DNA from: a virus
Length of the DNA: 64,000 bases
Virus record (IMG/VR): IMGVR_UViG_3300025401_000022
Span: 1-64,000 of that record
Reading direction: 5' to 3' (one strand)
The position numbers and the translations under genes are program-made. Positions within the stretch are counted from its first letter, which is position 1. Every line of letters begins with the position of its first letter. The notes under the pieces were generated by a model. The model was not told where the DNA came from, made no database searches, and worked only from the letters and a program-made list of their open reading frames with translations. Below, piece by piece: positions 1 to 64,000 of this stretch.

Positions 1-133
1 TGGTAATACGGAAACAAGTAAAAGAAATAGAAATACTTAAAAGATGTATAGGCATTGAACCACAGAAGTAACTTATTGATTTATATAGCATTTACCAGTA
101 AAACTTAATTTTCTAAAAAGACAGGGAAAAACC

Positions 134-400
134 ATGGCATTAAAACTATCAGTAGCAACTCAATTTGGCGTACCAGCCCCACAAGCCTACGCTAGAATTA
201 CTAACTTTTTTGGCACAAAAGACAATATCCAAGTGCAAGTGGCAATTCACTACGACCAAGCCGCTAGAGAAGGCAATATGGCTACAGTCTTAGAACACGC
301 CCATTACATCGCTATTGAGGATTTAAAAGGCGACTTGATTCCTGCAATTTATGGTGTACTAAAGACTTTTAGCCAGTATAAAGATTCAGAGGACTGCTAA
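134..400 (+). CDS. Hypothetical tail-associated protein (homologue of 41677..41943)
   Basis: 88 aa; aligns ungapped with 41677..41943 (TQFGVPAP, YARITNF, AHYIA.EDLKGDLIPAIY); lies next to fibre genes. Confidence 0.75.
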   Translation: MALKLSVATQFGVPAPQAYARITNFFGTKDNIQVQVAIHYDQAAREGNMATVLEHAHYIAIEDLKGDLIPAIYGVLKTFSQYKDSEDC

Positions 401-661
401 ATGGCAATGAACCTTGACCAAACGGCAGATAAAATAACCCCTTCTACGGGGACATTAACTGTTGCAGGAACGCTTACAGGAACTACTGTAGTCGCTAATA
501 CTGTAGCTGTCGCTGATTCAAGCACTAATGCCAACTTTTATCCAACTTTGGTCAGCGCCACAGGTAGCAATCAAGCTTTAAATACTGTGTCATCTACGCT
601 AAAATACAATCCATCAACAGGAGCTTTAAGCACAGGCTCTATTATTTATATAGCACCATAG
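401..661 (+). CDS. Small tail-fibre-associated protein
   Basis: Thr/Ser-rich, 'LKYNPSTGAL' fibre-like motif; directly abuts the upstream gene. Confidence 0.55.
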   Translation: MAMNLDQTADKITPSTGTLTVAGTLTGTTVVANTVAVADSSTNANFYPTLVSATGSNQALNTVSSTLKYNPSTGALSTGSIIYIAP

Positions 662-670
662 GAAAAAATC

Positions 671-2449
671 ATGGGTCAATTAGTCTTTCAAGCAACAGCA
701 GGCGGCCAAGTAGCCTTAGTTGGCCCTAATCCGTCATCCAACTTTTCAATTAACGTACCAGCAGTAAACAGCACTTTAGCTACTTTAGCTGCTCAAACAT
801 TTGCAGGAACTCAAACATTTACAGTTGATGCTTCTATATCAGGTCTTACTGTTGGTAAAGGAACTGGTGCAGTTTCTAACAATACAGCTGTTGGTTCTGG
901 TGCTTTAGCTGGTTCAAATAGCGGAACTGGTGGTAATGCTGCTTTTGGTAATAATGCCCTTAATGCCAATACAACTGGTTATTCAAACATTGGTATTGGT
1001 AGCGCAAATGGAACTTACAATGGCGCACTTTACGCAAATACCACAGGAAATCAAAATATTGGTATTGGAACTGGTGCTTTAGTTGCCAATACAACAGCAA
1101 GTAATAATATTGGTATTGGTTATCAATCTCTTTATGCCAACACTACTGGCGCATCAAATATTGGTATTGGAACTGGCGCTTTGCAATTAAACACCACCGC
1201 ATCAAACAACACAGCAGTAGGGTATCAAGCTGGGTATACAAATAGCACAGGCGCTTATTTAACTGCAATAGGTTATCAATCCTTATATAGCAATACTGCA
1301 GCAGATAACACAGCAATTGGTTATCTTGCTTCTAACGCTAATACAACAGGCACATACAATGTGGCAGTTGGTGGAACTGCACTGCAATTAAACACTACAG
1401 GTTCTTACAATACAGCAGTTGGTAGGCAAGCGTTGTATGCAAATACAACAGCCTCTTTTAATACAGCAGTAGGAACTGTTGCATTGGGTGCAAACACTAC
1501 TGGTTCTTATAATGCCGCTTTAGGTTATGGTGCTCTTAATTCCAACACCACCGCATCTAACAACACCGCAGTAGGTTATCAAGCTGGTTATAGTGCAAAT
1601 ACACCTTCAAATGTGTTTATTGGTTATGTTGCTGGATATGCTGCAACTACAGGTGGAAATACCATTGTTGGTGCTTATGCTGGTCAAACTCCAACTGGAG
1701 GAAACAATACTTTAGTTGGATTTGGTTCTGGTAATGCTTTAACAACAGGAAGCCAAAATACATTTGTTGGTAGTGGTGTTTTAGGAGCTTCTTATGGTGC
1801 TGGTTCTGCTGTAACCACAGGAACAAAAAACACCATTCTTGGTGCTTATTCAGGCAATCAAGGCGGTCTAGACATCCGTACAGCAAGTAACTACATTGTG
1901 CTATCTGATGGTGATGGTAATCCTAGAGGTATTTTTGATAACAATGGAAACTTTTTAATTGGCAAAACATCAACTGCGGCTGGAACTATAGGAACACAAA
2001 TTCTTGCAACAGGTCAAATTATTTCAAGTGTTGCAACTGCTACTGGTGATACTCTTGATGTTTATAACACTACTGCAGGAGCTTATCGTTTTTATGTTGA
2101 TACTGGTGGAACAATTCATGCTACTTCAACAACAATTACCGCTATTTCTGACCAAAGACTTAAAGAAAATGTCCGTGATTTAGATGTTGGTTTAGCTGAA
2201 GTTATGGCTTTGCAACCACGCAGATTTGATTGGAAAGAAGGCAAAGGTTTAGATAAAAAAGACGATATTGGTTTTATTGCTCAAGAATTTGAAACAGTAT
2301 TTCCTAATTCAGTAACAACATCAAAGGCTGGAGAAGATGGCATAGAATACAAAGCCGTTAGCCAAAGCGAGTTAATTCCAACTCTCGTCAAAGCAATTCA
2401 AGAGCTTAAAGCAGAAGTAGATTCCCTTAAACAACAATTAGGAGCATAA
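671..2449 (+). CDS. Tail fibre/tailspike with C-terminal intramolecular chaperone (peptidase S74-like)
   Basis: Repeats of NTAVGYQAL.ANTTG; C-terminal SDQRLKENV...GFIAQE...LVKAIQEL autocleaving chaperone signature. Confidence 0.85.
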   Translation: MGQLVFQATAGGQVALVGPNPSSNFSINVPAVNSTLATLAAQTFAGTQTFTVDASISGLTVGKGTGAVSNNTAVGSGALAGSNSGTGGNAAFGNNALNANTTGYSNIGIGSANGTYNGALYANTTGNQNIGIGTGALVANTTASNNIGIGYQSLYANTTGASNIGIGTGALQLNTTASNNTAVGYQAGYTNSTGAYLTAIGYQSLYSNTAADNTAIGYLASNANTTGTYNVAVGGTALQLNTTGSYNTAVGRQALYANTTASFNTAVGTVALGANTTGSYNAALGYGALNSNTTASNNTAVGYQAGYSANTPSNVFIGYVAGYAATTGGNTIVGAYAGQTPTGGNNTLVGFGSGNALTTGSQNTFVGSGVLGASYGAGSAVTTGTKNTILGAYSGNQGGLDIRTASNYIVLSDGDGNPRGIFDNNGNFLIGKTSTAAGTIGTQILATGQIISSVATATGDTLDVYNTTAGAYRFYVDTGGTIHATSTTITAISDQRLKENVRDLDVGLAEVMALQPRRFDWKEGKGLDKKDDIGFIAQEFETVFPNSVTTSKAGEDGIEYKAVSQSELIPTLVKAIQELKAEVDSLKQQLGA

Positions 2450-2450
2450 A

Positions 2451-2774
2451 ATGGCAAATACATATACAACAACTATTACTAATATGTACACAGTTAGCAC
2501 ACCTGACCCTGATTATGTGGTTAATGTGCTCTTTACTGTATCTGGTACAGACGGCACTCATACCGCTTCTATTGACGGCAACATCCAATTTGCCCAAGAA
2601 GCTAAAGAGTCAGGGTTTATTCCTTACGCACAACTTACTCAAGCAGAAGTATTAAGCTGGATTAACGAATCAGGTCAAATTCCTAATTTAGAAGCTAATA
2701 TTGATGGTCAAATTGCTTCTATGGTAAACCCACCAGTAAGCCCACAAAACACTCCGCTTCCTTGGTCTGCATAA
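2451..2774 (+). CDS. Tail-fibre accessory protein
   Basis: Follows the fibre; F.PY..LT...VL.W and terminal PLPW motif; similar to the next ORF. Confidence 0.6.
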   Translation: MANTYTTTITNMYTVSTPDPDYVVNVLFTVSGTDGTHTASIDGNIQFAQEAKESGFIPYAQLTQAEVLSWINESGQIPNLEANIDGQIASMVNPPVSPQNTPLPWSA

Positions 2775-3079
2775 TGTTTACTTGGAAAATCCTAGAAGTT
2801 TCTGCAAAAGATAACGTGATTACTCATGCTCGTTATCATGTCACGGCTACACAAGACGATAAATCAGTAGAAACTGAGGGAAATTGGTATTTTGACTGCC
2901 CTACTGCTAAGATTCCATTTGATGAAGTAACAGAAGAAATGGTTGCAAAATGGATTGAAAAAGAGGCAGTAAAAGATGGTCAATGCCATATTACTGCTAG
3001 ACTACAAGAACAATTAGAAGCATTAGAAGATAAAGTAATTCCTCCTTGGCAACCTCAAGTATTTACACCAGGACAATAA
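2774..3079 (+). CDS. Tail-fibre accessory protein (paralogue of previous ORF)
   Basis: IPFDEVTEEMVAKW...IPPW; ATG at 2774 overlaps the upstream stop. Confidence 0.6.
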   Translation: MFTWKILEVSAKDNVITHARYHVTATQDDKSVETEGNWYFDCPTAKIPFDEVTEEMVAKWIEKEAVKDGQCHITARLQEQLEALEDKVIPPWQPQVFTPGQ

Positions 3080-3080
3080 A

Positions 3081-4070
3081 ATGACTCAGCCAATCGACAT
3101 CATTTCTCGTGCTTTAAAAGATATTGGCGCATTAGAAGCAGGTGAGACTCCAACACCGGATGCTGCTGCCGATGCCTTTGATATGCTAAATGACCTTATA
3201 GACCAATGGTCTAACGAGGACATGATGGTGTATAACACCACTGAGATTATTTTTCCTTTGATTTCAGGTCAGGTGCAATATACGATTGGCCCAAATCCTT
3301 CTACTGCTAACTTTATTGGCGCAGTTTTTACAGGCTCAATTCAAGGCAACATTCTGACTGTAACTAGCCTTACAAGCGGTGCTATTGCTCAAGGACAGAC
3401 CTTAAGCGGAACAAGCATATTGCCTGGAACTCAAATTGTGCAGTTTTTAACTGGCGCAGGCGGTCAAGTAAACGAAACCGGAACTTACCAGCTAAATATT
3501 AACTACACCACCGCTATTTCATCTGAAACTTTAACTGCCTACTATCAAAAGCCATTATTTATTGACCAAGCCTATGTAAGGGTAAACACTCAGTCTAATG
3601 GTCAAGCAGTGCAAAATGGCGGTCTAGACTATCCTGTAGCGGTTTTAGCTTTAGAAAACTACAACCAAATCGGTTTAAAGACTTTGAATGGCCCTTGGCC
3701 TAAAGCGCTTTATTACAATCCAAACGCTATTTCAGGCAACCTATTTGTATGGCCTAATCCTAGCCAAGGTGAGATGCATATGTTCTCATCTACTATCTTT
3801 AGCAACTATACAAGCCTTAATGACAATATTGTGCTTCCACAAGGATATTCTATGGCGCTTAGGTGGAACTTAGCCGAGAGATTGATGCCAATGTATGGCA
3901 AGGCTTCACAGACCCAAATAGCGATGATTTCAGCCTATGCTGCTCAATCTAAATCGACTATTAAACGTAATAATATGCAACCAATAGCTGCTGCAGGTTA
4001 TCCTGATTCTATGTTGGTTGGCAGAGCAAAAGATGCAGGTTGGATATTATCAGGTGGTTTCTTTAGATAA
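3081..4070 (+). CDS. Head-tail adaptor, P22 gp4-like, with inserted beta domain
   Basis: DIISRALKDIG...DAFDMLNDLIDQW N-terminus; WPNP...LPQGY..AL.WNLA.RL C-terminus; precedes a gp10-like gene. Confidence 0.7.
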   Translation: MTQPIDIISRALKDIGALEAGETPTPDAAADAFDMLNDLIDQWSNEDMMVYNTTEIIFPLISGQVQYTIGPNPSTANFIGAVFTGSIQGNILTVTSLTSGAIAQGQTLSGTSILPGTQIVQFLTGAGGQVNETGTYQLNINYTTAISSETLTAYYQKPLFIDQAYVRVNTQSNGQAVQNGGLDYPVAVLALENYNQIGLKTLNGPWPKALYYNPNAISGNLFVWPNPSQGEMHMFSSTIFSNYTSLNDNIVLPQGYSMALRWNLAERLMPMYGKASQTQIAMISAYAAQSKSTIKRNNMQPIAAAGYPDSMLVGRAKDAGWILSGGFFR

Positions 4071-4078
4071 GGTTAAAA

Positions 4079-6052
4079 ATGGCAGACTTTGGATTCATTG
4101 GGCCATCTTACGAAGCACCCTCGATTTATCAGGATGCTCAAGAGTGCATCAATTTTCGACCTGAGATTGACCCTTTAAAGTTGCCTGGTCAAAGGGGCAT
4201 TGTTGCGCTTTATCCAACACCAGGGCTAACCACCCAAGTTGTATTGCCAAACACCCAAGAAGTGCGTGGAATGCGTACTGTTAGCGGTGGAAATCAATTG
4301 GTGGCGGTTTGTGGCCCTTATGTCTATGTTTTATCCTCAAATCTAACTCCTACTATTATTGGGCAGTTAAATACCAGCACAGGTCGTGTCGGCATTACAG
4401 ACAACGGAGTAAACGTTTATATTGTTGATGGCGCTTATCGTTATACATGGCGCATTAATAATCCTACAGCTGCGACTATTCAAGGCTCTATTTCCGGCAC
4501 AACATTAACTGTAAGCCGTACTTATTCAGGCACTTTGGCTATTGGTCAAGCATTGTATGGCATCGGTCTAAGCAATGAAACTGTTATTTTGTCAGGTTCA
4601 GGCACTACTTGGACATTAAATAAAAGCCAAACTGTAACTTCTACGCAAATTTACGCTTCAAACACTATTTCTTTTCAAGGTGCAATTGCTGACGTAACAG
4701 TCAGTAGCGTTGTTTACCATCAATTAACTGTAAGCCCACCTGTTACTCTTTATCTTGGTCAAACTATTGTTGGCTCAGGAGTATCCGATGGCACAATTAT
4801 TACTCAGATTGTGACTGCTAGTTCTCAATACTATATTAACAAGGCTTACACTATTAGTTCAGAGCAAATGTATGCCTTGAACTTTACTGTAATACCCAAT
4901 ACCGATGGCGCTTTTACAGGCGCAGACGTTGTAGATACTGTAGATAATTACTTTGTTTATAACGACCCTAATACTCAAATATTTGCTTCTTCTGATGCCC
5001 TAAGCCCTATTACTCAGCCTTTGAGTTTTGGCTCTAAAGATGGCTCACCGGATAACCTTGTGTCCTTAATCGTAGACCATCGTGAAGTCTATTTATTGGG
5101 TGAAAACTCCAGCGAAGTATGGACTGACGTAGGCACGTTTCCATTTCCTTTCCAAAGAATTCCTGGCACTTCAACACAGCATGGTATTGTTGCCAAGTTT
5201 TCAGTAGCTCGTGTTGGTAACTCATTTGCTTATGTAAGTCGTAATATTCGTGGTCAAGCCCAAATTATGATGATGCAAGGCTACACACCAACTCGTATCT
5301 CAACCCATGCGGTAGAGAATACTTTGGTCAATCAATATGTGGGCGATGCTGTAGCTTGGACTTATCAGTTAGAAGGTCACGAAGTTTATGTGGTGTCTTT
5401 CCCATCTTTAGACTTAACTTGGGCTTACGACAATACCAGCCAAATGTGGCATAAATGGCTGTGGGTAGACAATAACAACGTTTACCATCGTCATCGTGGC
5501 AATTGCCTAGCTTTATTCCAAGGCATGGTTCTTGTAGGCGATTGGCAAAATGGAAAGATTTACGAGCTAGACCCTAATAATTACACTGATGATGGCGATG
5601 AAATACGTAGGCTTCGTAGATGCCCTCATTTGGTTGAAGATTTACAAAGAGAGTATTTTGACGAATTACAGCTTCAGTTCCAGCCAGGTGTTGGTATTGG
5701 TGGAACTTTTACAAATACAAACGTTTATTTAGGCAATACTTATACGATTGGCGCAAGCCAAATAGCGACTATTCCACCCTTGGGAATCTATGTGATTGGA
5801 AACCAAGAAAACGTGGACAATACGACCCCTTACACCAATCCAAGGGCTATGCTTCGCTGGTCTAATGATGGTGGCTCTACTTGGAGTAAAGAATATTGGA
5901 TTCCTATTGGTCAGCAAGGTAAATACAAGAATCGTGCTATTTGGCGCAGATTAGGTATGGCTCGTGACCGAGTATTTGAAGTGGTAATTACCGACCCTGT
6001 AAAAGCGGTTATTGTTTCTGCAAACCTAAAAGCCTCTGTAGGAGAGAACTAA
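4079..6052 (+). CDS. Packaged-DNA stabilization protein / tail hub, P22 gp10-like
   Basis: LYPTPGL, DGSPDNLV, LRWSNDGGSTWS, WRRLGMARDRVFEV motifs. Confidence 0.8.
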   Translation: MADFGFIGPSYEAPSIYQDAQECINFRPEIDPLKLPGQRGIVALYPTPGLTTQVVLPNTQEVRGMRTVSGGNQLVAVCGPYVYVLSSNLTPTIIGQLNTSTGRVGITDNGVNVYIVDGAYRYTWRINNPTAATIQGSISGTTLTVSRTYSGTLAIGQALYGIGLSNETVILSGSGTTWTLNKSQTVTSTQIYASNTISFQGAIADVTVSSVVYHQLTVSPPVTLYLGQTIVGSGVSDGTIITQIVTASSQYYINKAYTISSEQMYALNFTVIPNTDGAFTGADVVDTVDNYFVYNDPNTQIFASSDALSPITQPLSFGSKDGSPDNLVSLIVDHREVYLLGENSSEVWTDVGTFPFPFQRIPGTSTQHGIVAKFSVARVGNSFAYVSRNIRGQAQIMMMQGYTPTRISTHAVENTLVNQYVGDAVAWTYQLEGHEVYVVSFPSLDLTWAYDNTSQMWHKWLWVDNNNVYHRHRGNCLALFQGMVLVGDWQNGKIYELDPNNYTDDGDEIRRLRRCPHLVEDLQREYFDELQLQFQPGVGIGGTFTNTNVYLGNTYTIGASQIATIPPLGIYVIGNQENVDNTTPYTNPRAMLRWSNDGGSTWSKEYWIPIGQQGKYKNRAIWRRLGMARDRVFEVVITDPVKAVIVSANLKASVGEN

Positions 6053-6288
6053 TGTCAAACGGATTATGGTCTACCTCGCAAAACAACCCTTATCCGCAGT
6101 CCGAATTTTTGGATGCCACGACTAAAAGGCCGACTCGTGCATGGCAACAATTCTTTTTAAATTTGCTGAACTTTACTTCTGCCACTTCCGCTACAGCAGG
6201 GTCGGCTAGTTTGCCAGCTAACCCTGTGGGCTTTATTAATGTGACTGTTAATGGTAAAAAATACAAAGTTCCCTATTATAATGTTTAG
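6052..6288 (+). CDS. Small virion protein
   Basis: Coupled to the gp10-like gene; PTRAWQQFF motif. Confidence 0.55.
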   Translation: MSNGLWSTSQNNPYPQSEFLDATTKRPTRAWQQFFLNLLNFTSATSATAGSASLPANPVGFINVTVNGKKYKVPYYNV

Positions 6289-6290
6289 TA

Positions 6291-6698
6291 ATGATACTCA
6301 AACGAATAATGCCAGACGAAGTGGCTCAAAAGTGGTCACAAGTATCTGATTTTATTGAAAAAGCTCTAGTGTATGCAGATGGTGATTATACGATTGACCA
6401 AGTAAGATTAGCAGTAGTTAGTAATCAATGGTTACTAATAGGAGTGTATGAAGGTGAGTTTATTAAAGGTGCTTTAACAGTTTCATTTATAAATATGCCT
6501 AACGACAGAATTGGTTTTGTAACTGCAATAAGTGGCAAAAACATCTTTACTAAAAACACTTACAAGCAATTAGTTGATATTTTGAAACAATTTGGAGCAA
6601 CCAAAATACAAGGTGGAGTTCGAGAATCCATTGCTAGATTATGGCGAAGAGTAGGGTTTAAAGAACGATACATTCTTGTGGAGAACGATATATGTTAA
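6291..6698 (+). CDS. Possible GNAT-fold protein (position of P22 gp14)
   Basis: 135 aa before the first ejection gene; ARLWRRVGF resembles the GNAT C-terminal motif. Confidence 0.45.
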   Translation: MILKRIMPDEVAQKWSQVSDFIEKALVYADGDYTIDQVRLAVVSNQWLLIGVYEGEFIKGALTVSFINMPNDRIGFVTAISGKNIFTKNTYKQLVDILKQFGATKIQGGVRESIARLWRRVGFKERYILVENDIC

Positions 6699-8095
6699 AA
6701 AGCAAGCATTCCGGTTGGACTTGGGATTTAAAAAGAACTCCTTTTAGTGGCGGTGGCGGTGGCTTCATTTCATCTATTACAGACCCTATTTCTAGCGCAC
6801 TAGGCACAGATGGTGGCGGTGGCGGTTTATTAGGCGGTCTTGCTCAAGTTGATAAAGCTGTAAATAATGCTATTCCTGGCGGTTGGATTACTGTTGGTGG
6901 TCTTGCTGCAGGTGGCGCTGCTTTGGCTTATGCCCCTGAAGTTATGGCTTTGGCTTCCTCATCAGGAATTGCCCCTGAAGCTGCTGCAGTTGAACTTGGT
7001 ATTGCACCAGTTGACGCTGCGACAGGCGCTACTGTTCCTTTGTCAGACTTAGGCGCAACAGGCGCAGCAGCAGGAAGTGCAGCCACAGGCGGTGTTGCTG
7101 TAGATGCAGCAGGTTTGCCAATAGCTGCTGACACAGGGGTAGCAGGTGGCACAGGTTTAACAGGCGGTGCAGGCGCAACAGGATTAACTATCGGTGGCAC
7201 AGTAGGCTCTTTAACAGCCCCTTCAGCTGCTGCAATTGATGCCTCAGCAGGTCTTGCACCAGCTTCAGGTAGCGCACTAGTTGGAACATCATCAGGTTTG
7301 GCAGCGCCAACAGCTGCAGCAGCAGGTGGCGGTAGCTTATTAGGCAGTCTTGGTGGTGGCGGTCTTGGAACAGCTTTAGGTGTAACCGCAGGCGCTAATG
7401 CACTAGGCAGTTTATTAGGCGCAAACGCTTCAAACAAAGCAGCGCAGATTCAAGCTAATGCTGCAAACAATGCATCGCAATTAACTGCAGCAATGTTTAA
7501 CGTGCAAAACCAGCAACAGCAACCATATAGAAGCTCAGGATATAACGCATTAAATCAAATTGGCGCATTATCTGCAGGGCCATATACTCAGTACGATGCT
7601 TCCGGTAATCCTGTAGGAACAGGCACAGGCTCAGGCTATTTAACGCATCAATTTAATGCTCAAGACTTAAATGCTAATTTATCGCCTGGCTATGCTTTCC
7701 AATCAGAACAAGGTCAACGTGCCAACTTAAACGCTGCTAATGCTTTGGGCGGCAGAGTTGGCGGTAATACATTACAAGGTTTGCAGAACTATACCCAAGG
7801 TCTTGCTTCTACTAGCTATCAAAATGCCTTTAATAACTATCAAGCGCAACGTCAAAATATTTATAACACTTTGGCAGGTATTGCTGGTATTGGTCAAACA
7901 TCACAGCAACAAACAGGCAATTTGGCGCAAAACGCTGCAACCACTCAAGCTCAGCTTGGTGTTGGCGGTGCTGCTGCACAAGCTGCAGGTCAAACAGGTG
8001 TGGCAAGCGCATTAACTGGTGGCGCAACAGGCGTGGCAAACAACCTTCTATTGGCTAGTTTATTAGGCCAAAACCAAAGCGCAGCAGGAGCTTAA
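6692..8095 (+). CDS. DNA ejection protein, P22 gp7-like
   Basis: Gly/Ala-rich; SPGYAFQ..QGQRA...G.TLQGLQNY.QGLAS..YQNAF motif; synteny. Confidence 0.7.
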   Translation: MLKSKHSGWTWDLKRTPFSGGGGGFISSITDPISSALGTDGGGGGLLGGLAQVDKAVNNAIPGGWITVGGLAAGGAALAYAPEVMALASSSGIAPEAAAVELGIAPVDAATGATVPLSDLGATGAAAGSAATGGVAVDAAGLPIAADTGVAGGTGLTGGAGATGLTIGGTVGSLTAPSAAAIDASAGLAPASGSALVGTSSGLAAPTAAAAGGGSLLGSLGGGGLGTALGVTAGANALGSLLGANASNKAAQIQANAANNASQLTAAMFNVQNQQQQPYRSSGYNALNQIGALSAGPYTQYDASGNPVGTGTGSGYLTHQFNAQDLNANLSPGYAFQSEQGQRANLNAANALGGRVGGNTLQGLQNYTQGLASTSYQNAFNNYQAQRQNIYNTLAGIAGIGQTSQQQTGNLAQNAATTQAQLGVGGAAAQAAGQTGVASALTGGATGVANNLLLASLLGQNQSAAGA

Positions 8096-8096
8096 T

Positions 8097-9494
8097 ATGG
8101 CAAGTTTTAACTTTAATACTGATTTAACAGTTAAACCACAGGAATATGGAACTGGTTTAGGTGACATTATTAACATGGCTCGTGGTGTGCAAGCTTATCA
8201 ACAAGCACAACAAATTAATCCATTAGAAGTGCAACAAAAAAAAGCAGAAGTAGATGCAAAAAAATTAGGATTGCTTAGGGCTAGGTCAGAAAATATTGTG
8301 CAAAATATTCAAGATTTATTGCAAAAAGATGATTTGACTTACGATGACATTTATAAAAAAGCTAGTGAAATTAATGCTAATGCTGGTGGAGATGAAAATT
8401 CTTTAAAACAAGTAATGGCTTCTTTTAACCCTAAAAGTAGTCCCACACAACATAAAGCTTCTTTAGCTCAAGCATTAGCTAAAAATTTAACATCGCAAGC
8501 ACAATTAGAAAAACTTTATCCTTCTGTTCAACTAGAAGATATTGGCGGTCAAAAAGTTTCTATTGCACAAGGAAATCCATTGTTGGCAGCAGAGCAACCA
8601 GGTGTGCCAACTGGGCCATATTTGCAAAAATCTCTTGCTCCTCAAGTTGCTACAAGTCCTACAGGGGGGCCTATGCAATTTGGGGGTGGTGGTATTCCAC
8701 AAGCAGGAAATTTAAATAATAGACCTGTTTTAGTTCAAACTGCACCTGCTATGGGTGGTCAAGCAAATATGCAACCAACTGCAGGTGGTGTAACACCACA
8801 ACAAATGAGCCAACCAAAATCTGCATCAGGGCCAATCCCATATATGCAAGGTGAAACTTATGACTCTTACAAAGACCGAGTTGCTAAAGTTCAAAAAAGT
8901 GTAGGACAAGCTGCTGAAGATTTGAAAACGTCAAACGCTAATTCTGTAACTAATGCAAGATATACAAATGAACAAATTTTAAAAGCTTTGGACAACAAAG
9001 ACGTTAGAGTTGGGCCTTTAATGCAAGCAATAGCAAATAAAACTGAAGGTTTAAATTTAACTGCTGATGAACAGTATGTAAAAAAACTGCTTGAACAAAG
9101 AATCCAGCAACAACAATCAAGAAGTAATATTGACCAAATTTCAAAAGAAATAGCAAGTGGAAATTTTGGAAATAGCAAAGACACAATTCGTAGCGTATTG
9201 TTTAAAGATAATGGAAATTTAACAGCCCAAGAATTGCAAGCTAAAGGCATATTAAACAAAGCAGGAAATGTTAATAAACCAAATTTAGCTGGTGTAAATG
9301 AATTTCAAAATAATTTTGCTTTGAAATCTGACCCTGAAGTAATGCATTTAATGGGTGTTATTGGTGATAAACCATTAAATCAATTAACTAAAGCAGAAAT
9401 TAGCCATTTACAAAAAGAATTTAAAGGCAAATCTTTGGCTGAAATAGATGCTTTAATGAAAAAACGGCAAGAACTTATTGATTCAATAAGGTAA
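8097..9494 (+). CDS. Putative DNA ejection protein
   Basis: Synteny after the gp7-like gene; Gln-rich helical composition. Confidence 0.5.
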   Translation: MASFNFNTDLTVKPQEYGTGLGDIINMARGVQAYQQAQQINPLEVQQKKAEVDAKKLGLLRARSENIVQNIQDLLQKDDLTYDDIYKKASEINANAGGDENSLKQVMASFNPKSSPTQHKASLAQALAKNLTSQAQLEKLYPSVQLEDIGGQKVSIAQGNPLLAAEQPGVPTGPYLQKSLAPQVATSPTGGPMQFGGGGIPQAGNLNNRPVLVQTAPAMGGQANMQPTAGGVTPQQMSQPKSASGPIPYMQGETYDSYKDRVAKVQKSVGQAAEDLKTSNANSVTNARYTNEQILKALDNKDVRVGPLMQAIANKTEGLNLTADEQYVKKLLEQRIQQQQSRSNIDQISKEIASGNFGNSKDTIRSVLFKDNGNLTAQELQAKGILNKAGNVNKPNLAGVNEFQNNFALKSDPEVMHLMGVIGDKPLNQLTKAEISHLQKEFKGKSLAEIDALMKKRQELIDSIR

Positions 9495-9497
9495 AAA

Positions 9498-11126
9498 ATG
9501 GGCATAACTTCAGAAAATTTATACAACATTATTAATGGCAGTAGTTTGCAAGATAATGCTATGCCATCAAATACTGTAAATTCTCAAAATTTATACAACA
9601 TAATTAAAGGCCCTGCCGTAGAAAAAGAATCTGCGCCTTTAAGTGATGTTTTGTCAAGAGCAGTTACTAATACCCCTAAAAGTGCTTTAGAGTTTGGAAG
9701 AAATATTTATGAGTCTGTAATACATCCACTTGATACTCTTGAGGGCATAGGTCATTTAGTTGTTGGAGCAGGTCATGCATTAAAACCTAAGCATATTGAA
9801 GCTTTTATGCAAAAAGGTGGGTGGGAAGAAAAAGATTTGGAAAAATCCATACAAACAGCTAATGCTGTAGGCGATTTTTATAAAAATCGTTATGGAAGCG
9901 TTGAAGGTTTTAAAGAAGCAGTTGCAACTGACCCTGTAGGTGTTGCAAGTGATTTAGCCACTATTTTGTCTGGTGGAGCAGGATTAGCCAACAAAACTGG
10001 AGTTGTAACTAAGGCTACAGAATTAGCTGGAAAAATGGGTGCATCTCCTGAAGCTTTAGCTACTGCAGGAAAAGTTGCGGAAAATTTAAATCCTGTAACA
10101 GCTACAGGTAATGTAGTATCAGCAGTTGGTAAACCTTTGCTTGGTTCATTAACAGGTGTTGGTTCAGAAAATATCGCAAATGCTGCTAAATCTGGATTTA
10201 TGGGAGATACATCTTTTATAAATCAAAAACGTGGCAATTCACCAATGAACGCACCATTAGATGCAGCACGAGCAAATTTATTGGCTATGCGCCAAAACAA
10301 AAATAATGCTTATCGTTCAGGCATGACAGACATTACTGGCGATAAATCTGTTTTAAGTTTTAATGATATTGATTCCGCTTTGCAAAAAGCAAAAGATTCT
10401 ATTTCTTTCAAAGGAAAAGCTAAAGATGATGTTGCTTTGCAAAATATTGATGAATTATCAAAAGAAATAAATGCTTGGCGCAATCTTAATCCTGCTGAAT
10501 ATCATACTCCTGAAGGTTTAGATGCTTTAAAACAAAGAATTGGCGCAATTACCAATCGCATACCTTATGAAGAAGCAAATTCAAATCGCATAGGTGGCGA
10601 TATTTATAATTCTGTTAAAGATACTATTTCTGCACAAGCTCCTAAATATGCAGAAGTAATGAGTGATTATCATGAAGCTTCTGATGTAATAAAAGAAATT
10701 GAAAAGGCATTGTCATTAGGAAATAAAGCATCTGCCGATACTGCAATACGTAAATTGCAAAGCATCACTAGAAATAACGTTAATACTAATTATGGTCAAA
10801 GATTAACTCTTGCTCAGCAATTAGAAAAAGAAGGTGGCAAACCATTTATTAATGCTTTGTCAGGCCAGGCTATGAGTTCTCCAGTAGCAAGAGGATTAGC
10901 AGGAACAGTAGAAAATTTATCAGCTTTGGGTGGTTTAATTAATCCAACATTATTAGCTGCTATTCCATTCCAAACCCCAAGTCTTGTTGCTGAAGCTTTA
11001 TATGCTGGAGGCAGAGGAGCTAAAGCAATTTCTAATTTATCTAAAAAAACTGGCATTAATCAATCTAGAGGAAATGCTTTAGCTGATTTATTGCAAAATA
11101 TAAATAAACAAAAAGAGGAGCAATAA
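9498..11126 (+). CDS. Putative DNA ejection protein
   Basis: Synteny; Ala/Gly-rich helical protein. Confidence 0.5.
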   Translation: MGITSENLYNIINGSSLQDNAMPSNTVNSQNLYNIIKGPAVEKESAPLSDVLSRAVTNTPKSALEFGRNIYESVIHPLDTLEGIGHLVVGAGHALKPKHIEAFMQKGGWEEKDLEKSIQTANAVGDFYKNRYGSVEGFKEAVATDPVGVASDLATILSGGAGLANKTGVVTKATELAGKMGASPEALATAGKVAENLNPVTATGNVVSAVGKPLLGSLTGVGSENIANAAKSGFMGDTSFINQKRGNSPMNAPLDAARANLLAMRQNKNNAYRSGMTDITGDKSVLSFNDIDSALQKAKDSISFKGKAKDDVALQNIDELSKEINAWRNLNPAEYHTPEGLDALKQRIGAITNRIPYEEANSNRIGGDIYNSVKDTISAQAPKYAEVMSDYHEASDVIKEIEKALSLGNKASADTAIRKLQSITRNNVNTNYGQRLTLAQQLEKEGGKPFINALSGQAMSSPVARGLAGTVENLSALGGLINPTLLAAIPFQTPSLVAEALYAGGRGAKAISNLSKKTGINQSRGNALADLLQNINKQKEEQ

Positions 11127-11671
11127 TGGCCGTCTTACTCTCACCTATTGGTAATGGATTTCAATTCTTTACTACTACAGGCTTGCCTTTGGCTGGTGGC
11201 TTACTTTATAGCTATCAAGCAGGCTCTAGCACTCCTTTGGCAACCTATACTGATTCCACAGGCGCTGTTGCTAACACAAACCCTATTGTTTTAGGAACAG
11301 ATGGCAGACCCCCTTACGAAGTATGGCTTACTTCAGGATATTCCTATAAGTTTGTATTAGCTACGTCTACCAATGCAGTAATTCAGACTTACGACAATAT
11401 CTATCCTATTCCTAATGCATCAACTACAGGTACTACTGTGCCTGCTGGTGCAATTATTATGTGGTCAGGCTCTATTGGTTCTATTCCAAGTGGCTATGTT
11501 ATTTGTAATGGTTCTAATGGCACACCGGATTTAAGGGACTCATTTATTGTAGGCTCAGGCAACAGCTACGGAGTTGGTTCTACTGGTGGCTTTGTCAATA
11601 GCGGAGTTATGACTAGCTCAGGAACAAATATTCCTCTTTACTATTCATTAGCGTTTATTCAAAAGACTTAA
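11126..11671 (+). CDS. Short tail protein (head-binding-like N-terminus plus tail-collar domain)
   Basis: G.PLAGG.LY.Y.AG...NTNPIVL..DGR; PAGAIIMWSG..IPSGY.ICNG.NGTPDLRD collar motif. Confidence 0.7.
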   Translation: MAVLLSPIGNGFQFFTTTGLPLAGGLLYSYQAGSSTPLATYTDSTGAVANTNPIVLGTDGRPPYEVWLTSGYSYKFVLATSTNAVIQTYDNIYPIPNASTTGTTVPAGAIIMWSGSIGSIPSGYVICNGSNGTPDLRDSFIVGSGNSYGVGSTGGFVNSGVMTSSGTNIPLYYSLAFIQKT

Positions 11672-11680
11672 GGTGTTACT

Positions 11681-11911
11681 ATGTCTTTTGATTTTGACCC
11701 TGTGAAATATGGCGTTTTATGGCAAAAGGTAGAAGGTTACGAAGCCAAATTTAATGAGATTTCCAAAAAGCAAGATAAGATGGAATCTCAGTTAGAAGAA
11801 CTAGTAGCACTTGCCAATAAAAGTCGTGGTGGCTTTTGGATGGGCATGGCTATTGTTTCAGGTATTAGCGGATTAATTAGTTTTTTTGCAGGATTATGGC
11901 ATGGAAAATAA
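11681..11911 (+). CDS. Coiled-coil protein with C-terminal TM segment (holin-like)
   Basis: Coiled coil then hydrophobic C-terminus; lysis-region context. Confidence 0.5.
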   Translation: MSFDFDPVKYGVLWQKVEGYEAKFNEISKKQDKMESQLEELVALANKSRGGFWMGMAIVSGISGLISFFAGLWHGK

Positions 11912-12260
11912 TACATTTGATTCAGCAAAAGAAGTAGCTGGTCGTTCTATCGGACAGCATGGATTGGCTTACATTACCGCCATCATTGTCATTTCTGTGG
12001 CAGCTAGTATTTTTCTAGATACCGCCAAGATTGCTGCAGTTATTGGTATGGCTGGCGGTGCAATCATGGCTATCATCAATATGATGAACGCTGTTTCAGG
12101 TACAACTGAAAAAGAAGAAAAGCCTGAATTTACTGTTATTCAGCAGTTAATTGAGAGGCTTGACCATTTAGCCGACAAAGAACCCCCTATGTCTGTTACT
12201 GTAGATGGTGATAAGGTAACAGTTACTAAAGGCTCAGATACTATTACTACCAAAAAATGA
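11901..12260 (+). CDS. Two-TM membrane protein
   Basis: Two hydrophobic segments; lysis region. Confidence 0.5.
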   Translation: MENNTFDSAKEVAGRSIGQHGLAYITAIIVISVAASIFLDTAKIAAVIGMAGGAIMAIINMMNAVSGTTEKEEKPEFTVIQQLIERLDHLADKEPPMSVTVDGDKVTVTKGSDTITTKK

Positions 12261-12499
12261 AACTATTAAAAGACATTTTGACCGAGGACAATAATGAAAC
12301 CTATTGTGCAGCTAGGGTTTGCGCTGTTGCTGCTCTTTTTGGTTTCTTGGCTATTGCTATCATTCATGTTTTACATGGTGGCTCTATGGATTTCTCACAA
12401 CTTGGTGTGGGATTTGGCACAGTTTTGGGTGGCTCAGGTGTCATGATTGGTGCTAAAGCTGCAACTCAAAAGGATGACGATGTTCCCCCTTCCAATTAG
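12257..12499 (+). CDS. Putative holin
   Basis: Two TM segments; similar to 47666..47890; upstream of spanin and endolysin. Confidence 0.55.
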   Translation: MKLLKDILTEDNNETYCAARVCAVAALFGFLAIAIIHVLHGGSMDFSQLGVGFGTVLGGSGVMIGAKAATQKDDDVPPSN

Positions 12500-12887
12500 T
12501 TCTTATTTAATGATTGGCTTGGCGGTAATTGCTATGGCTGGAGTTGGCTATGGTAGATATGAGCACAATGTTTTTGAAGAATATAAAGCTGAAGAAATTA
12601 AAAATGCCAGAGAAAAAGAACATCAAATGCAAGATGCTACAGACCTAATAAGGAAAGACAAAGATGCTCAAATCAATGCTATTAACAATCAACTTGCTGA
12701 TGCTCTTATCGAGTTGCGGAACAGGCCCAGTAGGACAAACCAAAGTTCCAACAATGGACAAAATGGAACTGGGGCAACCCTTTTTGCCGAGGATGCAGAA
12801 TTTCTTATCAGGGAAGCTACCAGAGCAGACCAAATAAGAACTGCCCTTGATGCTTGTTATAAACAATATGACGAAGTAACTAAATGA
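12480..12887 (+). CDS. Rz-like spanin
   Basis: N-terminal TM plus coiled coil; homologue of 47890..48300 (IRKDKDAQI..INN.LADAL..LR.RPSR). Confidence 0.6.
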   Translation: MFPLPISSYLMIGLAVIAMAGVGYGRYEHNVFEEYKAEEIKNAREKEHQMQDATDLIRKDKDAQINAINNQLADALIELRNRPSRTNQSSNNGQNGTGATLFAEDAEFLIREATRADQIRTALDACYKQYDEVTK

Positions 12888-13480
12888 CCAATGAACAATT
12901 ACAAGCCCTTGGCATTGATGCTAAGTGGCTGCAACCTTTAAATGATACTTTTGCCAAATATGGCATTGATACTTCAAAGCGACAAGCTGCATTTATAGGA
13001 CAAGCACAACATGAGTCCAACAACTTTAAAACCCTTGAAGAAGGACTTTCCTACTCAGCTCCTAGACTTATGGCTGTTTGGCCCAGTAGATTTCCTAGTC
13101 TGGATGTGGCTAATCAATATGCGAATAATCCTGAAAAATTAGCTAATAAGGTTTATGGCGGTAGAGCAGACCTTGGTAATACAGAAGATGGTGATGGGTT
13201 TAAATTTCATGGCAGAGGCATTTTTCAGCTTACTGGGCGGTCTAATGTGACTGTCTGTGGCAATGCCTTAGGACAACCCTTTGCGGAGCATCCTGAGCTT
13301 CTTTTAGAGCCTGAATGGGCTTGCCTATCCGCAGGATGGTATTGGAATCGAAAGCAGTTAAATTTATTGGCTGACGATGAAAACTGGGAAACCATGACTA
13401 AGCGGATTAATGGCGGTACAGTAGGCTTAGATGACCGGATAAACCGCATCCATAAAGCAATCGATATTTTAGGGTCTTAA
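12884..13480 (+). CDS. Endolysin, glycoside hydrolase family 19
   Basis: AAFIGQ..HES, GDG.KF.GRG.FQLTGR.N, TKRINGG..GL.DR motifs. Confidence 0.9.
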   Translation: MTNEQLQALGIDAKWLQPLNDTFAKYGIDTSKRQAAFIGQAQHESNNFKTLEEGLSYSAPRLMAVWPSRFPSLDVANQYANNPEKLANKVYGGRADLGNTEDGDGFKFHGRGIFQLTGRSNVTVCGNALGQPFAEHPELLLEPEWACLSAGWYWNRKQLNLLADDENWETMTKRINGGTVGLDDRINRIHKAIDILGS

Positions 13481-13486
13481 AAAAGT

Positions 13487-13576
13487 AGGGCATCAATTTG
13501 GCAACTGCTATCTGTAAGGTCGAAAGCCTAAAAAGCCCTTACTTGTTGCATCCTTGACTGTAGGCTTAACTGCCCT
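13487..13576. ncRNA. Candidate pseudoknotted structured RNA between convergent genes
   Basis: Nested complementary pairs AGGGCA/TGCCCT, TCAA/TTGA, GCAAC/GTTGC, GTAAGG/CCTTAC, plus crossing AAGCCTA (13524-30)/TAGGCTT (13561-67). Confidence 0.55.
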
Positions 13577-13584
13577 TAAGAGGA

Positions 13585-13770
13585 TTACTTTTTCTTTTTA
13601 TGCTTGAGGTTTAATGCAAGCTCTATGGTGTATTTTAGGGCTTCCCATTCACCTCTTTGCATAACAACCGGAATTAACTCTTGTTGCTTATCAATTTCAG
13701 CAAACTTCTTAGTCAAATATTCAGCCATTGCTTCTTGCTCTTTTCTGGTCTGAATTTTCTCTTTTTTCAT
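13585..13770 (-). CDS. Hypothetical protein
   Basis: Part of a coupled minus-strand gene run. Confidence 0.55.
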   Translation of the reverse strand: MKKEKIQTRKEQEAMAEYLTKKFAEIDKQQELIPVVMQRGEWEALKYTIELALNLKHKKKK

Positions 13771-13955
13771 AAAAGCTGAATTAGTTTCTTATTATCTTCA
13801 ACCCAATCTAATGCATTAAACCAAGCATGAGTCCATAAATTAAGGGCTGTAGAGCCTTCATAGAAAAAGTCTGGGTATAAAGCAAAAAAAGCTTCTTCAC
13901 AGTCATCAGATGGCACTTTCATATTGCCACCAAAAGGAATTTTTTCTTCAGTCAT
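13767..13955 (-). CDS. Hypothetical protein
   Basis: ATGA overlap with the next gene. Confidence 0.55.
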   Translation of the reverse strand: MTEEKIPFGGNMKVPSDDCEEAFFALYPDFFYEGSTALNLWTHAWFNALDWVEDNKKLIQLL

Positions 13956-14039
13956 TGTCTTTTCCGATTAAATAAAAAACGATGAAAGCTGTGCCAATCA
14001 TTACTATCGCTGTGAAAAGCATAGTTTCATCGTTTGACA

Positions 14040-14324
14040 TTACATTTTCTTCTTTTTAATACCTTCAGCCCTGCGTAGGTCATGGCTGTGTAGTTTTTTG
14101 CCCACAGACTTGGGAACTTCGCCAGCTTTCTCGGCTACTTTGGCAGCTACTTTCCTAGTAACAATACGACCATTGGAAAGCTCAAACTCGTGTTTAGCGT
14201 GTTTAGCCTGTTTGCCTTCACCTTTTTTAAGCTCTTGATGACTCCAGGCTTTGCTTGGAGCAACAACAACTTTTCCAGACTTCTCTTTGATTGCTGGCAC
14301 AAGCACTTTTAGCTTAGTTCCCAT
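14040..14324 (-). CDS. Basic hypothetical protein
   Basis: Lys-rich; coupled to the upstream ORF. Confidence 0.55.
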   Translation of the reverse strand: MGTKLKVLVPAIKEKSGKVVVAPSKAWSHQELKKGEGKQAKHAKHEFELSNGRIVTRKVAAKVAEKAGEVPKSVGKKLHSHDLRRAEGIKKKKM

Positions 14325-14527
14325 TATTTAATCCTCATAACCTTGGCCTTACGCAAGACCTGTTCATATTGCTCTTTAGCTGTGTCATCAAGGTTTCTTA
14401 AAGGCAAATTTTGGTAATACTTCCACTTGTCTTTGTATTCCTGCAACTCTGATGGCGGAGTCCAGCCAGCAAGCCTCCAACGAATTGTAATGTCAGTTCC
14501 TGCAGCAGTCCAAATATGTTCGTTCAT
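14324..14527 (-). CDS. Hypothetical protein
   Basis: GGAG RBS; operon context. Confidence 0.55.
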   Translation of the reverse strand: MNEHIWTAAGTDITIRWRLAGWTPPSELQEYKDKWKYYQNLPLRNLDDTAKEQYEQVLRKAKVMRIK

Positions 14528-14535
14528 GTCAACTC

Positions 14536-14802
14536 CTAAAAAGGAATATCAGATTCAATATCATTCAAATCAGGCGCTGTGGCTTGAGTTGCTGTTTGTG
14601 TTGGCTTGTCTTCAGGAACATTTAAATAGGCCCACAAAGCGCCTTCTTTTAGCCCTAAAAGCGGAATCATCTCTAGCTTCATCATTAAGTCACCTTTTTT
14701 GGTTTCCGTAACAATTCCAATAGTTTGATAGCGTTTTTTAGCCTCGCCATTTTTATCTGTGTATTCGGACACAGGTGCTTTTACATACCATTTAATTCCC
14801 AT
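14536..14802 (-). CDS. Putative small single-stranded DNA-binding protein
   Basis: Acidic tail ending DIPF; adjacent to the exonuclease. Confidence 0.6.
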   Translation of the reverse strand: MGIKWYVKAPVSEYTDKNGEAKKRYQTIGIVTETKKGDLMMKLEMIPLLGLKEGALWAYLNVPEDKPTQTATQATAPDLNDIESDIPF

Positions 14803-14803
14803 A

Positions 14804-15439
14804 TTAACTTCCCTTCATCAAATTAACTTCTACTTCTACTTCACTCAAAAACTGCTTAATTTCTGTTTCCATATAAACGATAAATTCATTATCCCTTGGG
14901 ACATTTACAATTAAAAGCTGGCTGCGTTCAGGCATACGAGGGTCAAAGCTGACAAAGTCGCACCACTTAGCCCCTGTGCAAGCCATCTGCGCCTGCATCT
15001 GAATAAAGTATTTTTTAGGCGGTTCTTTAGCTTTAAAGTATTCCCAATGCGTAGCAGAGTTAGGACATTTAATTTCTATTAGCCCATCGCCTACTAAACC
15101 ATCAGGCGAGCAACCAAACCATTTAATTGTGGGATGGTCAATAAATGCCACTTGGTCTACAAAGTTATGCGTTGCAACTTCATAAGCAACCCTGGCTTGG
15201 GGTTCTGTTTGAGTACCCCATTCCATTGCGCTGTTGGAGTAAGATTCAGCAATAGAGCCTGTTGTGCGTTGCAAAGCTAGTTCTATAAGGTAATTCTGCC
15301 GACTTGCAGAAGGCCCAGTCTTTGTCTTTGCTAATATGTCGGCAACCCTAGAAGCAGTTACTTTTCCAGCCCTAAGCTGATGCCATTCCGGTGTTCCTTG
15401 TTGCACAGCAACCCTGTCTTCGGTTGTAAAGGTGGTCAT
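14804..15439 (-). CDS. YqaJ/lambda-exonuclease-family nuclease
   Basis: QGTPEW..LR.G.VTAS, SPDGL, IEIKCP, Q.Q.QM motifs. Confidence 0.9.
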   Translation of the reverse strand: MTTFTTEDRVAVQQGTPEWHQLRAGKVTASRVADILAKTKTGPSASRQNYLIELALQRTTGSIAESYSNSAMEWGTQTEPQARVAYEVATHNFVDQVAFIDHPTIKWFGCSPDGLVGDGLIEIKCPNSATHWEYFKAKEPPKKYFIQMQAQMACTGAKWCDFVSFDPRMPERSQLLIVNVPRDNEFIVYMETEIKQFLSEVEVEVNLMKGS

Positions 15440-15666
15440 TTCTCTTGTGCCTTTCTTAGTTGATTCCTATAACATTCAACATGAATTTCTTGTTGGGCAA
15501 GAATTAGTTGTAACTCCTTTATGGTTTCAGCCTGTTCTCTTAGCATTTTTACTGCCGCCTTTACCTCACGATACCTAAAGCCTTTTGTATCCATTGCATC
15601 AGCTAATTCGTAGGCAGTTAATGTCTTGCCTTTAATGCTTTCTTTATGTGCATCATAGTTGTTCAT
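15436..15666 (-). CDS. Hypothetical protein of the 'ELAD...LRKAQEK' family
   Basis: Shares ELADAM, MLR.Q and the C-terminus with 15663..16058. Confidence 0.6.
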   Translation of the reverse strand: MNNYDAHKESIKGKTLTAYELADAMDTKGFRYREVKAAVKMLREQAETIKELQLILAQQEIHVECYRNQLRKAQEK

Positions 15667-15687
15667 TTCTCTTGTGCCTTTCTTAGT
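15436..15687. repeat. 25-bp direct repeat at the 3' ends of two paralogous ORFs
   Basis: TCATTTCTCTTGTGCCTTTCTTAGT at 15436-15460 and 15663-15687. Confidence 0.9.
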
Positions 15688-16058
15688 ATTGCTCTAGCGA
15701 AAAGAATTGCGTATTTGTCCACAGTTTTCATATCAAAATAAGTTTTATACACTTCTTCTATTTCCTCATCTGTTAGTGTCTTTGCTTTCAACGCCTCTAT
15801 TTCAGCTTGATGTAGTTTTATTGCTTCTTTGGCAAAAAGACATTCTTCATCCAAAAGAATATAACTTTCTTCTTCCATTATTAATTTTTCTTTCAACGCT
15901 TCTATTTCAGCTTGTTGCTGGCGTAGCATGGTGGCTGCTTGTTCTAATTGGTCAGCAAGTCTATCATTAGCACCTTCTTGTACGCTTTTACGACTTGTTG
16001 CCTTTCTGCGAATTGACGCACGGATTTCCATTGCATCAGCTAGTTCATTTGCGTCCAT
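15663..16058 (-). CDS. Hypothetical protein of the 'ELAD...LRKAQEK' family
   Basis: Internal QAEIEALK duplication; LTDEEI...FARAILRKAQEK. Confidence 0.6.
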   Translation of the reverse strand: MDANELADAMEIRASIRRKATSRKSVQEGANDRLADQLEQAATMLRQQQAEIEALKEKLIMEEESYILLDEECLFAKEAIKLHQAEIEALKAKTLTDEEIEEVYKTYFDMKTVDKYAILFARAILRKAQEK

Positions 16059-16254
16059 TATTCACCTCATCAATTTTTTCTTGGTAACTACTTGTTCCGG
16101 ACCATTCGTCGTTGATGTACGAGATACACAACGCTTTTAGTCGCTCTATTTCGGCTAGTTGGCTATCAATCAGCTCTTTTACTTTTGGTAGCATTGTGTG
16201 TACTACCGCCAACTGTGTAACGATTCCCTCGTTTGCTATTTGATTTGCGTTCAT
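16045..16254 (-). CDS. Hypothetical protein
   Basis: Coupled gene run. Confidence 0.5.
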   Translation of the reverse strand: MNANQIANEGIVTQLAVVHTMLPKVKELIDSQLAEIERLKALCISYINDEWSGTSSYQEKIDEVNNGRK

Positions 16255-16418
16255 TTGTTTTCCTTTATCAATGGTACACCGCCGGTGTCGCCTTTGAATG
16301 CTTCTTTCTCTGCATAATCCTTGATTGCTTTTTTGAATATAGCGTCCCAGTTATTCTCAAACTGCTCCTTTGGTACGCCTAGTGGGCGACGTGCATCGCC
16401 TTTGCCTCCGTCTCTCAT
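16251..16418 (-). CDS. Hypothetical protein (GGKGD.RRP...F..NWD.IF type)
   Basis: AGGAG RBS before ATG at 16418. Confidence 0.5.
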   Translation of the reverse strand: MRDGGKGDARRPLGVPKEQFENNWDAIFKKAIKDYAEKEAFKGDTGGVPLIKENK

Positions 16419-16419
16419 A

Positions 16420-16668
16420 CTATCTCCTAAACTGTGGTACTGGTTTACGTCTGCCAAATGTTTTGCGAACCTTTAACGCCCATATACTACCGTGTACTTT
16501 GTTGCGCCAGCCTTGATGGGCACGGCGGATCTTTTGCATCTTAAAGCGAGCTTTAATACGCTTTGGCTTATTATAGTAGTCTTGAATAAGCCGCCGCTTT
16601 CCAGCGTCACCAAAGATGACGCCGAACAAGCTACGCTTAATGATGCGTGGAAATCTAAACTTCTTCAT
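16420..16668 (-). CDS. Highly basic (Arg/Lys-rich) protein
   Basis: Start MKKFRF inferred from overlap with the upstream ORF. Confidence 0.45.
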   Translation of the reverse strand: MKKFRFPRIIKRSLFGVIFGDAGKRRLIQDYYNKPKRIKARFKMQKIRRAHQGWRNKVHGSIWALKVRKTFGRRKPVPQFRR

Positions 16669-16804
16669 CTTGTGGTTTGCCATTAAGCGCAAACTGTGCG
16701 TACTGCCACGCTGTATCGCGGACCTCTGAGGGGCTTGCCCCTCTGGCAATGAGGCCCATGGTGGCCGCGCAGGCCAGTGTGAATAGTTGCTCTTCTTGTG
16801 TCAT
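16655..16804 (-). CDS. Small hypothetical protein (MTQEEQLF..., 49 aa)
   Basis: ATG overlaps the primase stop; below the ORF-track cutoff, translated by hand. Confidence 0.45.
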   Translation of the reverse strand: MTQEEQLFTLACAATMGLIARGASPSEVRDTAWQYAQFALNGKPQDEEV

Positions 16805-19113
16805 TAAAATATCTCTCCGTTGTCTAGTCTTTCAATACTGTCAATGTACCTCTGAGCCTTTGAGTTCAGTCGTACGCCCTTATAAATGTGCTGCCGCTGG
16901 CCACCGATGCGCGTGGAGTCCGATTCAACGTGGTGCTCCTGAATCGCCGCCAAGAATCTGCGCTTGAATGACAGCTCGTTGCCCGGCGTGATGCTCTTGT
17001 GCAGAGCCCAGCGCTTGTAGCACGCGAAGATGTCGTCCTTGTTCACGGTGTACTCGGGGCCAATCTCGAGCACGTCGTCGATGAACGAGCCGATCGGATT
17101 ACCAAGTTCGCTCATCAGATCCAAGTACTCTCTGCCCGACTTAGGCTGGATAAAGTTGCCACCGCGTGCCAATCGTCTACGTTGCCCCTCGATCACCCAG
17201 TTAAAGATGCCCGAGAGCTCTGACCTGAGCTTAGATGATAGCGAGGTGTCTTCGTTGTTGTAGAACGACTTGCTCATCTTTAGCACCAGCATGCGCCCAG
17301 TGAGCGCGTTGGAGTTCTCAGTCAGCTGGAGTACCTCGTTGCTGTACACGATTATTCGTGTGGGTAGGTATCCGTTCCATGACTCCTTGTTCTTTCTATT
17401 AACTGTAACAGTGTCGCCGCCAACAATTCTAAGGAGTTGGCTAACAACAGCACTACGGTTACGCTCAGGGGCACGGGCGTCTGTGAAAGAAGCGAGTAGC
17501 TTACCCAGCCAAGGTTGCAGACCAAAAGTATCACACAATTCCTCCAGTTGTGGTGCCACTGTATTGTGTTGGCCTAGTAGGTCAACGAGCACCTTGTTAA
17601 TAGTTCCCTTGCCGCTACGCCTAGGACCGATCACGTTCAAAAACTTCTGCTCTGAGGTGTCCCCTGAGAGTATGTAGCCAAAGTACTCCTGCAGTAGGTC
17701 CTTGCTCTCTTGGTCCTCGCCCCACACGTCGTCCAAGAACTTCATCCACTGTGGGCAGTCCTTAGTGGGGTCGTACTCGAACGGCAGTGAGTTGTACGTG
17801 AAGAATCCCAGTGAGTGCGCAAACAGTACCAGCTGGTCCATCTGAAACAGTCCGTTGACCATGCTGATTAACTTCTCAGCTGGCGGGTTGGACTGCGCGT
17901 AACCGTCTAACCAAACTGGTGGCTTGGTGTTCGGGTCGTTGGCCAAGTGCACGATGGACTTGATCGCGTCAATCGCGGCGTTCACCACTGCAGGGTTGGC
18001 GTTGAACGGCACCAGCGCGCCCTTCTTGTCTAGCTTCTGACACTTGTCCAAGAACTTATACAGCTGGGAGCGCACCGTTGCCTCCTCGATGTTGGTGTAG
18101 TGCGTGCCGGTGTACACGAAGAACTCTTCGGCGTAGTGCACCAGCTTATAGCCATCTTCCACCGTGTACATCGATGACAAAAACTTCCTTGCGTGGTCTA
18201 GCGGGTTGGAGATCTCGAGCACGATCTCTCCGTTGGCCAGAGCCACCTGCAGCTTTTTTTGGTTCACCTTAAATATCAGGGAGCGCAACGTGATGCCCTG
18301 ACCCTTAAAGCTGTTCCACTTCGTCGTGCATGAGTTGATGCCCGTCACGGTGTACTTGTTGGACTGCGCACTCCAGCGCTCCCACGCCTCTAGTGCCTCG
18401 ACGTCCTTGTTAAACTGGTGGTGCAAAGCCATACCCACGTTCTTCCAGTCATCGTAGCCACAGTCAGGGTCCAGCTCTGAGAGTAGCTCCGTTTCAACGC
18501 GGAGCAAATCCCAGCCCTCGACTGGCGGCGTGTAGTTTGCAAAGTCGTCATCTGACTGGCGCATTGCCCGTGGTGGTACGTGCGCAGTGAGGTCCTGAGG
18601 CTCGTTGGGCACGTCGCCTGCAATCTTGTGCCCCGTCATGGTGAAGTAACGGCTCTTAGGATACACCTCCAGCCCGATGGTGTGGTCAACGTGGGCCGAG
18701 TGCAGGTCTGCGCGGGTGAATATCTTGATGCCAGTACCGCTTGGTGACACCTCAACGTAGCCCTTCACGTTGTCCATGATGGACTGTGCTAGGTCGTTTA
18801 GATCACCGCTCTCAGGATCACGGCAATCGTCAATGTCAATGCCAATGAGGTTATCATCCCCAGTAAAAACGAATCCAATACCGTCAAAATTACCATTCTC
18901 GTATGCCTTCTGTGCCGTGAAAAAATCTGTCCAAGTTGCTGGGTTGGTTGATGAGGCAAACTTGCCAGTGCTCTGTACTGGGAGCTTGCTCCACTTTTGC
19001 GACTCACCGTCGCCGACTAGCGTGTACTTCCACAGGCAAAACCGTGGTATGCGCTTCAAGTCGCTCGGTATCGCATTAAAATCTACCTCTAATGCTGGCG
19101 GTTTTTGTAACAT
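16804..19113 (-). CDS. Primase-polymerase / PriCT-2 / SF3 (D5/P4-type) helicase
   Basis: AEP motifs GIGF...IGIDIDDC and YVEVSPSGTG; W..VGMALH...WERWS PriCT-2; Walker A GPRRSGKGT. Confidence 0.88.
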   Translation of the reverse strand: MLQKPPALEVDFNAIPSDLKRIPRFCLWKYTLVGDGESQKWSKLPVQSTGKFASSTNPATWTDFFTAQKAYENGNFDGIGFVFTGDDNLIGIDIDDCRDPESGDLNDLAQSIMDNVKGYVEVSPSGTGIKIFTRADLHSAHVDHTIGLEVYPKSRYFTMTGHKIAGDVPNEPQDLTAHVPPRAMRQSDDDFANYTPPVEGWDLLRVETELLSELDPDCGYDDWKNVGMALHHQFNKDVEALEAWERWSAQSNKYTVTGINSCTTKWNSFKGQGITLRSLIFKVNQKKLQVALANGEIVLEISNPLDHARKFLSSMYTVEDGYKLVHYAEEFFVYTGTHYTNIEEATVRSQLYKFLDKCQKLDKKGALVPFNANPAVVNAAIDAIKSIVHLANDPNTKPPVWLDGYAQSNPPAEKLISMVNGLFQMDQLVLFAHSLGFFTYNSLPFEYDPTKDCPQWMKFLDDVWGEDQESKDLLQEYFGYILSGDTSEQKFLNVIGPRRSGKGTINKVLVDLLGQHNTVAPQLEELCDTFGLQPWLGKLLASFTDARAPERNRSAVVSQLLRIVGGDTVTVNRKNKESWNGYLPTRIIVYSNEVLQLTENSNALTGRMLVLKMSKSFYNNEDTSLSSKLRSELSGIFNWVIEGQRRRLARGGNFIQPKSGREYLDLMSELGNPIGSFIDDVLEIGPEYTVNKDDIFACYKRWALHKSITPGNELSFKRRFLAAIQEHHVESDSTRIGGQRQHIYKGVRLNSKAQRYIDSIERLDNGEIF

Positions 19114-19136
19114 GACTCTCCTCTTTTCTTGCCCTT

Positions 19137-19146
19137 ACTAATACGC
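19137..19146 (-). promoter_or_regulatory. GCGTATTAGT motif upstream of primase-helicase
   Basis: Exact copy of the recurrent intergenic motif, 24 bp before the ATG. Confidence 0.7.
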
Positions 19147-19183
19147 AAATCGGCTGACCTGCGTTTCACATTATGAAATATTG

Positions 19184-19419
19184 AAAAATGCTGCACTGCA
19201 TCCTGGATTTGGATCCACCATACAAATGAGAATGATTCTTATTTGGTCTATACAAATCAATAACTTACGAGCTCGGATCCACAGTATCCATAGTATCCAC
19301 CCTTTATTCAGGTTATTTTTTATTTTAAAAAAATAAAAAATAAATATCTGGAGTAAAAGTGAAAACTACTGTGGATACTGTGGATCGTACTCAAAATATC
19401 TATTGGAATCAAGCACTTA
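19184..19419. other. Origin-like element L (iteron arms around an AT core, IHF-consensus sites)
   Basis: ATCCA(C/T)AGT repeats at 19276-19300 and inverted at 19367-19386; A/T-only core; WATCAANNNNTTR at 19255-67 and 19407-19. Confidence 0.6.
19223..19245. promoter_or_regulatory. Fur-box-like palindrome
   Basis: CAAATGAGAATGATTCTTATTTG, a near-perfect inverted repeat resembling GATAATGATAATCATTATC. Confidence 0.55.
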
Positions 19420-19478
19420 CCGTGCCACCCTTTGGCACCTGTATCCTGCCACTATCCTGCCACTTTTTAAAATCGGGC

Positions 19479-19544
19479 CATAGAGGCGTTTAAAATGACT
19501 GGGTAAGGGGGTAGCCTCACATAGCCCTAAAAAACGCCTCTATG
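19479..19544. repeat. 13-bp inverted repeat
   Basis: CATAGAGGCGTTT (19479-91) / AAACGCCTCTATG (19532-44). Confidence 0.8.
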
Positions 19545-19547
19545 AGG

Positions 19548-19820
19548 CTATAAACAGACTATGGTGCCGATGCTGGTCTTCGTGCACCTGACAATCGTGC
19601 CGTCAGGCATCTGCACAACCTGAGCCAGCGCACTGGCGATGTGAAAGCCAAAGTACAGAATAAACGCCACGATGGCAATCCAGCCATACTTATTCCAGCG
19701 GTGGTACTGGCGCTCACGCTCTAAAAAGATAAAGCGCTCGGGTTTGCCGTAGTCTAGCTCAATCCCCCTGCAGTCGCAAACACTGCGCCCTTGGTTACAA
19801 TTTCCTGAGCACCCCTTCAT
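19548..19820 (-). CDS. Small membrane protein with Cys-rich N-terminus
   Basis: CSGNCNQGRSVCDC followed by a TM segment. Confidence 0.55.
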   Translation of the reverse strand: MKGCSGNCNQGRSVCDCRGIELDYGKPERFIFLERERQYHRWNKYGWIAIVAFILYFGFHIASALAQVVQMPDGTIVRCTKTSIGTIVCL

Positions 19821-20014
19821 TTGTTCACCTCGTATCCTAAGTTGTCTTTAATAAATTTGTACGCCCACTTTCTAAACGCGATGCGGTTCTCGCTGGTCTG
19901 CTCCTCCCGCTCGTCCCACTTAGCCTCGACCAAGAAGTTACCCTCCAAGTCGTTGAACTCAATCGCGGTAATGTTGCCGTCCTTGTCATAAATATCCGTT
20001 GGTATTGCTTTCAT
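19817..20014 (-). CDS. Hypothetical protein
   Basis: ATGA-coupled, RBS. Confidence 0.55.
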   Translation of the reverse strand: MKAIPTDIYDKDGNITAIEFNDLEGNFLVEAKWDEREEQTSENRIAFRKWAYKFIKDNLGYEVNK

Positions 20015-20346
20015 GTTATCTCCTTAATTAGTGGTGACTTATCCTTCCATGAGTCGGTGTCACCGTAGTCACCCCTAATCATGCTCATGCGCTCCTCTTT
20101 TCTAAACGCTGGCTCGATGGCCCACCATGCTAGGCTGGCCTCCTTGTACTCGACCCACGCGTCATTTTCTAAAAACATGGGATGGTTGAGCCCAGCCACG
20201 TCCACGGTGCACACCACGTCACTGGTGGGTTGCCACCCCTTGGCGTTCTTCCTGCGGTACTGCCCCAGCGAGACGTTGTCTCGGGCGCGGATAAAGCGTA
20301 CGTATGCGCGGGTCTGTTCGTCTGTTAATTTAATCATCGTGTTCAT
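20011..20346 (-). CDS. Hypothetical protein
   Basis: Coupled gene run. Confidence 0.55.
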   Translation of the reverse strand: MNTMIKLTDEQTRAYVRFIRARDNVSLGQYRRKNAKGWQPTSDVVCTVDVAGLNHPMFLENDAWVEYKEASLAWWAIEPAFRKEERMSMIRGDYGDTDSWKDKSPLIKEIT

Positions 20347-20893
20347 CTTCCATCTTGTCTAATTGTAGGGCGTCTAATGACGTTGGTTCTTGCAACATAT
20401 AAAACTTTAACTGGTTTACGCGCTTGGTTGTTTTCCCAAGCACCTTGGCCAGCTCCTGAACCGTTGGCGTTCGGCCTAGGGTCTGAGTCAGTGCACGCTC
20501 GGTGTACGTCATCTTGCGTATCTCTTCGCGCACCTTAATCGGTATGCGAACTAGGTTCTCCTCGTCGTCCTGCCCACGCTCTACCCCACGCAGGATAAAC
20601 CGCTTGGCAAAGGTCGCGAACTTGGCGCCGTTCTTTGGCACCCACTGACGTGCCGCCTTGATGAGCGCCTCGTTGCCCATGCCAATCAAGTCCTCCTGAG
20701 GCGTGCGTGAGTGGTTCCACGCGGTCAGCTTGCGCACCGTGTACACCACAAAGCGCAGGTTGTGCGTCACTAGCCTGTCCAGTGCCTGCTCGTCACCTTG
20801 CTGAATGCGACGTGACAGCTCGTACTCCTCTGCCGAGTCCAGCACTGGTATGCCGTACAGTGACTGCAGGTAGTCAGTTAAAAAGTCGTTCAT
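20330..20893 (-). CDS. Truncated sigma70-family factor (regions 1.2, 2 and 3; no region 4)
   Basis: DYLQSL..IPVL..AEEYELSRRIQQGD..ALDRLVTHNLRFVV, DLIGMGNEALIKAA, KFATFA, VRIP, LGRTPTVQELA, PTSLD; stops after an acidic 3.2-like tail; start MNDF inferred. Confidence 0.85.
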   Translation of the reverse strand: MNDFLTDYLQSLYGIPVLDSAEEYELSRRIQQGDEQALDRLVTHNLRFVVYTVRKLTAWNHSRTPQEDLIGMGNEALIKAARQWVPKNGAKFATFAKRFILRGVERGQDDEENLVRIPIKVREEIRKMTYTERALTQTLGRTPTVQELAKVLGKTTKRVNQLKFYMLQEPTSLDALQLDKMEDEHDD

Positions 20894-21147
20894 TATGAGT
20901 CCATCCATATAAGAGTTGTTGCCACGGCCGCGGCTATTAGCAATGGCCACAGCTGTGGAAAGAAAAAACACAACACAATAAATCCAGCCAGTGCCACCAT
21001 GCCCCTATAACCTATCTTGGCAAACAACACTGGAAAGCCCTTGTAAGCCACGTAAAGCAGTTGTGCCGCGGCTATTAGTAACGATACTCCGACGATAAAT
21101 TGCACCTTGTGTCCTTTCGATGGTTTATGCCCGTGATGTCCGCTCAA
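20893..21147 (-). CDS. Small multi-TM membrane protein
   Basis: Hydrophobic 84 aa; stop overlaps the sigma start. Confidence 0.55.
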   Translation of the reverse strand: MSGHHGHKPSKGHKVQFIVGVSLLIAAAQLLYVAYKGFPVLFAKIGYRGMVALAGFIVLCFFFPQLWPLLIAAAVATTLIWMDS

Positions 21148-21323
21148 AATGGTGCCTCCTGCAGTATGGCTACTGCGACTTGGTACGGGTTTGCTTTAGG
21201 CTCGCGCGGTAGTGTCACCAAGCTCATACCATTGGTTAGGTAGGGGGTAGCCTCCAGCTTTGATACAAACTTCCTGCAGGCCCCTCCAAACTCATCCATG
21301 AGGACGTAACGATATTGGCTCAT
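21144..21323 (-). CDS. Hypothetical protein (MSQYRY...QEAPF)
   Basis: ATGA overlap gives a start at 21323. Confidence 0.5.
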   Translation of the reverse strand: MSQYRYVLMDEFGGACRKFVSKLEATPYLTNGMSLVTLPREPKANPYQVAVAILQEAPF

Positions 21324-21520
21324 GGTATGAATGCCTCGCGCTTGAGCTGGTTGCCCAGCTTGTCCTGCAAGTACATCACCACGTCCCACTCGCCGTCGTC
21401 GCGGCCGCGTGAGCGCTCCGCGTTGGTCAGCTTGTCAGCGTACCAGTAAAGCGCACGCTTGATAGCTAGGAACTCCTCCGCGTCGAGGTTTAACTCAAAG
21501 CGGTTAGTGTTGATCTTCAT
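21320..21520 (-). CDS. Hypothetical early protein
   Basis: Coupled gene run. Confidence 0.5.
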   Translation of the reverse strand: MKINTNRFELNLDAEEFLAIKRALYWYADKLTNAERSRGRDDGEWDVVMYLQDKLGNQLKREAFIP

Positions 21521-21786
21521 GCTGACACCTTGCGCACGACGACTGCGTCCACTGCCTTAATTGCTGTGACCTTAGCCACAGTAGTCACGTCGCAAAACTC
21601 GCGAACTAATTTAGGGTCAATGCTGGCTCGGTCGTAGTGTTGCACCTCGGCAATGAAGTCCATTCCTTGGTACTTACCTACACCGCGAGCAATGAGCTCA
21701 GCCTTGAGCTTACGAGCTGTAGATTCGAGCTCAGCGATCTGCTGGTTAATGATTCCTAAGTCGTCGATCATGTTATCTGTAATCAA
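21517..21786 (-). CDS. Hypothetical early protein
   Basis: AAGGAG RBS; N-terminal coiled coil. Confidence 0.55.
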   Translation of the reverse strand: MITDNMIDDLGIINQQIAELESTARKLKAELIARGVGKYQGMDFIAEVQHYDRASIDPKLVREFCDVTTVAKVTAIKAVDAVVVRKVSA

Positions 21787-21815
21787 TTTAATTCTCCTTT
21801 GTGTGTTTTCTAAAA

Positions 21816-22082
21816 TTATACCACGACTGATTCGTGCATTGTTTTGTTGATCTCGCGTATCAGGCTTGCGTCCTCAAACCACATAACGCGTGCGTACGTC
21901 CTGCGTGTTGGCTTGCGCGGTGTGCTTTCAGGCGCGTCGCCTGTGTGCACGAACAACGCGAAGGCGTAGCACGCCAGCTTGTCAGTCGCGCACTTGGTTG
22001 CGTGCACGCACCCGTCGCACGGCATTGGCTCATTTAAAAACTTTCTCATTTTAAAGTTCATAGTATTACTCCTGATTATCAA
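21816..22082 (-). CDS. Four-Cys (CxxC-x5-C-x6-C) putative metal-binding protein
   Basis: PCDGCVHATKCATDKLAC; true start probably the internal MNFK. Confidence 0.5.
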   Translation of the reverse strand: MIIRSNTMNFKMRKFLNEPMPCDGCVHATKCATDKLACYAFALFVHTGDAPESTPRKPTRRTYARVMWFEDASLIREINKTMHESVVV

Positions 22083-22260
22083 GTTGTTCTAGGTCTTCCT
22101 GCCACCATGCCATCACGGTGCATATATCGCTCCACTCTGCGTCGTACTGGGGATCTTGACCCTCAGGTATGCAGTCCTCGCGATACGCCTCTAGGGCACG
22201 CCAAATCGCGCCAAATTGGCTGTCTCTGTCATTACTGGTTACTGGTTTAAATGTCGCCAT
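22066..22260 (-). CDS. Hypothetical early protein
   Basis: AGGAG RBS; acidic. Confidence 0.55.
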   Translation of the reverse strand: MATFKPVTSNDRDSQFGAIWRALEAYREDCIPEGQDPQYDAEWSDICTVMAWWQEDLEQLDNQE

Positions 22261-22447
22261 CTTGATCTCCTGTGTCCCAATTGCTTACTGCCACAAATAC
22301 CTGCTGGATGTCGCACTTTGGAAACTTCTCACGCGCGATACTTACAGCCTCATGCGCGTCCTGCGCCCAAAATTGATGCCAGTCATAGTGGCGTGGCTCT
22401 TCGTGTGTTGCCAGTTCAATTGCAAATACTTTAGTCTCGTAGCTCAT
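22247..22447 (-). CDS. Hypothetical early protein (MSYETK...)
   Basis: GAGGAG RBS before ATG at 22447. Confidence 0.5.
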   Translation of the reverse strand: MSYETKVFAIELATHEEPRHYDWHQFWAQDAHEAVSIAREKFPKCDIQQVFVAVSNWDTGDQDGDI

Positions 22448-22451
22448 GGTG

Positions 22452-22604
22452 TTACTCCTCATCAAATTCAAAGTTAATAGTTTGCTTGCAGTGCAGGCAC
22501 TGCTCCACATATATGATGCCGTTGTCACTGACCGCCTCAGTCTGAGCCCCATCGTATGGGCAGGTGAACGGAGCGTCAGCGTCCGCGATAAACACGTCAA
22601 TCAT
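22452..22604 (-). CDS. Small zinc-ribbon-like protein (CPYD...CLHC, 50 aa)
   Basis: Translated by hand; ATGA overlap with the upstream ORF. Confidence 0.45.
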   Translation of the reverse strand: MIDVFIADADAPFTCPYDGAQTEAVSDNGIIYVEQCLHCKQTINFEFDEE

Positions 22605-22879
22605 TTTGGTCCTTTCTTGCTTTCTCTGAGCACGCGTAGATCTTCGCGATACTGCTCCTTGTTCTCTTCGTACTGGCGACGTGTCATCTCTACGCCACGC
22701 TCACCACTGATTGTAGTCGGATCGGGTCGGCACACTAAAATCATGTCGTCAGGTGACTCGACTGGTACCTCGTACACTGGCTCCCATGGCACGTCAGGTG
22801 CGCTGGGTTGTTTGGACCAAGTCCGTGACACGTAGCGTGCCTCGTCACGTGCCCTACAAATTGCGTTAAGTGATCTCAT
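22601..22879 (-). CDS. Hypothetical early protein
   Basis: GGAGG RBS. Confidence 0.5.
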   Translation of the reverse strand: MRSLNAICRARDEARYVSRTWSKQPSAPDVPWEPVYEVPVESPDDMILVCRPDPTTISGERGVEMTRRQYEENKEQYREDLRVLRESKKGPK

Positions 22880-22880
22880 G

Positions 22881-23132
22881 TTAAGCCTCCCATACAGTTA
22901 GCTGGGCAGGGTTCTGCCATTCAGCGAATAAATTATACTTGCGCAGTGTCTCAGTAATCACTGGTGACACGCCGAACTCCCAGTCAGGGATCATGTGCCC
23001 GTCATAGTAGTCACAGAAGTCGTGACCGTCCTCAGCACTAATCCAAAAATTAGGCTGGTCGTCGTGGTACTCACGTACCGCTACGCCTTGTTTTTTGAGC
23101 GCGTTGAACGCGTTGCGAAAAGCTCTTTTCAT
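22881..23132 (-). CDS. Hypothetical early protein
   Basis: GGAGG RBS; coupled. Confidence 0.55.
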   Translation of the reverse strand: MKRAFRNAFNALKKQGVAVREYHDDQPNFWISAEDGHDFCDYYDGHMIPDWEFGVSPVITETLRKYNLFAEWQNPAQLTVWEA

Positions 23133-23356
23133 ACTGCCTCCTGTTTCAGAAATAAATTATATAAACCATCTTTGACCTGAGCCAAAGTGTTGCGTACTAC
23201 ATTGGCTGAGCTCGAGAGCTCGACAGCCAACTCACTATCACCACGCGCATTGGCGCAGTCTGCGAGCTCAGTGAGCTCTTTAATATGCGCTCTGAGCGCA
23301 TTTTCCATCAACAACGCTTGGCGTTGTGTCAGGAATATATCAAAACCTTTTACCAT
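23129..23356 (-). CDS. Hypothetical early protein
   Basis: AGGAGG RBS. Confidence 0.5.
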   Translation of the reverse strand: MVKGFDIFLTQRQALLMENALRAHIKELTELADCANARGDSELAVELSSSANVVRNTLAQVKDGLYNLFLKQEAV

Positions 23357-23364
23357 ACATCCTC

Positions 23365-23667
23365 CTATTTGATATGAATAAATTTAAAGTGGTCTTTAAT
23401 AAACTTATTAGTATGCGCAATAGCCTGCTTGCGGATCTCGTTGAGCTCCTTGGCGATGTTGTCACCGCTCAGCTCCTTGATCCAGCCACGACCGTACCAC
23501 TGCTCGTGGTTAGGGTGGTAGTCCAGCTCGATGCAGTTCTCACCCCACGTGATGCAGAACGACTTGCCACCCTGCTTTAGGTACTCAGCAAGCGTGCGCA
23601 TGATGACTGCACGTGATGGCTTGCGCTTGTTGAACTCGATGTCAATTACTGGGAATAGTTGGCTCAT
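23365..23667 (-). CDS. Hypothetical early protein
   Basis: GGAG RBS. Confidence 0.55.
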   Translation of the reverse strand: MSQLFPVIDIEFNKRKPSRAVIMRTLAEYLKQGGKSFCITWGENCIELDYHPNHEQWYGRGWIKELSGDNIAKELNEIRKQAIAHTNKFIKDHFKFIHIK

Positions 23668-23712
23668 AAAATCTCCGTTGTGTTGATGTGTCTATTATAC
23701 TGGGTCACTGGC

Positions 23713-24108
23713 TCACTGAGTGAGCTCGTATGGTTTATCCCAGTCGCCTACGTTCAGGTGAAAGTAGTACGCGGTGTCAAAGTAGTCCACCTGCGCGTCC
23801 GACTTGTCATAGTAGTCCGCGCTCTTAAGCGCGTCAATGATCTCACCGATCACGCGCTGAGGGCGGTGTGTGAAGTGATCTTCGTACCAGTACGGGTTCA
23901 CTTGGATGTGGTTGCGTACGTGCAAGTCAAAGTCTTTGCCAGTGGTCTGCTTGAAGTTCTCCATGAAGTCCACTGGGCCACTGCGTAGGGTGCAGGTGAT
24001 GCTCATGTGATCCTGCACGCGCAGGCTGTACTTGATGCCCAGTGGTTTGAGCACCTTGTCTAGGTTAGCCTTGATGATCTTCTTCTTGTCTTGGTTCATG
24101 TATGCCAT
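23713..24108 (-). CDS. Early protein with LPD29-like motif
   Basis: YYDKSDAQVDYFDTAYY matches the recalled YDNSD.MTDYF polyvalent-protein motif. Confidence 0.55.
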   Translation of the reverse strand: MAYMNQDKKKIIKANLDKVLKPLGIKYSLRVQDHMSITCTLRSGPVDFMENFKQTTGKDFDLHVRNHIQVNPYWYEDHFTHRPQRVIGEIIDALKSADYYDKSDAQVDYFDTAYYFHLNVGDWDKPYELTQ

Positions 24109-24119
24109 GGTGTAGCTCC

Positions 24120-24251
24120 TTATTGGTTATGGTGTAGTTCGTCCATCAGCATGGCCCACTCAATCTCTGCGTCGGTCTGCTCAAGCTCGTCAACGCCGTA
24201 GCGTCTCTCTAGCTCTTCAAGTACTTCGGATAGTGGTAGATCTTTGGTCAT
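24120..24251 (-). CDS. Small acidic early protein (43 aa)
   Basis: Translated by hand; GAGGAG RBS; ATGA overlap. Confidence 0.5.
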   Translation of the reverse strand: MTKDLPLSEVLEELERRYGVDELEQTDAEIEWAMLMDELHHNQ

Positions 24252-24424
24252 GTTAGCTCCTCAAGTTTATGTAGTACATCAGTATAGCCGTCGTTACGTT
24301 GCAGGACGCCGTCCTTGGCGCGTTTAGTAGCTTGGCGTAGGTTGTTGTCAGTGAACTCCCAGTAATGCGTCACAGCCCCGTCTATGGGGTCTGTGTACGT
24401 TGCTCTGTATCGTTTGTTGGTCAT
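24248..24424 (-). CDS. Small early protein (58 aa)
   Basis: Translated by hand; AAGGAGG RBS. Confidence 0.5.
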   Translation of the reverse strand: MTNKRYRATYTDPIDGAVTHYWEFTDNNLRQATKRAKDGVLQRNDGYTDVLHKLEELT

Positions 24425-24433
24425 GTTGCCTCC

Positions 24434-25078
24434 TTATGCGGTTTGTAAAGTGCGCCAAGAGCGCGGTGACATCCAAGATTTTAACACCCTGCCAGTACTC
24501 TCTTGCGTGTAGTTGAACCACAAGCGCTGTCCGTCTTGCTGTACTGCTGTCATCACTAACCCCTTGGCGTTGACGCGCTTGTCACCAGCCTGAATGCGCT
24601 CGGCTGGTACTGGCTTAGCTACTACTGCCAGCTCAGTGCCGTGCACCTTGTCAGCCAGTGCGCTCATCATCTTAGCGAAGTCTTCACCAGCCTTAGCACG
24701 GTACGTCATCAGGTAAGCCTCATGCTTACGAATGTCTTGTTGGCGATACTCAGGCGCATCGGCAAACAATGCCACTTCTGCTACGCGCTTGCCGTCTACC
24801 ATCTTCATGTAGCCAGTCTTGTACTCGACTGGGTCGTGCATGCCTGCCAGTGTCTCTTCTGCCTTGATGCGCAGGTCGTGGGCTTGTTTTAATACATCAG
24901 CGATCATGCTGTCAGTCTCAGTACGACGCTTTTCAAGCGGTGCGTAGCGGTGACCTTGACATACGCCTTGGAACCAGCCGTTAGCTACTGTGTAGCCGTG
25001 AGCTGAGATGCCGCCGCGTACTGCCTGCTGACGTCCACAGCACTGGCAGTGACCGCGTGTTTGAGTTGATGTTGCCAT
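24434..25078 (-). CDS. Early protein with Cys/His N-terminal metal-binding motif
   Basis: GHCQCCGR...HGY...GVC.G; AAGGAG RBS. Confidence 0.65.
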   Translation of the reverse strand: MATSTQTRGHCQCCGRQQAVRGGISAHGYTVANGWFQGVCQGHRYAPLEKRRTETDSMIADVLKQAHDLRIKAEETLAGMHDPVEYKTGYMKMVDGKRVAEVALFADAPEYRQQDIRKHEAYLMTYRAKAGEDFAKMMSALADKVHGTELAVVAKPVPAERIQAGDKRVNAKGLVMTAVQQDGQRLWFNYTQESTGRVLKSWMSPRSWRTLQTA

Positions 25079-25101
25079 GGTGATAGCTCCTTTAGTTAAT
25101 T

Positions 25102-25153
25102 GATCTCATCAGTACCAGCCTAACTGGTAGACAGCCGTGAGGCTGTTTCGATC
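25102..25153 (-). ncRNA. Type II hammerhead ribozyme
   Basis: Minus strand GAUC-GAAA-CAGCC-ucac-GGCUG-UC^-UACCAG-uuagg-CUGGUA-CUGAUGA-GAUC: complete core, three stems, GUC cleavage triplet. Confidence 0.9.
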
Positions 25154-25303
25154 TTAATATCCAGCATCCCACTGGCATCCGTTGTCAATCCATCGTGCCT
25201 CGTCTTTGGCAGTTTGATAGAGCTCATCTTGCCAGTCGTCATAACCTTGGCAATCTTCTGCGTTATCAAACTCTGTACCGTCTTTGGCGATGTATTTAGT
25301 CAT
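25154..25303 (-). CDS. Small acidic early protein (MTKYIAKDGTEF..., 49 aa)
   Basis: Translated by hand; AGGAG RBS; stop abuts the hammerhead. Confidence 0.6.
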   Translation of the reverse strand: MTKYIAKDGTEFDNAEDCQGYDDWQDELYQTAKDEARWIDNGCQWDAGY

Positions 25304-25325
25304 AGTGATTCTCCTATTGATTGGT

Positions 25326-25374
25326 TAGTACTGCCTCGAGAGCACTGCATTGCAATGCGCTCTGAGCACTACTA
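25326..25374 (-). other. Long imperfect hairpin (possible RNase III site)
   Basis: TAGTA...AGAGCACTGC / GCAATGCGCTCT...TACTA arms just upstream of an RBS. Confidence 0.45.
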
Positions 25375-25382
25375 TCTGCCAG

Positions 25383-25617
25383 CTGTTGGGACACCCTACC
25401 CCGCTGGTACTTCTTTAGAGCTCCATCCACTGTCTAGGCGGAGCTCACAGGCACCTATGCACCTGATCTGCCACACGTTTTACAAGGCTGGTACTTAGTC
25501 ACCTTGCACTGGTAACGCCAGTGAGTCGATCGCTCGGCTAGTGGGCTCTTCGCTTAGTTACTGCATGACACGCTGAACTGTGGCACCGCTCCTAATCACC
25601 TGACTGCCTTACAACAG
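25383..25617 (-). ncRNA. Candidate ~235-nt structured leader/ncRNA
   Basis: Starts just after TATAAT (25623-28, minus); closing CUGUUG/CAACAG; stems GAGCUCC/GGAGCUC, CACUGG/CCAGUG, UGCCACA/UGUGGCA, AAGGC/GCCUU. Confidence 0.5.
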
Positions 25618-26263
25618 ACTCCATTATAGTCACAGATATACGCATTTTGATTCCACGATGTGAAATAATTCGGAGTGTGCACTAACATAATTTGGTCACT
25701 GGAAAACGGACAGCTAACCCCCGTGGTTACTGGAATACTAGAGATCTCAGAGAGTTGAGGGGTAAGTATCACCTGATAGCGATCGCGTCTCTATGGCCCG
25801 ATTAGGGGCATTGCTGGGGATTCGCTATCGGGCAATATCGCCACCTCACGTCCACCCACCCTCTCAGGCTCTCGCGTGCGCGTACCACTCAGCCACACCA
25901 CCACACTGCACCACCGCGCCCACTCCACCACCCCACCAGCCTGCCGTCCCTAGCACACTGCCAGCTCAGCGTCAAGCAATACCCATACTGCCAGTGTGGT
26001 TATTAGCTGGGCCAGCACGCTGGGGCCCGCGTCCACTCTGTCCCCATTACTAGCAGTCAGGGTGGGTGAGTGCCAGCGTGGGGCGCGAGGGGCTGTTCCA
26101 CATTGTGAGATGGCGTTCCGCATTGTGGTGGCCCTCCTTTGTGGCGCAGGGTCCCCTTTTTGCCAAGTCGACACCCCGTGAGCAGGTACCCAGGGGGCCG
26201 GGCGGAGGCCCCAGGTCAAAGCTCAAGTTTGTATAATTTTTTATTATTTTTTGTTATATAGAC

Positions 26264-26466
26264 AAAAATGCTGCACTGCATCCTGGATATTTGCCAGGGT
26301 ACAATTTTGTATGGTGGCACGATAACCCGTTGATTTTAAAGAACATTATACTTACGATCCACAGTATCCACAGTAGTTTTACTTTTTTTTATTTTTTTTT
26401 AAAAAAGATAAAAAGATATATAGGGTAATAGTCGTTTAGACCCTGGATACTATGGATACTGTGGAT
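26264..26466. other. Origin-like element R (counterpart of element L)
   Basis: 25-bp direct repeat of 19184-19208; 26353-80 is the exact reverse complement of 19362-89; 26444-66 is the reverse complement of 19277-99; IHF consensus at 26323-35. Confidence 0.6.
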
Positions 26467-26539
26467 AGTGATTACTTTTAGTTATATAGACCGGCCGTTA
26501 ATATGATTTTTAGTTATATAGGCCAAAATGCAGCATTGT

Positions 26540-26549
26540 GCGTATTAGT
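26540..26549 (+). promoter_or_regulatory. GCGTATTAGT motif
   Basis: Upstream of the packaging operon. Confidence 0.7.
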
Positions 26550-26555
26550 AGGAGT

Positions 26556-26864
26556 ATGAACAAGTACGTTTACCAAATCCAAGGCGCACTGGAAGACAGC
26601 AACCAAAACCTACTAGGGTTACGAGTGCTGGTGTGTGACCTGCACAATTTTGATTCAGTAGACGTACCAATTGAGGTTTTAGATAAAGAGACAGCTAAGT
26701 ACTTAGCTTTTCGTCTAAAACTAACAGACGGCGCCTTGGTTATCCAAAAACTACCCAATGGCGTCATTAACAAAATTAGACTGCTATTAGGCAAATACCT
26801 AGATAAGTGGGTATTGGAAAACTTTCATGGCAATATTGGCAACACAAAAGGTGTTAACCCTTGA
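26556..26864 (+). CDS. Hypothetical protein
   Basis: AGGAG RBS; first gene of the plus-strand block. Confidence 0.6.
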   Translation: MNKYVYQIQGALEDSNQNLLGLRVLVCDLHNFDSVDVPIEVLDKETAKYLAFRLKLTDGALVIQKLPNGVINKIRLLLGKYLDKWVLENFHGNIGNTKGVNP

Positions 26865-27819
26865 CTATTGGAAAATAGCGCAGGACATCAGACCGGGTGA
26901 CATTGTATTTGACAGACTGGGCCGCAAGGTCCGGGTAAAGCTCGTCCACCCCCTGGACAAACGCGCATGTTACCGAGTCACGTTCCTAGATGGAACCTCA
27001 GTGGCTGGGGATAAAGACCTCAAATTGCCAATTGAAACGCCAAAGTACCGCAAAAGGACTTGGGAATACAAAGGCAAATTCCAATTTCGCAGGCCGCTAT
27101 CCAATCTCTCCCTTGGAACGCTGTCTGAAATGGAACTGATTAACAAGCACGGTAGGCTTATGTACAGCGTACCGACCGCTGGACCGTTAGAACTGCCCCA
27201 TAAAGACCTGCCAGTGCCGCCGTTTGTGTTTGGGTTGTGGTTTTTCTCTAAAAGAAAAGACGGAACCATAAAAATTCCAGAGAAACACTTTGATTTTATT
27301 GTGGAAAAACTAAAAGACTACGGCTATATACCAACATCTTGGCGTGATCCCATCAAAAAACGCCGGGTGTACAGCACAAAGCCAACTGTCATGTCGCACT
27401 TGGCGCCCAATGTGCCATACAAAATCCCAAACAACTACCTGTTAGCCAGCCCAGAGCAACGTCTTGAGCTGCTTAGTGGGATTATGTATGGAAAACCAAA
27501 TCAATATAACCAAAAGTTAGATAGATTTCAGTTTAGCTCCAAACATTTACCAACAGTCAAACAAATTCAGTACCTTGCTGAGACGCTTGGCTGTAAAACT
27601 TTACTTGAGGGACCCAATCCATTATCAGGATACACGGTCTACATCAAAACAAAATTAAAACTCATGGAACATCAGACCCCAGCGCCAATCAAAGTGCGAC
27701 AAAACTGGAGAATGATTACCAAAATTGAAGAAATTACACCACAGGCGTGCGTTCACATCGAATTAGATGGCGACGATAGCACGATGTTGGTAGAAGAAGG
27801 ATTTATTGCATGCCTTTAA
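26827..27819 (+). CDS. Free-standing degenerate intein (Hint plus LAGLIDADG-like) protein
   Basis: AILATQKVLT...W....DIRPGDIVFD..G....V; CYRVTFLDGTSV; LPVPPFVFGLW; IPNNYLLASPEQRLELLSGI; RMITKIE...CVHIELD...LVEEGFI. Confidence 0.75.
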   Translation: MAILATQKVLTLDYWKIAQDIRPGDIVFDRLGRKVRVKLVHPLDKRACYRVTFLDGTSVAGDKDLKLPIETPKYRKRTWEYKGKFQFRRPLSNLSLGTLSEMELINKHGRLMYSVPTAGPLELPHKDLPVPPFVFGLWFFSKRKDGTIKIPEKHFDFIVEKLKDYGYIPTSWRDPIKKRRVYSTKPTVMSHLAPNVPYKIPNNYLLASPEQRLELLSGIMYGKPNQYNQKLDRFQFSSKHLPTVKQIQYLAETLGCKTLLEGPNPLSGYTVYIKTKLKLMEHQTPAPIKVRQNWRMITKIEEITPQACVHIELDGDDSTMLVEEGFIACL

Positions 27820-29255
27820 CACCCGAAGATAAAAAAGAACTGATCAAGTTCGCAGCCGATCGACCACACTGGCCCAAACCAGAGCTTGACGCCGCAATAT
27901 GGCGCATCACTTGGGCTAAACAAGCGTTAGCACACCAACAAGAACCCGAAGATGGAGAGTATGACACGTTCCTTATGCTTGCAGGCCGCGGCTCTGGCAA
28001 GACACACACTGCTAGCCATTGGATTGGCATTCGTGCTTGGCGCTTCCCCGGCACTCGCTGGCTTGTCACCGCCCCAACCTCTAATGATATTCGTGCAACT
28101 TGCTTCGAAGGAGACTCCGGTCTTCTCAATATCATACCCAAGAGCCTTATACGAGATTACAACAAGTCCCTCTTTGAAATTACCCTCATCAACGGATCAA
28201 TCATTCAGGGGATTCCAGCTTCAGAACCAGAACGTTACCGCGGTAAACAATACCACGGAGCTTGGTTCGACGAGCTATGTGCATTCGACTATCTTGACGA
28301 CGCATACGACGGCGTACAGTTCACCTTACGACTTAAAGATCCAAGAATACCCCGTGTCCAGCAGATCATCACCACCACCCCTAAGCCAAGGGAGCTCATT
28401 GTCGACCTCGCCGAAGGTAAAGTCGGTGGCGACGTCTACATGGTCAACGCGTCCTCGTTTGACAACCGGGAAAACCTGTCAGAAACGTTTTTCAAACAGT
28501 TAGAGACATACGACGGCACCGACATTGGTCGTCAGGAGATCTACGGTGAGATTCTGGACCCAGAGTCCGCCGGTATTATTAAACGTAAGCAGTTCAAGAT
28601 GTGGCCTGCTGATAAGCCCACACCAGAGCTGGAGTATGTCCTAGCTTCCTACGACCCCGCTACATCGGAAAAGACACACAACGACCCCACTGCTTGCACA
28701 GTATGGGGAATCTTTGAACAACAAGACGGTGGCACATGCGCAATCCTTCTTGATTCCTGGGACAACCACCTTTCCTACCCAGAACTACGCCGCAAAGTAG
28801 TAAATGATTTTAAAGAGGTTGTATACGGCGCAGATAATGAGTTTGCTAAGGGCAAAAAGGCAGACCTCATCCTCATGGAAGACAAATCTGCTGGTATCTC
28901 ACTAATCCAAGAGCTCAGAGGCGCAGGAGTGCCAGTCCAAGGTTACAACCCCGGCCGCGCGGACAAAGTGCAGCGCCTAAACATCGTAGCACCCCTGGTA
29001 GCTAAGGGAAAAGTGTTCATTCCAGAAGACCCCAAAAAGCCCGGCGAGTTTGCTGACTGGGCAAAGCGTTTTCTGCGCCAAGTCTGTTCGTTCCCTGAAA
29101 TGGGTGGCCATGATGACTATGTGGATTCCCTATCACAAGCCCTTCGTATCCTACGAGACGATGGTTGGCTGCAGTTAGACTACCTCCCAGCTAGGGATTA
29201 TGACTACGCTGACGATGATGTACGCAAGCGTTTTGCCAATCCCTACGCCCAATAA
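27810..29255 (+). CDS. terL: Terminase large subunit
   Basis: Walker A AGRGSGKT, Walker B WFDE, TTTP, RNase H-like SYDPA, EDKSAG, HDDYVDS. Confidence 0.92.
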   Translation: MPLTPEDKKELIKFAADRPHWPKPELDAAIWRITWAKQALAHQQEPEDGEYDTFLMLAGRGSGKTHTASHWIGIRAWRFPGTRWLVTAPTSNDIRATCFEGDSGLLNIIPKSLIRDYNKSLFEITLINGSIIQGIPASEPERYRGKQYHGAWFDELCAFDYLDDAYDGVQFTLRLKDPRIPRVQQIITTTPKPRELIVDLAEGKVGGDVYMVNASSFDNRENLSETFFKQLETYDGTDIGRQEIYGEILDPESAGIIKRKQFKMWPADKPTPELEYVLASYDPATSEKTHNDPTACTVWGIFEQQDGGTCAILLDSWDNHLSYPELRRKVVNDFKEVVYGADNEFAKGKKADLILMEDKSAGISLIQELRGAGVPVQGYNPGRADKVQRLNIVAPLVAKGKVFIPEDPKKPGEFADWAKRFLRQVCSFPEMGGHDDYVDSLSQALRILRDDGWLQLDYLPARDYDYADDDVRKRFANPYAQ

Positions 29256-29285
29256 GGGCGGATACGTCAAAAACAGCGTATTAGT
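29256..29285 (+). promoter_or_regulatory. GGGCG-N15-GCGTATTAGT promoter-like element
   Basis: Intergenic, before the portal gene. Confidence 0.75.
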
Positions 29286-29334
29286 AAATATAAGGGTTGA
29301 GTTAGGCCCACCAAATTCCAAAATGACATAATCT

Positions 29335-32241
29335 ATGGCACAACCACAATTACCTATCCAAGCTGGCGGCAATTTGCCTGGTCTTGATCGTGAAAATGAT
29401 ATTCAAGATGCAAAACAGCAAGACGCTGACATGGAAGAGTACGAAGACATACTGGGTTTAGACTCCGACGAAGTAGAACAAGAAATAATTGAACTGGACG
29501 ATGGTTCGGTGGTGGTTAACTACGTCGAAAAATCTAGCCCACTAAAAAATCCAGAGTTCTACGCAAACCTTGCAGAAGTGTTTGATGAGCAGACATTAAA
29601 TTCACTCTCCATCGAATACCTTGACTACATTGATGTAGACAAGGAGGCACGCAAGCAAAGAGATAAGCAATATGAAGAAGGACTTCGTAGAACGGGCCTT
29701 GGTAAGGACGCTCCTGGTGGTGCTACTTTCGACGGCGCTTCTAAAGTTGTTCATCCCGTCATGGCCGAGGCTTGTGTTGACTTCGCAGCTTCCGCCGCCA
29801 AAGAGCTATTACCATCAGACGGCATCGTCAAGTCCAACATTAAAGGAAACGACGACAAAACCAAAGAAGAAGTCGCAGAACGAAAAGTCGAGTTTCTTAA
29901 CTGGCAATTAACCCAACAAGTCCCTGAGTTCCGCGATGAGATGGAGCAGTTGTTTACTCAATTGCCGCTTGGTGGGTCACAGTACCTTAAATGGATGTAC
30001 GATGAAGAACAAGCTCGCCCAACGTGCGAGTGGGTTCCAATTGACAACATCATTTTACCTTACGCCTCAACAAACTTTTACACAGCGCAGCGCGTTACTG
30101 AGCAACAAGACATCACTGGCGATGAATACCTAAAACGTATTGATGCTGGTCTGTATCGTGACTTGGATAATTTAGAGTATACCTCTGACGCTCCGCTTAA
30201 TGACCAAACTAAGAGTAAAGCAGCAAACGATAAGATTGAAGGTATTGATATGCCTTCTAAAAATATCGACGAGTTACGCAGAATTTATGAAATCACTTGC
30301 TTTATGCGACTGGAAGCTGATCCGGAAACAGAAGGTAAACGTGCACCATACACTTTGACCATTGACGAATCAACAAACAAGGTATTAGCCTTGTACCGCA
30401 ACTGGGATGCAAATGATGAAAAACGTGAAAAACTGGACTGGATTGTTGAGTTCAAGTTCATCCCTTGGCGTGGTGCTTATGCTATTGGTCTCCCCCATCT
30501 TATTGGCGGTCTCTCTGCTGCTCTCACTGGTGCTCTACGTGCTCTGCTTGACGCTGCTCATATCAACAACAGCCAGACGTTACTTAAACTCAAAACTGGA
30601 AGAGTGTCTGGACAATCTGATCGAATTGAACCAACTCAAGTAGTTGAAGTAGAAGCGGGCGCTGGCGTGACTGACATTCGTCAGATTGCTATGCCAATGC
30701 CATTTAACCCACCTTCAAGTGTATTGTATGATTTGCTTGGTTGGTTAACACAAGCTGCTAAAGGTGTTGTTACTACAGCTGAAGAGAAGATTGCTGACGC
30801 TAATAGCCAGATGCCAGTAGGCACAACCCAAGCTCTGATTGAGCAGGGTGCCAAGGTATTCTCTAGCATTCACGCACGCTTACACCGCAGCCAAGAAAAA
30901 TCACTGGCCATCATCTCACGTATCAACCACTGGTACTTGCAAGAGATGGACAACCAGTCCGGTACTGAAATTGAGGTACGTGACTTTGCGTATAACTCAG
31001 ATGTTCGCCCAGTATCCGACCCTAACATTTTTTCTGAGACACAACGTCTTGCTCAGAATCAAGCCCTCCTACAGATGGCAGGCACTGCACCTCCAGGAAT
31101 GTTTGACATGCGCGCAGTATACAAACGCGTACTCAAGCAATTAAAAGTTCCTGAGATGGAAGAAGTACTGCCAAACCCACAAGGCGCCAACGAATCCAAT
31201 CCGGCCTTAGAGAACGTCTCTATGACGATGGGACGACCCGCTGCCGCCTACCCCGACCAGGATCATATTGCACACCTTAAGATTCACTTAGAGTATGCAC
31301 AAAATCCTGCGTACGGTGGTAACCCTATCATTGGCCCAATCTTTGCGCCGCACGCACTTGAACACATCAAGCAACACTTGACACTGCACTACTTGCAATC
31401 TATGCGCTCTTATGTTGCCCAGGCTTCCGGCGGCGAAGATGTACTCAAACTACACCAAGAACAGCCACTGGATCAAGAAGCCCAACAAGCCTTGGCACTT
31501 GCTTCCCAAATGGTTGGCCAAGATGCACAGCAAACTATTGGACCATTCCTACAGCAAATTACTGGTCTGGCTCAGAAAGTATCACAAGCTCAACAACAGC
31601 AACAACAAACTATGCTTATGTCTGATCCAACTGCTGCGGCAATTGTTAAGACCCAGACAGCTGAGACTCAACGTAAGTTGCAAGAAGCTCAGGCTAAAAT
31701 GCAGCTTGATACTCAGAGCATGCAACAAGATTATCAAATTAAGATTGCAGAGCTACAACAGAAAGTTCAAGAGTTGCAAGCTAAGTACAGCACGCAGACT
31801 AATATTGATAACCAACGCAACGCCACAGACATTGCAATGGCTAACATCAATAATGCTGCAAAAGAGCGTGTTGCCATGATTTCAGCTGGTACTCAGATGG
31901 ATCAGCTACAAACAAAACTAGAAGCAGATCAAAATCAATCTGCTATGGAAGCTATCCAAGCCTCTGACCAAGATATTCGTCAGCATGGTTTAGCAATCCA
32001 GCAACAAGCATTCGAGCAACAAGCTCAACAAGTTCAACAACAAATTGAGGCACAACAAGCCGCTCAACAGCATCAACAAGGTTTAGCACAGGCCCAACAG
32101 CAGCATGCAATGGAGATGCAGCAACAGGACCAGCAACACCAACAGGGTTTGGCACAAGCCCAGCAGATGCACGAACAGCAAATAGCCCAAATGCAAGAGC
32201 AACAAGCTCAACAACCACAACAACCCACTGAAGGACAATAA
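29335..32241 (+). CDS. Portal protein with long Gln-rich C-terminal barrel
   Basis: Follows terL; V.HP.MAEA...F.A.A..EL.P..G.VK, LPL.GS, PVGTT.AL.EQG; coiled Q-rich tail. Confidence 0.8.
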   Translation: MAQPQLPIQAGGNLPGLDRENDIQDAKQQDADMEEYEDILGLDSDEVEQEIIELDDGSVVVNYVEKSSPLKNPEFYANLAEVFDEQTLNSLSIEYLDYIDVDKEARKQRDKQYEEGLRRTGLGKDAPGGATFDGASKVVHPVMAEACVDFAASAAKELLPSDGIVKSNIKGNDDKTKEEVAERKVEFLNWQLTQQVPEFRDEMEQLFTQLPLGGSQYLKWMYDEEQARPTCEWVPIDNIILPYASTNFYTAQRVTEQQDITGDEYLKRIDAGLYRDLDNLEYTSDAPLNDQTKSKAANDKIEGIDMPSKNIDELRRIYEITCFMRLEADPETEGKRAPYTLTIDESTNKVLALYRNWDANDEKREKLDWIVEFKFIPWRGAYAIGLPHLIGGLSAALTGALRALLDAAHINNSQTLLKLKTGRVSGQSDRIEPTQVVEVEAGAGVTDIRQIAMPMPFNPPSSVLYDLLGWLTQAAKGVVTTAEEKIADANSQMPVGTTQALIEQGAKVFSSIHARLHRSQEKSLAIISRINHWYLQEMDNQSGTEIEVRDFAYNSDVRPVSDPNIFSETQRLAQNQALLQMAGTAPPGMFDMRAVYKRVLKQLKVPEMEEVLPNPQGANESNPALENVSMTMGRPAAAYPDQDHIAHLKIHLEYAQNPAYGGNPIIGPIFAPHALEHIKQHLTLHYLQSMRSYVAQASGGEDVLKLHQEQPLDQEAQQALALASQMVGQDAQQTIGPFLQQITGLAQKVSQAQQQQQQTMLMSDPTAAAIVKTQTAETQRKLQEAQAKMQLDTQSMQQDYQIKIAELQQKVQELQAKYSTQTNIDNQRNATDIAMANINNAAKERVAMISAGTQMDQLQTKLEADQNQSAMEAIQASDQDIRQHGLAIQQQAFEQQAQQVQQQIEAQQAAQQHQQGLAQAQQQHAMEMQQQDQQHQQGLAQAQQMHEQQIAQMQEQQAQQPQQPTEGQ

Positions 32242-32468
32242 TGGCAACTAAAAAATCAGCTGAAGACCAATTAGGCTTCCGCAAAGCATACAAAATGACT
32301 GGCACCCCTGGCTACGCTGGCGGTCCTGGTGAGACAACTATCGACAAAGGCGCTTCAGGTTCTAAGCGTGCTAACAATGCAGTACTTAACCAAAACAAAA
32401 TGGCTAAGTCACCTAAAGTTGGCCCAGGTAAAAACCTTAACGAAATCGAAGGCGGCAACTTTTATTAA
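32241..32468 (+). CDS. Small basic hypothetical protein
   Basis: Start overlaps the portal stop. Confidence 0.55.
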   Translation: MATKKSAEDQLGFRKAYKMTGTPGYAGGPGETTIDKGASGSKRANNAVLNQNKMAKSPKVGPGKNLNEIEGGNFY

Positions 32469-32474
32469 TATTTG

Positions 32475-32504
32475 GGGCGGATTTATCCGCCACAGCGTAT
32501 TAGT
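32475..32504 (+). promoter_or_regulatory. GGGCG-N15-GCGTATTAGT promoter-like element
   Basis: Includes the hairpin GGCGGA-TTTA-TCCGCC. Confidence 0.75.
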
Positions 32505-32510
32505 AAAAGT

Positions 32511-32702
32511 ATGAAAGACTTTATTAGTGAAATTATCGGTCGCGTAAGGACTGAGATACAAAATCATGCGGAAACCGTCACCGCCGGCACTAACATCAAC
32601 TCGTTTGATGATTACAAGCAGTACGTAGGCATTATTCAAGGTCTGCAAATGACTTTAGATATTGTCAACGAAATTCTGACGGAGAATGACGACGAATCGT
32701 AA
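32511..32702 (+). CDS. Small helical head-morphogenesis protein
   Basis: SFDDYKQYVGIIQGL motif before GroES; no clear RBS, possibly leaderless. Confidence 0.55.
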   Translation: MKDFISEIIGRVRTEIQNHAETVTAGTNINSFDDYKQYVGIIQGLQMTLDIVNEILTENDDES

Positions 32703-32723
32703 GATTCAGAAAGGGATTGCCGG

Positions 32724-33164
32724 ATGGCGATTGATTTTAGAGAACAAGACGAACCAGATTTACGAACAGAACTTGAGTGTTTCCCTGACGTAGACCCTGG
32801 AGTCGAGATTTTAGGTGACCGAGTACTTGTGCAGTTACGCAGGGAAAAGGTAACCAGTAAAGGCGGTATAATCCTAGTGGATGAGACCAGACAAACCTTA
32901 CGTTTTAACGAAACAGTAGCTAAAGTACGAGCAATTGGACCCTTAGCATATAAGAGCCCAGAAGATTTAACCCCTTGGATTGAAGGTCCTTGGTGTCAAG
33001 TTGGCGATTTAGTTCGCACAATCAAGTACGGTGGTGATCGTTTCGTAGTGCAGCCCGACGATGATGGCGCGCCTGTGGTGTTTATTACATTACAAGCCCG
33101 TGAAGTGATCTCCAAGATCAAATCATTCGAAGCAGCACAGAAAATGAAAGCGTTTGTAGACTAA
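32724..33164 (+). CDS. groES: GroES-like co-chaperonin
   Basis: LGDRVLV...TSKGGIIL, V.A.GP, VGDLV...KYGG. Confidence 0.8.
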   Translation: MAIDFREQDEPDLRTELECFPDVDPGVEILGDRVLVQLRREKVTSKGGIILVDETRQTLRFNETVAKVRAIGPLAYKSPEDLTPWIEGPWCQVGDLVRTIKYGGDRFVVQPDDDGAPVVFITLQAREVISKIKSFEAAQKMKAFVD

Positions 33165-33185
33165 TAACTTTGTAGAAAGTAAAGA

Positions 33186-34157
33186 ATGGCAAAGAAAGAC
33201 GACGACCATGTTCCAATGAAGGAACAGGAAGATGGCACACTGGTAGCTAAAATAGATTTACCAGAAGAAATTGAAGACCACGAAGAAGGTGGTCATGTAG
33301 AAGCAGAAGACACCCGCAGTGATGAAGAGCGTGAAGACGACGAAGCAGCCGAAGAAGGCGAAACCGACGAAGAACGTGAAGCAATCCGCGAGGCCCGTAG
33401 AGAAGAGCGTAAACTCAAAAAAGAGTTAAAGAAGCAACGTGAAATCTCTGCTAAGAACAAGATTACAGCACTTGAGCGCCGCAATGCCGAACTGGCAGAG
33501 CGTCTAGCTAAGGTTGAAAGCACTACAGTATCTTATCAATTTGCACAGATTGACAAGGCTATCGAAGACGAAGCCACACGTGTCGAATACGCAAAGATGA
33601 AGATGCTACAAGCAGCACAATCTGGCGACGCAGCCGCTCAAATTGAGTATTTGGAACAGTTGACAGACGCTAAACAGCGTTTAAAACAAGCCGAACACTA
33701 TAAGAAACAACAAGTAGAGCAAGCTAAAGTACCAAAAGAAAACGTACCTAATCAGATTAATACTGAAGTACAAGCCAACGCAACAAAATGGCTTAAAAAG
33801 AACTCTTGGTATGATCCACAAGCTCGAGACACAGATAGTAGAATTGCAAAGGTAATTGACCAAGAACTAGCAGCCGATGGTTGGGATCCAGCAGATCCCG
33901 AGTATTGGGATGAGCTAGACAGTCGTTTGCAGTCTCGTTTACCCCACAGATACACTTCAAAAGGAGGCTCTGTGAAACGAGCAAACGCATCAACATCCGG
34001 CCGTACTGCCGCTACAAATAGCGCAAAACCCGGAACCATCACATTGAGTCGTGATCGTGTACAAGCGATTAAAGACGCTGGTGCATGGGATGATGTAGAG
34101 AAACGAAACAAAATGATCCGCGCTTATGCGTCGTATGATCGTCAAAATAAAGGTTAA
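33186..34157 (+). CDS. Putative scaffolding protein
   Basis: Acidic N-terminus, coiled coil, W...N.W motif; lies before the capsid genes. Confidence 0.6.
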   Translation: MAKKDDDHVPMKEQEDGTLVAKIDLPEEIEDHEEGGHVEAEDTRSDEEREDDEAAEEGETDEEREAIREARREERKLKKELKKQREISAKNKITALERRNAELAERLAKVESTTVSYQFAQIDKAIEDEATRVEYAKMKMLQAAQSGDAAAQIEYLEQLTDAKQRLKQAEHYKKQQVEQAKVPKENVPNQINTEVQANATKWLKKNSWYDPQARDTDSRIAKVIDQELAADGWDPADPEYWDELDSRLQSRLPHRYTSKGGSVKRANASTSGRTAATNSAKPGTITLSRDRVQAIKDAGAWDDVEKRNKMIRAYASYDRQNKG

Positions 34158-34162
34158 TTATC

Positions 34163-34717
34163 ATGGCAAACAACAGAATCAAACGTGACTTAGATGATCG
34201 CTTAGCCGATCGAGTTACCGCAACAAAAGAACGGATCGCTTCTGAGGATCCAAACGAATTAGCAAAAAAGGAGCGTGTAGCTGCGTTCCGCGATAAATGG
34301 CAAAACAGTGCATTACCTGATTTGCCAAACGGGATAATTCCCGGCTTTCATTTGTGCTGGTTATCCACTACAAATAATTATGACAGTATCGACAAACGTA
34401 TGGCGTTGGGTTATGAGCCAGTTAAAGCCTCAGAATTAGGAGTAGGCTTTGAAGGACTAGGCAAAATGAGCTCGGGCAAGTTTGAAGGCTGTGTTAGCTG
34501 TAATGAAATGGTTCTCTTCAAGTTACCAGAAGAAATCTATCAAGAAGTGATGAAAATGTTGCACCTTGAGGATCCCCTTGAGCACCAACGTAATATCACC
34601 GCGCAAGTTCGGAGCACTGCTCAAGAAGGCAAAGGTGGTAGATCAATTCTTGAAGGTGGTATTCTGGAAATGGAAAAGGAAGCCGCAAAAGCAAACAGTA
34701 ATGTTCGCTTCCAATAA
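34163..34717 (+). CDS. Head-region hypothetical protein
   Basis: IPGFHLCW...GYEPV motif; synteny. Confidence 0.6.
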   Translation: MANNRIKRDLDDRLADRVTATKERIASEDPNELAKKERVAAFRDKWQNSALPDLPNGIIPGFHLCWLSTTNNYDSIDKRMALGYEPVKASELGVGFEGLGKMSSGKFEGCVSCNEMVLFKLPEEIYQEVMKMLHLEDPLEHQRNITAQVRSTAQEGKGGRSILEGGILEMEKEAAKANSNVRFQ

Positions 34718-34746
34718 CATTCTTCAAAAATAACAAAGGAAAATAA

Positions 34747-35412
34747 ATGTCCGCAACATTTCAACCCTTTGGTCTGAAGCCTGCATATCACCCAAGTGGT
34801 TTAGATCGTGCAGTACCATTCGCTGGTACTAACACGTATGTCACTGGTGTTTCAGGTTACAGCGCTCCTTACAGCTTGAGCTCTGGCCAGTCTTTCTGGC
34901 AATATCAACCTGTAGCGATCACTTCTTCTGGCCAATTGACTATCGCCAACCAAACTGCATCTTCTGGTAAAGTTTATGGCGTATTTGACGGTGTAGAGTA
35001 CACCAACTCTGACGGTCGTCGTTCAGTAGCTAAGTATGCTTCTAAATTGACACTTGACGCTTCTACAAACATCGTTTTCTGGATCTTCTCAGACCCAGCA
35101 ATCGTATACGAAGCTCAAATCAATGGCTCAGCAACAGCTTCTGCCATCGGTACTGAATACAATTTCGACACAACAACTAACTACACAGTTGCAGATGGCT
35201 ACGCTATCGGTAATGGTGGTGCTGGTTTCTCTACTACTGCGTTGCTTGCAACTGCTGTTGGTAGCACAAACCAAGGTCAAGTTCGCGTGGTTGGATTAGG
35301 ACGTGAAGTAGCATACCCAGCTGGCAACACCAATGCTTGGGGCGATGCTTACACAATCGTTCAAGTTCAGATCTGCAACAACCAGTTCGCCGCTCCGTCG
35401 ACGTCCGTTTAA
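34747..35412 (+). CDS. Putative capsid decoration/cement protein
   Basis: PFGLKP, GVFDG.EY, DP...YE.Q; immediately before the major capsid gene. Confidence 0.55.
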   Translation: MSATFQPFGLKPAYHPSGLDRAVPFAGTNTYVTGVSGYSAPYSLSSGQSFWQYQPVAITSSGQLTIANQTASSGKVYGVFDGVEYTNSDGRRSVAKYASKLTLDASTNIVFWIFSDPAIVYEAQINGSATASAIGTEYNFDTTTNYTVADGYAIGNGGAGFSTTALLATAVGSTNQGQVRVVGLGREVAYPAGNTNAWGDAYTIVQVQICNNQFAAPSTSV

Positions 35413-35433
35413 TTAATACGAAAGGAATAAGCA

Positions 35434-36351
35434 ATGGCAACCCCAATGCGTAGTACCGACTTTCGTGCGGTAGTCGAGCCGATTATCAACGAAGTCTTTG
35501 ATGGCGTTTATGAACAACGCGACGACGAGTGGAAAGGATTTGTAGAACAGATCCAAGGTATTCCACGTAACTACCATGAAGAAGTAATGCTTTATGGCAT
35601 GAACGCAGCTCCTGCAATGCCTGATGGCACTCCAGTTAGCTACGATCAAGGTGGTACTTTGTACATCACCCGTTTCATCTACCAAATCTATGGCTTGGCA
35701 TACGCCTTGACCAAAGTTTTGATGGAAGACGGCGATCACATCCGTATCGGTTCAACTTTCGCTAAGCACTTGGCTCAGTCTATGATTGAAACCAAAGAAA
35801 CTCTTTGCGCTAACATCCTTAACTTTGCGTTTACCGCTGGTTATGTTGGTGGCGACGGCGTTACTTTGATCAACACAGCTCACCCAATCGCTAACGGCGG
35901 TTCTTACTCTAACCAATTGTCTACTGCAGCTGCATTGAGCCAAACTTCTGTTGAACAGATGTTGATTCAAATACGTTCTGCTGTTGACAACAACGGTAAG
36001 CGTATCCGCTTGAAAGCAGAGCAGTTAGTTGTTCCTCCAGCACTCGAGTTCCAATCAGAAGTAATTCTGAAGTCAGTTCTCCGTTCTGGTACAGCTGACA
36101 ACGATTTGAACCCAATCAAATCAACAGGCATGTTGCCTAAAGGTACACACGTTGTAACACGTTTGTCCTCTAGCAAAGCCTGGTGGATTCAAACTGATGC
36201 AGAAAATGGTCTCATGCTCGTTATGCGTCGTCCAATGGAGAAATCCATGGAAGGCGATTTCGAAACTGATTCTATGCGTTATAAGGCTACTGAGCGTTAT
36301 GCTACAGGTTGGCACGATGCGCGTAACATTTTCGGTACAGCCGGTTTGTAA
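35434..36351 (+). CDS. Major capsid protein (HK97 fold, Mu gpT-like)
   Basis: GGDGV.L..TAHP, L.VPP.LE, TADND.N, DFET..MRYKA.ERY..GW.D.R; followed by a terminator. Confidence 0.85.
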   Translation: MATPMRSTDFRAVVEPIINEVFDGVYEQRDDEWKGFVEQIQGIPRNYHEEVMLYGMNAAPAMPDGTPVSYDQGGTLYITRFIYQIYGLAYALTKVLMEDGDHIRIGSTFAKHLAQSMIETKETLCANILNFAFTAGYVGGDGVTLINTAHPIANGGSYSNQLSTAAALSQTSVEQMLIQIRSAVDNNGKRIRLKAEQLVVPPALEFQSEVILKSVLRSGTADNDLNPIKSTGMLPKGTHVVTRLSSSKAWWIQTDAENGLMLVMRRPMEKSMEGDFETDSMRYKATERYATGWHDARNIFGTAGL

Positions 36352-36371
36352 TAAACCCCCTCGTAGCACAG

Positions 36372-36398
36372 AAAAGCCACCCACAAGGTGGCTTTTTT
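36372..36398 (+). terminator. Rho-independent terminator
   Basis: AAAAGCCACC-CACAA-GGTGGCTTTTTT. Confidence 0.85.
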
Positions 36399-36406
36399 GT
36401 TTTTTG

Positions 36407-36436
36407 GGGCGCTTTGCCACAAAATAGCGTATTAGT
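36407..36436 (+). promoter_or_regulatory. GGGCG-N15-GCGTATTAGT promoter-like element
   Basis: Directly after the capsid terminator. Confidence 0.75.
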
Positions 36437-36452
36437 AAGTATAGGAAGAATC

Positions 36453-36518
36453 ATCCCTTTCTGACCGCCGAACTTCCCGGTGAGACGACTTAGAGACAGC
36501 TAGGGATACCCACTAAGA
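36453..36518 (+). ncRNA. Candidate structured 5' leader RNA
   Basis: ATCCCT/AGGGAT, CTG/CAG, ACCG/CGGT; crossing CTTAG/CTAAG next to the RBS. Confidence 0.45.
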
Positions 36519-36531
36519 TAAGGAATTAAAC

Positions 36532-37101
36532 ATGTCAAGTACATTTACTGGCCCAATTCGCATTTTTAAGCGTAACAACCCAACTAACAACGGCGTAATC
36601 GCTCCAGACAACACTGGCGCAGCTCGCTGCTCACAACAGAGCTTTATTGCTCCAATTACAGCTACCACTTCTGGTGCTGTAGTTCTACCAACTTTCGATA
36701 TTGGCCAAACAACTGCAACTCCATTCGTGTTGCCAGCTGGTGCTATTATTGAGAACATCAAGTTCTACGAAACAACTATCCCTTCAGCTTTGACTGGCGG
36801 CGTTATCACTGTTAACTTGCTCACTACAAGCCCAACAACTGGCAACGTAACAACTACAGCTATTGGTACAATCACCCCAACAGCAACTAACGGCGGTGTT
36901 ATTTCTATCGCTTTTGCTACAACAGCAGCTGCTACAGCTTTGTTGGCAAACATCGGTACTTTGGATGCAACATTGCAATTTAGCCAAGCTACTATCAGTG
37001 CTTTGACTGGTACTTTGGCTGGCACATTTACTGCTGAATACACAGCTCGCAACGTTGATGGTTCTACAACTGCTTACGGTTCTGGCTACACCAATAATTA
37101 A
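36532..37101 (+). CDS. Virion structural protein
   Basis: MSSTFTGPIR, LPAGA.I motif; Thr/Ala-rich. Confidence 0.6.
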   Translation: MSSTFTGPIRIFKRNNPTNNGVIAPDNTGAARCSQQSFIAPITATTSGAVVLPTFDIGQTTATPFVLPAGAIIENIKFYETTIPSALTGGVITVNLLTTSPTTGNVTTTAIGTITPTATNGGVISIAFATTAAATALLANIGTLDATLQFSQATISALTGTLAGTFTAEYTARNVDGSTTAYGSGYTNN

Positions 37102-37149
37102 TTGCCTAGGGGGCTAGTCCCCCTACTTTAACATTTAAGGAAATTAATT

Positions 37150-37950
37150 ATGTCAAATTTAGTAACAAACTTACAAAATATTCCAGCGGCAGTTGAATCT
37201 GTTACCAAAGTTGGTCGTACAGAACCATTTGATTTACAAGTTTCTCGCGGTCAAATCATGGGTCACTCCTTGGTCAACATTAATGGCTACAATGCAGCAG
37301 TGGCAGGCACATCAATTCCATTATGGGAAAATGCAACAGCATATACTTTCCCTAGTACTGCTTTAACTATGACTGTTGCAAGCTCATCTACAAGTGATGT
37401 AAGTCCCGCAAAAGTAACTATTAACGGTCTTGATGCCAACTACAACCAATTAACTGAAGTAGTATCTCTAAACGGCACAACCGGCGTAACCACAGTTAAC
37501 CAATTTTTACGAATTAACAGCATTGTTATGACTGCAGTAGCTTCTGGTCAAACTAGCAATGCAGGCACAATTACCGTAAAAAATGGAAGCACAACTTATG
37601 CGCAGATTAATCCTGGTTTAGGTCGTAGCCAAATGACAGTGTACACTGTCCCGAATGGATACACATTTTACCTTAACCGTATTAATGCTTGGTCTGGTAG
37701 TAGCTTGTCTAGCAACGTATACATTTTTTACAATCTGACTAATACCACAAACGGCATCAATATTTCTACCGCACAAATTAGTTTCACATTGTTTATGGAT
37801 GTACACCGTTATGCGCCAAATGTGTTTCAACAAAAAGCCGATTTGACTTTTGCTTTTTCAACAAGCGATAGTTCTTCTCAGCACGTTGCAGCATATATTG
37901 AAGGATTTTTGGTTCAAAACGACGGTCAAGCGTTAGCATCAGCAATCTAA
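37150..37950 (+). CDS. Virion structural protein
   Basis: Beta-rich; GLDANY...E...LNG motif; synteny. Confidence 0.55.
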   Translation: MSNLVTNLQNIPAAVESVTKVGRTEPFDLQVSRGQIMGHSLVNINGYNAAVAGTSIPLWENATAYTFPSTALTMTVASSSTSDVSPAKVTINGLDANYNQLTEVVSLNGTTGVTTVNQFLRINSIVMTAVASGQTSNAGTITVKNGSTTYAQINPGLGRSQMTVYTVPNGYTFYLNRINAWSGSSLSSNVYIFYNLTNTTNGINISTAQISFTLFMDVHRYAPNVFQQKADLTFAFSTSDSSSQHVAAYIEGFLVQNDGQALASAI

Positions 37951-37959
37951 GGCGTTTAA

Positions 37960-38586
37960 ATGCCTGTCTACCTTGACACCCGTGGTAACTCTGTCCTATC
38001 TGTAGCGGTCTGTGACCGCTGCAATAGGAAGTTTGCCTATACAGAGCTTATGCCCGACCCCAACTTTCCGGGGATGCGGGTGTGTAAGGACGACCTAGAT
38101 AACTTTGACCCATGGCGATTACCAGCACTTCAGACCGAAAACATTGCATTACGTTTTCCGCGCCCAGACGTGGATATTGCTACAGGTCCAATTGGTGGCA
38201 ATCAAATTATGACCGAAAATGGTTTCCAAAATGATAACTCTATTTTCATTGAGGGAACTAACGGCACATACGCAAATGGTACTGGCGATTTAAACAAGAA
38301 CAGCAACGTTGTTCCTTCGCCTTCAGTACTCAATCCCTATGTCTACACAGTGTCACCAAATACAGGTTCCCGTACAGGCGGAACTTTTGTGGTCATCACT
38401 GGAGCTAATTTTACAGATGTTAACACCGTACGTTTTGGCGGTGTGGTGGCATCATTCGAGTTAATCAACTCCACACAAATCAATGCGTTTACGCCAGCTT
38501 ACCCAGTAACCGGTTTGGTAGACGTTTCAGTAATATCCCCTTTTGGCACAGGCACCTCGCATGGTGCGTTTACCTATACTACATAA
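37960..38586 (+). CDS. CxxC-domain plus IPT/TIG (Ig-like) domain protein
   Basis: CDRC...VC N-terminus; VSPNTG...GGT.V.ITG.NF....V.FG IPT signature. Confidence 0.65.
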   Translation: MPVYLDTRGNSVLSVAVCDRCNRKFAYTELMPDPNFPGMRVCKDDLDNFDPWRLPALQTENIALRFPRPDVDIATGPIGGNQIMTENGFQNDNSIFIEGTNGTYANGTGDLNKNSNVVPSPSVLNPYVYTVSPNTGSRTGGTFVVITGANFTDVNTVRFGGVVASFELINSTQINAFTPAYPVTGLVDVSVISPFGTGTSHGAFTYTT

Positions 38587-38589
38587 TAC

Positions 38590-41500
38590 ATGGCCGATCA
38601 GTCGATAACCCAGCTACCCATCGCCACCGCGCTAACCGGTGATGAGCAGGTACCTGTCGTACAACGTGGTGTAACAAAACAGGCGTCTGTTTCACAGATC
38701 GCCAACGCTGCCTCGCCCGGCAAATTAATTACTAATATTATTTACAACCCAACAAACGGTGACCTCGTTATTTATTACAGCGATGGTTCAACTGAGGTTG
38801 TTGGTCCGGTCTCTGGCTCATCTGGTTATAGTGGTTTGTCAGGATACAGTGGTATTTCTGGCTATAGTGGTATTTCTGGCTATAGTGGCATTTCTGGCTA
38901 TAGCGGTAAATCTGGCTTTAGTGGTATTTCAGGTTTTAGTGGCTACTCTGGCAGCGGAGTGTCAGGCTATAGCGGAAGCGGTATATCTGGATATAGTGGC
39001 TATTCTGGTATATCTGGATATAGCGGTATCAGCGGATATAGTAGTTTTTCTGGATATAGCGGTGTCAGCGGATATAGTGGGTATTCTGGTATATCTGGTT
39101 TGTCCGGAATAAGTGGATACAGTGGCACATCTGGTTGGTCCGGAATAAGTGGCTACAGTGGTACATCTGGTTGGTCTGGTACTTCTGGTTATAGCGGGTA
39201 TAGTGGATATAGCGGCATATCTGGCTGGTCAGGAATTTCTGGTTATAGCGGCTATAGCGGCACATCTGGTTGGTCTGGTTTTAGCGGTTTTAGCGGCTAT
39301 AGTGGCATATCTGGACAGCAGGGTACCTCAATTAATATTAAAGGTACTGTTGCCACACCAGCAGATTTACCCCCTACAGGTAACCAAGTAAATGACGCAT
39401 ATATTGTTAGCTCTAATGGTGACTTATATGTTTGGTCTGGAACCTCTTGGAACAACGTAGGAGAGATTGTAGGACCACCAGGAACCTCGGGGTACTCCGG
39501 GTATTCTGGTATTGGAACGTCTGGTTATAGTGGCTATTCTGGCTATTCTGGCGTATCTGGCTGGTCTGGTATTTCAGGCTGGTCTGGATATAGTGGTTAT
39601 AGTGGTGCGTCAGGTATATCTGGGTACAGTGGTACATCTGGCTATTCTGGTACCTCTGGCTACTCTGGTACATCTGGTTACTCTGGCTATTCTGGTACGT
39701 CTGGATATAGCGGTACATCTGGCTATTCTGGCTATTCTGGCGTATCTGGCTGGTCTGGTATTTCAGGCTGGTCTGGATATAGTGGTTATAGTGGTGCGTC
39801 AGGTATATCTGGGTATAGTAGTTTTTCTGGCTATAGCGGCATATCTGGCTATAGTGGGGCAATTGGCCCTAGTGGTTATTCTGGTGTATCTGGCTACTCT
39901 GGTATCTCCGGTTATTCTGGTGTCTCCGGTTACTCAGGCTACTCTGGTTATTCTGGCATCCAAGCACCTATTGGTGGCACTAACACACAGATTCAGTACA
40001 ACAATGCTGGTGTATTAGGCGGTGTTCCATTGCTAACCTACAACGGCACAACACTAGCCATGACTGGCTCAACAATCGACAGCGCCACCATTGGTGGAAC
40101 TACCCCAGCCGCTGGTACATTTACTACTTTAGGCTCAACTAGTACAGCTTCATTAGGCACAGCTTCAACTACTTATGTTCAAGTTATTGGTGATGCTTCT
40201 TATCCCGGCATTTACGCTACTGGCGGTACAAATACTCCATTAGTTTTACAACCTTTAGGAACAGGCGCATTACAAGCACAAAAGACTACTTCATCAGCAA
40301 CAGGCGGTAACGCTAGGGGTGCTAATGCGGTTGATTGGCAGACTTTAAGAAATATAGCGGCACAAGTAGCAGCACAAACTTCATCTGTAATTGCTGGAGG
40401 CCAAAATAATGGTGTGAATGGCTCATCGGGAACTGTTTCTGGCGGCTCTGGTAATCAAGTTAGCGGAGCATTTTCAACCATCGCTGGCGGATATTCAAAT
40501 TCACTATATGGACAAACTTCTGTTATTGTTGGTGGACATTTAAATGGCACAACTACTCAAACTGGTTTTTTAAACTTTATTGGTGGTGGTGAATTAAATA
40601 CAGGTACATTGATTGCCGCAGTAACCACTCAAGCTACTTCTACAATTACAAGTGGCTCTACAGCAGTAACATTAAGCGCAACAAATGCCGCAATTAAAGT
40701 AGGTCAATTAGTAACTGGTACACCAATTCAATCTGGTACTGGTTCTTTACCTTATACTTATGTTGCAGCTATTTCAGGCACATCATTAACATTAAGCCAA
40801 AATGCTACATCTTCAACCAACGCTACTTTGTCTTTTTACACTCCTCATGGTGTAGTAGTCGGTGGTGGTAATAACCAAGCAACAGGAGCATATAGCTTTA
40901 TCGGTGGCGGTGGTGATGCTGGTACAGCGGCTAATCGAAATGTGGCAAGTGGTGATTATGCTACTGTAGTTGGTGGTAAAGCAAACCAAGCAACAGGTGA
41001 GTCAGCGTTTGTTGGTGGCGGTGGAAGCATTTCTGGAACAGTTTATATTAATACAGCGAGTGGTGCGGCTTCTTCTATTGTTGGAGGATTACAAAATACC
41101 GCAAATCAAATTGGTGCTTTTGTTGGTGGTGGATTTAATAATCTAGCAAATGGCGTATACTCATCCATAATGGGTGGTACTTATGGTTCTGCTAGAAGTA
41201 TTGTAGGAAATATGGTTTTCCCAGCTACTCGACAACCTTTCGGAGCTGGCGCATCAGCAGTTGCACAATCTGCTTTACTAGTTCTTGGTCGTCAAACCAC
41301 AGATGCAACAGCCACAGTTCTTTGTTCAGACTCTAATGCCGCATCAGGAACAAACCAAGTAATCCTACCCAACAACTCTGCTTATTACTTTAAAGTCAGA
41401 GTTATTGCTGGTGTAACTGGCGCAGGAAACACAAAGGCTTGGACACTAGAAGGTGCTATTAAGCGTGGTGCTGGTGTAGGTACAACTGCTATAGTCGGTA

Positions 41501-41664
41501 CAGTAACAACGACTGTAGTAGCGGCAGATGTAGGCGCAGCAACTTGGACAGTAACCGCCACAGCAGATACAACTAATGGTGGATTAGCAATAACAGTAAC
41601 AGGACAGGCTTCTACAACAATTCGTTGGGTTGCCAAAGCCGAAACCGCAGAGATGACATTCTAA
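38590..41664 (+). CDS. Long fibre with Gly-X-Ser collagen-like repeats and beta-solenoid C-terminus
   Basis: Two long (SGY/SGI/SGF/SGW/SGT)n tracts interrupted by a GTV.T...LP..G....DAY.V...G.LYVW.G..W domain; GGG.N repeats. Confidence 0.8.
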   Translation: MADQSITQLPIATALTGDEQVPVVQRGVTKQASVSQIANAASPGKLITNIIYNPTNGDLVIYYSDGSTEVVGPVSGSSGYSGLSGYSGISGYSGISGYSGISGYSGKSGFSGISGFSGYSGSGVSGYSGSGISGYSGYSGISGYSGISGYSSFSGYSGVSGYSGYSGISGLSGISGYSGTSGWSGISGYSGTSGWSGTSGYSGYSGYSGISGWSGISGYSGYSGTSGWSGFSGFSGYSGISGQQGTSINIKGTVATPADLPPTGNQVNDAYIVSSNGDLYVWSGTSWNNVGEIVGPPGTSGYSGYSGIGTSGYSGYSGYSGVSGWSGISGWSGYSGYSGASGISGYSGTSGYSGTSGYSGTSGYSGYSGTSGYSGTSGYSGYSGVSGWSGISGWSGYSGYSGASGISGYSSFSGYSGISGYSGAIGPSGYSGVSGYSGISGYSGVSGYSGYSGYSGIQAPIGGTNTQIQYNNAGVLGGVPLLTYNGTTLAMTGSTIDSATIGGTTPAAGTFTTLGSTSTASLGTASTTYVQVIGDASYPGIYATGGTNTPLVLQPLGTGALQAQKTTSSATGGNARGANAVDWQTLRNIAAQVAAQTSSVIAGGQNNGVNGSSGTVSGGSGNQVSGAFSTIAGGYSNSLYGQTSVIVGGHLNGTTTQTGFLNFIGGGELNTGTLIAAVTTQATSTITSGSTAVTLSATNAAIKVGQLVTGTPIQSGTGSLPYTYVAAISGTSLTLSQNATSSTNATLSFYTPHGVVVGGGNNQATGAYSFIGGGGDAGTAANRNVASGDYATVVGGKANQATGESAFVGGGGSISGTVYINTASGAASSIVGGLQNTANQIGAFVGGGFNNLANGVYSSIMGGTYGSARSIVGNMVFPATRQPFGAGASAVAQSALLVLGRQTTDATATVLCSDSNAASGTNQVILPNNSAYYFKVRVIAGVTGAGNTKAWTLEGAIKRGAGVGTTAIVGTVTTTVVAADVGAATWTVTATADTTNGGLAITVTGQASTTIRWVAKAETAEMTF

Positions 41665-41676
41665 AAAGGAAAAATC

Positions 41677-41943
41677 ATGGCATTACGTTTATCCGTTTCA
41701 ACACAATTTGGCGTACCAGCACCAGAAGCCTACGCCCGCATCACTAACTTCTACGGCACTAAAGACCAATTACAAGTCCAAGTAGCTATTTACTACAACG
41801 AAGATGCAAGACATCAAAATATGAGTACAGTTAAAGAAAATGCTCACTACATTGCTATGGAAGATTTAAAGGGCGATTTAATTCCAGCAATTTATGAAGT
41901 ATTAAAGAGTTTTGCTGATTATCAAGGCGCAGTAGACGCTTAA
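41677..41943 (+). CDS. Tail-associated protein (homologue of 134..400)
   Basis: Direct alignment with 134..400. Confidence 0.75.
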   Translation: MALRLSVSTQFGVPAPEAYARITNFYGTKDQLQVQVAIYYNEDARHQNMSTVKENAHYIAMEDLKGDLIPAIYEVLKSFADYQGAVDA

Positions 41944-41947
41944 TTTA

Positions 41948-41977
41948 GGACAGTTTTTAACTTTTTTGCGTATTAGT
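41948..41977 (+). promoter_or_regulatory. GGACA-N15-GCGTATTAGT variant element
   Basis: Upstream of the glycosyltransferase cluster; TATAAT also present near 42015. Confidence 0.65.
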
Positions 41978-42050
41978 GGTAGTAGATTAAGGTTTTTTTT
42001 TTGCATAAGTAGTATTATAATAGAGGTTCGTATGAACCTAATAGGAAACC

Positions 42051-43268
42051 ATGAAATACAGCATAGTAATACCCACATATAACAACTGTGAGAAGTACCT
42101 AAAGCCGTGCATTGACTCAATTATTAAGCACACCGACATGGCCCAAGTAGAGCTGATTATCAGCGCCAACGGGTGTACAGACAACACCAGAGCCTATTTA
42201 GACTACTTAGAGACCGCAGTACCGAACCTGTACGTGGTGTGGAACCAAGAGCCACTGGGGTTTGCCAAGGCTACAAACAAGGGCATCCGTGTGGCTAGGG
42301 GCGACAAGATTGTCCTGCTAAATAACGACACAGTCGTGCTAGATAGTAGCTGGTTAGAGCGCCTAGATCAGGGCGACATTGGGGCGGTACTGACGCAGCA
42401 CTCAGACATCACCCGCAGCCGTTTTGGCGTGTTCTTCTGCGTGATGATCGACCCGAAGGTGTTTCAGACCATTGGCTTTTTGAACGAAGATTATGCCACT
42501 GGGGGCTGTGAGGACATTGAGTTTTGCCATAAGGCACAGCTGAGTGGCTTTAATGTTGTGGACGTTGGATACAGGGGAGACTTCCCAATCTACCACGCAG
42601 CAGAGGGCACGATGCACGACCCGCAGCTGGTACAGGACTGGGACAACACGTTCCTACTTAACCAGCTCAAGCTGGCAAAGGAGTACAACCTAGACTGGTA
42701 CCGCTGGCGTCTGTCAAACAACTACGAGCGGGCTGTGTTCCTCAAGGACGATCTGGTTTTTCCCCGTGAAAAGCAAAGATACGAATTTGCAGGGAAAAAC
42801 ATACTGCCAGGCTCTGTGCTCGAGATTGGCTGCTCTACTGGATACGGCTACCAGTTTTTAAACACGCAGGCCTATATGGGGCTGGACTACGACCCCATTA
42901 TTGTAAACGTAGCCAAGGAACAAGAGTGGTCTGATAACGCCACGTTTTACCAAGCCGACATCAACGCCTATGATCTTGGTACGTACACCAACATCATTGC
43001 GTTTGAGGTAGTTGAGCACCTTGACAACGGCTTAGAGGTTGTTGAAAAGCTAAAGCAGCACTGCAAGCGCCTACTAATTACGGTGCCACATAACGAGCCA
43101 AAGGGCTTTTGGGGCGAGCACCACAAGTTGCATGGTTTAACAGAAAAAGATTTTCCTGGATTTACGTTTGCGTACATCAGCCACGACGGAACAATTTCGG
43201 ACAGAATGCAGGCAGTAAACGCCGCCAATCCGAGCAACCTGATGATTTGCAGGTGGGACAATGAGTAG
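42051..43268 (+). CDS. GT2 glycosyltransferase fused to class I SAM methyltransferase
   Basis: SIVIPTYN, LLNNDT, EDIEFC; VLEIGCSTGYG, AFEVVEHL. Confidence 0.85.
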   Translation: MKYSIVIPTYNNCEKYLKPCIDSIIKHTDMAQVELIISANGCTDNTRAYLDYLETAVPNLYVVWNQEPLGFAKATNKGIRVARGDKIVLLNNDTVVLDSSWLERLDQGDIGAVLTQHSDITRSRFGVFFCVMIDPKVFQTIGFLNEDYATGGCEDIEFCHKAQLSGFNVVDVGYRGDFPIYHAAEGTMHDPQLVQDWDNTFLLNQLKLAKEYNLDWYRWRLSNNYERAVFLKDDLVFPREKQRYEFAGKNILPGSVLEIGCSTGYGYQFLNTQAYMGLDYDPIIVNVAKEQEWSDNATFYQADINAYDLGTYTNIIAFEVVEHLDNGLEVVEKLKQHCKRLLITVPHNEPKGFWGEHHKLHGLTEKDFPGFTFAYISHDGTISDRMQAVNAANPSNLMICRWDNE

Positions 43269-44229
43269 TATCCTGTGCTCTGTAGCGACCCGTGGCAGGT
43301 ACCACACCACGCTGCCTCTCGTACTAAACGCCATCATCAACCAGACCAGGCTGCCAGATAAGCTAGTCATCTTCGATGATAATGATAAGCCGCAGGACAT
43401 GCGGAAAGAGATGATTTACCAATATTTCTTTGAGATGCTAAAGCACAAAGGTATTGAGTGGGAATGGCGATATGCAACCCGTAGGGGTCAGCATCATATT
43501 CATCAAAGCGCTAACAACGAAGGTTTTGAATGGGTGTGGCGCGTTGATGATGACGCGGTGCCAGAACCTAATGTACTAAAAGAATTGTATAGATTTACTT
43601 CCCCCATTGTTGGAGCAGTTGGCGGTCAAGTGTTAACTCCACCGTATTCGCCAGATACAAATAACATAACTGGCAAAATTGATAACATTGACTCCGAACC
43701 AAATGTGCAATGGGGTAAGTTTAATATAGCAAGAGAAGTTGAACACTTACACTGTACTTTTTTATATCGTGCTGGGGTTGTTGATTATAATCTTGGTCTT
43801 TCACGGGTAGCACATAGGGAAGAAACTTTATTTACCTATGGTCTACATAAAAAAGGCTATATACTTTGGGCAATACCAAACGCAGTAACTTGGCACATGA
43901 AGAATCCTCAAGGTGGGATTCGTAGCGAAACAAAGAAGGAGATGTATGACCATGATGAACAGATTTTTAGAAATATTCTTGGACACCGTGATCGTACCAT
44001 TGTGGTTCTCAATTGTGGTCTCGGTGACCATATTGTATTCAGCCGCATACTTCCTTCAATACCTAACGCTGAAGTTTTTAGCTGTTACCCTGAAGTGGTT
44101 CCCGGGAAGTCAATAGCTCAGGCAATACAGTTATTTGGTGACATTGACCATTGGAACGTCTACAAAAAGATGGATCAGTGGAAATGGAAAGATAGTTTAG
44201 AAGCTGCGTATAGAAAGATGTATTTATGA
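43261..44229 (+). CDS. GT-A (GT2-like) glycosyltransferase with C-terminal GT9-like N-half
   Basis: NQT..PD...IFDD, RVDDD, HREET; C-terminal CGLGDHIV. Confidence 0.7.
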   Translation: MSSILCSVATRGRYHTTLPLVLNAIINQTRLPDKLVIFDDNDKPQDMRKEMIYQYFFEMLKHKGIEWEWRYATRRGQHHIHQSANNEGFEWVWRVDDDAVPEPNVLKELYRFTSPIVGAVGGQVLTPPYSPDTNNITGKIDNIDSEPNVQWGKFNIAREVEHLHCTFLYRAGVVDYNLGLSRVAHREETLFTYGLHKKGYILWAIPNAVTWHMKNPQGGIRSETKKEMYDHDEQIFRNILGHRDRTIVVLNCGLGDHIVFSRILPSIPNAEVFSCYPEVVPGKSIAQAIQLFGDIDHWNVYKKMDQWKWKDSLEAAYRKMYL

Positions 44230-44660
44230 TCATCATATCGCCATACGCACAAAAGCTCAGAACCGGAGCTTTAAACCCAAAAAACTATCCGTATTGGAAA
44301 GAGCTCATTGAGCAAATCAACGAGCCAATAGTTCAGATTGGAGTTGAGGGTGAAGAGCAATTAGTACCAGACTTTAGAAAGAACCTACCAATTGCATCAT
44401 TGCGTGAACTGTTATGGCAGTGCCGCACTTGGATTGGAATTGATAGTTTCTTTCAACATCTTGCATGGGATGAGGGTGTGCCAGGAATAGTGTTATGGGG
44501 TCCGTCTGATCCACTAATATTTGGGCATCCAGAAAACATTAATCTACTAAAAGACCGATCACATTTAGTAGCAAACCAGTTTATATGGTGGGAAGCCACC
44601 GAACATAGTAATGATCGCTTTGTAAAACCACAAGAAATATTAGAGTATCTAAAGGAATAA
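44226..44660 (+). CDS. GT9 (heptosyltransferase-like) C-terminal half
   Basis: KNYPYW, IGIDSFFQHLA....PGIVLWGPS.P..FG. Confidence 0.7.
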   Translation: MIIISPYAQKLRTGALNPKNYPYWKELIEQINEPIVQIGVEGEEQLVPDFRKNLPIASLRELLWQCRTWIGIDSFFQHLAWDEGVPGIVLWGPSDPLIFGHPENINLLKDRSHLVANQFIWWEATEHSNDRFVKPQEILEYLKE

Positions 44661-44663
44661 ACC

Positions 44664-46181
44664 ATGGCCCAATCCGGCTACACACCGATTAGTCTTTACT
44701 ACAGCGCAACGTCTGGCGTAGCGCCGACGTCTGGCAATCTTACCAATGGTGAGTTGGCTATTAACATCACCGACGGTAAGTTATACTTTAAAAATACTAG
44801 CGGCGCTGTAACTTTATTGGCTTCTGCCTCTGGTGCTGCAGCTGCGGGTAACCTATCCGGCGGTACATCAGGCCAGATTCCGTACCAAAGTGCGCCGAAC
44901 ACCACTGTGTTTATGCCTGCACCAGGGACATCCGGTACTTACCTTGGCTACAATGGTAGTGGTTTTTATTGGTCTACAACAACTGGCGCTTCCGGATACA
45001 GTGGCTACAGTGGCTTTTCCGGCACAAACGGCATAAATGGTACTTCTGGATTTAGTGGTATTTCAGGATATTCTGGCTTTAACGGCTCTGGTGTTTCTGG
45101 TTATAGCGGCTCCGGTATTTCAGGTTTTAGTGGATACTCTGGCATATCTGGCTATAGCGGCTATAGCGGCTCAAACGGTTTATCAGGATTTTCTGGCTTT
45201 AGTGGCTACAGCGGTTCCGGTATATCTGGCTACAGTGGTTTTAACGGCGCAACAGGTCCAACAGGCAACTCCGGTTACAGCGGCTACTCTGGCTACAGTG
45301 GCCAAGATGGTATTTCAGGAACAAACGGTCTATCTGGCTACAGTGGTCGTAGTGGTTTTTCTGGCTACAGCGGTTCTGGTATCTCAGGATATAGTGGATA
45401 CAGCGGTTTAGGTTTGTCTGGTTATAGTGGTTACTCTGGAGCTACTGCAGCTTCTGGTTATAGTGGCTACAGTGGCACTAATGGCGCGTCTGGTATTTCT
45501 GGCTATAGTGGCGCTAATGGTGCGTCTGGTATTTCTGGCTATAGTGGCACTAACGGTACTTCTGGTATTTCTGGCTATAGTGGATTTAGCGGATATTCCG
45601 GTTCTACAGCATATACCGCAACCAACTTATCCGGTGGTTATGTGAATGCAACAAGCATTACATATTCCACTACTCTTACTGGTGGTACTGGTATTGTTAA
45701 CTTAGGTTCTGGTCAGTTTTACAAAGATTCTAGCGGCAACGTATCTATTGGTTCTACATCAACACCTGCAACACTATATGTAAAAGGTGGTAATTCAAAC
45801 AACCTATCTATTGACAATGGTGGTCAGCAATATACCACAGTGTCTTTATACAACAACGGCACTGAAAAAGCGCAGATGTATTGGGACCAAACTAATACAC
45901 TATTTGTATTTGGTACTGACGCTGGTGCTCCTGTAGTATTTAAAGCCGCTACCGTTGAACGTATGCGCATTTCTGCAGCTGGTGGTGTATCAATTGGTAC
46001 AGCAACAGATCCGGGCGTTGGTAATTTATTGGTTAACGGCGCATATAAAACAGTTAACTTTTCTATTTTTGAGTCCGGTGGTAAGCTATATTTTGCCTAC
46101 CAAGGAAATAATATAGCTTCATTAGATTCATCAGGTAACTTTACATCATTAGCTTCAGTAATTGGTGGCGGCACACCTTAA
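44664..46181 (+). CDS. Second fibre with Gly-X-Ser collagen-like repeats
   Basis: P....L..GELAIN..DGKLYFK head domain; SGYSG tract ~44990-45600; ERMRI...G.V.IG fibre motif. Confidence 0.8.
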   Translation: MAQSGYTPISLYYSATSGVAPTSGNLTNGELAINITDGKLYFKNTSGAVTLLASASGAAAAGNLSGGTSGQIPYQSAPNTTVFMPAPGTSGTYLGYNGSGFYWSTTTGASGYSGYSGFSGTNGINGTSGFSGISGYSGFNGSGVSGYSGSGISGFSGYSGISGYSGYSGSNGLSGFSGFSGYSGSGISGYSGFNGATGPTGNSGYSGYSGYSGQDGISGTNGLSGYSGRSGFSGYSGSGISGYSGYSGLGLSGYSGYSGATAASGYSGYSGTNGASGISGYSGANGASGISGYSGTNGTSGISGYSGFSGYSGSTAYTATNLSGGYVNATSITYSTTLTGGTGIVNLGSGQFYKDSSGNVSIGSTSTPATLYVKGGNSNNLSIDNGGQQYTTVSLYNNGTEKAQMYWDQTNTLFVFGTDAGAPVVFKAATVERMRISAAGGVSIGTATDPGVGNLLVNGAYKTVNFSIFESGGKLYFAYQGNNIASLDSSGNFTSLASVIGGGTP

Positions 46182-46197
46182 TTTTTAGGAAATATTT

Positions 46198-46842
46198 ATG
46201 GCAAATACAACAATTAACAGTTCTGGAGTAACCTTTCCAGACGGAACAACTCAAAGCACTTCTGGCGCACCTTTTATTAAAGGTCAAGTTTTTACATCCA
46301 ATGGAACATTTACTATTCCTACTGGAGTTACTGCACTTAAAATTACAGTAGTTGGTGGCGGCGGGGGTAGTGGCGGGGGTGCTAGCACTCCAGGAGGAGG
46401 TGGAGGGGGCGGCGGTGCTGCTGTTGCTTATTTAACTGGTTTAACATCAGGTAATACTTTAGCAGTAACTATTGGTGGCGGTGGCTCTGCTGGTGGAAAT
46501 GGTAATAATGGTAGTGGTGGCGGAAGTTCAACTGTTGCTTCAGGAACACAATCTATTACAACATTAACTGGTAGTGGTGGCGGTGGTGGCGGTGGTTCTA
46601 ATTCTATTGGGGTTGGCGGTGGTGGCGGAAGTGGAACTAATGGAACAATAAATGTTGGTGGGGGCGGTGGCAGTTGGAGTGGTGGAAATTCTATATTAGG
46701 TGGTGGTGGTGCATGGGGTGTTAATAATGCAAATGGAAATTCAGGCAAGGCTTATGGCGGTGGCGGTGGTGGTGGTGGTGTTTCTGGATGTGGCAGTAGT
46801 GGTGCGGCTGGTGCTGCTGGTGTTGTAGTGTTTGAATGGTAA
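46198..46842 (+). CDS. Glycine-rich tail/adhesin-like protein
   Basis: FTSNGTFT.P.GV......VGGGGG...G.VV.EW. Confidence 0.7.
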   Translation: MANTTINSSGVTFPDGTTQSTSGAPFIKGQVFTSNGTFTIPTGVTALKITVVGGGGGSGGGASTPGGGGGGGGAAVAYLTGLTSGNTLAVTIGGGGSAGGNGNNGSGGGSSTVASGTQSITTLTGSGGGGGGGSNSIGVGGGGGSGTNGTINVGGGGGSWSGGNSILGGGGAWGVNNANGNSGKAYGGGGGGGGVSGCGSSGAAGAAGVVVFEW

Positions 46843-46854
46843 TAGGAAAATAAA

Positions 46855-47148
46855 ATGACAACTCAAAACTATTTAGTAGTAGAAAACAATGTAGTCACAA
46901 ACATTGTTGTATGGGATGGTAATACACAAGATTGGACACCTCCAGCAGATGCGACAATGCTAATTCAAGACACAACCCCAACAATGGTTTGGAAATTATC
47001 TGCTGACAAATCTACTTTTGTTTTAACAGAACAAATAGGTGCTGGTGCTATTGGATTTACTTGGAATGGTAGTGTATTAACAACTAATGAGCCACAACCA
47101 GCACCTCCAAAAGACCAACCAATAGCTAGTGGAACTACAACTGCATAA
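46855..47148 (+). CDS. Fibre accessory protein
   Basis: VV.NIVVW, IG..W.G motif; follows the Gly-rich protein. Confidence 0.55.
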   Translation: MTTQNYLVVENNVVTNIVVWDGNTQDWTPPADATMLIQDTTPTMVWKLSADKSTFVLTEQIGAGAIGFTWNGSVLTTNEPQPAPPKDQPIASGTTTA

Positions 47149-47429
47149 TGGTTACTCATATAGGAACTGCCCATAGCTTTACTTATGATGGGGCACAATT
47201 AAATATTTACCATGCAAATAAAGGCGAAGGCTTGCCAAAGCATGAACATATTTATAGTCATGCAACTATGTGCAATAGCGGTTCTTGTTTAGTAAGCCTT
47301 GAAGGTCGTAGCTACACAATCAATAAAAATAGCCAACCTTTAAATCTTCCTGCTGGTGAATGGCACGAAATTGAAGCATTAGAAGATGATACAGTATTTG
47401 TAAATGTATTTGCAGAAGGAAAGTATTAG
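47148..47429 (+). CDS. Cupin-domain protein
   Basis: LPKHEH.YSH, PAGEWHEIEALED. Confidence 0.75.
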   Translation: MVTHIGTAHSFTYDGAQLNIYHANKGEGLPKHEHIYSHATMCNSGSCLVSLEGRSYTINKNSQPLNLPAGEWHEIEALEDDTVFVNVFAEGKY

Positions 47430-47432
47430 GTC

Positions 47433-47666
47433 ATGGATCTCCAAACACTAATTAACACCGTATTGCCACTAATTTGTGTGGCAATTGGATGGTTCTGCAA
47501 AGAACTTTGGAATGCAGTTCAGGAGCTTAAAGATGACGTCTCCAATTTGCGCAATCACCTTTCGGATAACTATGTTCGCAAAGATGATTTTGCAAGTCGC
47601 TGGGATGAAGTTTTAAAAGCGGTTCATCGTATTGAAGACAAGCTAGACATTCTTCGTGATAAATAA
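47433..47666 (+). CDS. N-terminal TM plus coiled-coil protein (holin-like)
   Basis: TM segment then YVRKDDF...RIEDKLD. Confidence 0.55.
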   Translation: MDLQTLINTVLPLICVAIGWFCKELWNAVQELKDDVSNLRNHLSDNYVRKDDFASRWDEVLKAVHRIEDKLDILRDK

Positions 47667-47890
47667 TGAACGATATTCTAAAACAGCTGTTGACCGGTAA
47701 AGATAACACAACCTATGATATTGGCCGAGTTACTTGGCTTATTAGTTTAACAGCCGTTATTGGATTGGCTTTTTACGAGGTGATGCACAACACCGTTAGT
47801 ATTCGTGAACTTGCCGAATCCCTTGGAATTGTCTCAGCTGCAGGTGGTGCCAGTGTGGCAATGAAGTCCAAAACAGAACCCGATCAATAA
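47666..47890 (+). CDS. Putative holin
   Basis: Two TM segments; similar to 12257..12499. Confidence 0.55.
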   Translation: MNDILKQLLTGKDNTTYDIGRVTWLISLTAVIGLAFYEVMHNTVSIRELAESLGIVSAAGGASVAMKSKTEPDQ

Positions 47891-48300
47891 TGTTTCCATT
47901 ACCTATATTTACTTATGTCAAAATTGGATTATTTGCTACACTTTTATTTTTGGCTGGCTATACTGGCTTTAGCTTGGAAGCTGCGCGATTCGATCGCTAC
48001 AAGGCGAGCCAACAAGCCCTCACCCAAACGCTCCAGGAAGAACACCAAGCCGCCGCAGACCAAATAAGGAAAGATAAAGATGCTCAAATTGCTACCATCA
48101 ATAACAGCCTCGCTGATGCTCTTGTGCAGCTGCGCAGCCGTCCCAGTCGCGCCCAAGACGCCGCAAATGGACAAGGTGGAACTGGGCTGTCCCTTTCTGC
48201 CGAGGATGCAACTTTTCTTGAGCGGGACGCTGCCAGAGCCGACGTGCTCCGAAGCGCCCTCTCAGCCTGCTACGCCCAATACGACTCACTAAGTAAATAA
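47890..48300 (+). CDS. Rz-like spanin
   Basis: Homologue of 12480..12887. Confidence 0.6.
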   Translation: MFPLPIFTYVKIGLFATLLFLAGYTGFSLEAARFDRYKASQQALTQTLQEEHQAAADQIRKDKDAQIATINNSLADALVQLRSRPSRAQDAANGQGGTGLSLSAEDATFLERDAARADVLRSALSACYAQYDSLSK

Positions 48301-48310
48301 CCCCCAATTT

Positions 48311-48320
48311 GCGTATTAGT
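48311..48320 (+). promoter_or_regulatory. GCGTATTAGT motif
   Basis: Upstream of the lysozyme gene. Confidence 0.7.
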
Positions 48321-48348
48321 GTAAACTGACGCAAAGTAAGGAGCAAAA

Positions 48349-48870
48349 ATGAATAAGAAGCTATTTTTGGTAGTATGGTTGTTCACGTTGGTTTGGGTAG
48401 TTCAAAACCTACAGATAACTAAAACAATAGAACGAGACATTGTGGCAATTACAGAATCAACATTCCAGTTTATTACCAACTTTGAGGGTAAACGCAATAA
48501 AGCGTACCGTGACTCCAAGGGCTTATGGACTATTGGCGTTGGTCACCTCATAAAAGCCGATGAAGAGTTCCTAAAGACCATTACCCTGACAGACTACGAC
48601 GTACAAGAGCTATTTAAACGCGATTTAAAGTGGTGTGAAGAGGCTGTAGACGAGTCGGTAAGGGTACCCCTTAACCAGAACCAATACGACGCCCTGTACA
48701 GCCTGTGCTTTAATATTGGCGAGACTAACTTTAAAAAATCCGAAGTAGTCCAGCATATTAACAAAAATGACTTAAATGGTGCGGCAAATGCCTTTTTAAA
48801 CTGGGCAAACCCACCAGTATTAAAAACCCGTAGGAAAAAGGAACGGGAGTTGTTTTTAAGGGCGATTTAG
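48349..48870 (+). CDS. GH24 lysozyme endolysin with hydrophobic N-terminus
   Basis: FEG....AY.DS.G.WTIG.GH; NQ.DAL.SL.FN.G; RR..E..LF. Confidence 0.9.
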   Translation: MNKKLFLVVWLFTLVWVVQNLQITKTIERDIVAITESTFQFITNFEGKRNKAYRDSKGLWTIGVGHLIKADEEFLKTITLTDYDVQELFKRDLKWCEEAVDESVRVPLNQNQYDALYSLCFNIGETNFKKSEVVQHINKNDLNGAANAFLNWANPPVLKTRRKKERELFLRAI

Positions 48871-48889
48871 CCCTTTTTAGCGTATTAGT
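48860..48889 (+). promoter_or_regulatory. GGGCG-N15-GCGTATTAGT element overlapping a hairpin/T-run
   Basis: AAGGGC-GATTTA-GCCCTT-TTT. Confidence 0.75.
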
Positions 48890-48936
48890 AGATATAAGGG
48901 CTGATCACCCGTTTAACCAATAACCTCGAGGAAACC

Positions 48937-49734
48937 ATGGACGATTTCAAAAAACTACCTAAGATGCAGCACTTCAAAGAAGGCGGCTCTGTACAACGCG
49001 AAGTAAAGAACTTCACTAAACGTGACCGTAAGTCCGTGGAAATGGCTGACACAGCCCAAGATAAAAAGATTGTTAAAAAAGCTATTGGTATGCACGATAG
49101 CCAACAGCACGAAGAAAAGACCGACTTGTCTGGCCTCAAAAAAGGTGGCCGCGCTAAAAAAGAAGCTGGTTCAGTTCGTAAGTATAAAACTGGTGGTAGC
49201 GTAACCAATGTATACGAAGCCAAAAAATCATCTGGTGACATTGACAATATCAAAAAAGTAAAAGACATCAAGCCAGCTAAAGCAGCTGCCCCATCTAAAG
49301 CAGCCACAAAGCCAAACTTCAAAGGCTCTGACGTAGCTAAAACAAACAAGCTCCCAGCTGGTGACAAAGACTCAATTAAAAAAGTACCTCCAACTGGCGA
49401 CAAAAAAGCCGCTGCTAAATCTGGCGCTAAAGGTGGCCCTAATAAATACAAGACTGGTGGCGGCGTTAAGAAAATGGCTGTTGGTGGTCCAGCACTACAA
49501 GACCTTATGCAAGCCAAAGAACTTGTGCGTTTAAGAAATGCCCGTAAATATTTAAGCCCAGACCAACAAGGTCAATTTGCTGCCGGTGAAATGCAACAAA
49601 CCCCCGCAATGACTGGCTTAGGTCAACAAGCTCCAGCACCAGCTCCAATGCCTCCTGTGCAAGCTCCGGGCGGTACAAGCCCAGCGGGAGCCATTCCAGC
49701 ACAAAAGCGCGGTGGTAAAGCAGGTAAGTGCTAA
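48937..49734 (+). CDS. Lys-rich putative internal virion protein with repeated xxxGG motifs
   Basis: FKEGG, LKKGG, YKTGG (x2), MAVGG, QKRGG. Confidence 0.65.
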
Positions 49735-49735
49735 T

Positions 49736-49903
49736 ATGCCGTACAAATCTGAAAACCAGCGAGCCGCAATGTACGCTGCAGCTGCTGGCAAATCAACCCT
49801 TGGTATCCCTAAAAAGGTTGCCAAGGAGTTTATCAAAGCTGGTCCAGCTTCAAACAAACTACCAAACAAAGTAACTAAGCGAGCCGCTGGCCGCGGAAGG
49901 TAA
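49736..49903 (+). CDS. Small basic protein (MPYKSE.Q...)
   Basis: GIP.KVAKEF motif; fills the gap between genes. Confidence 0.55.
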
Positions 49904-49904
49904 C

Positions 49905-50975
49905 ATGGCTTATAGCAACACCACTGGCCAGACAACAATCAATGTCGACCAGTTAATCTCCTACGCGTTCCGTGATGCAGGTAAAACTGCAGAAGAAATT
50001 ACGCCTGAGTACATTCAAGCAGGTAAACAGGCTTTATTTTACAATTTACAAAACCTGTCTAACCTTGGTGTTAATCTTTGGCTTTTGGAAAACCAACTGT
50101 ATGGCGCTCTTACACAGCAACAACAGCTAGTACTCCCAAAGACTACTATTGACGTTCGTGAGGCTAACTGGGTTTATATCCAGAACATCCAAGCCTCTTC
50201 ATACCTCCCAATTGCTAATCCAACATCTCCAGCTGCGTTTGATTTAAGCCCAACGCTATCCACAGTGGCGGATACCACTGGATACGCAAACTACTTTGGT
50301 TCTACCTACCAGCAGTCACAGAGCGTATATTACGTTGGTTGGAATGCTTACGCACCAAACACAACACAGACCTATAACCTAGCGTTTGAGTACAGTGATG
50401 ACGGCATAAACTGGTTCTTAAAAGAACAGTTCCCAGCCATCACAATGAGTGACTACCAGTGGCAGTACTATAATATCTCCACCACTGAACCACATCTCTA
50501 CTGGCGCTTGCGTGAGACTGTAGCATCACACTATTCTGTTCGCCAGATTGTGTTCTCTACCAGTCAGCAAGTTATTCCTTTAGCTCGCTTAAACCGCGAC
50601 GATTACTGGAATCTCCCAAACAAACAATTCCCATCTGTTCGCTCTTTGCAATATTGGTACGATCGTACAATTGAACCATCAATGTACCTCTGGCCAGTGC
50701 CAAATAACCCCTATCAAATGTTCCAATTAGTTGTTGAAAAGCAAATGGAAGATGTGGGCTCTTTGACAAATCAAATTTATGTACCAGATCGTTGGATTAC
50801 TTCAGTACAAGCTAGTTTGTCTCACAAGTTGGCGCTACAACTTCCGGGTGTTGAGTTGACTCGCATTCAGTATCTTGAAGCTCAAGCGGACAAATTGTTC
50901 ATGCAAGCCTCTAACGAAGAGCGCGACAAGTCACCAATCTATTTTCAACCTAATATAAGCTACTACACAAGATGA
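49905..50975 (+). CDS. Head-tail adaptor / neck protein
   Basis: LI..AF..AG, N.G.NLW, RLNRDDY.NLPNK, LWPVP, A..EERD. Confidence 0.65.
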   Translation: MAYSNTTGQTTINVDQLISYAFRDAGKTAEEITPEYIQAGKQALFYNLQNLSNLGVNLWLLENQLYGALTQQQQLVLPKTTIDVREANWVYIQNIQASSYLPIANPTSPAAFDLSPTLSTVADTTGYANYFGSTYQQSQSVYYVGWNAYAPNTTQTYNLAFEYSDDGINWFLKEQFPAITMSDYQWQYYNISTTEPHLYWRLRETVASHYSVRQIVFSTSQQVIPLARLNRDDYWNLPNKQFPSVRSLQYWYDRTIEPSMYLWPVPNNPYQMFQLVVEKQMEDVGSLTNQIYVPDRWITSVQASLSHKLALQLPGVELTRIQYLEAQADKLFMQASNEERDKSPIYFQPNISYYTR

Positions 50976-51586
50976 GCGTTATAATGACCTACGACTCGCT
51001 GGTGTTAAACATCCAGCAATATATGGAGCGGAATGATGCTGACTTTGTGGCGCAGATTCCTAATCTAATAGCATTAGCTGAATCGTCTATTGCAGCTGAG
51101 CTTAAAACTTTTTTACAACTTATTGTTGTGGAAACTAATCTTACCTCTAACGTGGCAGTTTTAAACAAACCATCGCGTTGGCGTAAAACTGTATCCATGA
51201 AAATTAATGGTCAACCTGTCTTGTTACGTAGTCAGGATTATATCGCTCAGTATCAATCTGAGTCATCTACAAGCCAGCCGTTGTACTACGCAGATTATGA
51301 CTATAACAACTGGAACTTTGCGCCGGTTCCGGATAAGAGCTATCCAGTAGAAATTATCTACTACGCTGAAATACAACCACTAGACGCGTCTAACCAACAA
51401 AACTTGTGGACATCTATTGCACCACAAGCAATGCTTTATGGCGCGCTGTTGCAAGCTCAAGGGTATTTAAAAGCACTAGACAAATTACCTGTCTGGAAAC
51501 AATACTACACAGACGCAATTGCTGCATTGAAAAAAGAAGACAATTCACGTCGTGTGGATCGCAATACATCGGTTCAGGAACCATAA
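50972..51586 (+). CDS. Neck/tail tubular protein
   Basis: Y..L...I..Y.ER, IALAE, AP.PD..Y..E..YY, LYG.L..A. Confidence 0.6.
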   Translation: MSVIMTYDSLVLNIQQYMERNDADFVAQIPNLIALAESSIAAELKTFLQLIVVETNLTSNVAVLNKPSRWRKTVSMKINGQPVLLRSQDYIAQYQSESSTSQPLYYADYDYNNWNFAPVPDKSYPVEIIYYAEIQPLDASNQQNLWTSIAPQAMLYGALLQAQGYLKALDKLPVWKQYYTDAIAALKKEDNSRRVDRNTSVQEP

Positions 51587-51589
51587 TAA

Positions 51590-52858
51590 ATGACTACTCC
51601 AGTTTATACCTCACCCTTTACAGGCACCGTTGTAACTCCAACGGATGTATCTTACTATGCGCTGGCTTTTAATTCAAATACACAGCTTTCTTGGCCCAGT
51701 ACAGTCAATGGTAGCGAAATACCCGCAGCTCGCATCATTGATTGCACTCCTAGCACTGGTGGCTTATCTATTGCTCTTCCTGAAGGTGATCAAGGAACGG
51801 TAGGCGCCGACATTCTGTTTCGTAACCTAGGATCTAGCACCTTTACAGTAACAGATTTTCTCGGTGGTAATTCAGTAACTGTCCCCGCTGGTGTGTCTAA
51901 GTATTTTTACCTCGCCGATAATACTACTGTTGCAGGTACTTGGCACAATGTGACCTTTGGAACTGGCACATCTTCTGCAGATGCAGCCTCCTTGGCTGGA
52001 AATGGTCTAACAACAGTAAATGGTCAACTAGCCACAACACAAAACATTCTTGATGTTTCAGTTGCACCGACATTAACAGACGCCAGTCGTGCAGCAACAT
52101 ACAACTGGACAGCTGGTGTTGGCACAATTAATTTGCCAAGCGTATCCACTCTGTCCCGCGGTTGGTTTATTGCATTTAGAAATAGCGGATCCGGAGCACT
52201 AACATTTGCACCTAGTTCTACCCAGCTAATTAATGGTAAAACTACCATTGTTACAAATCCTGGTGATTCTGGTTATATTTTTTACGATTACAGTTCTGGT
52301 GGATTTATTACCGTTGGTTGGGTAACACCAAACAATGTGGTGTTTACCTCTGCAACTTATGACGTTGATGCAGTTGTTGGTAATACACTTAACTTAGTTT
52401 CCAACGCACCAATTATTCAAACTTATATAGCTCAGTCTGGAACCCGCACACAGAATTTAGCTGTGACATTCCCAGCGATTACCCAACTATATATTTTGGT
52501 TAATAACACTAACCAATCTGGTTATGCAGTTACCTTCCAAAACCAAGGTAGTAGCCAAGCTCCTTTAGCTTTGACAACAGGTAATACTTATACCATATTG
52601 AGCGACGGCGAGTTTTTATACATCCTAAATTCTTCTTCCTCAAGCTCATTTAAAGCTATTAACGGAATCGCTGGCGCACCATCATACTCGTTCCTTAACG
52701 ACAATGCCACTGGTATGTACTTACAGGGAACAAGCATTTTAGGACTGGCAGCAAACGGTACTGAGATTATTGACATCAACGCAACAAACTTGTCTGCCCC
52801 AGTAGTAACAGTAAATGGAAGGCTATACGCAACAACATTTAGTGGCGGAACATTCTAA
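51590..52858 (+). CDS. Tail protein
   Basis: Beta-rich; AP.YSF..D..TG.Y fibre motif. Confidence 0.55.
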   Translation: MTTPVYTSPFTGTVVTPTDVSYYALAFNSNTQLSWPSTVNGSEIPAARIIDCTPSTGGLSIALPEGDQGTVGADILFRNLGSSTFTVTDFLGGNSVTVPAGVSKYFYLADNTTVAGTWHNVTFGTGTSSADAASLAGNGLTTVNGQLATTQNILDVSVAPTLTDASRAATYNWTAGVGTINLPSVSTLSRGWFIAFRNSGSGALTFAPSSTQLINGKTTIVTNPGDSGYIFYDYSSGGFITVGWVTPNNVVFTSATYDVDAVVGNTLNLVSNAPIIQTYIAQSGTRTQNLAVTFPAITQLYILVNNTNQSGYAVTFQNQGSSQAPLALTTGNTYTILSDGEFLYILNSSSSSSFKAINGIAGAPSYSFLNDNATGMYLQGTSILGLAANGTEIIDINATNLSAPVVTVNGRLYATTFSGGTF

Positions 52859-55018
52859 ATGGCGGCTGATAACCAGCAACAAGATACCTCGCAATACACA
52901 TCAATCTACAGCCTAGCAATTCCGGCTGGGATTAAGCGCGACGGTACCCAATTCCAAAACGATCAATACACCGATGGTGTATGGTGCCGTTTCCAACGTG
53001 GCGACCCTAAGAAAATGGGTGGCTATCGTACACTATTTACCAGCAACGTTGGTATCTATCGCGGCTTGGTATCTCAGCCATACAACGGTGTAAACTATAT
53101 TTTTGCTGGCACTTATCAAGAGCTAGATGTATTTACATGCGGTATTAACTACGGCACTGGTGCGGGGCCATTTACAGCAAACATTTTGCCGGGTACTGTA
53201 CCGTTTACACTTGTTTCTCACACTACAAACACCTTTGTGATTGCTGGTGATGTAAGATCTAGTTTCCCCTCTGGAACAACAGTTATTTTTAACCAAACAA
53301 CTCCAGTAAATTACACTACCACCGGTACTCCAACTTATACATCACCAAATACCACAATAACGGTTACTACAACAATAACTGGCAGCCCAACAACTGTTTG
53401 GTTGAACAACACATCGACTTTTACTGAAGATCCTCAAAATGGTCCATATCGTATTACATGGCAGTTTGACGCTCAGTTTAGCCCACAAGGTGGCAACCTA
53501 GCGCTATTTGCTCATCCGGGCTACAACTTAAACGACATTGATAATGGAGTGCCATCTCAAGTTTTAGTTGGAAACGTTGCACCAACAACCGGAAACACTT
53601 GGACCTTTACTGGCCTGTCTGATAGCGCCGGTGCTAATCCAACATACCAACCAATCAGTGTTGATGGTGGTGTTTGTGTGCTATATCCATTTATTTTTGT
53701 GTATGGCTCACATGGTTATATTGCTAATAATAACGTTAGTAGTACATATCTACAACAGAACTTTTATGATTGGAATGGCCCATTAGCCAACCAAACTAAC
53801 GTATCATCTTCTAAGATTGTTAAGGGCATGCCAATGCGCGGCGGTACCAATTCGCCAGCGGGTTTATTCTGGGCAACTGATAGTTTAATTCGTGTTTCAT
53901 TTAACTCTTCGGCTTCTAGCACCGCAACTACTAGCCAATTTTGGAACTACGACATTGTTTCCAGCCAAATCTCAATCATGTCTTCCAATGCTATTGTGGA
54001 GATGGATGGCGTTTACTGGTGGATGGGTGTTGATCGCTTTTATGCCTATAATGGTAGCGTACAAGTGGTGCCTAATGATAAGAACGTAAACTGGCTTTTT
54101 GACAACATCAATTACACACAACGTCAAAAAGTGTGGGCAACTAAAGTACCACGCTACAATGAGATTTGGTTTTTTTATCCTAGGGGCACGGCTACAGAAT
54201 GTACCGATGCTATTATTTATAATACCAAAGATAAGTTATGGTATGACGCTGGTTCAGCTGTTGGTGCGCAACGCTCTTGTGGTTATACTACAGAGATTTT
54301 CCCAACACCTATTTGGGCTGATTGGAACTACACCCCGTCATTTAGCCAGCCGTATACTGTCATAACGCACCCAGCTAGTTTGCCTGCACCAACAACAGAT
54401 CAAATGTATTTATCTGGCGATGTTACTTCGGTATTTAGTCCTGGTACTATTATTACTTTTGATAAGACAGCAGATTACAATTCCACGTACCAAGTAAGCT
54501 CTTCAGTATATACCATCAATGGTACTATTGGTGCGCCGGGGGTTACCTTGGTAACGTTTACCGAACAGTCTCCAATTACTGTGGCGCCCGGCACTTTGGT
54601 ATACCAGCAGATTGGTGGTTTTACTATTTGGCAACATGAGTACGGCCAAAATGCTGTAGGGTTAAATGGTGAGACTGCGGTGTATTCTAGTATTACTACC
54701 AGCGACATTGGTTGGCTAACCGGTAACCCAAGTCAAGATGGTTTGGTGGGGGTAAACCGCCGTATGCACTTGCGCCGTGTTGAGCCAAACTTCTTACAGA
54801 CTGGCACTATGTCTATGACTATTTTAGGTCGTAAATTTGCGTCCAGCCCAATGGAAGAAGACTCTGGACCATACTACTTCACTCAAGATACTGGCAAGAT
54901 TGACCTTCGTGTCGAGCACCGCTTAATCCGTTTGAAGTTTGAATCCAATGAGATTAACGGCAATTATGAGATGGGTCGTAATCTGATTACCTGCGAATTT
55001 GGTGACGAGCGTCCATGA
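52859..55018 (+). CDS. Tail nozzle / gp10-like stabilization protein
   Basis: GI.RDGT, W.RF..G.P.KMGG, WMG...FY.YNG, NEIW.FYP. Confidence 0.65.
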   Translation: MAADNQQQDTSQYTSIYSLAIPAGIKRDGTQFQNDQYTDGVWCRFQRGDPKKMGGYRTLFTSNVGIYRGLVSQPYNGVNYIFAGTYQELDVFTCGINYGTGAGPFTANILPGTVPFTLVSHTTNTFVIAGDVRSSFPSGTTVIFNQTTPVNYTTTGTPTYTSPNTTITVTTTITGSPTTVWLNNTSTFTEDPQNGPYRITWQFDAQFSPQGGNLALFAHPGYNLNDIDNGVPSQVLVGNVAPTTGNTWTFTGLSDSAGANPTYQPISVDGGVCVLYPFIFVYGSHGYIANNNVSSTYLQQNFYDWNGPLANQTNVSSSKIVKGMPMRGGTNSPAGLFWATDSLIRVSFNSSASSTATTSQFWNYDIVSSQISIMSSNAIVEMDGVYWWMGVDRFYAYNGSVQVVPNDKNVNWLFDNINYTQRQKVWATKVPRYNEIWFFYPRGTATECTDAIIYNTKDKLWYDAGSAVGAQRSCGYTTEIFPTPIWADWNYTPSFSQPYTVITHPASLPAPTTDQMYLSGDVTSVFSPGTIITFDKTADYNSTYQVSSSVYTINGTIGAPGVTLVTFTEQSPITVAPGTLVYQQIGGFTIWQHEYGQNAVGLNGETAVYSSITTSDIGWLTGNPSQDGLVGVNRRMHLRRVEPNFLQTGTMSMTILGRKFASSPMEEDSGPYYFTQDTGKIDLRVEHRLIRLKFESNEINGNYEMGRNLITCEFGDERP

Positions 55019-55284
55019 CGATTTATGTCAATAAAAACAACCAGCAGTTCTTCCCCTTTGTGCCAGAAATGTCGAGCTGGGAAGACTGGAACGGTAATTT
55101 TATTATTTACTATGGCCAGCTTAATATACCATACAATCCCGAAGAAAATTGGAAAGACACGGCCAGCGTAATTGCCAGTACGTTTACGTTTTCCGCGTTT
55201 CCAGTTCCGACCCCGGATGACTTTGAAAACTGGCAAGATTGGGCTAAAGAAGTCACGCTAATAATCAACGGTAAGAGCCACTAA
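55015..55284 (+). CDS. Trp-rich small virion protein
   Basis: W.DW...W...A...P.P..F..WQDWA. Confidence 0.55.
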   Translation: MTIYVNKNNQQFFPFVPEMSSWEDWNGNFIIYYGQLNIPYNPEENWKDTASVIASTFTFSAFPVPTPDDFENWQDWAKEVTLIINGKSH

Positions 55285-55287
55285 TAG

Positions 55288-55317
55288 GGGCGCAAAGCCC
55301 CAAAAACGCGTATTAGT
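55288..55317 (+). promoter_or_regulatory. GGGCG-N15-GCGTATTAGT promoter-like element
   Basis: Includes the hairpin GGGGC-GCAAA-GCCCC. Confidence 0.75.
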
Positions 55318-55343
55318 GTATATAGGAACATCTCGGATATAAA

Positions 55344-55724
55344 ATGACACCATCACAGATTATCGCAGCGGATCACAAACGCTTTGGCCATAGCCAAGCG
55401 GATACTGCTCGTTTGATGGAAACCATGCAAGCCATGATTAAAAAAGATGTAGGCCATTTAGTGCAGCATGGAGATTCACTTTTGTTTTTAGCAAACCTTG
55501 GCAATAAATCAGCCGAGATTAGCTTTTTTACTACAGATACCCCACAAAAAATTAAATCTGCTATGGTGTATTTTATTAAGCAAGTAAAACATGCTGGGTT
55601 TAATAAAGTATACGGCCAAGATGGCGGCCCGATATTAAATAAAACTTTACCTCTATTGCAAAAATTAGGGCTTAATATAGAAAAGTCTGACAAACCAACT
55701 TATTACTGGATGGCAGATTTATGA
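55344..55724 (+). CDS. Hypothetical protein (positional equivalent of 6291..6698)
   Basis: 126 aa immediately before the first ejection gene. Confidence 0.55.
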   Translation: MTPSQIIAADHKRFGHSQADTARLMETMQAMIKKDVGHLVQHGDSLLFLANLGNKSAEISFFTTDTPQKIKSAMVYFIKQVKHAGFNKVYGQDGGPILNKTLPLLQKLGLNIEKSDKPTYYWMADL

Positions 55725-58700
55725 GCGGCGGAAATCCGATAAGTGCTGTAACAGACGCTTTTTCGAGTGCCCTTGGTACTGATGGTAGCCATGGTGGTTT
55801 ATTGGGTCTTGGTGCCCAATTAGATAAATCAGTACGACAAGTTGTTCCTGGAGGCTGGGCTACTATTGGTTTAGCTGCTCTAGCTATTGCCGCGCCGTAT
55901 GCAGCACCCGAATTATTTGCTGCGGCCCCAACTAGCATTGGTTTTGATGCTGCTGCAACAGGCGCTTCAGCTGGTATGACCGCTGGGGGAGTCGGTGCTT
56001 CTGGTGGAATTTTAGGTGGTGCTGCCACAACAGCTGCCGGTATTACAGGTACTGAGGCAGCCGCTGGATTAGGTTTAGGCGCTGCTGCAAATGCTGGACT
56101 GTCTCCAGCTGTTGCGTCGATGTTAAGCTCGGCGCAGACTGGTGCGTTAACCGGTGGTGCTATGGGTGGTATTAACAGTGCTATTCGTGGAACTGACCCG
56201 TTAACGGGCATTTTGTCCGGTGCGTTGATGGGTGGATTAACTGGTGCATCTTTAGCAGATGTATCTAGTTTATTAGCCGCTAATGGTGTTCCACAATCCA
56301 TGATTCAGCCAATGTCTTCTGCATTAGTTGGTGCTGCAAAATCTGTAGCAGCCGGCGCGGACCCTGTTACTGTATTAGAAAATACCGCGTTAAGTTCTGG
56401 GCTGGGCGCTCTATCTAATTCAGCTAAAGCATTAATCTCACCAGACATTGGTACTACCGCATCTAATATTGCTACCAGTGCCGGTACTGGTGCATTGGGT
56501 TCTGCTATTAAGGGTGGGGACCCAACAACGGGGGCATTAAGTGGGGCTGTTGGTTCTGGATTAAATTCTTTGATGGCCCCAGTTGCAAATATTTTGTCAT
56601 CGGCTTCTTCAACATCACCGTACGACCCAACAGTTGCTCAGACACCTGTAGATCCAGCCAGCACAGTACTCGGGCAGCAGCTATCACAAGAAGCGCAGAC
56701 TATTGGTAGTCAGGCTTCTGCGTTAGAACCGACTATTGCACAGCAAAATGCTGCCTTAGCTTCACAAGCTACAGCTACAAACAGCGCTTACGATCAGGCA
56801 TATAAAGATCAAACAGCGTTAAATAACGCAATTAGCAGCGCATACACTCCAGCATATAATAATGTTGTGAGTTTACAAAAAACAGCAAATGATTTATACA
56901 GTCAGATTACTCCACTACAATCTGCCTACGATACAAATGCTGCTGCTTACAAGGCAGACCCAACAAATACAACGGCGTTGACAGCGGCTAATGACGCAGC
57001 AACTCAATTAAATAATTTAATACCTCAGTATAATTCAGCATATGATGCGTTTAATACCGCAAATACCTCGTTAACTGATTTATACAACACACAAATTGCC
57101 CCGTTACAGCAGACGTTCCAAGCTAGCAATCAATCATTGCAAACACAACTTGGTAATTATACTGCAGCTCAAACGGCACTACAAAACACAACGCAGCAAT
57201 TTAGCACTTATTTATCTAACCTAAACCAGATCGCTAGCGGTAATTTGGTTAGTGGCGTGAACGCCCCGGAGACATCTTTAGGTAACGCAAATGCGGTTTC
57301 GCAAATACCTGCAGCTCCTGAATCAAATCCAATCACTGATGCTGCTAGCGCGGTACTGAATGCGATTATACCAAGTGCAAATGCTGCTGAGCCCATCCCC
57401 GGTGATAAGGGCTCAGTAACAGTTCAAAATATTGGTGACAATACCACAACCGCAGCCCCAGACAATCCAGTAGTAGATGTATCTGCGCCAGATTCACAAG
57501 GTAATGTTACAAAAACCTACGCTTCTGGTGATGCTATTACATTGAATGCTAATGGAGATGTTGTTTCATCAACAACTCCAGATGGAGTTACAACGCCAAT
57601 AACACCTGCAGATAGTTCCGCACCTGTCGATAATACAACACCAGCAACAAGTACGGGTGTTTCATCTTCAGATGTTGTGGCTAATTTGGCTGCAAATCAA
57701 CCAGCAAGTACACCAGTAGACCAACCAGTGACTCCACCGGTACAACAACCGGTAAGTACTCCGGTAGACCAACCAGTGACTCCACCGGTACAACAACCGG
57801 TAAGTACTCCGGTAGACCAACCAGTGACTCCACCGGTACAACAACCGGTAAGTACTCCGGTAGACCAACCAGTGACTCCACCGGTACAACAACCGGTAAG
57901 TACTCCGGTAGACCAACCAGTGACTCCACCGGTACAACAACCGGTAAGTACGGATACTGGTGGCCTTGCAAATACTCCAGTATCCCAGCCAACAACAAGT
58001 GGTGGATTACCAGTACCTGTTAACCAAGTAACTAATCCTGATAGCAGTGTAACAACTACTTACTCAGATGGTAGCCAATCTACTTCTTCTGGTACAACAG
58101 CTATTGGTGGCTTAACAGCTGGTACAAGTACAGGTACAAGCACTGGAACCACTACAGCTGGTACAGGTACAAGCACTGGAACCACTACAGCTGGTACAGG
58201 TACAGGTGCAGGTACAAGCACTGGAACCACTACAGCTGGTACAGGCAGTACATCAACTGGTACAGGCAGTACATCAACTGGTACAGGCAGTACATCAACT
58301 GGTACAGGCAGTACATCAACTGGATTAGGCAATTTAGGAATGGCTACAACAGGAACAACACAAACTTTAGGAGGCGTGGCTTTGCCAACAGCTAAGACAA
58401 TTAAGGGCACGCAGATCGCCTCACCTTTGGCCCAATCATATAATGTGCCAATCGAAACATATCAGCAGCCGACATACAACCCACAGTCTTTAGCTGAAAT
58501 TCAAAATGCCGCTGAAGGCGGATTAATACACATGGCTAGTGGTGGTTCTGCTGATTTTCCAGCAGCTCAGGGCTTAATGCACGGTCGCATGACCAAGCAT
58601 GCTGATTTATTTGGTTTAGATGGCGCTGCACTAGCACAAGCACCACATTTAGCTGCTGGCGGTAATATGGCATTTGAAGACCGCACATTACCAGAGGGGC

Positions 58701-59002
58701 ACAATCCTCAGTTCTTTAGCGAAGGTGGATTAAATTCAATCCATCACCGCTATGTAACTGGCCAAGGTGATGGCACTAGCGACTCTATTCCAGCGATGTT
58801 AGCAAACGGTGAGTTTGTTATTCCCGCTGATGTGGTATCATCACTGGGTAACGGCAGCAATGATAGTGGTGCTAAGGTATTAGACGAGTTCCTTAAAACA
58901 ATCAGAGAGCATAAGCGTAAAGCTGATGCCAAACACCTACCACCTGACAGCAAGGGCGCGTTGGGTTATTTATTAGAAGCAAAAAGAAAAGCGAGCAAAT
59001 AA
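55721..59002 (+). CDS. Large DNA ejection / internal virion protein
   Basis: Gly/Ala-rich N-terminus, coiled coil, Pro/Thr repeats, C-terminal GDGTSDSIPAML.NGEFV.PADVV domain. Confidence 0.65.
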   Translation: MSGGNPISAVTDAFSSALGTDGSHGGLLGLGAQLDKSVRQVVPGGWATIGLAALAIAAPYAAPELFAAAPTSIGFDAAATGASAGMTAGGVGASGGILGGAATTAAGITGTEAAAGLGLGAAANAGLSPAVASMLSSAQTGALTGGAMGGINSAIRGTDPLTGILSGALMGGLTGASLADVSSLLAANGVPQSMIQPMSSALVGAAKSVAAGADPVTVLENTALSSGLGALSNSAKALISPDIGTTASNIATSAGTGALGSAIKGGDPTTGALSGAVGSGLNSLMAPVANILSSASSTSPYDPTVAQTPVDPASTVLGQQLSQEAQTIGSQASALEPTIAQQNAALASQATATNSAYDQAYKDQTALNNAISSAYTPAYNNVVSLQKTANDLYSQITPLQSAYDTNAAAYKADPTNTTALTAANDAATQLNNLIPQYNSAYDAFNTANTSLTDLYNTQIAPLQQTFQASNQSLQTQLGNYTAAQTALQNTTQQFSTYLSNLNQIASGNLVSGVNAPETSLGNANAVSQIPAAPESNPITDAASAVLNAIIPSANAAEPIPGDKGSVTVQNIGDNTTTAAPDNPVVDVSAPDSQGNVTKTYASGDAITLNANGDVVSSTTPDGVTTPITPADSSAPVDNTTPATSTGVSSSDVVANLAANQPASTPVDQPVTPPVQQPVSTPVDQPVTPPVQQPVSTPVDQPVTPPVQQPVSTPVDQPVTPPVQQPVSTPVDQPVTPPVQQPVSTDTGGLANTPVSQPTTSGGLPVPVNQVTNPDSSVTTTYSDGSQSTSSGTTAIGGLTAGTSTGTSTGTTTAGTGTSTGTTTAGTGTGAGTSTGTTTAGTGSTSTGTGSTSTGTGSTSTGTGSTSTGLGNLGMATTGTTQTLGGVALPTAKTIKGTQIASPLAQSYNVPIETYQQPTYNPQSLAEIQNAAEGGLIHMASGGSADFPAAQGLMHGRMTKHADLFGLDGAALAQAPHLAAGGNMAFEDRTLPEGHNPQFFSEGGLNSIHHRYVTGQGDGTSDSIPAMLANGEFVIPADVVSSLGNGSNDSGAKVLDEFLKTIREHKRKADAKHLPPDSKGALGYLLEAKRKASK
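57701..57951 (+). repeat. In-frame 48-bp tandem repeat, five copies plus a partial (PVSTPVDQPVTPPVQQ)
   Basis: Units start at 57701, 57749, 57797, 57845 and 57893. Confidence 0.9.
58126..58325 (+). repeat. In-frame Gly/Thr/Ser repeats, including 21-bp GGTACAGGCAGTACATCAACT x4
   Basis: Direct reading. Confidence 0.85.
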
Positions 59003-60036
59003 TGGCAACAACTGGATCCTCTGGATTAAATAACGCGCTATCAAACACCGCGGTCACCCAGACCACGCTACCGAGTTGGTATGATACCGCGCAACAAAAT
59101 ATCATTAACCAAGCTGGCACAGCGCAGCAGGCTGCTCCGCAGTTTCAAAATACTGCTGCTCAGGGTGCAGTTAATACGCTTCAAGGTGCTAATAATCCAT
59201 TTACCCAAGCATCTGGCACATTAAATACAATTGCTCAGGGTGCCGCTAACCCTTGGATCGTAGATCAAAGCACTGGTGCTGTAACACCGAATACCAGTAC
59301 CGCTTTAGGTGGATTATTTGCTGCTCAAGGCCAGCAACTTAACACCATGCTGCCATCTCTCACTTCTGGCGCAGAAGGTGCAGCAATCGGTTCGGGTAAC
59401 TTTGGTAGCTTGCGTGGTCAGACAGCGGTTGACACTGCTAAGACCCAAGCACTCGCTAATTTGCAAGCACAACAGATGCAATCTGCGTTGCAAAACCAAC
59501 AGACTGGTGTATCGGCTTCAACCGGTTTGGGCAACGTTGGTGCACAAGGTATTTCTTCTGGTTTAACAACTGGTGCAGCTCAAATGAATGCGCCGTTCCA
59601 AGGAGTTACAAACTATGCCAACTTGGTCAATGCAGTCAACGCACCTACTACAGCATCACAGCAAACTCAGTTATCACCATTAAACATGTTGGGTTCAATT
59701 GGAAGTGCTGGCACTGGTTTATTAAATAGTTTGTTACCGACTGGGGTATCTGGAACTTCGGGATATAATCCGGGGGTTCTTAACCAACTCCAAAGTTTGT
59801 TCCCATCGCTTTTCGGAAGTAACAGTAGTGGTTCTAGCAATTCTATATACAACCCAAATATTGTGTCGACCGGCGGTAGTGGTACAGTTACAACCAATGA
59901 CGGACTTTCAAATATCAATACTGGTGGTACTGGCGGTACATCTACTGTGGTTGATAATACAACCGGGCAAGTATTAAACACAACATCTAACCAAACTTTG
60001 CAAGACCAGCAAGTTGCTCAAGATCTACAACAATAA
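59002..60036 (+). CDS. Putative ejection protein
   Basis: T.LP.WY, G.FGS.R motif; Gln/Gly/Ala-rich. Confidence 0.6.
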   Translation: MATTGSSGLNNALSNTAVTQTTLPSWYDTAQQNIINQAGTAQQAAPQFQNTAAQGAVNTLQGANNPFTQASGTLNTIAQGAANPWIVDQSTGAVTPNTSTALGGLFAAQGQQLNTMLPSLTSGAEGAAIGSGNFGSLRGQTAVDTAKTQALANLQAQQMQSALQNQQTGVSASTGLGNVGAQGISSGLTTGAAQMNAPFQGVTNYANLVNAVNAPTTASQQTQLSPLNMLGSIGSAGTGLLNSLLPTGVSGTSGYNPGVLNQLQSLFPSLFGSNSSGSSNSIYNPNIVSTGGSGTVTTNDGLSNINTGGTGGTSTVVDNTTGQVLNTTSNQTLQDQQVAQDLQQ

Positions 60037-60045
60037 GGAATAATT

Positions 60046-62316
60046 ATGGCAGGCTTAGACAATATTCCAAAATACGAAGATGGTGGTGAAGTTGTGGTAA
60101 CCCCAGCAAGCGTTAAGGGACAACCCACCGTTGCTGGTAAAGTTCCACTTGACCCAACTGAAACAGCTAACATTTTGGCTGGTATGCAACAAATGCTTGA
60201 CGAGCGCACTGGCCCAATGGCTCAGTTTATGAGCGGATTAAAAGATGCCGCAGCTTGGACAGCCGGTGGCGCACAGGGCCCTAGTGAAGCGTTAAACCAA
60301 CGCGCTATTGTAAAAAATGCCGAAGACAAAGACCTCATGGGCATTCGTAGCCAAATGGCTACTTACCGCAGCGCTGCAGCTCAAAACGAAATAGCTAAGC
60401 AACATCTTCAAAATTTGATGGGTGGTTCTGGAACTATCCCTGGCATTGCAGGTACTGCTTCCCAACACGCTAAATTGCTAAACGATCCCAATATACAATT
60501 ACGTATGTCAGCATTACCTGAATGGGATTATCAAGGCCGTTTAGATATTCTTGGCGACGCAGCTAAAACTGAATTTGGTAATATTTCTAAGAGCCGTTCT
60601 GAAGCTGCTTCAAACACTCCGCAGGATTATATGATCCCGGGTGTTGGTCCAATGCGCATGACTCCAAATCAATTTAATGATTTACCGCAAGATATTAAAC
60701 AGAAAATTGAAATGGAAACCCTTAAGCAGTTTGGTAAGTTGCCTGGTGCCCCTGTAACTGGTACAGCAAATACCCCATCTGCTGCTACGGGAACTCAAAC
60801 AACAGCCCCAACTGGTGATGCTGCTGCTGCACGTGTCGCTACTAATGAGTCTGGTGCTAATCCAAACGTCGGTTACCATGACTTGTCTAAGAGCTCTGCT
60901 TACGGAACTTATGGTATTACTAAAGGTGCTTACCAAGACATTCAAGCGGCTAATCCTAAATTCAAAGATCGTCCAATTACTTCACTTACTCCTGCTGAGC
61001 AAACTGAAGCGTTTAATACGTATCGCCAGTTATCTGGTAATCGCTTGTCACAATTAGGTGTTGAGACTTCACAGCCAAATTTAGACTTGGCGCATTTCTT
61101 GGGTGCCGATGGCGCTGCAAGATTCCTAAAGAATGGCACCATTAGTGACGCAGCTGCCGCCGCTAACGGCGGTAGAGAAAAAGCAACGGCAATTGCTCAA
61201 AGCCTTTTAGGTGGCAAACCAACTACCGTATCCCCTGCTGCAGGACAACAAACTGCCCCATTGCCTCCTCACCCGTCAACCATTAAGCCTGCTGCTCCAA
61301 TCGGTGCTGCTACTCCTACAGTTAATGAGTGGGATGACAACACTAAGATGTTGCCTAAGAATGAATGGGACGACAATACTAGAATGTTACCAGGCCATGC
61401 TGCTCCTGCCGCTGCTCCTGCCGCTGCTCCTGCCGCTGCTCCTGCCGCTGCTCCTGCCGCTGCTCCTTCTCTTTCACCAATCTCTTCTGCAGCTGCAGCT
61501 CCGGCTCCGGCTCCGGTTGCTACAGAGCCTCAGCCAGATCCAGCTAAATATGGTAGTAACTATGAAGCATTTAAAAATGATTTAGCTGCGTGGCAAAAAC
61601 GTCAAGAAGAACGTGCTAAAGGTCTTGGAACTGCTTCAACTAAGACAGCTGAGCAAGATACCGATAAGAAAAATGAGTATCGTGATAGCCTTGATACAAC
61701 TCAAAAAACTTTTGACCAGTATGACCGTTTATTGAGTACTTCTAAAGGTAACTCAAATGCGTTTAATTTGGCTGGTGGTTTTGTTGGTTCTGCAGCAGCT
61801 AAAGTAACACCGCAGTTAAGCTCAGACCCTTCTGAACACCATGCAATTGCTAGAACTTGGTTCTCCAATAGTCCATTGTATACTCACTTTAAAAATATTG
61901 ATCAAGGTGCTGCTGAAGCACAAGCTGCTTGGGCTAAAAACTTAGTGCAAGGTGCTGGTGGTCGATTGACCAACGCTGATTTGCAACTTGGTAAGCCTGC
62001 TAAGGGTGTTGGTGTTGAGACTACCTATGAGTCACACATGGCAAACTTAGCTAAAAACATGCAAGATATTCGCACTGCGTATTATCGCGCAGTTGAGTTC
62101 CAAAAATGGGAAAAACAACATCCTGAAGGGACAGCTGCCCAGTTTGAATTGACACCATACTATCAAACTTATTCTAAAGTGGATGCTGCAAGGGACGTAG
62201 CTAAGAAGTTTTTAGATGTTCCTGAAGTTATTGGTAAGGGTAGTGATAAATACATTCACAAAGATACAAACGGCAAACCTTATGTAATAGTTAACGGAGA
62301 GGCTTACCCACTATAA
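60046..62316 (+). CDS. Ejection protein with lytic-transglycosylase-like domain
   Basis: NESG.N......SSAYGTYGIT...Y, LAHFLG..GA; AAPA and NEWDDNT.MLP repeats. Confidence 0.7.
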   Translation: MAGLDNIPKYEDGGEVVVTPASVKGQPTVAGKVPLDPTETANILAGMQQMLDERTGPMAQFMSGLKDAAAWTAGGAQGPSEALNQRAIVKNAEDKDLMGIRSQMATYRSAAAQNEIAKQHLQNLMGGSGTIPGIAGTASQHAKLLNDPNIQLRMSALPEWDYQGRLDILGDAAKTEFGNISKSRSEAASNTPQDYMIPGVGPMRMTPNQFNDLPQDIKQKIEMETLKQFGKLPGAPVTGTANTPSAATGTQTTAPTGDAAAARVATNESGANPNVGYHDLSKSSAYGTYGITKGAYQDIQAANPKFKDRPITSLTPAEQTEAFNTYRQLSGNRLSQLGVETSQPNLDLAHFLGADGAARFLKNGTISDAAAAANGGREKATAIAQSLLGGKPTTVSPAAGQQTAPLPPHPSTIKPAAPIGAATPTVNEWDDNTKMLPKNEWDDNTRMLPGHAAPAAAPAAAPAAAPAAAPAAAPSLSPISSAAAAPAPAPVATEPQPDPAKYGSNYEAFKNDLAAWQKRQEERAKGLGTASTKTAEQDTDKKNEYRDSLDTTQKTFDQYDRLLSTSKGNSNAFNLAGGFVGSAAAKVTPQLSSDPSEHHAIARTWFSNSPLYTHFKNIDQGAAEAQAAWAKNLVQGAGGRLTNADLQLGKPAKGVGVETTYESHMANLAKNMQDIRTAYYRAVEFQKWEKQHPEGTAAQFELTPYYQTYSKVDAARDVAKKFLDVPEVIGKGSDKYIHKDTNGKPYVIVNGEAYPL

Positions 62317-64000
62317 TGAGCGACGATAACAGATATACCCCGCTACCTAAAGAACTGCATACCCACGACGCTGGGGTAACTCCCCAGCCAGTAGTTACTG
62401 AAGGTAATGCTGGAAACTATGCCCCAGTACCGATAAACCAAGTACAAACTGGTGGTGAAGACCCGCAAATAAAACATCCTTCTGCCTATTCTGCTAACGA
62501 TTACGGTTTAGTTGGAGCTGGTTTGGGTCTTACTGGCGCAGAAACATTAAATACGGCAAAATTAGCTGGTGAGAAATTGGGCATTGTTCCGCAGAGTTTG
62601 CAAAGATATGCGGATACTCAGATTGGGCACAAGTTTAATCTCCCTTTGGAAGCATTAAAAAAGGAAGCTGGGGTGCCTTATGATTTGGAAACATACCCAC
62701 TAATTCAACGTGCAATTAAAAAGGTATCGGGTTCGGAAGCGGTTCCAGATGCGTACAAAAAAGTATATACTGTTGGCCCAAATGGTAAGCCTGTGTTTAG
62801 CCACATGGAAATTACTCCGGGCACACCTGAAGTCCCTCCGGTTGACCTTAGCAAATATAAAAGAACCCCAATGCAGATTGCAAAACACTTTGGTGAGTTG
62901 CCTGTGCGCGCGGGTGTAGCTGGTTATGATATTGGCCGTGGTCTTAGCGATCCTACTTCCATTGGTGGTTTGGCTGACATCGGCGCAGGTATTTCTGCCG
63001 CTGCAGCTCCGCTTTTAAAAGGTAAAGCAAAAACTATTGCTAACGTAGCTGGTGCATTGCCTATCGTTGGTGGTCTTATTCCAGGTGCTAGCGCTGCTCC
63101 ATTAAAGCCACATGAAGTTGCTGGTACTGCTGTTGACTTAGCCACTGGTTGGATGTCACCTACTGAGTTAGGTAAAGGCACAACGCAACCTGAAAATGAA
63201 GCATACTATCCCGGTATGACTGGTATTTTACATGGCACAACACTTCCACCCGGCCATGCCGAAGGGGGTGACATAAAAAAGTCTCCGGCCAGTATAGCTG
63301 GCACCCTACAAGAGGTTGGTACAGTACAGGGACCTAGCCTTGCATCAAAGTGGGCTGAGCACTTAGCCTCACTGCCACAGACCACAGAAGACAATCTGCG
63401 TCACCAGCAAGACGTAATGAACCGCGCCATGCCTATCAGCATGAACAACGGCAAACTTGAGTTTGGTCAGGCTGACCCAGAGGCAATGCGCGAGATGACC
63501 GACATGGTATCTGGTATTGGTGGTATGACTAAGGTTGTCAAAGATCCGATTATCAACGCGCTGTCAAAAGTAATGGAGCCGATTAAAAAATCTGGCGCAC
63601 AACTGGCACGCGAGGCTGAGTACGTTCACGATGTAAGACCAACACACAATTTCTCAGAAGCACCAAAAATTAGTATCCAGGACTTACAGGGTGGATACTT
63701 AGTTGGTGTCCCTGGAGATAGGTCACTGGCAGGGCACTCATTAGTATCTGTAAACGGTGTGCCGCTTAGTAAAGATACTGGATTGTACGGTGGCCCGCGT
63801 TATGGTCAGCGTAAATCTGACCTTGGTGAAGATACATTTTGGGCATCAAAAAGCGGCGCCGCAACTGCGCTGCAAAACAAAGCAAGAAGAGCTGCGGAAT
63901 TAGCTGGGGATAATCCAGTGTTTGGTATGTATACTGCCATGGCACCAGACTCTTCTAACTTTGCGTTACACCACACAGAGGCTTTGGTAAATCAATTAGA
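62316..64000 (+). CDS. Large internal virion protein, truncated by the window end
   Basis: ATG overlaps the upstream stop (MSDDNRYTPLP...); apparently open to the edge; contains HAEGG. Confidence 0.6.
   Translation, partial: MSDDNRYTPLPKELHTHDAGVTPQPVVTEGNAGNYAPVPINQVQTGGEDPQIKHPSAYSANDYGLVGAGLGLTGAETLNTAKLAGEKLGIVPQSLQRYADTQIGHKFNLPLEALKKEAGVPYDLETYPLIQRAIKKVSGSEAVPDAYKKVYTVGPNGKPVFSHMEITPGTPEVPPVDLSKYKRTPMQIAKHFGELPVRAGVAGYDIGRGLSDPTSIGGLADIGAGISAAAAPLLKGKAKTIANVAGALPIVGGLIPGASAAPLKPHEVAGTAVDLATGWMSPTELGKGTTQPENEAYYPGMTGILHGTTLPPGHAEGGDIKKSPASIAGTLQEVGTVQGPSLASKWAEHLASLPQTTEDNLRHQQDVMNRAMPISMNNGKLEFGQADPEAMREMTDMVSGIGGMTKVVKDPIINALSKVMEPIKKSGAQLAREAEYVHDVRPTHNFSEAPKISIQDLQGGYLVGVPGDRSLAGHSLVSVNGVPLSKDTGLYGGPRYGQRKSDLGEDTFWASKSGAATALQNKARRAAELAGDNPVFGMYTAMAPDSSNFALHHTEALVNQL

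Follow-up and report, generated by a model that had tools for sequence, protein, structure and literature searches.

What does a sigma70-family protein do for a phage when its polypeptide ends before region 4? The question is raised by a 187-aa protein encoded on the minus strand of the window, the whole 64,000-nucleotide stretch analysed here, which belongs to a phage genome of 80,308 bp. The gene occupies 20330-20893 (ATG 20893, stop 20330-20332). The longest frame opens with GTG at 20971 and would encode 213 aa; the ATG was chosen as the start because relatives begin MNDFL or MSKNDFL.

Domain content of the sigma protein

The protein passes the Pfam cut-offs for Sigma70_r1_2 (PF00140; 31.1 bits, cut-off 22), Sigma70_r2 (PF04542; 27.6 bits, cut-off 24, with 29.7 bits in a six-frame search of the genome) and Sigma70_r3 (PF04539; 34.9 bits, cut-off 25.3). 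Region 1.2 lies at about aa 5-35, region 2 at aa 41-101 (20591-20773) and region 3 at aa 123-175, and the polypeptide closes with an acidic tail (aa 171-187) that matches the region 3.2 finger over its first half. A phmmer search of PDB sequences aligned residues 2-183 with residues 96-272 of B. subtilis and S. aureus SigA at an E-value of about 1e-25. This alignment runs through region 3.1 and the start of region 3.2, and the C-terminus of the phage protein falls at EPVSLETPIGEEDD, which forms the tip of the 3.2 finger. Both the Pfam matches and the SigA alignment agree with the first-pass annotation, which had read regions 1.2, 2 and 3 in an ORF ending after an acidic 3.2-like tail.

The top NCBIfam matches are RpoS and RpoD, at 96-97 bits and far under the equivalog cut-offs, and in PHROG the protein matches the general sigma family phrog_351. 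The presence of region 1.2 and the best matches to RpoD and RpoS are features of the group 1/2, primary-like sigmas. With the AF2 model of the protein (pLDDT 83.8), Foldseek ranked E. coli sigmaS from an initiation complex first (E 1.3e-10, TMq 0.75), and sigmaS and sigmaA structures are matched at E 1e-10.

Within the polypeptide, Sigma70_r4 (PF04545) reaches only 13.7 bits, on the helix-turn-helix of region 3.1, and six-frame searches of the 80,308-bp genome with PF04545 and PF08281 detected no region 4 elsewhere. The earlier statement that region 4 is missing thus holds for the sigma ORF but probably not for the phage, which encodes a separate, conserved region-4-like protein discussed below. 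The next gene, encoding 111 aa (20011-20346, minus strand), shares 17 nt with the end of the sigma gene and was found in 28 of 28 close relatives. It has no Pfam or PHROG family match; it was accordingly ruled out as the seat of region 4, and its description as unrelated stands. Its product is possibly an accessory factor.

Conservation of the truncation and of the DNA-reading residues

More than 380 sigma homologues of 187-198 aa were found. Among 129 relatives, down to about 40% identity, 128 terminate 0 to +4 alignment columns from the same point, and truncated clusters at 36-53% identity share this end point, while full-length sigmas in the same alignment continue into region 4. A recent truncation, which relatives with an intact region 4 would have betrayed, is therefore ruled out.

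The first-pass annotation had also pointed to the loss of the Trp dyad and the Gln in region 2.3/2.4, where the phage sigma has KFATFAKRFILRGVER and the SigA alignment has KFSTYATWWIRQAITR. In E. coli sigma70 numbering, we take W433, W434, Q437 and T440 to be the conserved -10-reading residues. The family departs from this set, which is found in group 1/2 sigmas, having F at 434 (127 of 129 sequences), R at 437 (126) and E at 440 (120). The loss was confirmed, but it is less exotic than was implied, as position 433 is variable in the family (P/G/R/K/Q) and the aromatics at 427, 430 and 434 and R441 are kept. F427, R441 and E458 are invariant (129 of 129), and K at 432 (125), K at 455 (120) and R at 461 (128) are nearly so. 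In sigma70, DNA is contacted by regions 2.3/2.4 and 3.0, and these belong to the best-conserved parts of the family. Several region 2.2 residues of importance to core binding in E. coli sigma70 (Q406, E407) are altered in the phage sigma clade, and this counts against the explanation favoured below.

One alternative, already raised in the first-pass annotation, is that the protein is mainly a decoy that ties up the host core polymerase or sequesters a host factor, shutting off host transcription without directing initiation. The absence of region 4 and of the C-terminal half of the finger would suit such a role, the gene appears to be early, and phage inhibitors of host polymerase are common. 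As a main function we nevertheless consider it very unlikely, because the predicted DNA-contact surfaces are among the best-conserved parts of the protein. It also sits poorly with a phage in which no polymerase of its own was detected, yet which carries 14 non-host-like promoters of sigma-type layout, and with a motif that tracks the sigma clade. Inhibition of the host may still occur as a side effect.

A candidate promoter motif and its transcription start

The genome contains 14 exact copies of GCGTATTAGT, nine of them in the window; all lie between genes or at gene ends and share the orientation of the gene that follows. Allowing at most one mismatch, 13 matches were found in the window against 3.8 expected, a count reached in none of 100 shuffles. 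The co-occurrence of gene and motif in related phages, proposed in the first-pass annotation as a check, was borne out: exact copies are present in 27 of 28 related loci, the motif does not vary in relatives with the close sigma, and in clades whose sigma is about 50% identical it is absent or variant. The -10 variants across the family are GCGTATTAGT, GCATTAGTA and GCAYTATTTA. In the high-GC P0124 clade, a de novo promoter motif search and a GGGCG box search gave nothing convincing, the sole find being a single GCAYTATTTA-N6-ATG ahead of the partner gene described below. A search for related loci of P0127 and P0130 gave no viral contigs.

For 91 distinct sites the consensus reads aaWTT-GCGTATTAGT-N5-Y-A-n-G. 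In 40 sites an ATG occupies precisely motif positions 17-19, and at 38 of these it begins an ORF of 63 codons or more. As the ATG stands exactly 7 nt after the motif, the transcription start was placed there, which puts the motif at -16 to -7. The register of the -10-like hexamer is ambiguous, since ATTAGT keeps T-7 but not A-11, and TATTAG keeps A-11 but not T-7. A simple sigma70 consensus scan for early promoters gave no excess over shuffles.

The sigma protein probably drives these motif promoters. The earlier proposal of a sigma with new specificity that reads GCGTATTAGT is thus favoured over its decoy branch, by the conserved truncation and residues, by the motif following the sigma clade and by the sigma-type layout of the promoters.

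Two promoter classes

The sites fall into two classes. Those of the first class read TGCGTATTAGT, with a T before GCG and without an upstream box, and lie ahead of replication genes. Those of the second class read GGGCG-N15-GCGTATTAGT, which places the box at -36 to -32, and lie ahead of morphogenesis genes. Where GGGCG occurs upstream, it stands at exactly N15 in 28 of 29 occurrences (28 of the 91 sites), and the T before GCG is found in all 63 sites without the GGGCG box. The class of promoter is kept per orthologous gene across three complete genomes. It was considered whether GGGCG might be half of a terminator hairpin; this was ruled out as a general explanation, pairing between box and spacer being possible in only 7 of 36 box sites.

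In the window, the T-preceded motif without GGGCG is seen on the minus strand at 19137-19146, upstream of the primase-helicase gene (16804-19113). On the plus strand, T-preceded motifs lie at 26540-26549, where the ATG at 26556 falls at motif position 17 and the first gene of the terminase operon would be leaderless; at 41968-41977, upstream of 42051-43268, with GGACA at the box position; and at 48311-48320, upstream of 48349-48870. The GGGCG-N15-GCGTATTAGT arrangement, all on the plus strand, occurs at 29256-29285 upstream of the portal gene; at 32475-32504, heading the head-gene operon with an ATG at motif positions 17-19; at 36407-36436 upstream of 36532-37101; at 48860-48889 upstream of 48937-49734; and at 55288-55317 upstream of 55344-55724 and the large virion proteins. 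The portal promoter and that at 48860-48889 belong to the GGGCG class in all three complete genomes.

A long, nearly invariant promoter that extends as far as +3 (A at +1, G at +3) recalls the promoters of single-subunit polymerases, and four large proteins of the virion block (1093, 996, 756 and 542 aa) are unannotated and have no recognisable domains. A cryptic phage RNA polymerase among them might therefore read the motif, leaving the sigma-like protein with some other role. We regard this as very unlikely. No phage RNA polymerase was detected with PF00940 in six frames or with PHROG and Pfam on the large ORFs; the PF00940 result carries little weight, as control genomes were also negative. 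The layout of the promoters also argues for a sigma: a 5-nt non-conserved gap separates motif and start site, and the -35-like box is anticorrelated with the upstream T, as -35-dependent promoters are set apart from extended -10 promoters. In addition, the sigma gene is universally conserved.

A region-4-like protein as a proposed partner

A 103-aa protein with a region-4-like fold is encoded outside the window, at genome positions 75139-75450 on the minus strand, and its gene always lies behind a first-class, T-preceded promoter. The protein consists of an acidic N-terminus and a region-4-like helix-turn-helix, and 462 homologues were found. Its AF2 model has a pLDDT of about 90 over residues 50-109. 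In VIA-align most of the top rows are sigma region 4 domains (Z 6-7.2, rmsd 1.6-3.4 Å over 45-61 residues), with LuxR/GerE/NarL-type domains also among the matches at Z 4.5-6.1; as all Z values are below 8 and the Foldseek E-value is about 1, the likeness of so small a helical domain may reflect no more than a common helix-turn-helix arrangement. The nearest ESM Atlas clusters are Sigma70_r4_2, and this Pfam family weakly matches 8 of 26 family members (best E 5e-5), while the protein of the present genome stays under every Pfam threshold. A family profile run against PDB sequences returned nothing but a chance match to a gas vesicle protein (E 0.33).

The distribution of the two genes suggests that they belong together. 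The partner is present in all eight records of 17 kb or more that carry the sigma gene (5 of 5 from close relatives and 3 of 3 larger ones from divergent clades) and absent solely from two fragments with a completeness of 15-22%. In the reverse direction, two of five incomplete records with the partner contain the sigma gene, and in the other three the partner lies near a contig end. A separately encoded region-4-type polypeptide and the co-occurrence of the two genes are what a split sigma would show. On this evidence, the chances that the 103-aa protein acts as region 4 in trans are about even.

The truncated sigma might instead read all 14 promoters alone, with the 103-aa protein serving as a LuxR/GerE-type or sigma4-like activator that binds GGGCG beside the polymerase and does not replace region 4 on the beta-flap. 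The LuxR/GerE/NarL-type fold matches are in keeping with an activator, as is the failure of sequence comparison to tie the protein to the 3.2 linker: when the partner family was aligned by hhalign with the C-terminal ends of 106 full-length sigmas, the result was negative (probability 0.3%), and no fused full-length form of sigma and partner was found, the latter being weak evidence. The activator reading nevertheless appears unlikely, as GGGCG stands exactly at the place of a -35 element with the near-fixed N15 spacing, and the best fold matches and the Pfam matches are specifically to sigma region 4. The partner's conserved acidic N-terminus also resembles the 3.2 finger, a likeness judged by eye only.

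Proposed mechanism

Taken together, these data probably reflect a split phage sigma that is assembled in stages and times middle and late transcription. Core binding, the assignment of proteins to promoter elements and the temporal order are what we infer from the comparisons above. The sigma piece, which takes in regions 1.2, 2 and 3.0/3.1 together with half of the 3.2 finger (the first), would be expressed from an early leftward operon and would then use regions 2.1/2.2 and 3 to bind the host multisubunit core polymerase. The altered regions 2.4 and 3.0 of this piece would read (T)GCGTATTAGT as a phage-specific extended -10-type element at about -17 to -7, with the start at the A 7 nt downstream. 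At T-preceded promoters without the box, the sigma piece alone would suffice, serving the primase, SSB, exonuclease and polymerase genes, the terminase operon and others.

One of the T-preceded promoters would drive the partner gene. The partner, as a 3.2-4 piece, may dock at the usual place of region 4 and read GGGCG at -36 to -32, thereby switching on the second promoter class and with it the late genes for portal, head, tail and ejection proteins. In its broadest form, in which a two-instalment sigma70 times the whole programme of widespread uncultivated phages, middle transcription is -35-independent and much of it leaderless, and promoter class is set purely by the sigma domains present, the proposal is tentative and somewhat less probable than not.

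Comparison with known systems

In phage T4, the late sigma gp55 (~185 aa) has no region 4 and reads a -10-type element only, and gp33 takes the place of region 4. The gp55-gp33 pair has been summarised as a split sigma (bioRxiv 10.64898/2026.10.01.756105). As in T4, the phage described here has a small sigma without region 4 and a second small protein for which a region 4 role is proposed. The two systems differ in that gp55 is essentially region 2 only, whereas the sigma here has primary-like regions 1.2, 2 and 3; and in that gp33 is not a DNA-binding protein and activation requires the gp45 sliding clamp, whereas the partner here has a helix-turn-helix fold, a fixed -35-like box accompanies a subset of promoters and no clamp gene is found among the annotated ORFs. 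Since a separate region-4-like protein exists and the GGGCG box is fixed at about one third of the promoters, a split sigma is probably the closest analogy, and not a factor like gp55 that needs a sliding clamp.

Phage SPO1 uses the host polymerase with successive phage sigmas, and its late transcription classically needs two phage proteins. Its gp34 is without the entire domain that matches region 4 of sigmaA, and gp33 was described as an inhibitor of sigmaA-dependent transcription and not as a region 4 substitute (PMC13401047). The sigma family here likewise ends without region 4, but phage searches revealed no sequence relationship to gp34. In SigO-RsoA of B. subtilis and Sig7-Sig8 of Tn916, the functions of regions 2 and 4 are divided between two polypeptides that act jointly on core polymerase (bioRxiv 10.64898/2026.10.01.756105). 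These pairs are ECF-like, having no regions other than 2 and 4, and are encoded by neighbouring genes. The N-terminal piece here is RpoD/RpoS-like, has regions 1.2 and 3, and breaks off at the 3.2 finger tip; 8-25 kb lie between the two genes, which apparently belong to different temporal classes, and the N-terminal piece would, unlike theirs, be able to work alone on one promoter class.

Sigma70 without region 4.2 still initiates at extended -10 promoters through region 3.0 contacts. The box-less sites with their constant upstream T, and the invariant E458 in region 3.0, recall this behaviour; the element here is TGCGTATTAGT instead of TGnTATAAT, and the truncation is natural and family-wide. 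The sigma gp36 of phages phiEco32 and 7-11, which we take to be a single polypeptide of the region 2 and 4 type, is not among the homologues of the sigma protein. It represents a ~77-kb lytic phage's own sigma for middle and late promoters with a strongly conserved -10-region motif (PMC8948821).

Sigmas that lack region 4 or come in two pieces are thus already known from T4, SPO1, SigO-RsoA and Tn916, as minimal or ECF-like pieces that act together. What differs here is a primary-like sigma cut at the tip of the 3.2 finger, with the cut kept over hundreds of metagenomic phages, and, if the order proposed above is correct, the placing of the two halves in different temporal classes. The genome also shows two promoter grammars, one extended -10-like with an upstream T and one combining a -35 box with a -10-like element. 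If true, the model would offer a natural experiment on the part of sigma regions 3.2 and 4 in initiation and promoter escape, on the ways in which sigma domain content by itself may keep promoter classes apart, and on how often phages use leaderless mRNAs. Compact, orthogonal promoter and sigma parts are also provided. Should the model fail, a well-defined, abundant and unannotated phage sigma family with a candidate promoter remains.

Operon context and relationships of the phage

The operon of the sigma gene also contains a conserved 65-aa gene (19817-20014, minus strand), present in 28 of 28 close relatives and in 7 of 10 loci of the P0124 clade, which has no Pfam or PHROG family match. A terminator-like hairpin followed by a T-run (19536-19548, minus strand) marks the end of the early unit with the sigma gene, and the first motif promoter lies downstream of this terminator-ended unit. 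In the GenBank phage set no close cultured relatives were found, the best sigma match there being below 40% identity. The terminase is 54% identical to that of a Manatee Spring contig and 41-42% identical to those of Caulobacter phages.

Truncation of the sigma protein and its conserved, altered residues

The sigma gene is encoded on the minus strand from an ATG at 20893 to a stop codon at 20330-20332, giving a protein of 187 aa. The longest alternative frame starts at GTG 20971 (213 aa). Since relatives begin with MNDFL or MSKNDFL, and the ORF upstream ends in an ATGA overlap at 20893, the shorter frame chosen in the first-pass annotation is the likely gene. Using Pfam, Sigma70_r1_2, Sigma70_r2 and Sigma70_r3 were each identified over the curated cut-off, and region 4 was not found in the 187-aa protein. 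In PHROGs it falls in the general phage sigma family phrog_351 (E 3.6e-30), and its top NCBIfam matches are RpoS and RpoD, far under the equivalog cut-offs. A search against PDB sequences aligned SigA residues 96-272 with residues 2-183 of the phage protein (E about 1e-25); the C-terminal end faces EPVSLETPIGEEDD, the acidic tip of the region 3.2 finger, and KFATFAKRFILRGVER stands where SigA has KFSTYATWWIRQAITR. The AlphaFold model has a mean pLDDT of 83.8, falling under 50 in the last 17 residues only, and matches the sigmaS and sigmaA chains of initiation complexes (E 1.3e-10, TMq 0.75). The first-pass description of regions 1.2, 2 and 3 with no region 4, an end at the acidic 3.2 tail and an altered region 2.3/2.4 was thus right in every detail.

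More than 380 database proteins match the sigma protein; among the 120 matches listed, identity is 68-97% and length nearly always 187-198 aa. An exhaustive search of cluster representatives returned more truncated clusters at 41-53% identity (178-214 aa); the matches that score below these are ordinary full-length sigmas, about 35-40% identical. When both kinds were aligned together, 21 truncated members shared an end point, from which the full-length sigmas continue into region 4. The end lies within 0 to +4 alignment columns of that of the window protein in 128 of 129 family members, which speaks against a recent truncation with region 4 intact in relatives, as the first-pass annotation had considered. 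The last 12 residues of these 129 members contain a mean of 5.8 Asp/Glu. Together, the sequences argue that the truncation is ancient and selected.

Conservation was measured in the same 129 sequences, with residues in E. coli numbering. In region 2.3/2.4, F427 and R441 are invariant, and Y/F at 430 (128 sequences), K at 432 (125), F at 434 (127), R at 437 (126) and E at 440 (120) are nearly so, with position 433 variable. The helix of region 3.0 has K at 455 in 120 sequences, E458 in all and R at 461 in 128. Such conservation suits a functional DNA-reading surface of altered specificity and does not suit a decaying fragment. Of the two functions first proposed, a sigma of new specificity or a decoy, the conserved residues fit the former; that the sigma piece acts mainly as a decoy is kept only as a rival, improbable and ranked second among the rivals.

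The phage promoter motif and its predicted start site

The 10-mer GCGTATTAGT has 14 exact copies in the genome, all intergenic or at gene ends and aimed at the downstream gene. Across 28 related loci, exact copies are present in 27 of 27 with a sigma 75-96% identical, and the lone locus with a 52%-identical sigma has only GCGTATCAGT. The co-occurrence of gene and motif, proposed as a check in the first-pass annotation, holds among the relatives with the closer sigma.

The consensus of 91 distinct sites is aaWTT-GCGTATTAGT-N5-Y-A-n-G, with T or C at position 16 in all 91, A at position 17 in 89 and G at position 19 in 83. When the set was widened a little, to 105 sites of both promoter classes, 40 had ATG exactly at positions 17-19; in 38 of these the ATG begins an ORF of 63-169 codons, two examples being the partner gene described below and the gene that heads the terminase operon. 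Start codons at the predicted +1 are found at window 26556 and 32511 and at genome 75450 (L002:13450). Because a start codon there leaves no room for a leader, we infer that transcription starts at the A of position 17. The motif would then span -16 to -7, with ATTAGT at -12 to -7; given one nucleotide of slack, the -10-like hexamer may be either ATTAGT or TATTAG. These features argue that GCGTATTAGT is a sigma-type promoter, and they suggest that phages of this group regularly make leaderless mRNAs.

A hidden phage polymerase reading the motif is the third-ranked rival and very improbable. No RNA polymerase domain was found among the large ORFs of the genome; PF00940 also had no match, a weak test since control genomes were negative as well. 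Using Pfam on six frames of the genome, neither a second sigma region 2 nor a region 4 was found. Separately, the sequence AATACGACTCACTA, identical over 14 consecutive bases to the core of the T7 RNA polymerase promoter, occurs at window 48278-48291, at the end of ORF 47890-48300. No T7-like polymerase is detectable in the genome, and the match may be chance.

Two classes of promoter

Of the 91 sites, 28 have GGGCG upstream at a spacing of exactly 15 nt from the motif, and only one upstream GGGCG has another offset. With +1 at position 17, this box would lie at -36 to -32, the place of a -35 element. T directly precedes GCG in 63/63 boxless sites, and A is there in most box sites. In classical promoters an extended -10 element is traded off against a -35 element, and the T-versus-box pattern mirrors this. 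As a general explanation, the possibility that the box is simply half of a hairpin was rejected, as a complementary spacer stretch was found in only 7 of 36 box sites.

Three complete genomes, with proteins 45-92% identical, agree on which class of promoter each orthologous gene has. A box promoter stands before the portal gene and before the orthologues of 73410-73667, 48937-49734, 36532-37101 and 55344-55724; the primase, exonuclease, SSB and partner genes and the gene heading the terminase operon have T-type promoters. ATG is at +1 in 36/69 T-type sites vs 4/36 box sites.

A region-4-like partner protein

The partner ORF (genome 75139-75450, minus strand, outside the window) encodes 103 aa from an ATG at promoter position 17; each of the three complete genomes has a T-type promoter immediately upstream of this gene. 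The copy in this genome has no Pfam or PHROG match, the family profile matched no PDB sequence, hhalign of the family against sigma C-termini was negative, and no fused long forms were found. The family comprises 462 homologues, three with the JGI name "sigma24 family", and 8/26 members match Pfam Sigma70_r4_2 (best E 5e-5). The AlphaFold model is confident over residues 50-109 (pLDDT about 90). A Foldseek-independent search placed region 4 domains on top, namely those of sigma28, CnrH, SigH, SigW, SigR, SigL, SigD and sigmaE (Z 6-7.2, rmsd 1.6-3.4 Å, 45-61 residues); Foldseek returned the same domains, but with E about 1. In the ESM Atlas, the closest clusters that carry a name are Sigma70_r4_2 proteins (score 0.94). 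Because the Z values are under the level decisive for a small helical fold, the region 4 assignment is likely and not proven, several weak lines agreeing on it. The acidic N-terminus, PRLSDEELDPIEQDD, is invariant and, by eye only, looks like the 3.2 finger. The leading rival, unlikely yet the strongest of those considered, is that the partner is an ordinary activator and not a flap-bound region 4.

The partner gene is present in 5/5 records of close relatives and in 3/3 larger records of clades with a sigma about 50% identical. In the reverse test, 2/5 incomplete partner-bearing records contain the sigma gene; the other three are uninformative, because the partner is within a few kb of the contig end and the usual sigma-partner distance is 8-25 kb. 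One relative also carries a second, weaker partner paralogue (L059, G008:9616-9864; E 4.5e-14 to the family profile).

Proposed mechanism and comparison with known systems

Sigma70 lacking region 4 acts without -35 contact at extended -10 promoters. Anatomy and conservation were observed directly, and the scheme they suggest, with its binding steps and temporal order predicted, is as follows. Host holoenzyme would transcribe the early genes, and the resulting 187-aa piece would bind host core and read TGCGTATTAGT via regions 2.4 and 3.0 without -35 contact, activating the replication genes together with the partner gene. The partner would then add a region-4-like module reading GGGCG at -35, turning on the morphogenesis genes. 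Most of the relatives compared are fragments.

Region-4-less phage sigmas and two-piece sigmas are already known, for example T4 gp55/gp33. SPO1 gp34 has no region 4 domain (PMC13401047), and B. subtilis SigO-RsoA and Tn916 Sig7-8 are two-piece sigmas (bioRxiv 10.64898/2026.10.01.756105). The present case differs in that the N-piece carries regions 1.2 and 3 and is thus primary-like, the break falls at the finger tip, the two genes would belong to different temporal classes, and the genome shows two matching promoter grammars. No published description of this sigma family was found, and searching the GenBank phage set turned up no cultured relative.

Divergent clades

In the high-GC P0124 clade, whose sigma is 47-48% identical, GCGTATTAGT is absent; ahead of the partner gene, a 10-mer, six nucleotides and then ATG are still found, the 10-mer being GCAYTATTTA (L057/L058, about 1480). 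In the G008 clade, TTT-GCATTAGTA occurs three times in 17.5 kb (L065 738, 7156 and 15339), ahead of the same orthologous genes, with the ATTAGT-to-ATG distance kept and the upstream part 2 nt shorter. These few sites hint that the promoter core co-varies with the sigma sequence. Box promoters could not be defined in the divergent-clade fragments. An unusual 2571-aa metagenomic protein (P0129) has an embedded sigma-like domain, residues 1019-1141 being 34% identical to regions 1.2-2 of the phage sigma.

Genome organization and the early block

The window belongs to an 80,308-bp IMG/VR virus record rated 100% complete, with genes for terminase, portal, collagen-like fibres, family A DNA polymerase, ribonucleotide reductase, gp2.5-like SSB, exonuclease, endonuclease VII, helicase and primase-helicase. 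The sigma gene lies in a leftward early block running from 26,219 down to 13,585, and its unit ends at a hairpin and T-run (19,536-19,548). Just past this hairpin, directly upstream of the primase gene, is the sole GCGTATTAGT of the block (19,137-19,146). The block is otherwise highly variable, with only the sigma, 111-aa, 65-aa and primase genes kept in 26-28 of 28 relatives. The 111-aa (20011-20346, overlapping the sigma gene) and 65-aa (19817-20014) genes are co-transcribed with sigma and present in 28/28 close relatives; their products are candidate accessory factors that may bind polymerase or the host sigma.

GC content is clearly higher in the early block (50-53%, window 16000-26000) than elsewhere in the genome (36-47%). 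Each of the block's two large non-coding gaps holds a copy of a regulatory repeat (19250-19400 and 26340-26470) made of GATCCACAGTATCCACAGTAG, an A/T-rich tract and GGATACTATGGATACTGTGGAT, which may be operators or an origin. Other short repeats occupy these places in relatives; TGCCACACTT, for example, reaches as many as 19 copies in 14 kb.

Window 1-13480 holds a block of 18 ORFs on the plus strand, some of them tail-fibre-like or 'head closure Hc3'-like, with GC 36-44% and no promoter motif. For only one of the 18 is there a counterpart in the complete relatives of 65 kb; the block looks like an acquired accessory module and probably explains the 80-kb vs 65-kb size difference. Ahead of it, at about 76-108, is a host-like stretch, TTGATT...TAAAAC.

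What the first reader, a model, noticed from the sequence alone, without database searches (positions are those of the whole stretch)
38590..46181. Candidate virion O-glycosylation system: Gly-X-Ser collagen-like fibres flanking a glycosyltransferase cluster
Seen: two fibre genes carry long strict triplet tracts with Gly at every third position and Ser almost always before it (SGY/SGI/SGF/SGW), instead of the usual GP-x collagen. Between them lie a GT2-methyltransferase fusion, a second GT-A enzyme and a GT9-like piece, preceded by a copy of the phage promoter-like motif. Known: Ser-rich adhesins are O-glycosylated by dedicated neighbouring GTs (SRRP GtfA/B; TibC/Aah heptosyltransferases on autotransporters), and phage-encoded virion glycosylation is reported in actinobacteriophages. 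Inference: the many regularly spaced serines are acceptors, giving a glycan-coated, possibly methyl-capped fibre. The glycan could stabilise a proline-free triple helix or shield the virion.
Basis: partly seen in the sequence, partly recalled or inferred. Interest (0 to 1): 0.85.

Follow-up and report, generated by a model that had tools for sequence, protein, structure and literature searches.

The report
Phage serine-collagen fibres with glycosyltransferase cassette
An uncultured freshwater phage encodes two proline-free Gly-X-Ser collagen-like tail fibres flanking a phage-only set of sugar- and methyl-transferases, and because this enzyme set travels with such serine fibres in many phages, the phage probably sugar-coats its own fibres, though no chemistry has been done.

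Summary
Fibre 1 (38590-41664) has 107 Gly-X-Y triplets, 101 with Ser at Y. Fibre 2 (44664-46181) has 58 triplets, 42 with Ser. Pro and charged residues are almost absent. Between the fibres lie a GT2+SAM-methyltransferase fusion, a GT-A enzyme whose C-terminus is the N-lobe of a GT9-type fold, and a separate ORF that is the GT9 C-lobe. Natural fused homologues fold as GT-A plus a compact GT9 fold (pLDDT 93; Z about 15.5 to WaaF, TibC and 3TOV).

All the enzymes are soluble. They sit behind a late promoter-like motif found nine times in the window. The GT-A/GT9 pair is essentially phage-only.

In 37 of 38 evaluable sequence clusters it lies beside a Gly-X-Ser fibre. It also does so in the cultured siphophage P19250A and in a 39%-identical relative. 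Of 17 Gly-X-Ser fibres found independently, 13 have it adjacent and one more has it elsewhere on its contig. None of 27 Gly-X-Thr fibres has it. One Gly-X-Ser fibre carries a non-orthologous GT8-GT9 plus GT2-GT2-MTase set.

Best reading (about 0.6): late, cytoplasmic O-glycosylation of the fibre serines. It is not a TibC/Aah family member. No chemistry exists. This scan reached the same reading before on other phage DNA.

The parts
37960..38586 (+). IPT/TIG-domain protein, the conserved gene immediately upstream of fibre 1 (probable tail or fibre-anchoring component)
   Evidence: Pfam TIG E=7.9e-12. A homologue precedes the Gly-X-Ser fibre in most related loci. Its N-terminal 76 aa are 59% identical to a Caulobacter phage RW protein.
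38590..41664 (+). Fibre 1 (1024 aa). It has an N-terminal anchor (1-75) and Gly-X-Ser collagen tracts at residues 76-247 (nt 38815-39330) and 295-458 (nt 39472-39963). A small knob domain (248-294) splits the tracts. The distal domain of about 550 aa is Gly/Ala/Thr-rich.
   Evidence: PHROG tail-fibre families. The knob domain is shared with collagen-like fibres in 378 GenBank phage records.
41677..41943 (+). Small 88-aa protein, possibly a fibre-1-specific assembly factor
   Evidence: phrog_18037 E=3e-7. It is found only after fibres with the same C-terminal domain type (L010, L047, L048).
41968..41977 (+). Late promoter-like motif GCGTATTAGT upstream of the enzyme cassette
   Evidence: 9 copies in the window against 0.11 expected, all intergenic and co-oriented with the downstream genes.
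42051..43268 (+). GT2 (GT-A) glycosyltransferase (residues 1 to about 222) fused to a class I SAM methyltransferase (about 225-405)
   Evidence: Pfam. AlphaFold2 model pLDDT 90.1. Structural matches: GalNAc-T1 Z 18.9 over residues 1-222; RebM Z 16.0 over residues 225-405. Invariant D44, NND93 and ED155, plus the SAM-binding loop around G260-G266.
43261..44229 (+). GT-A glycosyltransferase (residues 1 to about 245) fused to the reduced N-lobe of a GT9-type GT-B fold (about 247-322, GLGD motif)
   Evidence: Pfam GT2 25.1 bits. Invariant DDD and near-invariant G-x-G-D. Model of the natural fusion P0002.
44226..44660 (+). C-lobe of the split GT9-like enzyme, coupled to the preceding ORF by an ATGA overlap
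   Evidence: PF01075 E=1.4e-4. 3TOV E=0.026 across the D-S-x-x-x-H-L motif. 46% identical to the C-terminal part of the natural fusion P0002. That part folds as GT9.
44664..46181 (+). Fibre 2 (505 aa): conserved N-terminus (1-105), Gly-X-Ser/Asn collagen tracts at residues 108-315 (nt 44985-45608), distal domain
   Evidence: A homologue of its N-terminal domain follows the cassette in nearly all of the 80 close loci whose flank reaches that far.
46198..46842 (+). Glycine-rich domain protein (tail-fibre associated)
   Evidence: Pfam Gly_rich_2 E=9.7e-12; phrog_863 tail fiber assembly E=1.9e-20.

Best explanation
This is a phage-encoded protein O-glycosylation system for tail fibres.

Shown:
- Two fibres carry long proline-free, uncharged Gly-X-Ser collagen-type tracts.
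- A cassette of soluble enzymes lies between them, behind a late promoter-like motif.
- The invariant core of the cassette is a GT-A enzyme carrying the N-lobe of a GT9-type fold, plus a separate GT9 C-lobe. A GT2 domain and a SAM methyltransferase are optional accessories.

Inferred:
- Late in infection, in the cytoplasm, the two-part GT9-like enzyme puts the first sugar on the exposed Y-position serines of the nascent or assembled fibres. The donor is possibly ADP-heptose from the host LPS pool.
- The GT-A and GT2 domains extend the glycan.
- The methyltransferase O-methylates the terminal sugar.
- The result is a fibre shaft coated with short glycans. The coat may stabilise a triple helix that lacks both proline and charge pairs, and may shield it from proteases.

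Which enzyme initiates, which sugars are used and what the glycan does are all unproven.
For: Anatomy.

Enzyme features:
- No hydrophobic 19-mer above 1.44 on the Kyte-Doolittle scale, so the enzymes are soluble.
- Late promoter motif 74 nt upstream.
- Catalytic motifs are invariant or near-invariant across relatives of 28-60% identity: DDD, G-x-G-D, K-x-[WY]-P and D-S-x-x-x-H-L.
- Natural single-chain fusions of the two ORFs exist. P0002 and P0060 pass the PF01075 cut-off. The P0002 model (pLDDT 93.4) is a GT-A domain plus a GT9 fold: 3TOV Z 15.9, WaaF Z 15.5, TibC Z 15.5, WaaC Z 14.5.

Linkage to Gly-X-Ser fibres:
- 133 loci carry the GT-A/GT9 pair, forming 58 clusters at 95% identity. Of the 38 evaluable clusters, 37 have a Gly-X-Ser tract. 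None has a Gly-X-Thr fibre.
- The cassette also follows a 1201-aa Gly-X-Ser fibre in the cultured siphophage P19250A, whose capsid is unrelated.
- A 39%-identical relative (L210) lies between two Gly-X-Ser fibres.

Reverse test:
- 13 of 17 pattern-sampled Gly-X-Ser fibres have the pair adjacent, against 0 of 27 Gly-X-Thr fibres. Fisher p = 4.6e-8, not corrected for phylogeny.
- One apparent exception (L118) has the pair elsewhere on its contig.
- Another (L143) has a non-orthologous GT8-GT9 fusion plus GT2-GT2-MTase.

Contrasts:
- Phage RW, the closest cultured relative by capsid, has neither a Gly-X-Ser fibre nor the cassette in the stretch examined, 27.5 kb around its capsid gene.
- Fibres with the same knob domain but charged GDK-type collagen have no annotated glycosyltransferase nearby.

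Phage-only family: only 9 hits in 185,579 species genomes, all MAG contigs of inconsistent taxonomy. The nearest ESM Atlas clusters are 85-100% viral.

Precedents:
- SgtA, encoded next to bclA3, adds O-GlcNAc to Y-position Thr (and Ser) of a collagen-like protein (PMC7157674).
- TibC heptosylates Ser of TibA (PMC4358343).
- PBCV-1 A064R is a GT-GT-MTase that builds and methyl-caps a virion glycan (PMC9614988).
Against: - No glycan, mass shift or glycopeptide has been observed in any of these phages.
- GT9 and GT2 are classically LPS and polysaccharide enzymes, and soluble LPS-core transferases look similar.
- The GT9 C-lobe ORF alone is just below the Pfam cut-off (21.8 against 22 bits).
- Two Gly-X-Ser fibres (L192, L123) have no such enzymes on their contigs, which are incomplete (about 20%).
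- Distant homologues of the pair (L209, L211, L212) have no collagen-like gene in the available flanks.
- Many of the loci are related phages, so the counts are not independent.
- Gene linkage could partly reflect co-transfer within a recombining fibre module.
Confidence: 0.6

Rival explanations
1. The cassette modifies the host envelope (LPS core, O-antigen or another surface glycan). The purpose would be to block superinfection or to stop progeny adsorbing to cell debris. On this view its position among fibre genes reflects only the mosaic 'host-recognition' region.
For: GT9 enzymes are LPS heptosyltransferases and GT2 enzymes build polysaccharides. Glycosyltransferases in the tail-fibre regions of pelagimyophages have been interpreted this way (PMC7029224). 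The phage has no sugar-nucleotide synthesis genes, so it draws on host envelope precursors.
Against: - The cassette sits behind the late structural promoter motif, too late for useful envelope remodelling.
- There is no membrane segment, flippase or Gtr-like partner.
- Linkage is strict to Gly-X-Ser fibres and absent from Gly-X-Thr fibres, which an envelope role does not predict.
- The cassette moves with the fibre type across phages with different capsids, and presumably different hosts.
- The family is absent from cellular genomes.
Confidence: 0.15
2. The enzymes glycosylate another phage product rather than the Gly-X-Ser tracts. Candidates are the capsid, another tail protein or the distal fibre domains, as in mycobacteriophages where capsid and tail-tube C-termini are the targets.
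For: Virion glycosylation on capsid and tail tube is the only documented phage case (Freeman et al. 2023, cited in PMC12619734). The distal fibre domains are also Ser/Thr-rich.
Against: The cassette co-occurs with the Gly-X-Ser tract, not with a capsid lineage: P19250A is absent from the capsid hits. The distal fibre domains next to the cassette are highly variable, at 22-89% identity.
Confidence: 0.1
3. The GT-like proteins are non-catalytic fibre chaperones or assembly scaffolds, or the linkage is a hitch-hiking moron with no functional tie to the fibres.
For: The neighbourhood holds candidate fibre accessory proteins (phrog_863, annotated tail fiber assembly, and the small phrog_18037 protein). 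Much of the co-occurrence comes from related phages.
Against: - Catalytic DxD, G-x-G-D, nucleotide-sugar and SAM motifs are invariant over a family of more than 700 clusters at 50% identity.
- The enzymes are 74-85% conserved inside a hypervariable region.
- A non-orthologous cassette with the same activities lies next to a Gly-X-Ser fibre in L143.
Confidence: 0.05

Closest known systems
SgtA-BclA3 of Clostridioides difficile (and BclA of Bacillus exosporium)
   Same: A glycosyltransferase gene lies directly next to a collagen-like fibre gene. The enzyme O-glycosylates the hydroxy-amino acid at the Y position of Gly-X-Y repeats and also accepts Ser in place of Thr (PMC7157674).
   Different: Those repeats are Gly-Pro-Thr on a bacterial spore surface. 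Here the repeats are proline-free Gly-(Tyr/Ile/Phe/Trp)-Ser on phage fibres, and the enzymes are a GT-A/GT9 pair plus GT2-MTase. Homology of the window's GT-A domains to SgtA was not tested.
Bacterial autotransporter heptosyltransferases TibC/Aah with TibA/AIDA-I (BAHT)
   Same: A soluble GT9-like GT-B catalytic fold, with a reduced N-lobe, hyper-glycosylates serines of a repetitive fibre or adhesin in the cytoplasm, using ADP-heptose from the LPS pool (PMC4358343). The model matches TibC at Z 15.5 over 230 residues.
   Different: No hit to the BAHT model TIGR04414. No four-Cys iron finger: there is one Cys in the C-lobe ORF. The N-terminal beta-barrel is replaced by a GT-A domain. The enzyme is split into two ORFs. 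The match to TibC is tied with those to the LPS heptosyltransferases WaaF and WaaC.
Chlorovirus PBCV-1 A064R (GT-GT-methyltransferase) and other giant-virus glycan machinery
   Same: Virus-encoded, soluble, multi-domain enzymes join glycosyltransferase and SAM methyltransferase domains. They build and methyl-cap a glycan on a virion protein (PMC9614988).
   Different: A064R acts on N-glycans of the capsid protein of a eukaryotic virus. No sequence relationship was shown here.
Mycobacteriophage virion glycosylation (Che8, Corndog and others; Freeman et al. 2023)
   Same: Phage-encoded glycosyltransferases decorate the phage's own virion proteins.
   Different: The targets there are the C-termini of capsid and tail-tube subunits in actinobacteriophages. 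Here the inferred target is a collagen-like fibre shaft, in phages whose only cultured relative carrying the cassette infects a Gram-negative methylotroph. That paper was not available to read.
Mimivirus L230 with collagen-like protein L71
   Same: A virus-encoded enzyme glycosylates a viral collagen-like protein (PMC9614988).
   Different: L230 hydroxylates Lys and glucosylates hydroxylysine, as in animal collagen. The tracts here have almost no Lys (one in the 165 triplets of the two fibres), and Ser is the candidate acceptor.

Membership tests
Collagen triple-helix repeat (PF01391) | Gly at every third residue over long runs; Pfam score above the cut-off | tested here: met
   Runs of up to 33 triplets; 124.1 and 85.8 bits against a cut-off of 27.2.
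Collagen triple-helix repeat (PF01391) | Known stabilisers of the helix: Pro/Hyp, or charged residue pairs as in bacterial collagens | tested here: not met
   3 Pro and 1 charged residue in the 107 triplets of fibre 1. By contrast, GDK/GPQ-type tracts flank the same knob domain in Vequintavirinae fibres.
Collagen triple-helix repeat (PF01391) | Forms a trimeric triple helix | not testable with these tools
   Only monomer prediction is available. It needs circular dichroism or trimer modelling.
Glycosyltransferase family 2 / GT-A | Pfam score above the cut-off, GT-A fold, acidic metal and donor motifs | tested here: met
   42051-43268: 72.9 bits; invariant D44, NND93, ED155; Z 18.9 to GalNAc-T1. 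43261-44229: 25.1 bits; invariant DDD; residues 1-255 of the homologue model match SpsA at Z 16.8.
Glycosyltransferase family 9 (PF01075) | Pfam score above the gathering cut-off | tested here: inconclusive
   The window's C-lobe ORF scores 21.8 against 22 bits. The natural fusions P0002 (23.7) and P0060 (22.9) pass.
Glycosyltransferase family 9 (PF01075) | Two-lobed GT-B fold like the solved GT9 enzymes, with an N-lobe G-x-G-D loop, K-x-[WY]-P and D-S-x-x-x-H-L donor motifs | tested here: met
   Residues 256-510 of the P0002 model match 3TOV at Z 15.9 (226 aligned, rmsd 3.8), WaaF at 15.5 and WaaC at 14.5. The motifs are seen. The N-lobe is only about 80 aa.
Glycosyltransferase family 9 (PF01075) | Single polypeptide; ADP-heptose donor | tested here: not met
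   The enzyme is split into two ORFs with an ATGA overlap in the window, in P19250A and in all close loci. Donor specificity cannot be tested with these tools.
BAHT (TibC/Aah; TIGR04414) | Match to the family model | tested here: not met
   No TIGR04414 hit at E<=0.01 for either ORF or for the fusion P0002. The only NCBIfam heptosyltransferase hit is heptosyltransferase I at E=0.0025.
BAHT (TibC/Aah; TIGR04414) | Four-Cys iron finger, N-terminal beta-barrel, beta-hairpin thumb (PMC4358343) | tested here: not met
   One Cys in the C-lobe ORF. The N-terminus is a GT-A domain.
BAHT (TibC/Aah; TIGR04414) | Catalytic-domain fold and a catalytic Asp in the N-lobe loop | tested here: met
   TibC 4RAP matches at Z 15.5 with 230 residues aligned, tied with the LPS enzymes. 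The Asp of G-x-G-D is near-invariant.
Class I SAM-dependent methyltransferase | Pfam score above the cut-off, Gly-rich SAM loop, Rossmann-like fold | tested here: met
   Methyltransf_23 scores 36.9 against 27 bits. G260, C261, G264 and G266 are invariant. RebM matches at Z 16.0 over residues 225-405. The substrate (sugar or protein) is not testable.
Dedicated fibre O-glycosylation system (works like SgtA-BclA3 or TibC-TibA) | Glycan found on the fibre and dependent on the neighbouring enzymes | not testable with these tools
   Only comparative linkage is available.

The most novel reading that the evidence does not exclude
A phage-only heteromeric GT-A/GT9 enzyme processively O-glycosylates every Y-position serine of proline-free, uncharged collagen-like tail fibres, perhaps with heptose. 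Optional GT2 and methyltransferase modules then extend and methyl-cap the glycan. This would give a 'glyco-collagen' whose triple helix depends on the glycan. It would be a third way of stabilising collagen, and the first fibre-glycosylation system in phages of Gram-negative hosts. It would be widespread in freshwater viromes.
Probability: 0.35. Interest if true: 0.8.

Novelty: new variant of a known kind. Interest (0 to 1): 0.65.

Why it matters
If true, many environmental phages chemically dress their host-recognition fibres with their own enzymes. That would affect fibre stability, protease resistance, adsorption and antigenicity. It would also change how glycosyltransferases in phage 'host-recognition' regions are annotated, since they are now usually called LPS-modifying or DNA-modifying genes. 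It would add a proline-free, glycan-dependent collagen design of interest for biomaterials. It would define a new split GT-A/GT9 enzyme architecture. One cultured phage, P19250A on Methylophilaceae IMCC19250, carries the whole system, so the idea can be tested directly.

Tried and rejected
- Megablast of the region against GenBank phages found nothing.
- Sequence searches of the PDB with the GT-A/GT9 proteins gave nothing useful: and only 3TOV at E=0.026.
- Foldseek on the fusion model was filled by GT-A hits. The GT9 fold appeared only with the wide VIA search.
- BAHT membership was tested and rejected.
- My first promoter guess, a 21-mer with TATAAT, is unique in the window. The recurrent motif is the 10-mer GCGTATTAGT. 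The sigma-70 consensus scan gave fewer sites than shuffles.
- In alignment A1 the short C-lobe row was misaligned, so it was left out of the HMM and of the fold alignment.
- My DNA pattern for Gly-Tyr-Ser also caught Gly-Tyr-Thr. This turned into a useful control.
- No sugar-nucleotide genes (Epimerase, NTP_transferase) are in the phage genome.
- A query with a distant family member (P0024) returned only the 65%-identity clade, not truly distant loci.
- The Freeman et al. 2023 paper is not held.

Full report

The window is part of an 80,308-bp IMG/VR virus record that CheckV rates complete. Its major capsid protein is 66% identical to that of Caulobacter phages RW and GB2A. It is about 40% identical to those of HTVC023P-type phages.

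- Fibre 1 (38590-41664, 1024 aa) has six runs with Gly at every third residue, 107 triplets in all. The Y position is Ser in 101 of them. The X position is mostly Tyr (47), Ile (21), Thr (11) and Trp (8). The runs hold three Pro and one charged residue.
- Fibre 2 (44664-46181, 505 aa) has 58 triplets, with Ser at Y in 42 and Asn in 9.
- Both fibres score far above the Pfam Collagen cut-off and match PHROG tail-fibre families.

A 47-residue knob domain splits the collagen region of fibre 1. The same domain occurs in collagen-like fibres of 378 GenBank phage records. In the Vequintavirinae examples it is flanked by ordinary charged GDK/GPQ-type collagen. The Gly-X-Ser tracts therefore occupy the structural place of a bona fide collagen shaft, but lack both known stabilisers (Pro/Hyp and charge pairs).

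THE ENZYMES

Gene 42051-43268 is a GT2 domain fused to a class I SAM methyltransferase.
- Its AlphaFold2 model has pLDDT 90.1.
- The GT-A half matches GalNAc-T1 at Z 18.9. The methyltransferase half matches RebM at Z 16.0.
- Both matches are tied with many other chains, so they give the fold but not the specificity.

Gene 43261-44229 is a second GT-A enzyme with an invariant DDD motif. Its last 75 residues or so begin with the G-x-G-D loop typical of the N-lobe of GT9 enzymes.

Gene 44226-44660 overlaps it by ATGA. It carries the GT9 C-lobe motifs K-x-[WY]-P and D-S-x-x-x-H-L.

A search of 1.84 billion representative proteins found 722 clusters related to the GT-A protein.
- Some are natural single-chain fusions of the two ORFs. 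P0002 is 60% identical to the first ORF and 46% to the second, and it passes the PF01075 cut-off.
- The P0002 model (pLDDT 93.4) is a GT-A domain (1-255) plus a compact two-lobed GT9 fold (256-510). The GT9 part matches 3TOV at Z 15.9, WaaF at 15.5, TibC at 15.5 and WaaC at 14.5.
- Other relatives are giant polypeptides of up to 2846 aa. Those scanned, of up to 1824 aa, string this unit together with GT2, GT17, TOD1-like and FkbM- or other-type methyltransferase domains. This argues that the methyltransferase works on the same glycan assembly line.

None of the cassette proteins has a membrane-spanning segment. The phage has no other GT2 and no sugar-nucleotide genes, so donors must come from host pools.

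EXPRESSION CLASS

The 10-mer GCGTATTAGT occurs nine times in the window against 0.11 expected. Every copy is intergenic and co-oriented with the gene downstream. Copies lie ahead of the large gene at 29335, the gene after the capsid terminator, and the genes at 48349, 48937 and 55344. One copy lies 74 nt upstream of the GT2-MTase gene. The cassette therefore belongs to the same regulatory class as these genes of the structural region.

COMPARATIVE TEST, FROM ENZYME TO FIBRE

The GT-A protein has 203 relatives in IMG/VR. The best 80 are 74-85% identical to it. The loci whose flanks reach far enough show the order TIG protein, Gly-X-Ser fibre, GT2 with or without MTase, GT-A/GT9-N, GT9-C, second fibre. 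In a few, a further fibre gene lies between the Gly-X-Ser fibre and the enzymes.

Variants define a core and accessories.
- Some loci have GT2 without the methyltransferase (L004, L057, L059, L080).
- Some have the methyltransferase without GT2 (the P19250A lineage).
- Some have neither (L092, L100, L133, L182).
- The GT-A/GT9 pair is always present.

Over all 133 loci fetched with the pair, there are 58 clusters at 95% identity. Of the 38 clusters with at least 4 kb of upstream flank, 37 have a Gly-X-Ser tract, and none has a Gly-X-Thr fibre.

The only GenBank phage among 50,697 records with the pair is Methylophilaceae phage P19250A. It is a siphophage with a lambda-J-like protein and an unrelated capsid. 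There the cassette directly follows a 1201-aa Gly-X-Ser fibre that is mis-annotated as a tape measure protein.

A 39%-identical relative on a 47.5-kb contig (L210) lies between two Gly-X-Ser fibres, in a different gene order.

More distant homologues (L209, L211, L212) show no collagen-like gene in the available flanks. The link is therefore not absolute at long range.

COMPARATIVE TEST, FROM FIBRE TO ENZYME

A DNA pattern for four Gly-Tyr-(Ser/Thr) triplets pulled 120 IMG/VR loci, chosen without regard to enzymes. Both Gly-X-Ser and the more numerous Gly-X-Thr fibres were found, the latter also in giant-virus bins.

- Of 17 Gly-X-Ser fibres with at least 1.6 kb of downstream sequence, 13 have the pair adjacent.
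- Of 27 Gly-X-Thr fibres, none does. Fisher p = 4.6e-8, not corrected for relatedness.

The four exceptions were examined.
- L118 has the pair elsewhere on its 21-kb contig.
- L143 has a non-orthologous set. This is a GT8-GT9 fusion (PF01075 E=7e-13) and a GT2-GT2-methyltransferase fusion, downstream of the fibre.
- L192 and L123 have none, but sit on fragments about 20% complete.

The L143 case matters most, because the same combination of activities has been assembled from different genes beside the same kind of fibre.

Two further contrasts fit.
- Phage RW, the closest cultured relative by capsid, has a homologue of the TIG protein's N-terminus. In the stretch examined (27.5 kb around its capsid gene) it has neither a Gly-X-Ser fibre nor the cassette.
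- The family is essentially confined to phages. There are nine hits in one genome each of 185,579 species. All are MAG contigs assigned to unrelated taxa, including archaea, which points to mis-binned phage DNA. The nearest ESM Atlas clusters are 85-100% viral.

MECHANISM

Shown: the anatomy, the soluble nature of the enzymes, conserved catalytic motifs, the late promoter motif, and a specific genomic association with Gly-X-Ser fibres.

Inferred: the enzymes act in the cytoplasm late in infection on the fibre serines. In a collagen helix these occupy the exposed Y position.

I think the GT9-like enzyme most likely initiates, for two reasons.
- It is the element common to the orthologous and the non-orthologous cassettes.
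- Its fold class contains the one known family that hyper-glycosylates serines of repetitive fibres (TibC/Aah).

The GT-A and GT2 domains would then extend the glycan and the methyltransferase would cap it, as in PBCV-1 A064R. An equally documented alternative is initiation by a GT-A enzyme, as with SgtA on BclA3. Donor sugars, glycan structure and biological role (helix stability, protease shielding, adsorption) are open.

RIVALS

- Host envelope modification is the usual annotation for such genes (PMC7029224) and cannot be excluded. It does not explain the Ser-versus-Thr specificity, the late promoter, the absence of membrane partners, or the transfer with the fibre type across phage backbones.
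- Glycosylation of another virion protein does not fit the lack of linkage to a capsid lineage.
- A non-catalytic role does not fit the invariant catalytic motifs.

COMPARISON WITH KNOWN SYSTEMS

The system works most like SgtA-BclA3 (PMC7157674) and TibC-TibA (PMC4358343). It resembles virus-encoded virion glycan machinery: A064R and L230 in PMC9614988, and the mycobacteriophages of Freeman et al. 2023, which I know only through PMC12619734.

It is not a BAHT member. There is no TIGR04414 hit, no iron finger and no beta-barrel. It is GT9-like in fold and motifs, but it is split and has a half-size N-lobe.

I found no paper describing this cassette or proposing fibre glycosylation for it.

EARLIER NOTES FROM THIS SCAN

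Earlier follow-ups in this scan reached the same reading on other phage DNA. One (e1-5948360) describes the same MTase/GT2 fusion plus split GT9-like enzyme travelling with serine-type but not threonine-type fibres. I treated these notes as leads and repeated the key tests here.

LIMITS

- Counts rest on related metagenomic contigs of uneven length.
- Structure comparisons used a 60%-identical natural fusion, not the window's two-chain enzyme.
- No experiment exists.

Noticed in passing
L085-L203 (IMG/VR loci): Gly-Tyr-Thr collagen-like proteins are even more common than Gly-Tyr-Ser ones in viral contigs. They include giant-virus bins (GVMAG) and phages over 100 kb, with tracts of up to about 1350 residues. 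None has the GT-A/GT9 pair nearby. Whether they have other glycosyltransferases was not examined.
   Followed up: partly
window 19137-19146(-), 26540, 29276, 32495, 36427, 41968, 48311, 48880, 55308 (+): The 10-mer GCGTATTAGT occurs 9 times against 0.11 expected. Every copy is intergenic and co-oriented with the downstream gene. It is probably the promoter of a phage-specific transcription class.
   Followed up: partly
L001 (KX815270.1, Methylophilaceae phage P19250A) 8357-11962 and 5012-7789: The 1201-aa Gly-X-Ser collagen-like fibre is annotated as 'tail length tape-measure protein'. A Gly-rich 925-aa protein is annotated as 'PE family protein'. Both look like mis-annotations. The three genes after the fibre (methyltransferase, GT-A/GT9-N, GT9-C) are annotated as hypothetical.
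   Followed up: yes
L143:3351-9457 (-): A non-orthologous cassette lies next to a Gly-X-Ser fibre. It comprises a GT8-GT9 fusion (537 aa), a 603-aa RCC1-repeat protein and a GT2-GT2-methyltransferase fusion (639 aa).
   Followed up: partly
L204-L212 (genome contigs): Phage contigs carrying the cassette are binned into MAGs of Mucilaginibacter, Nitrosotalea, Saccharibacteria, Nitrososphaeria, Patescibacteria, Aenigmatarchaeota and Gallionella. This is most likely binning contamination rather than host information.
   Followed up: no
L225:1568-3136, L227:2661-4250, L103:439-1998: In some relatives the methyltransferase and the GT-A/GT9-N protein form a single ORF of 523-530 aa. In L103 the same two parts are broken across two frames, by a frameshift or a sequencing error.
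   Followed up: no
window 14000-26000: A minus-strand block has clearly higher G+C (0.50-0.53, against 0.40-0.46 elsewhere). It probably marks the early region. It was not studied here.
   Followed up: no
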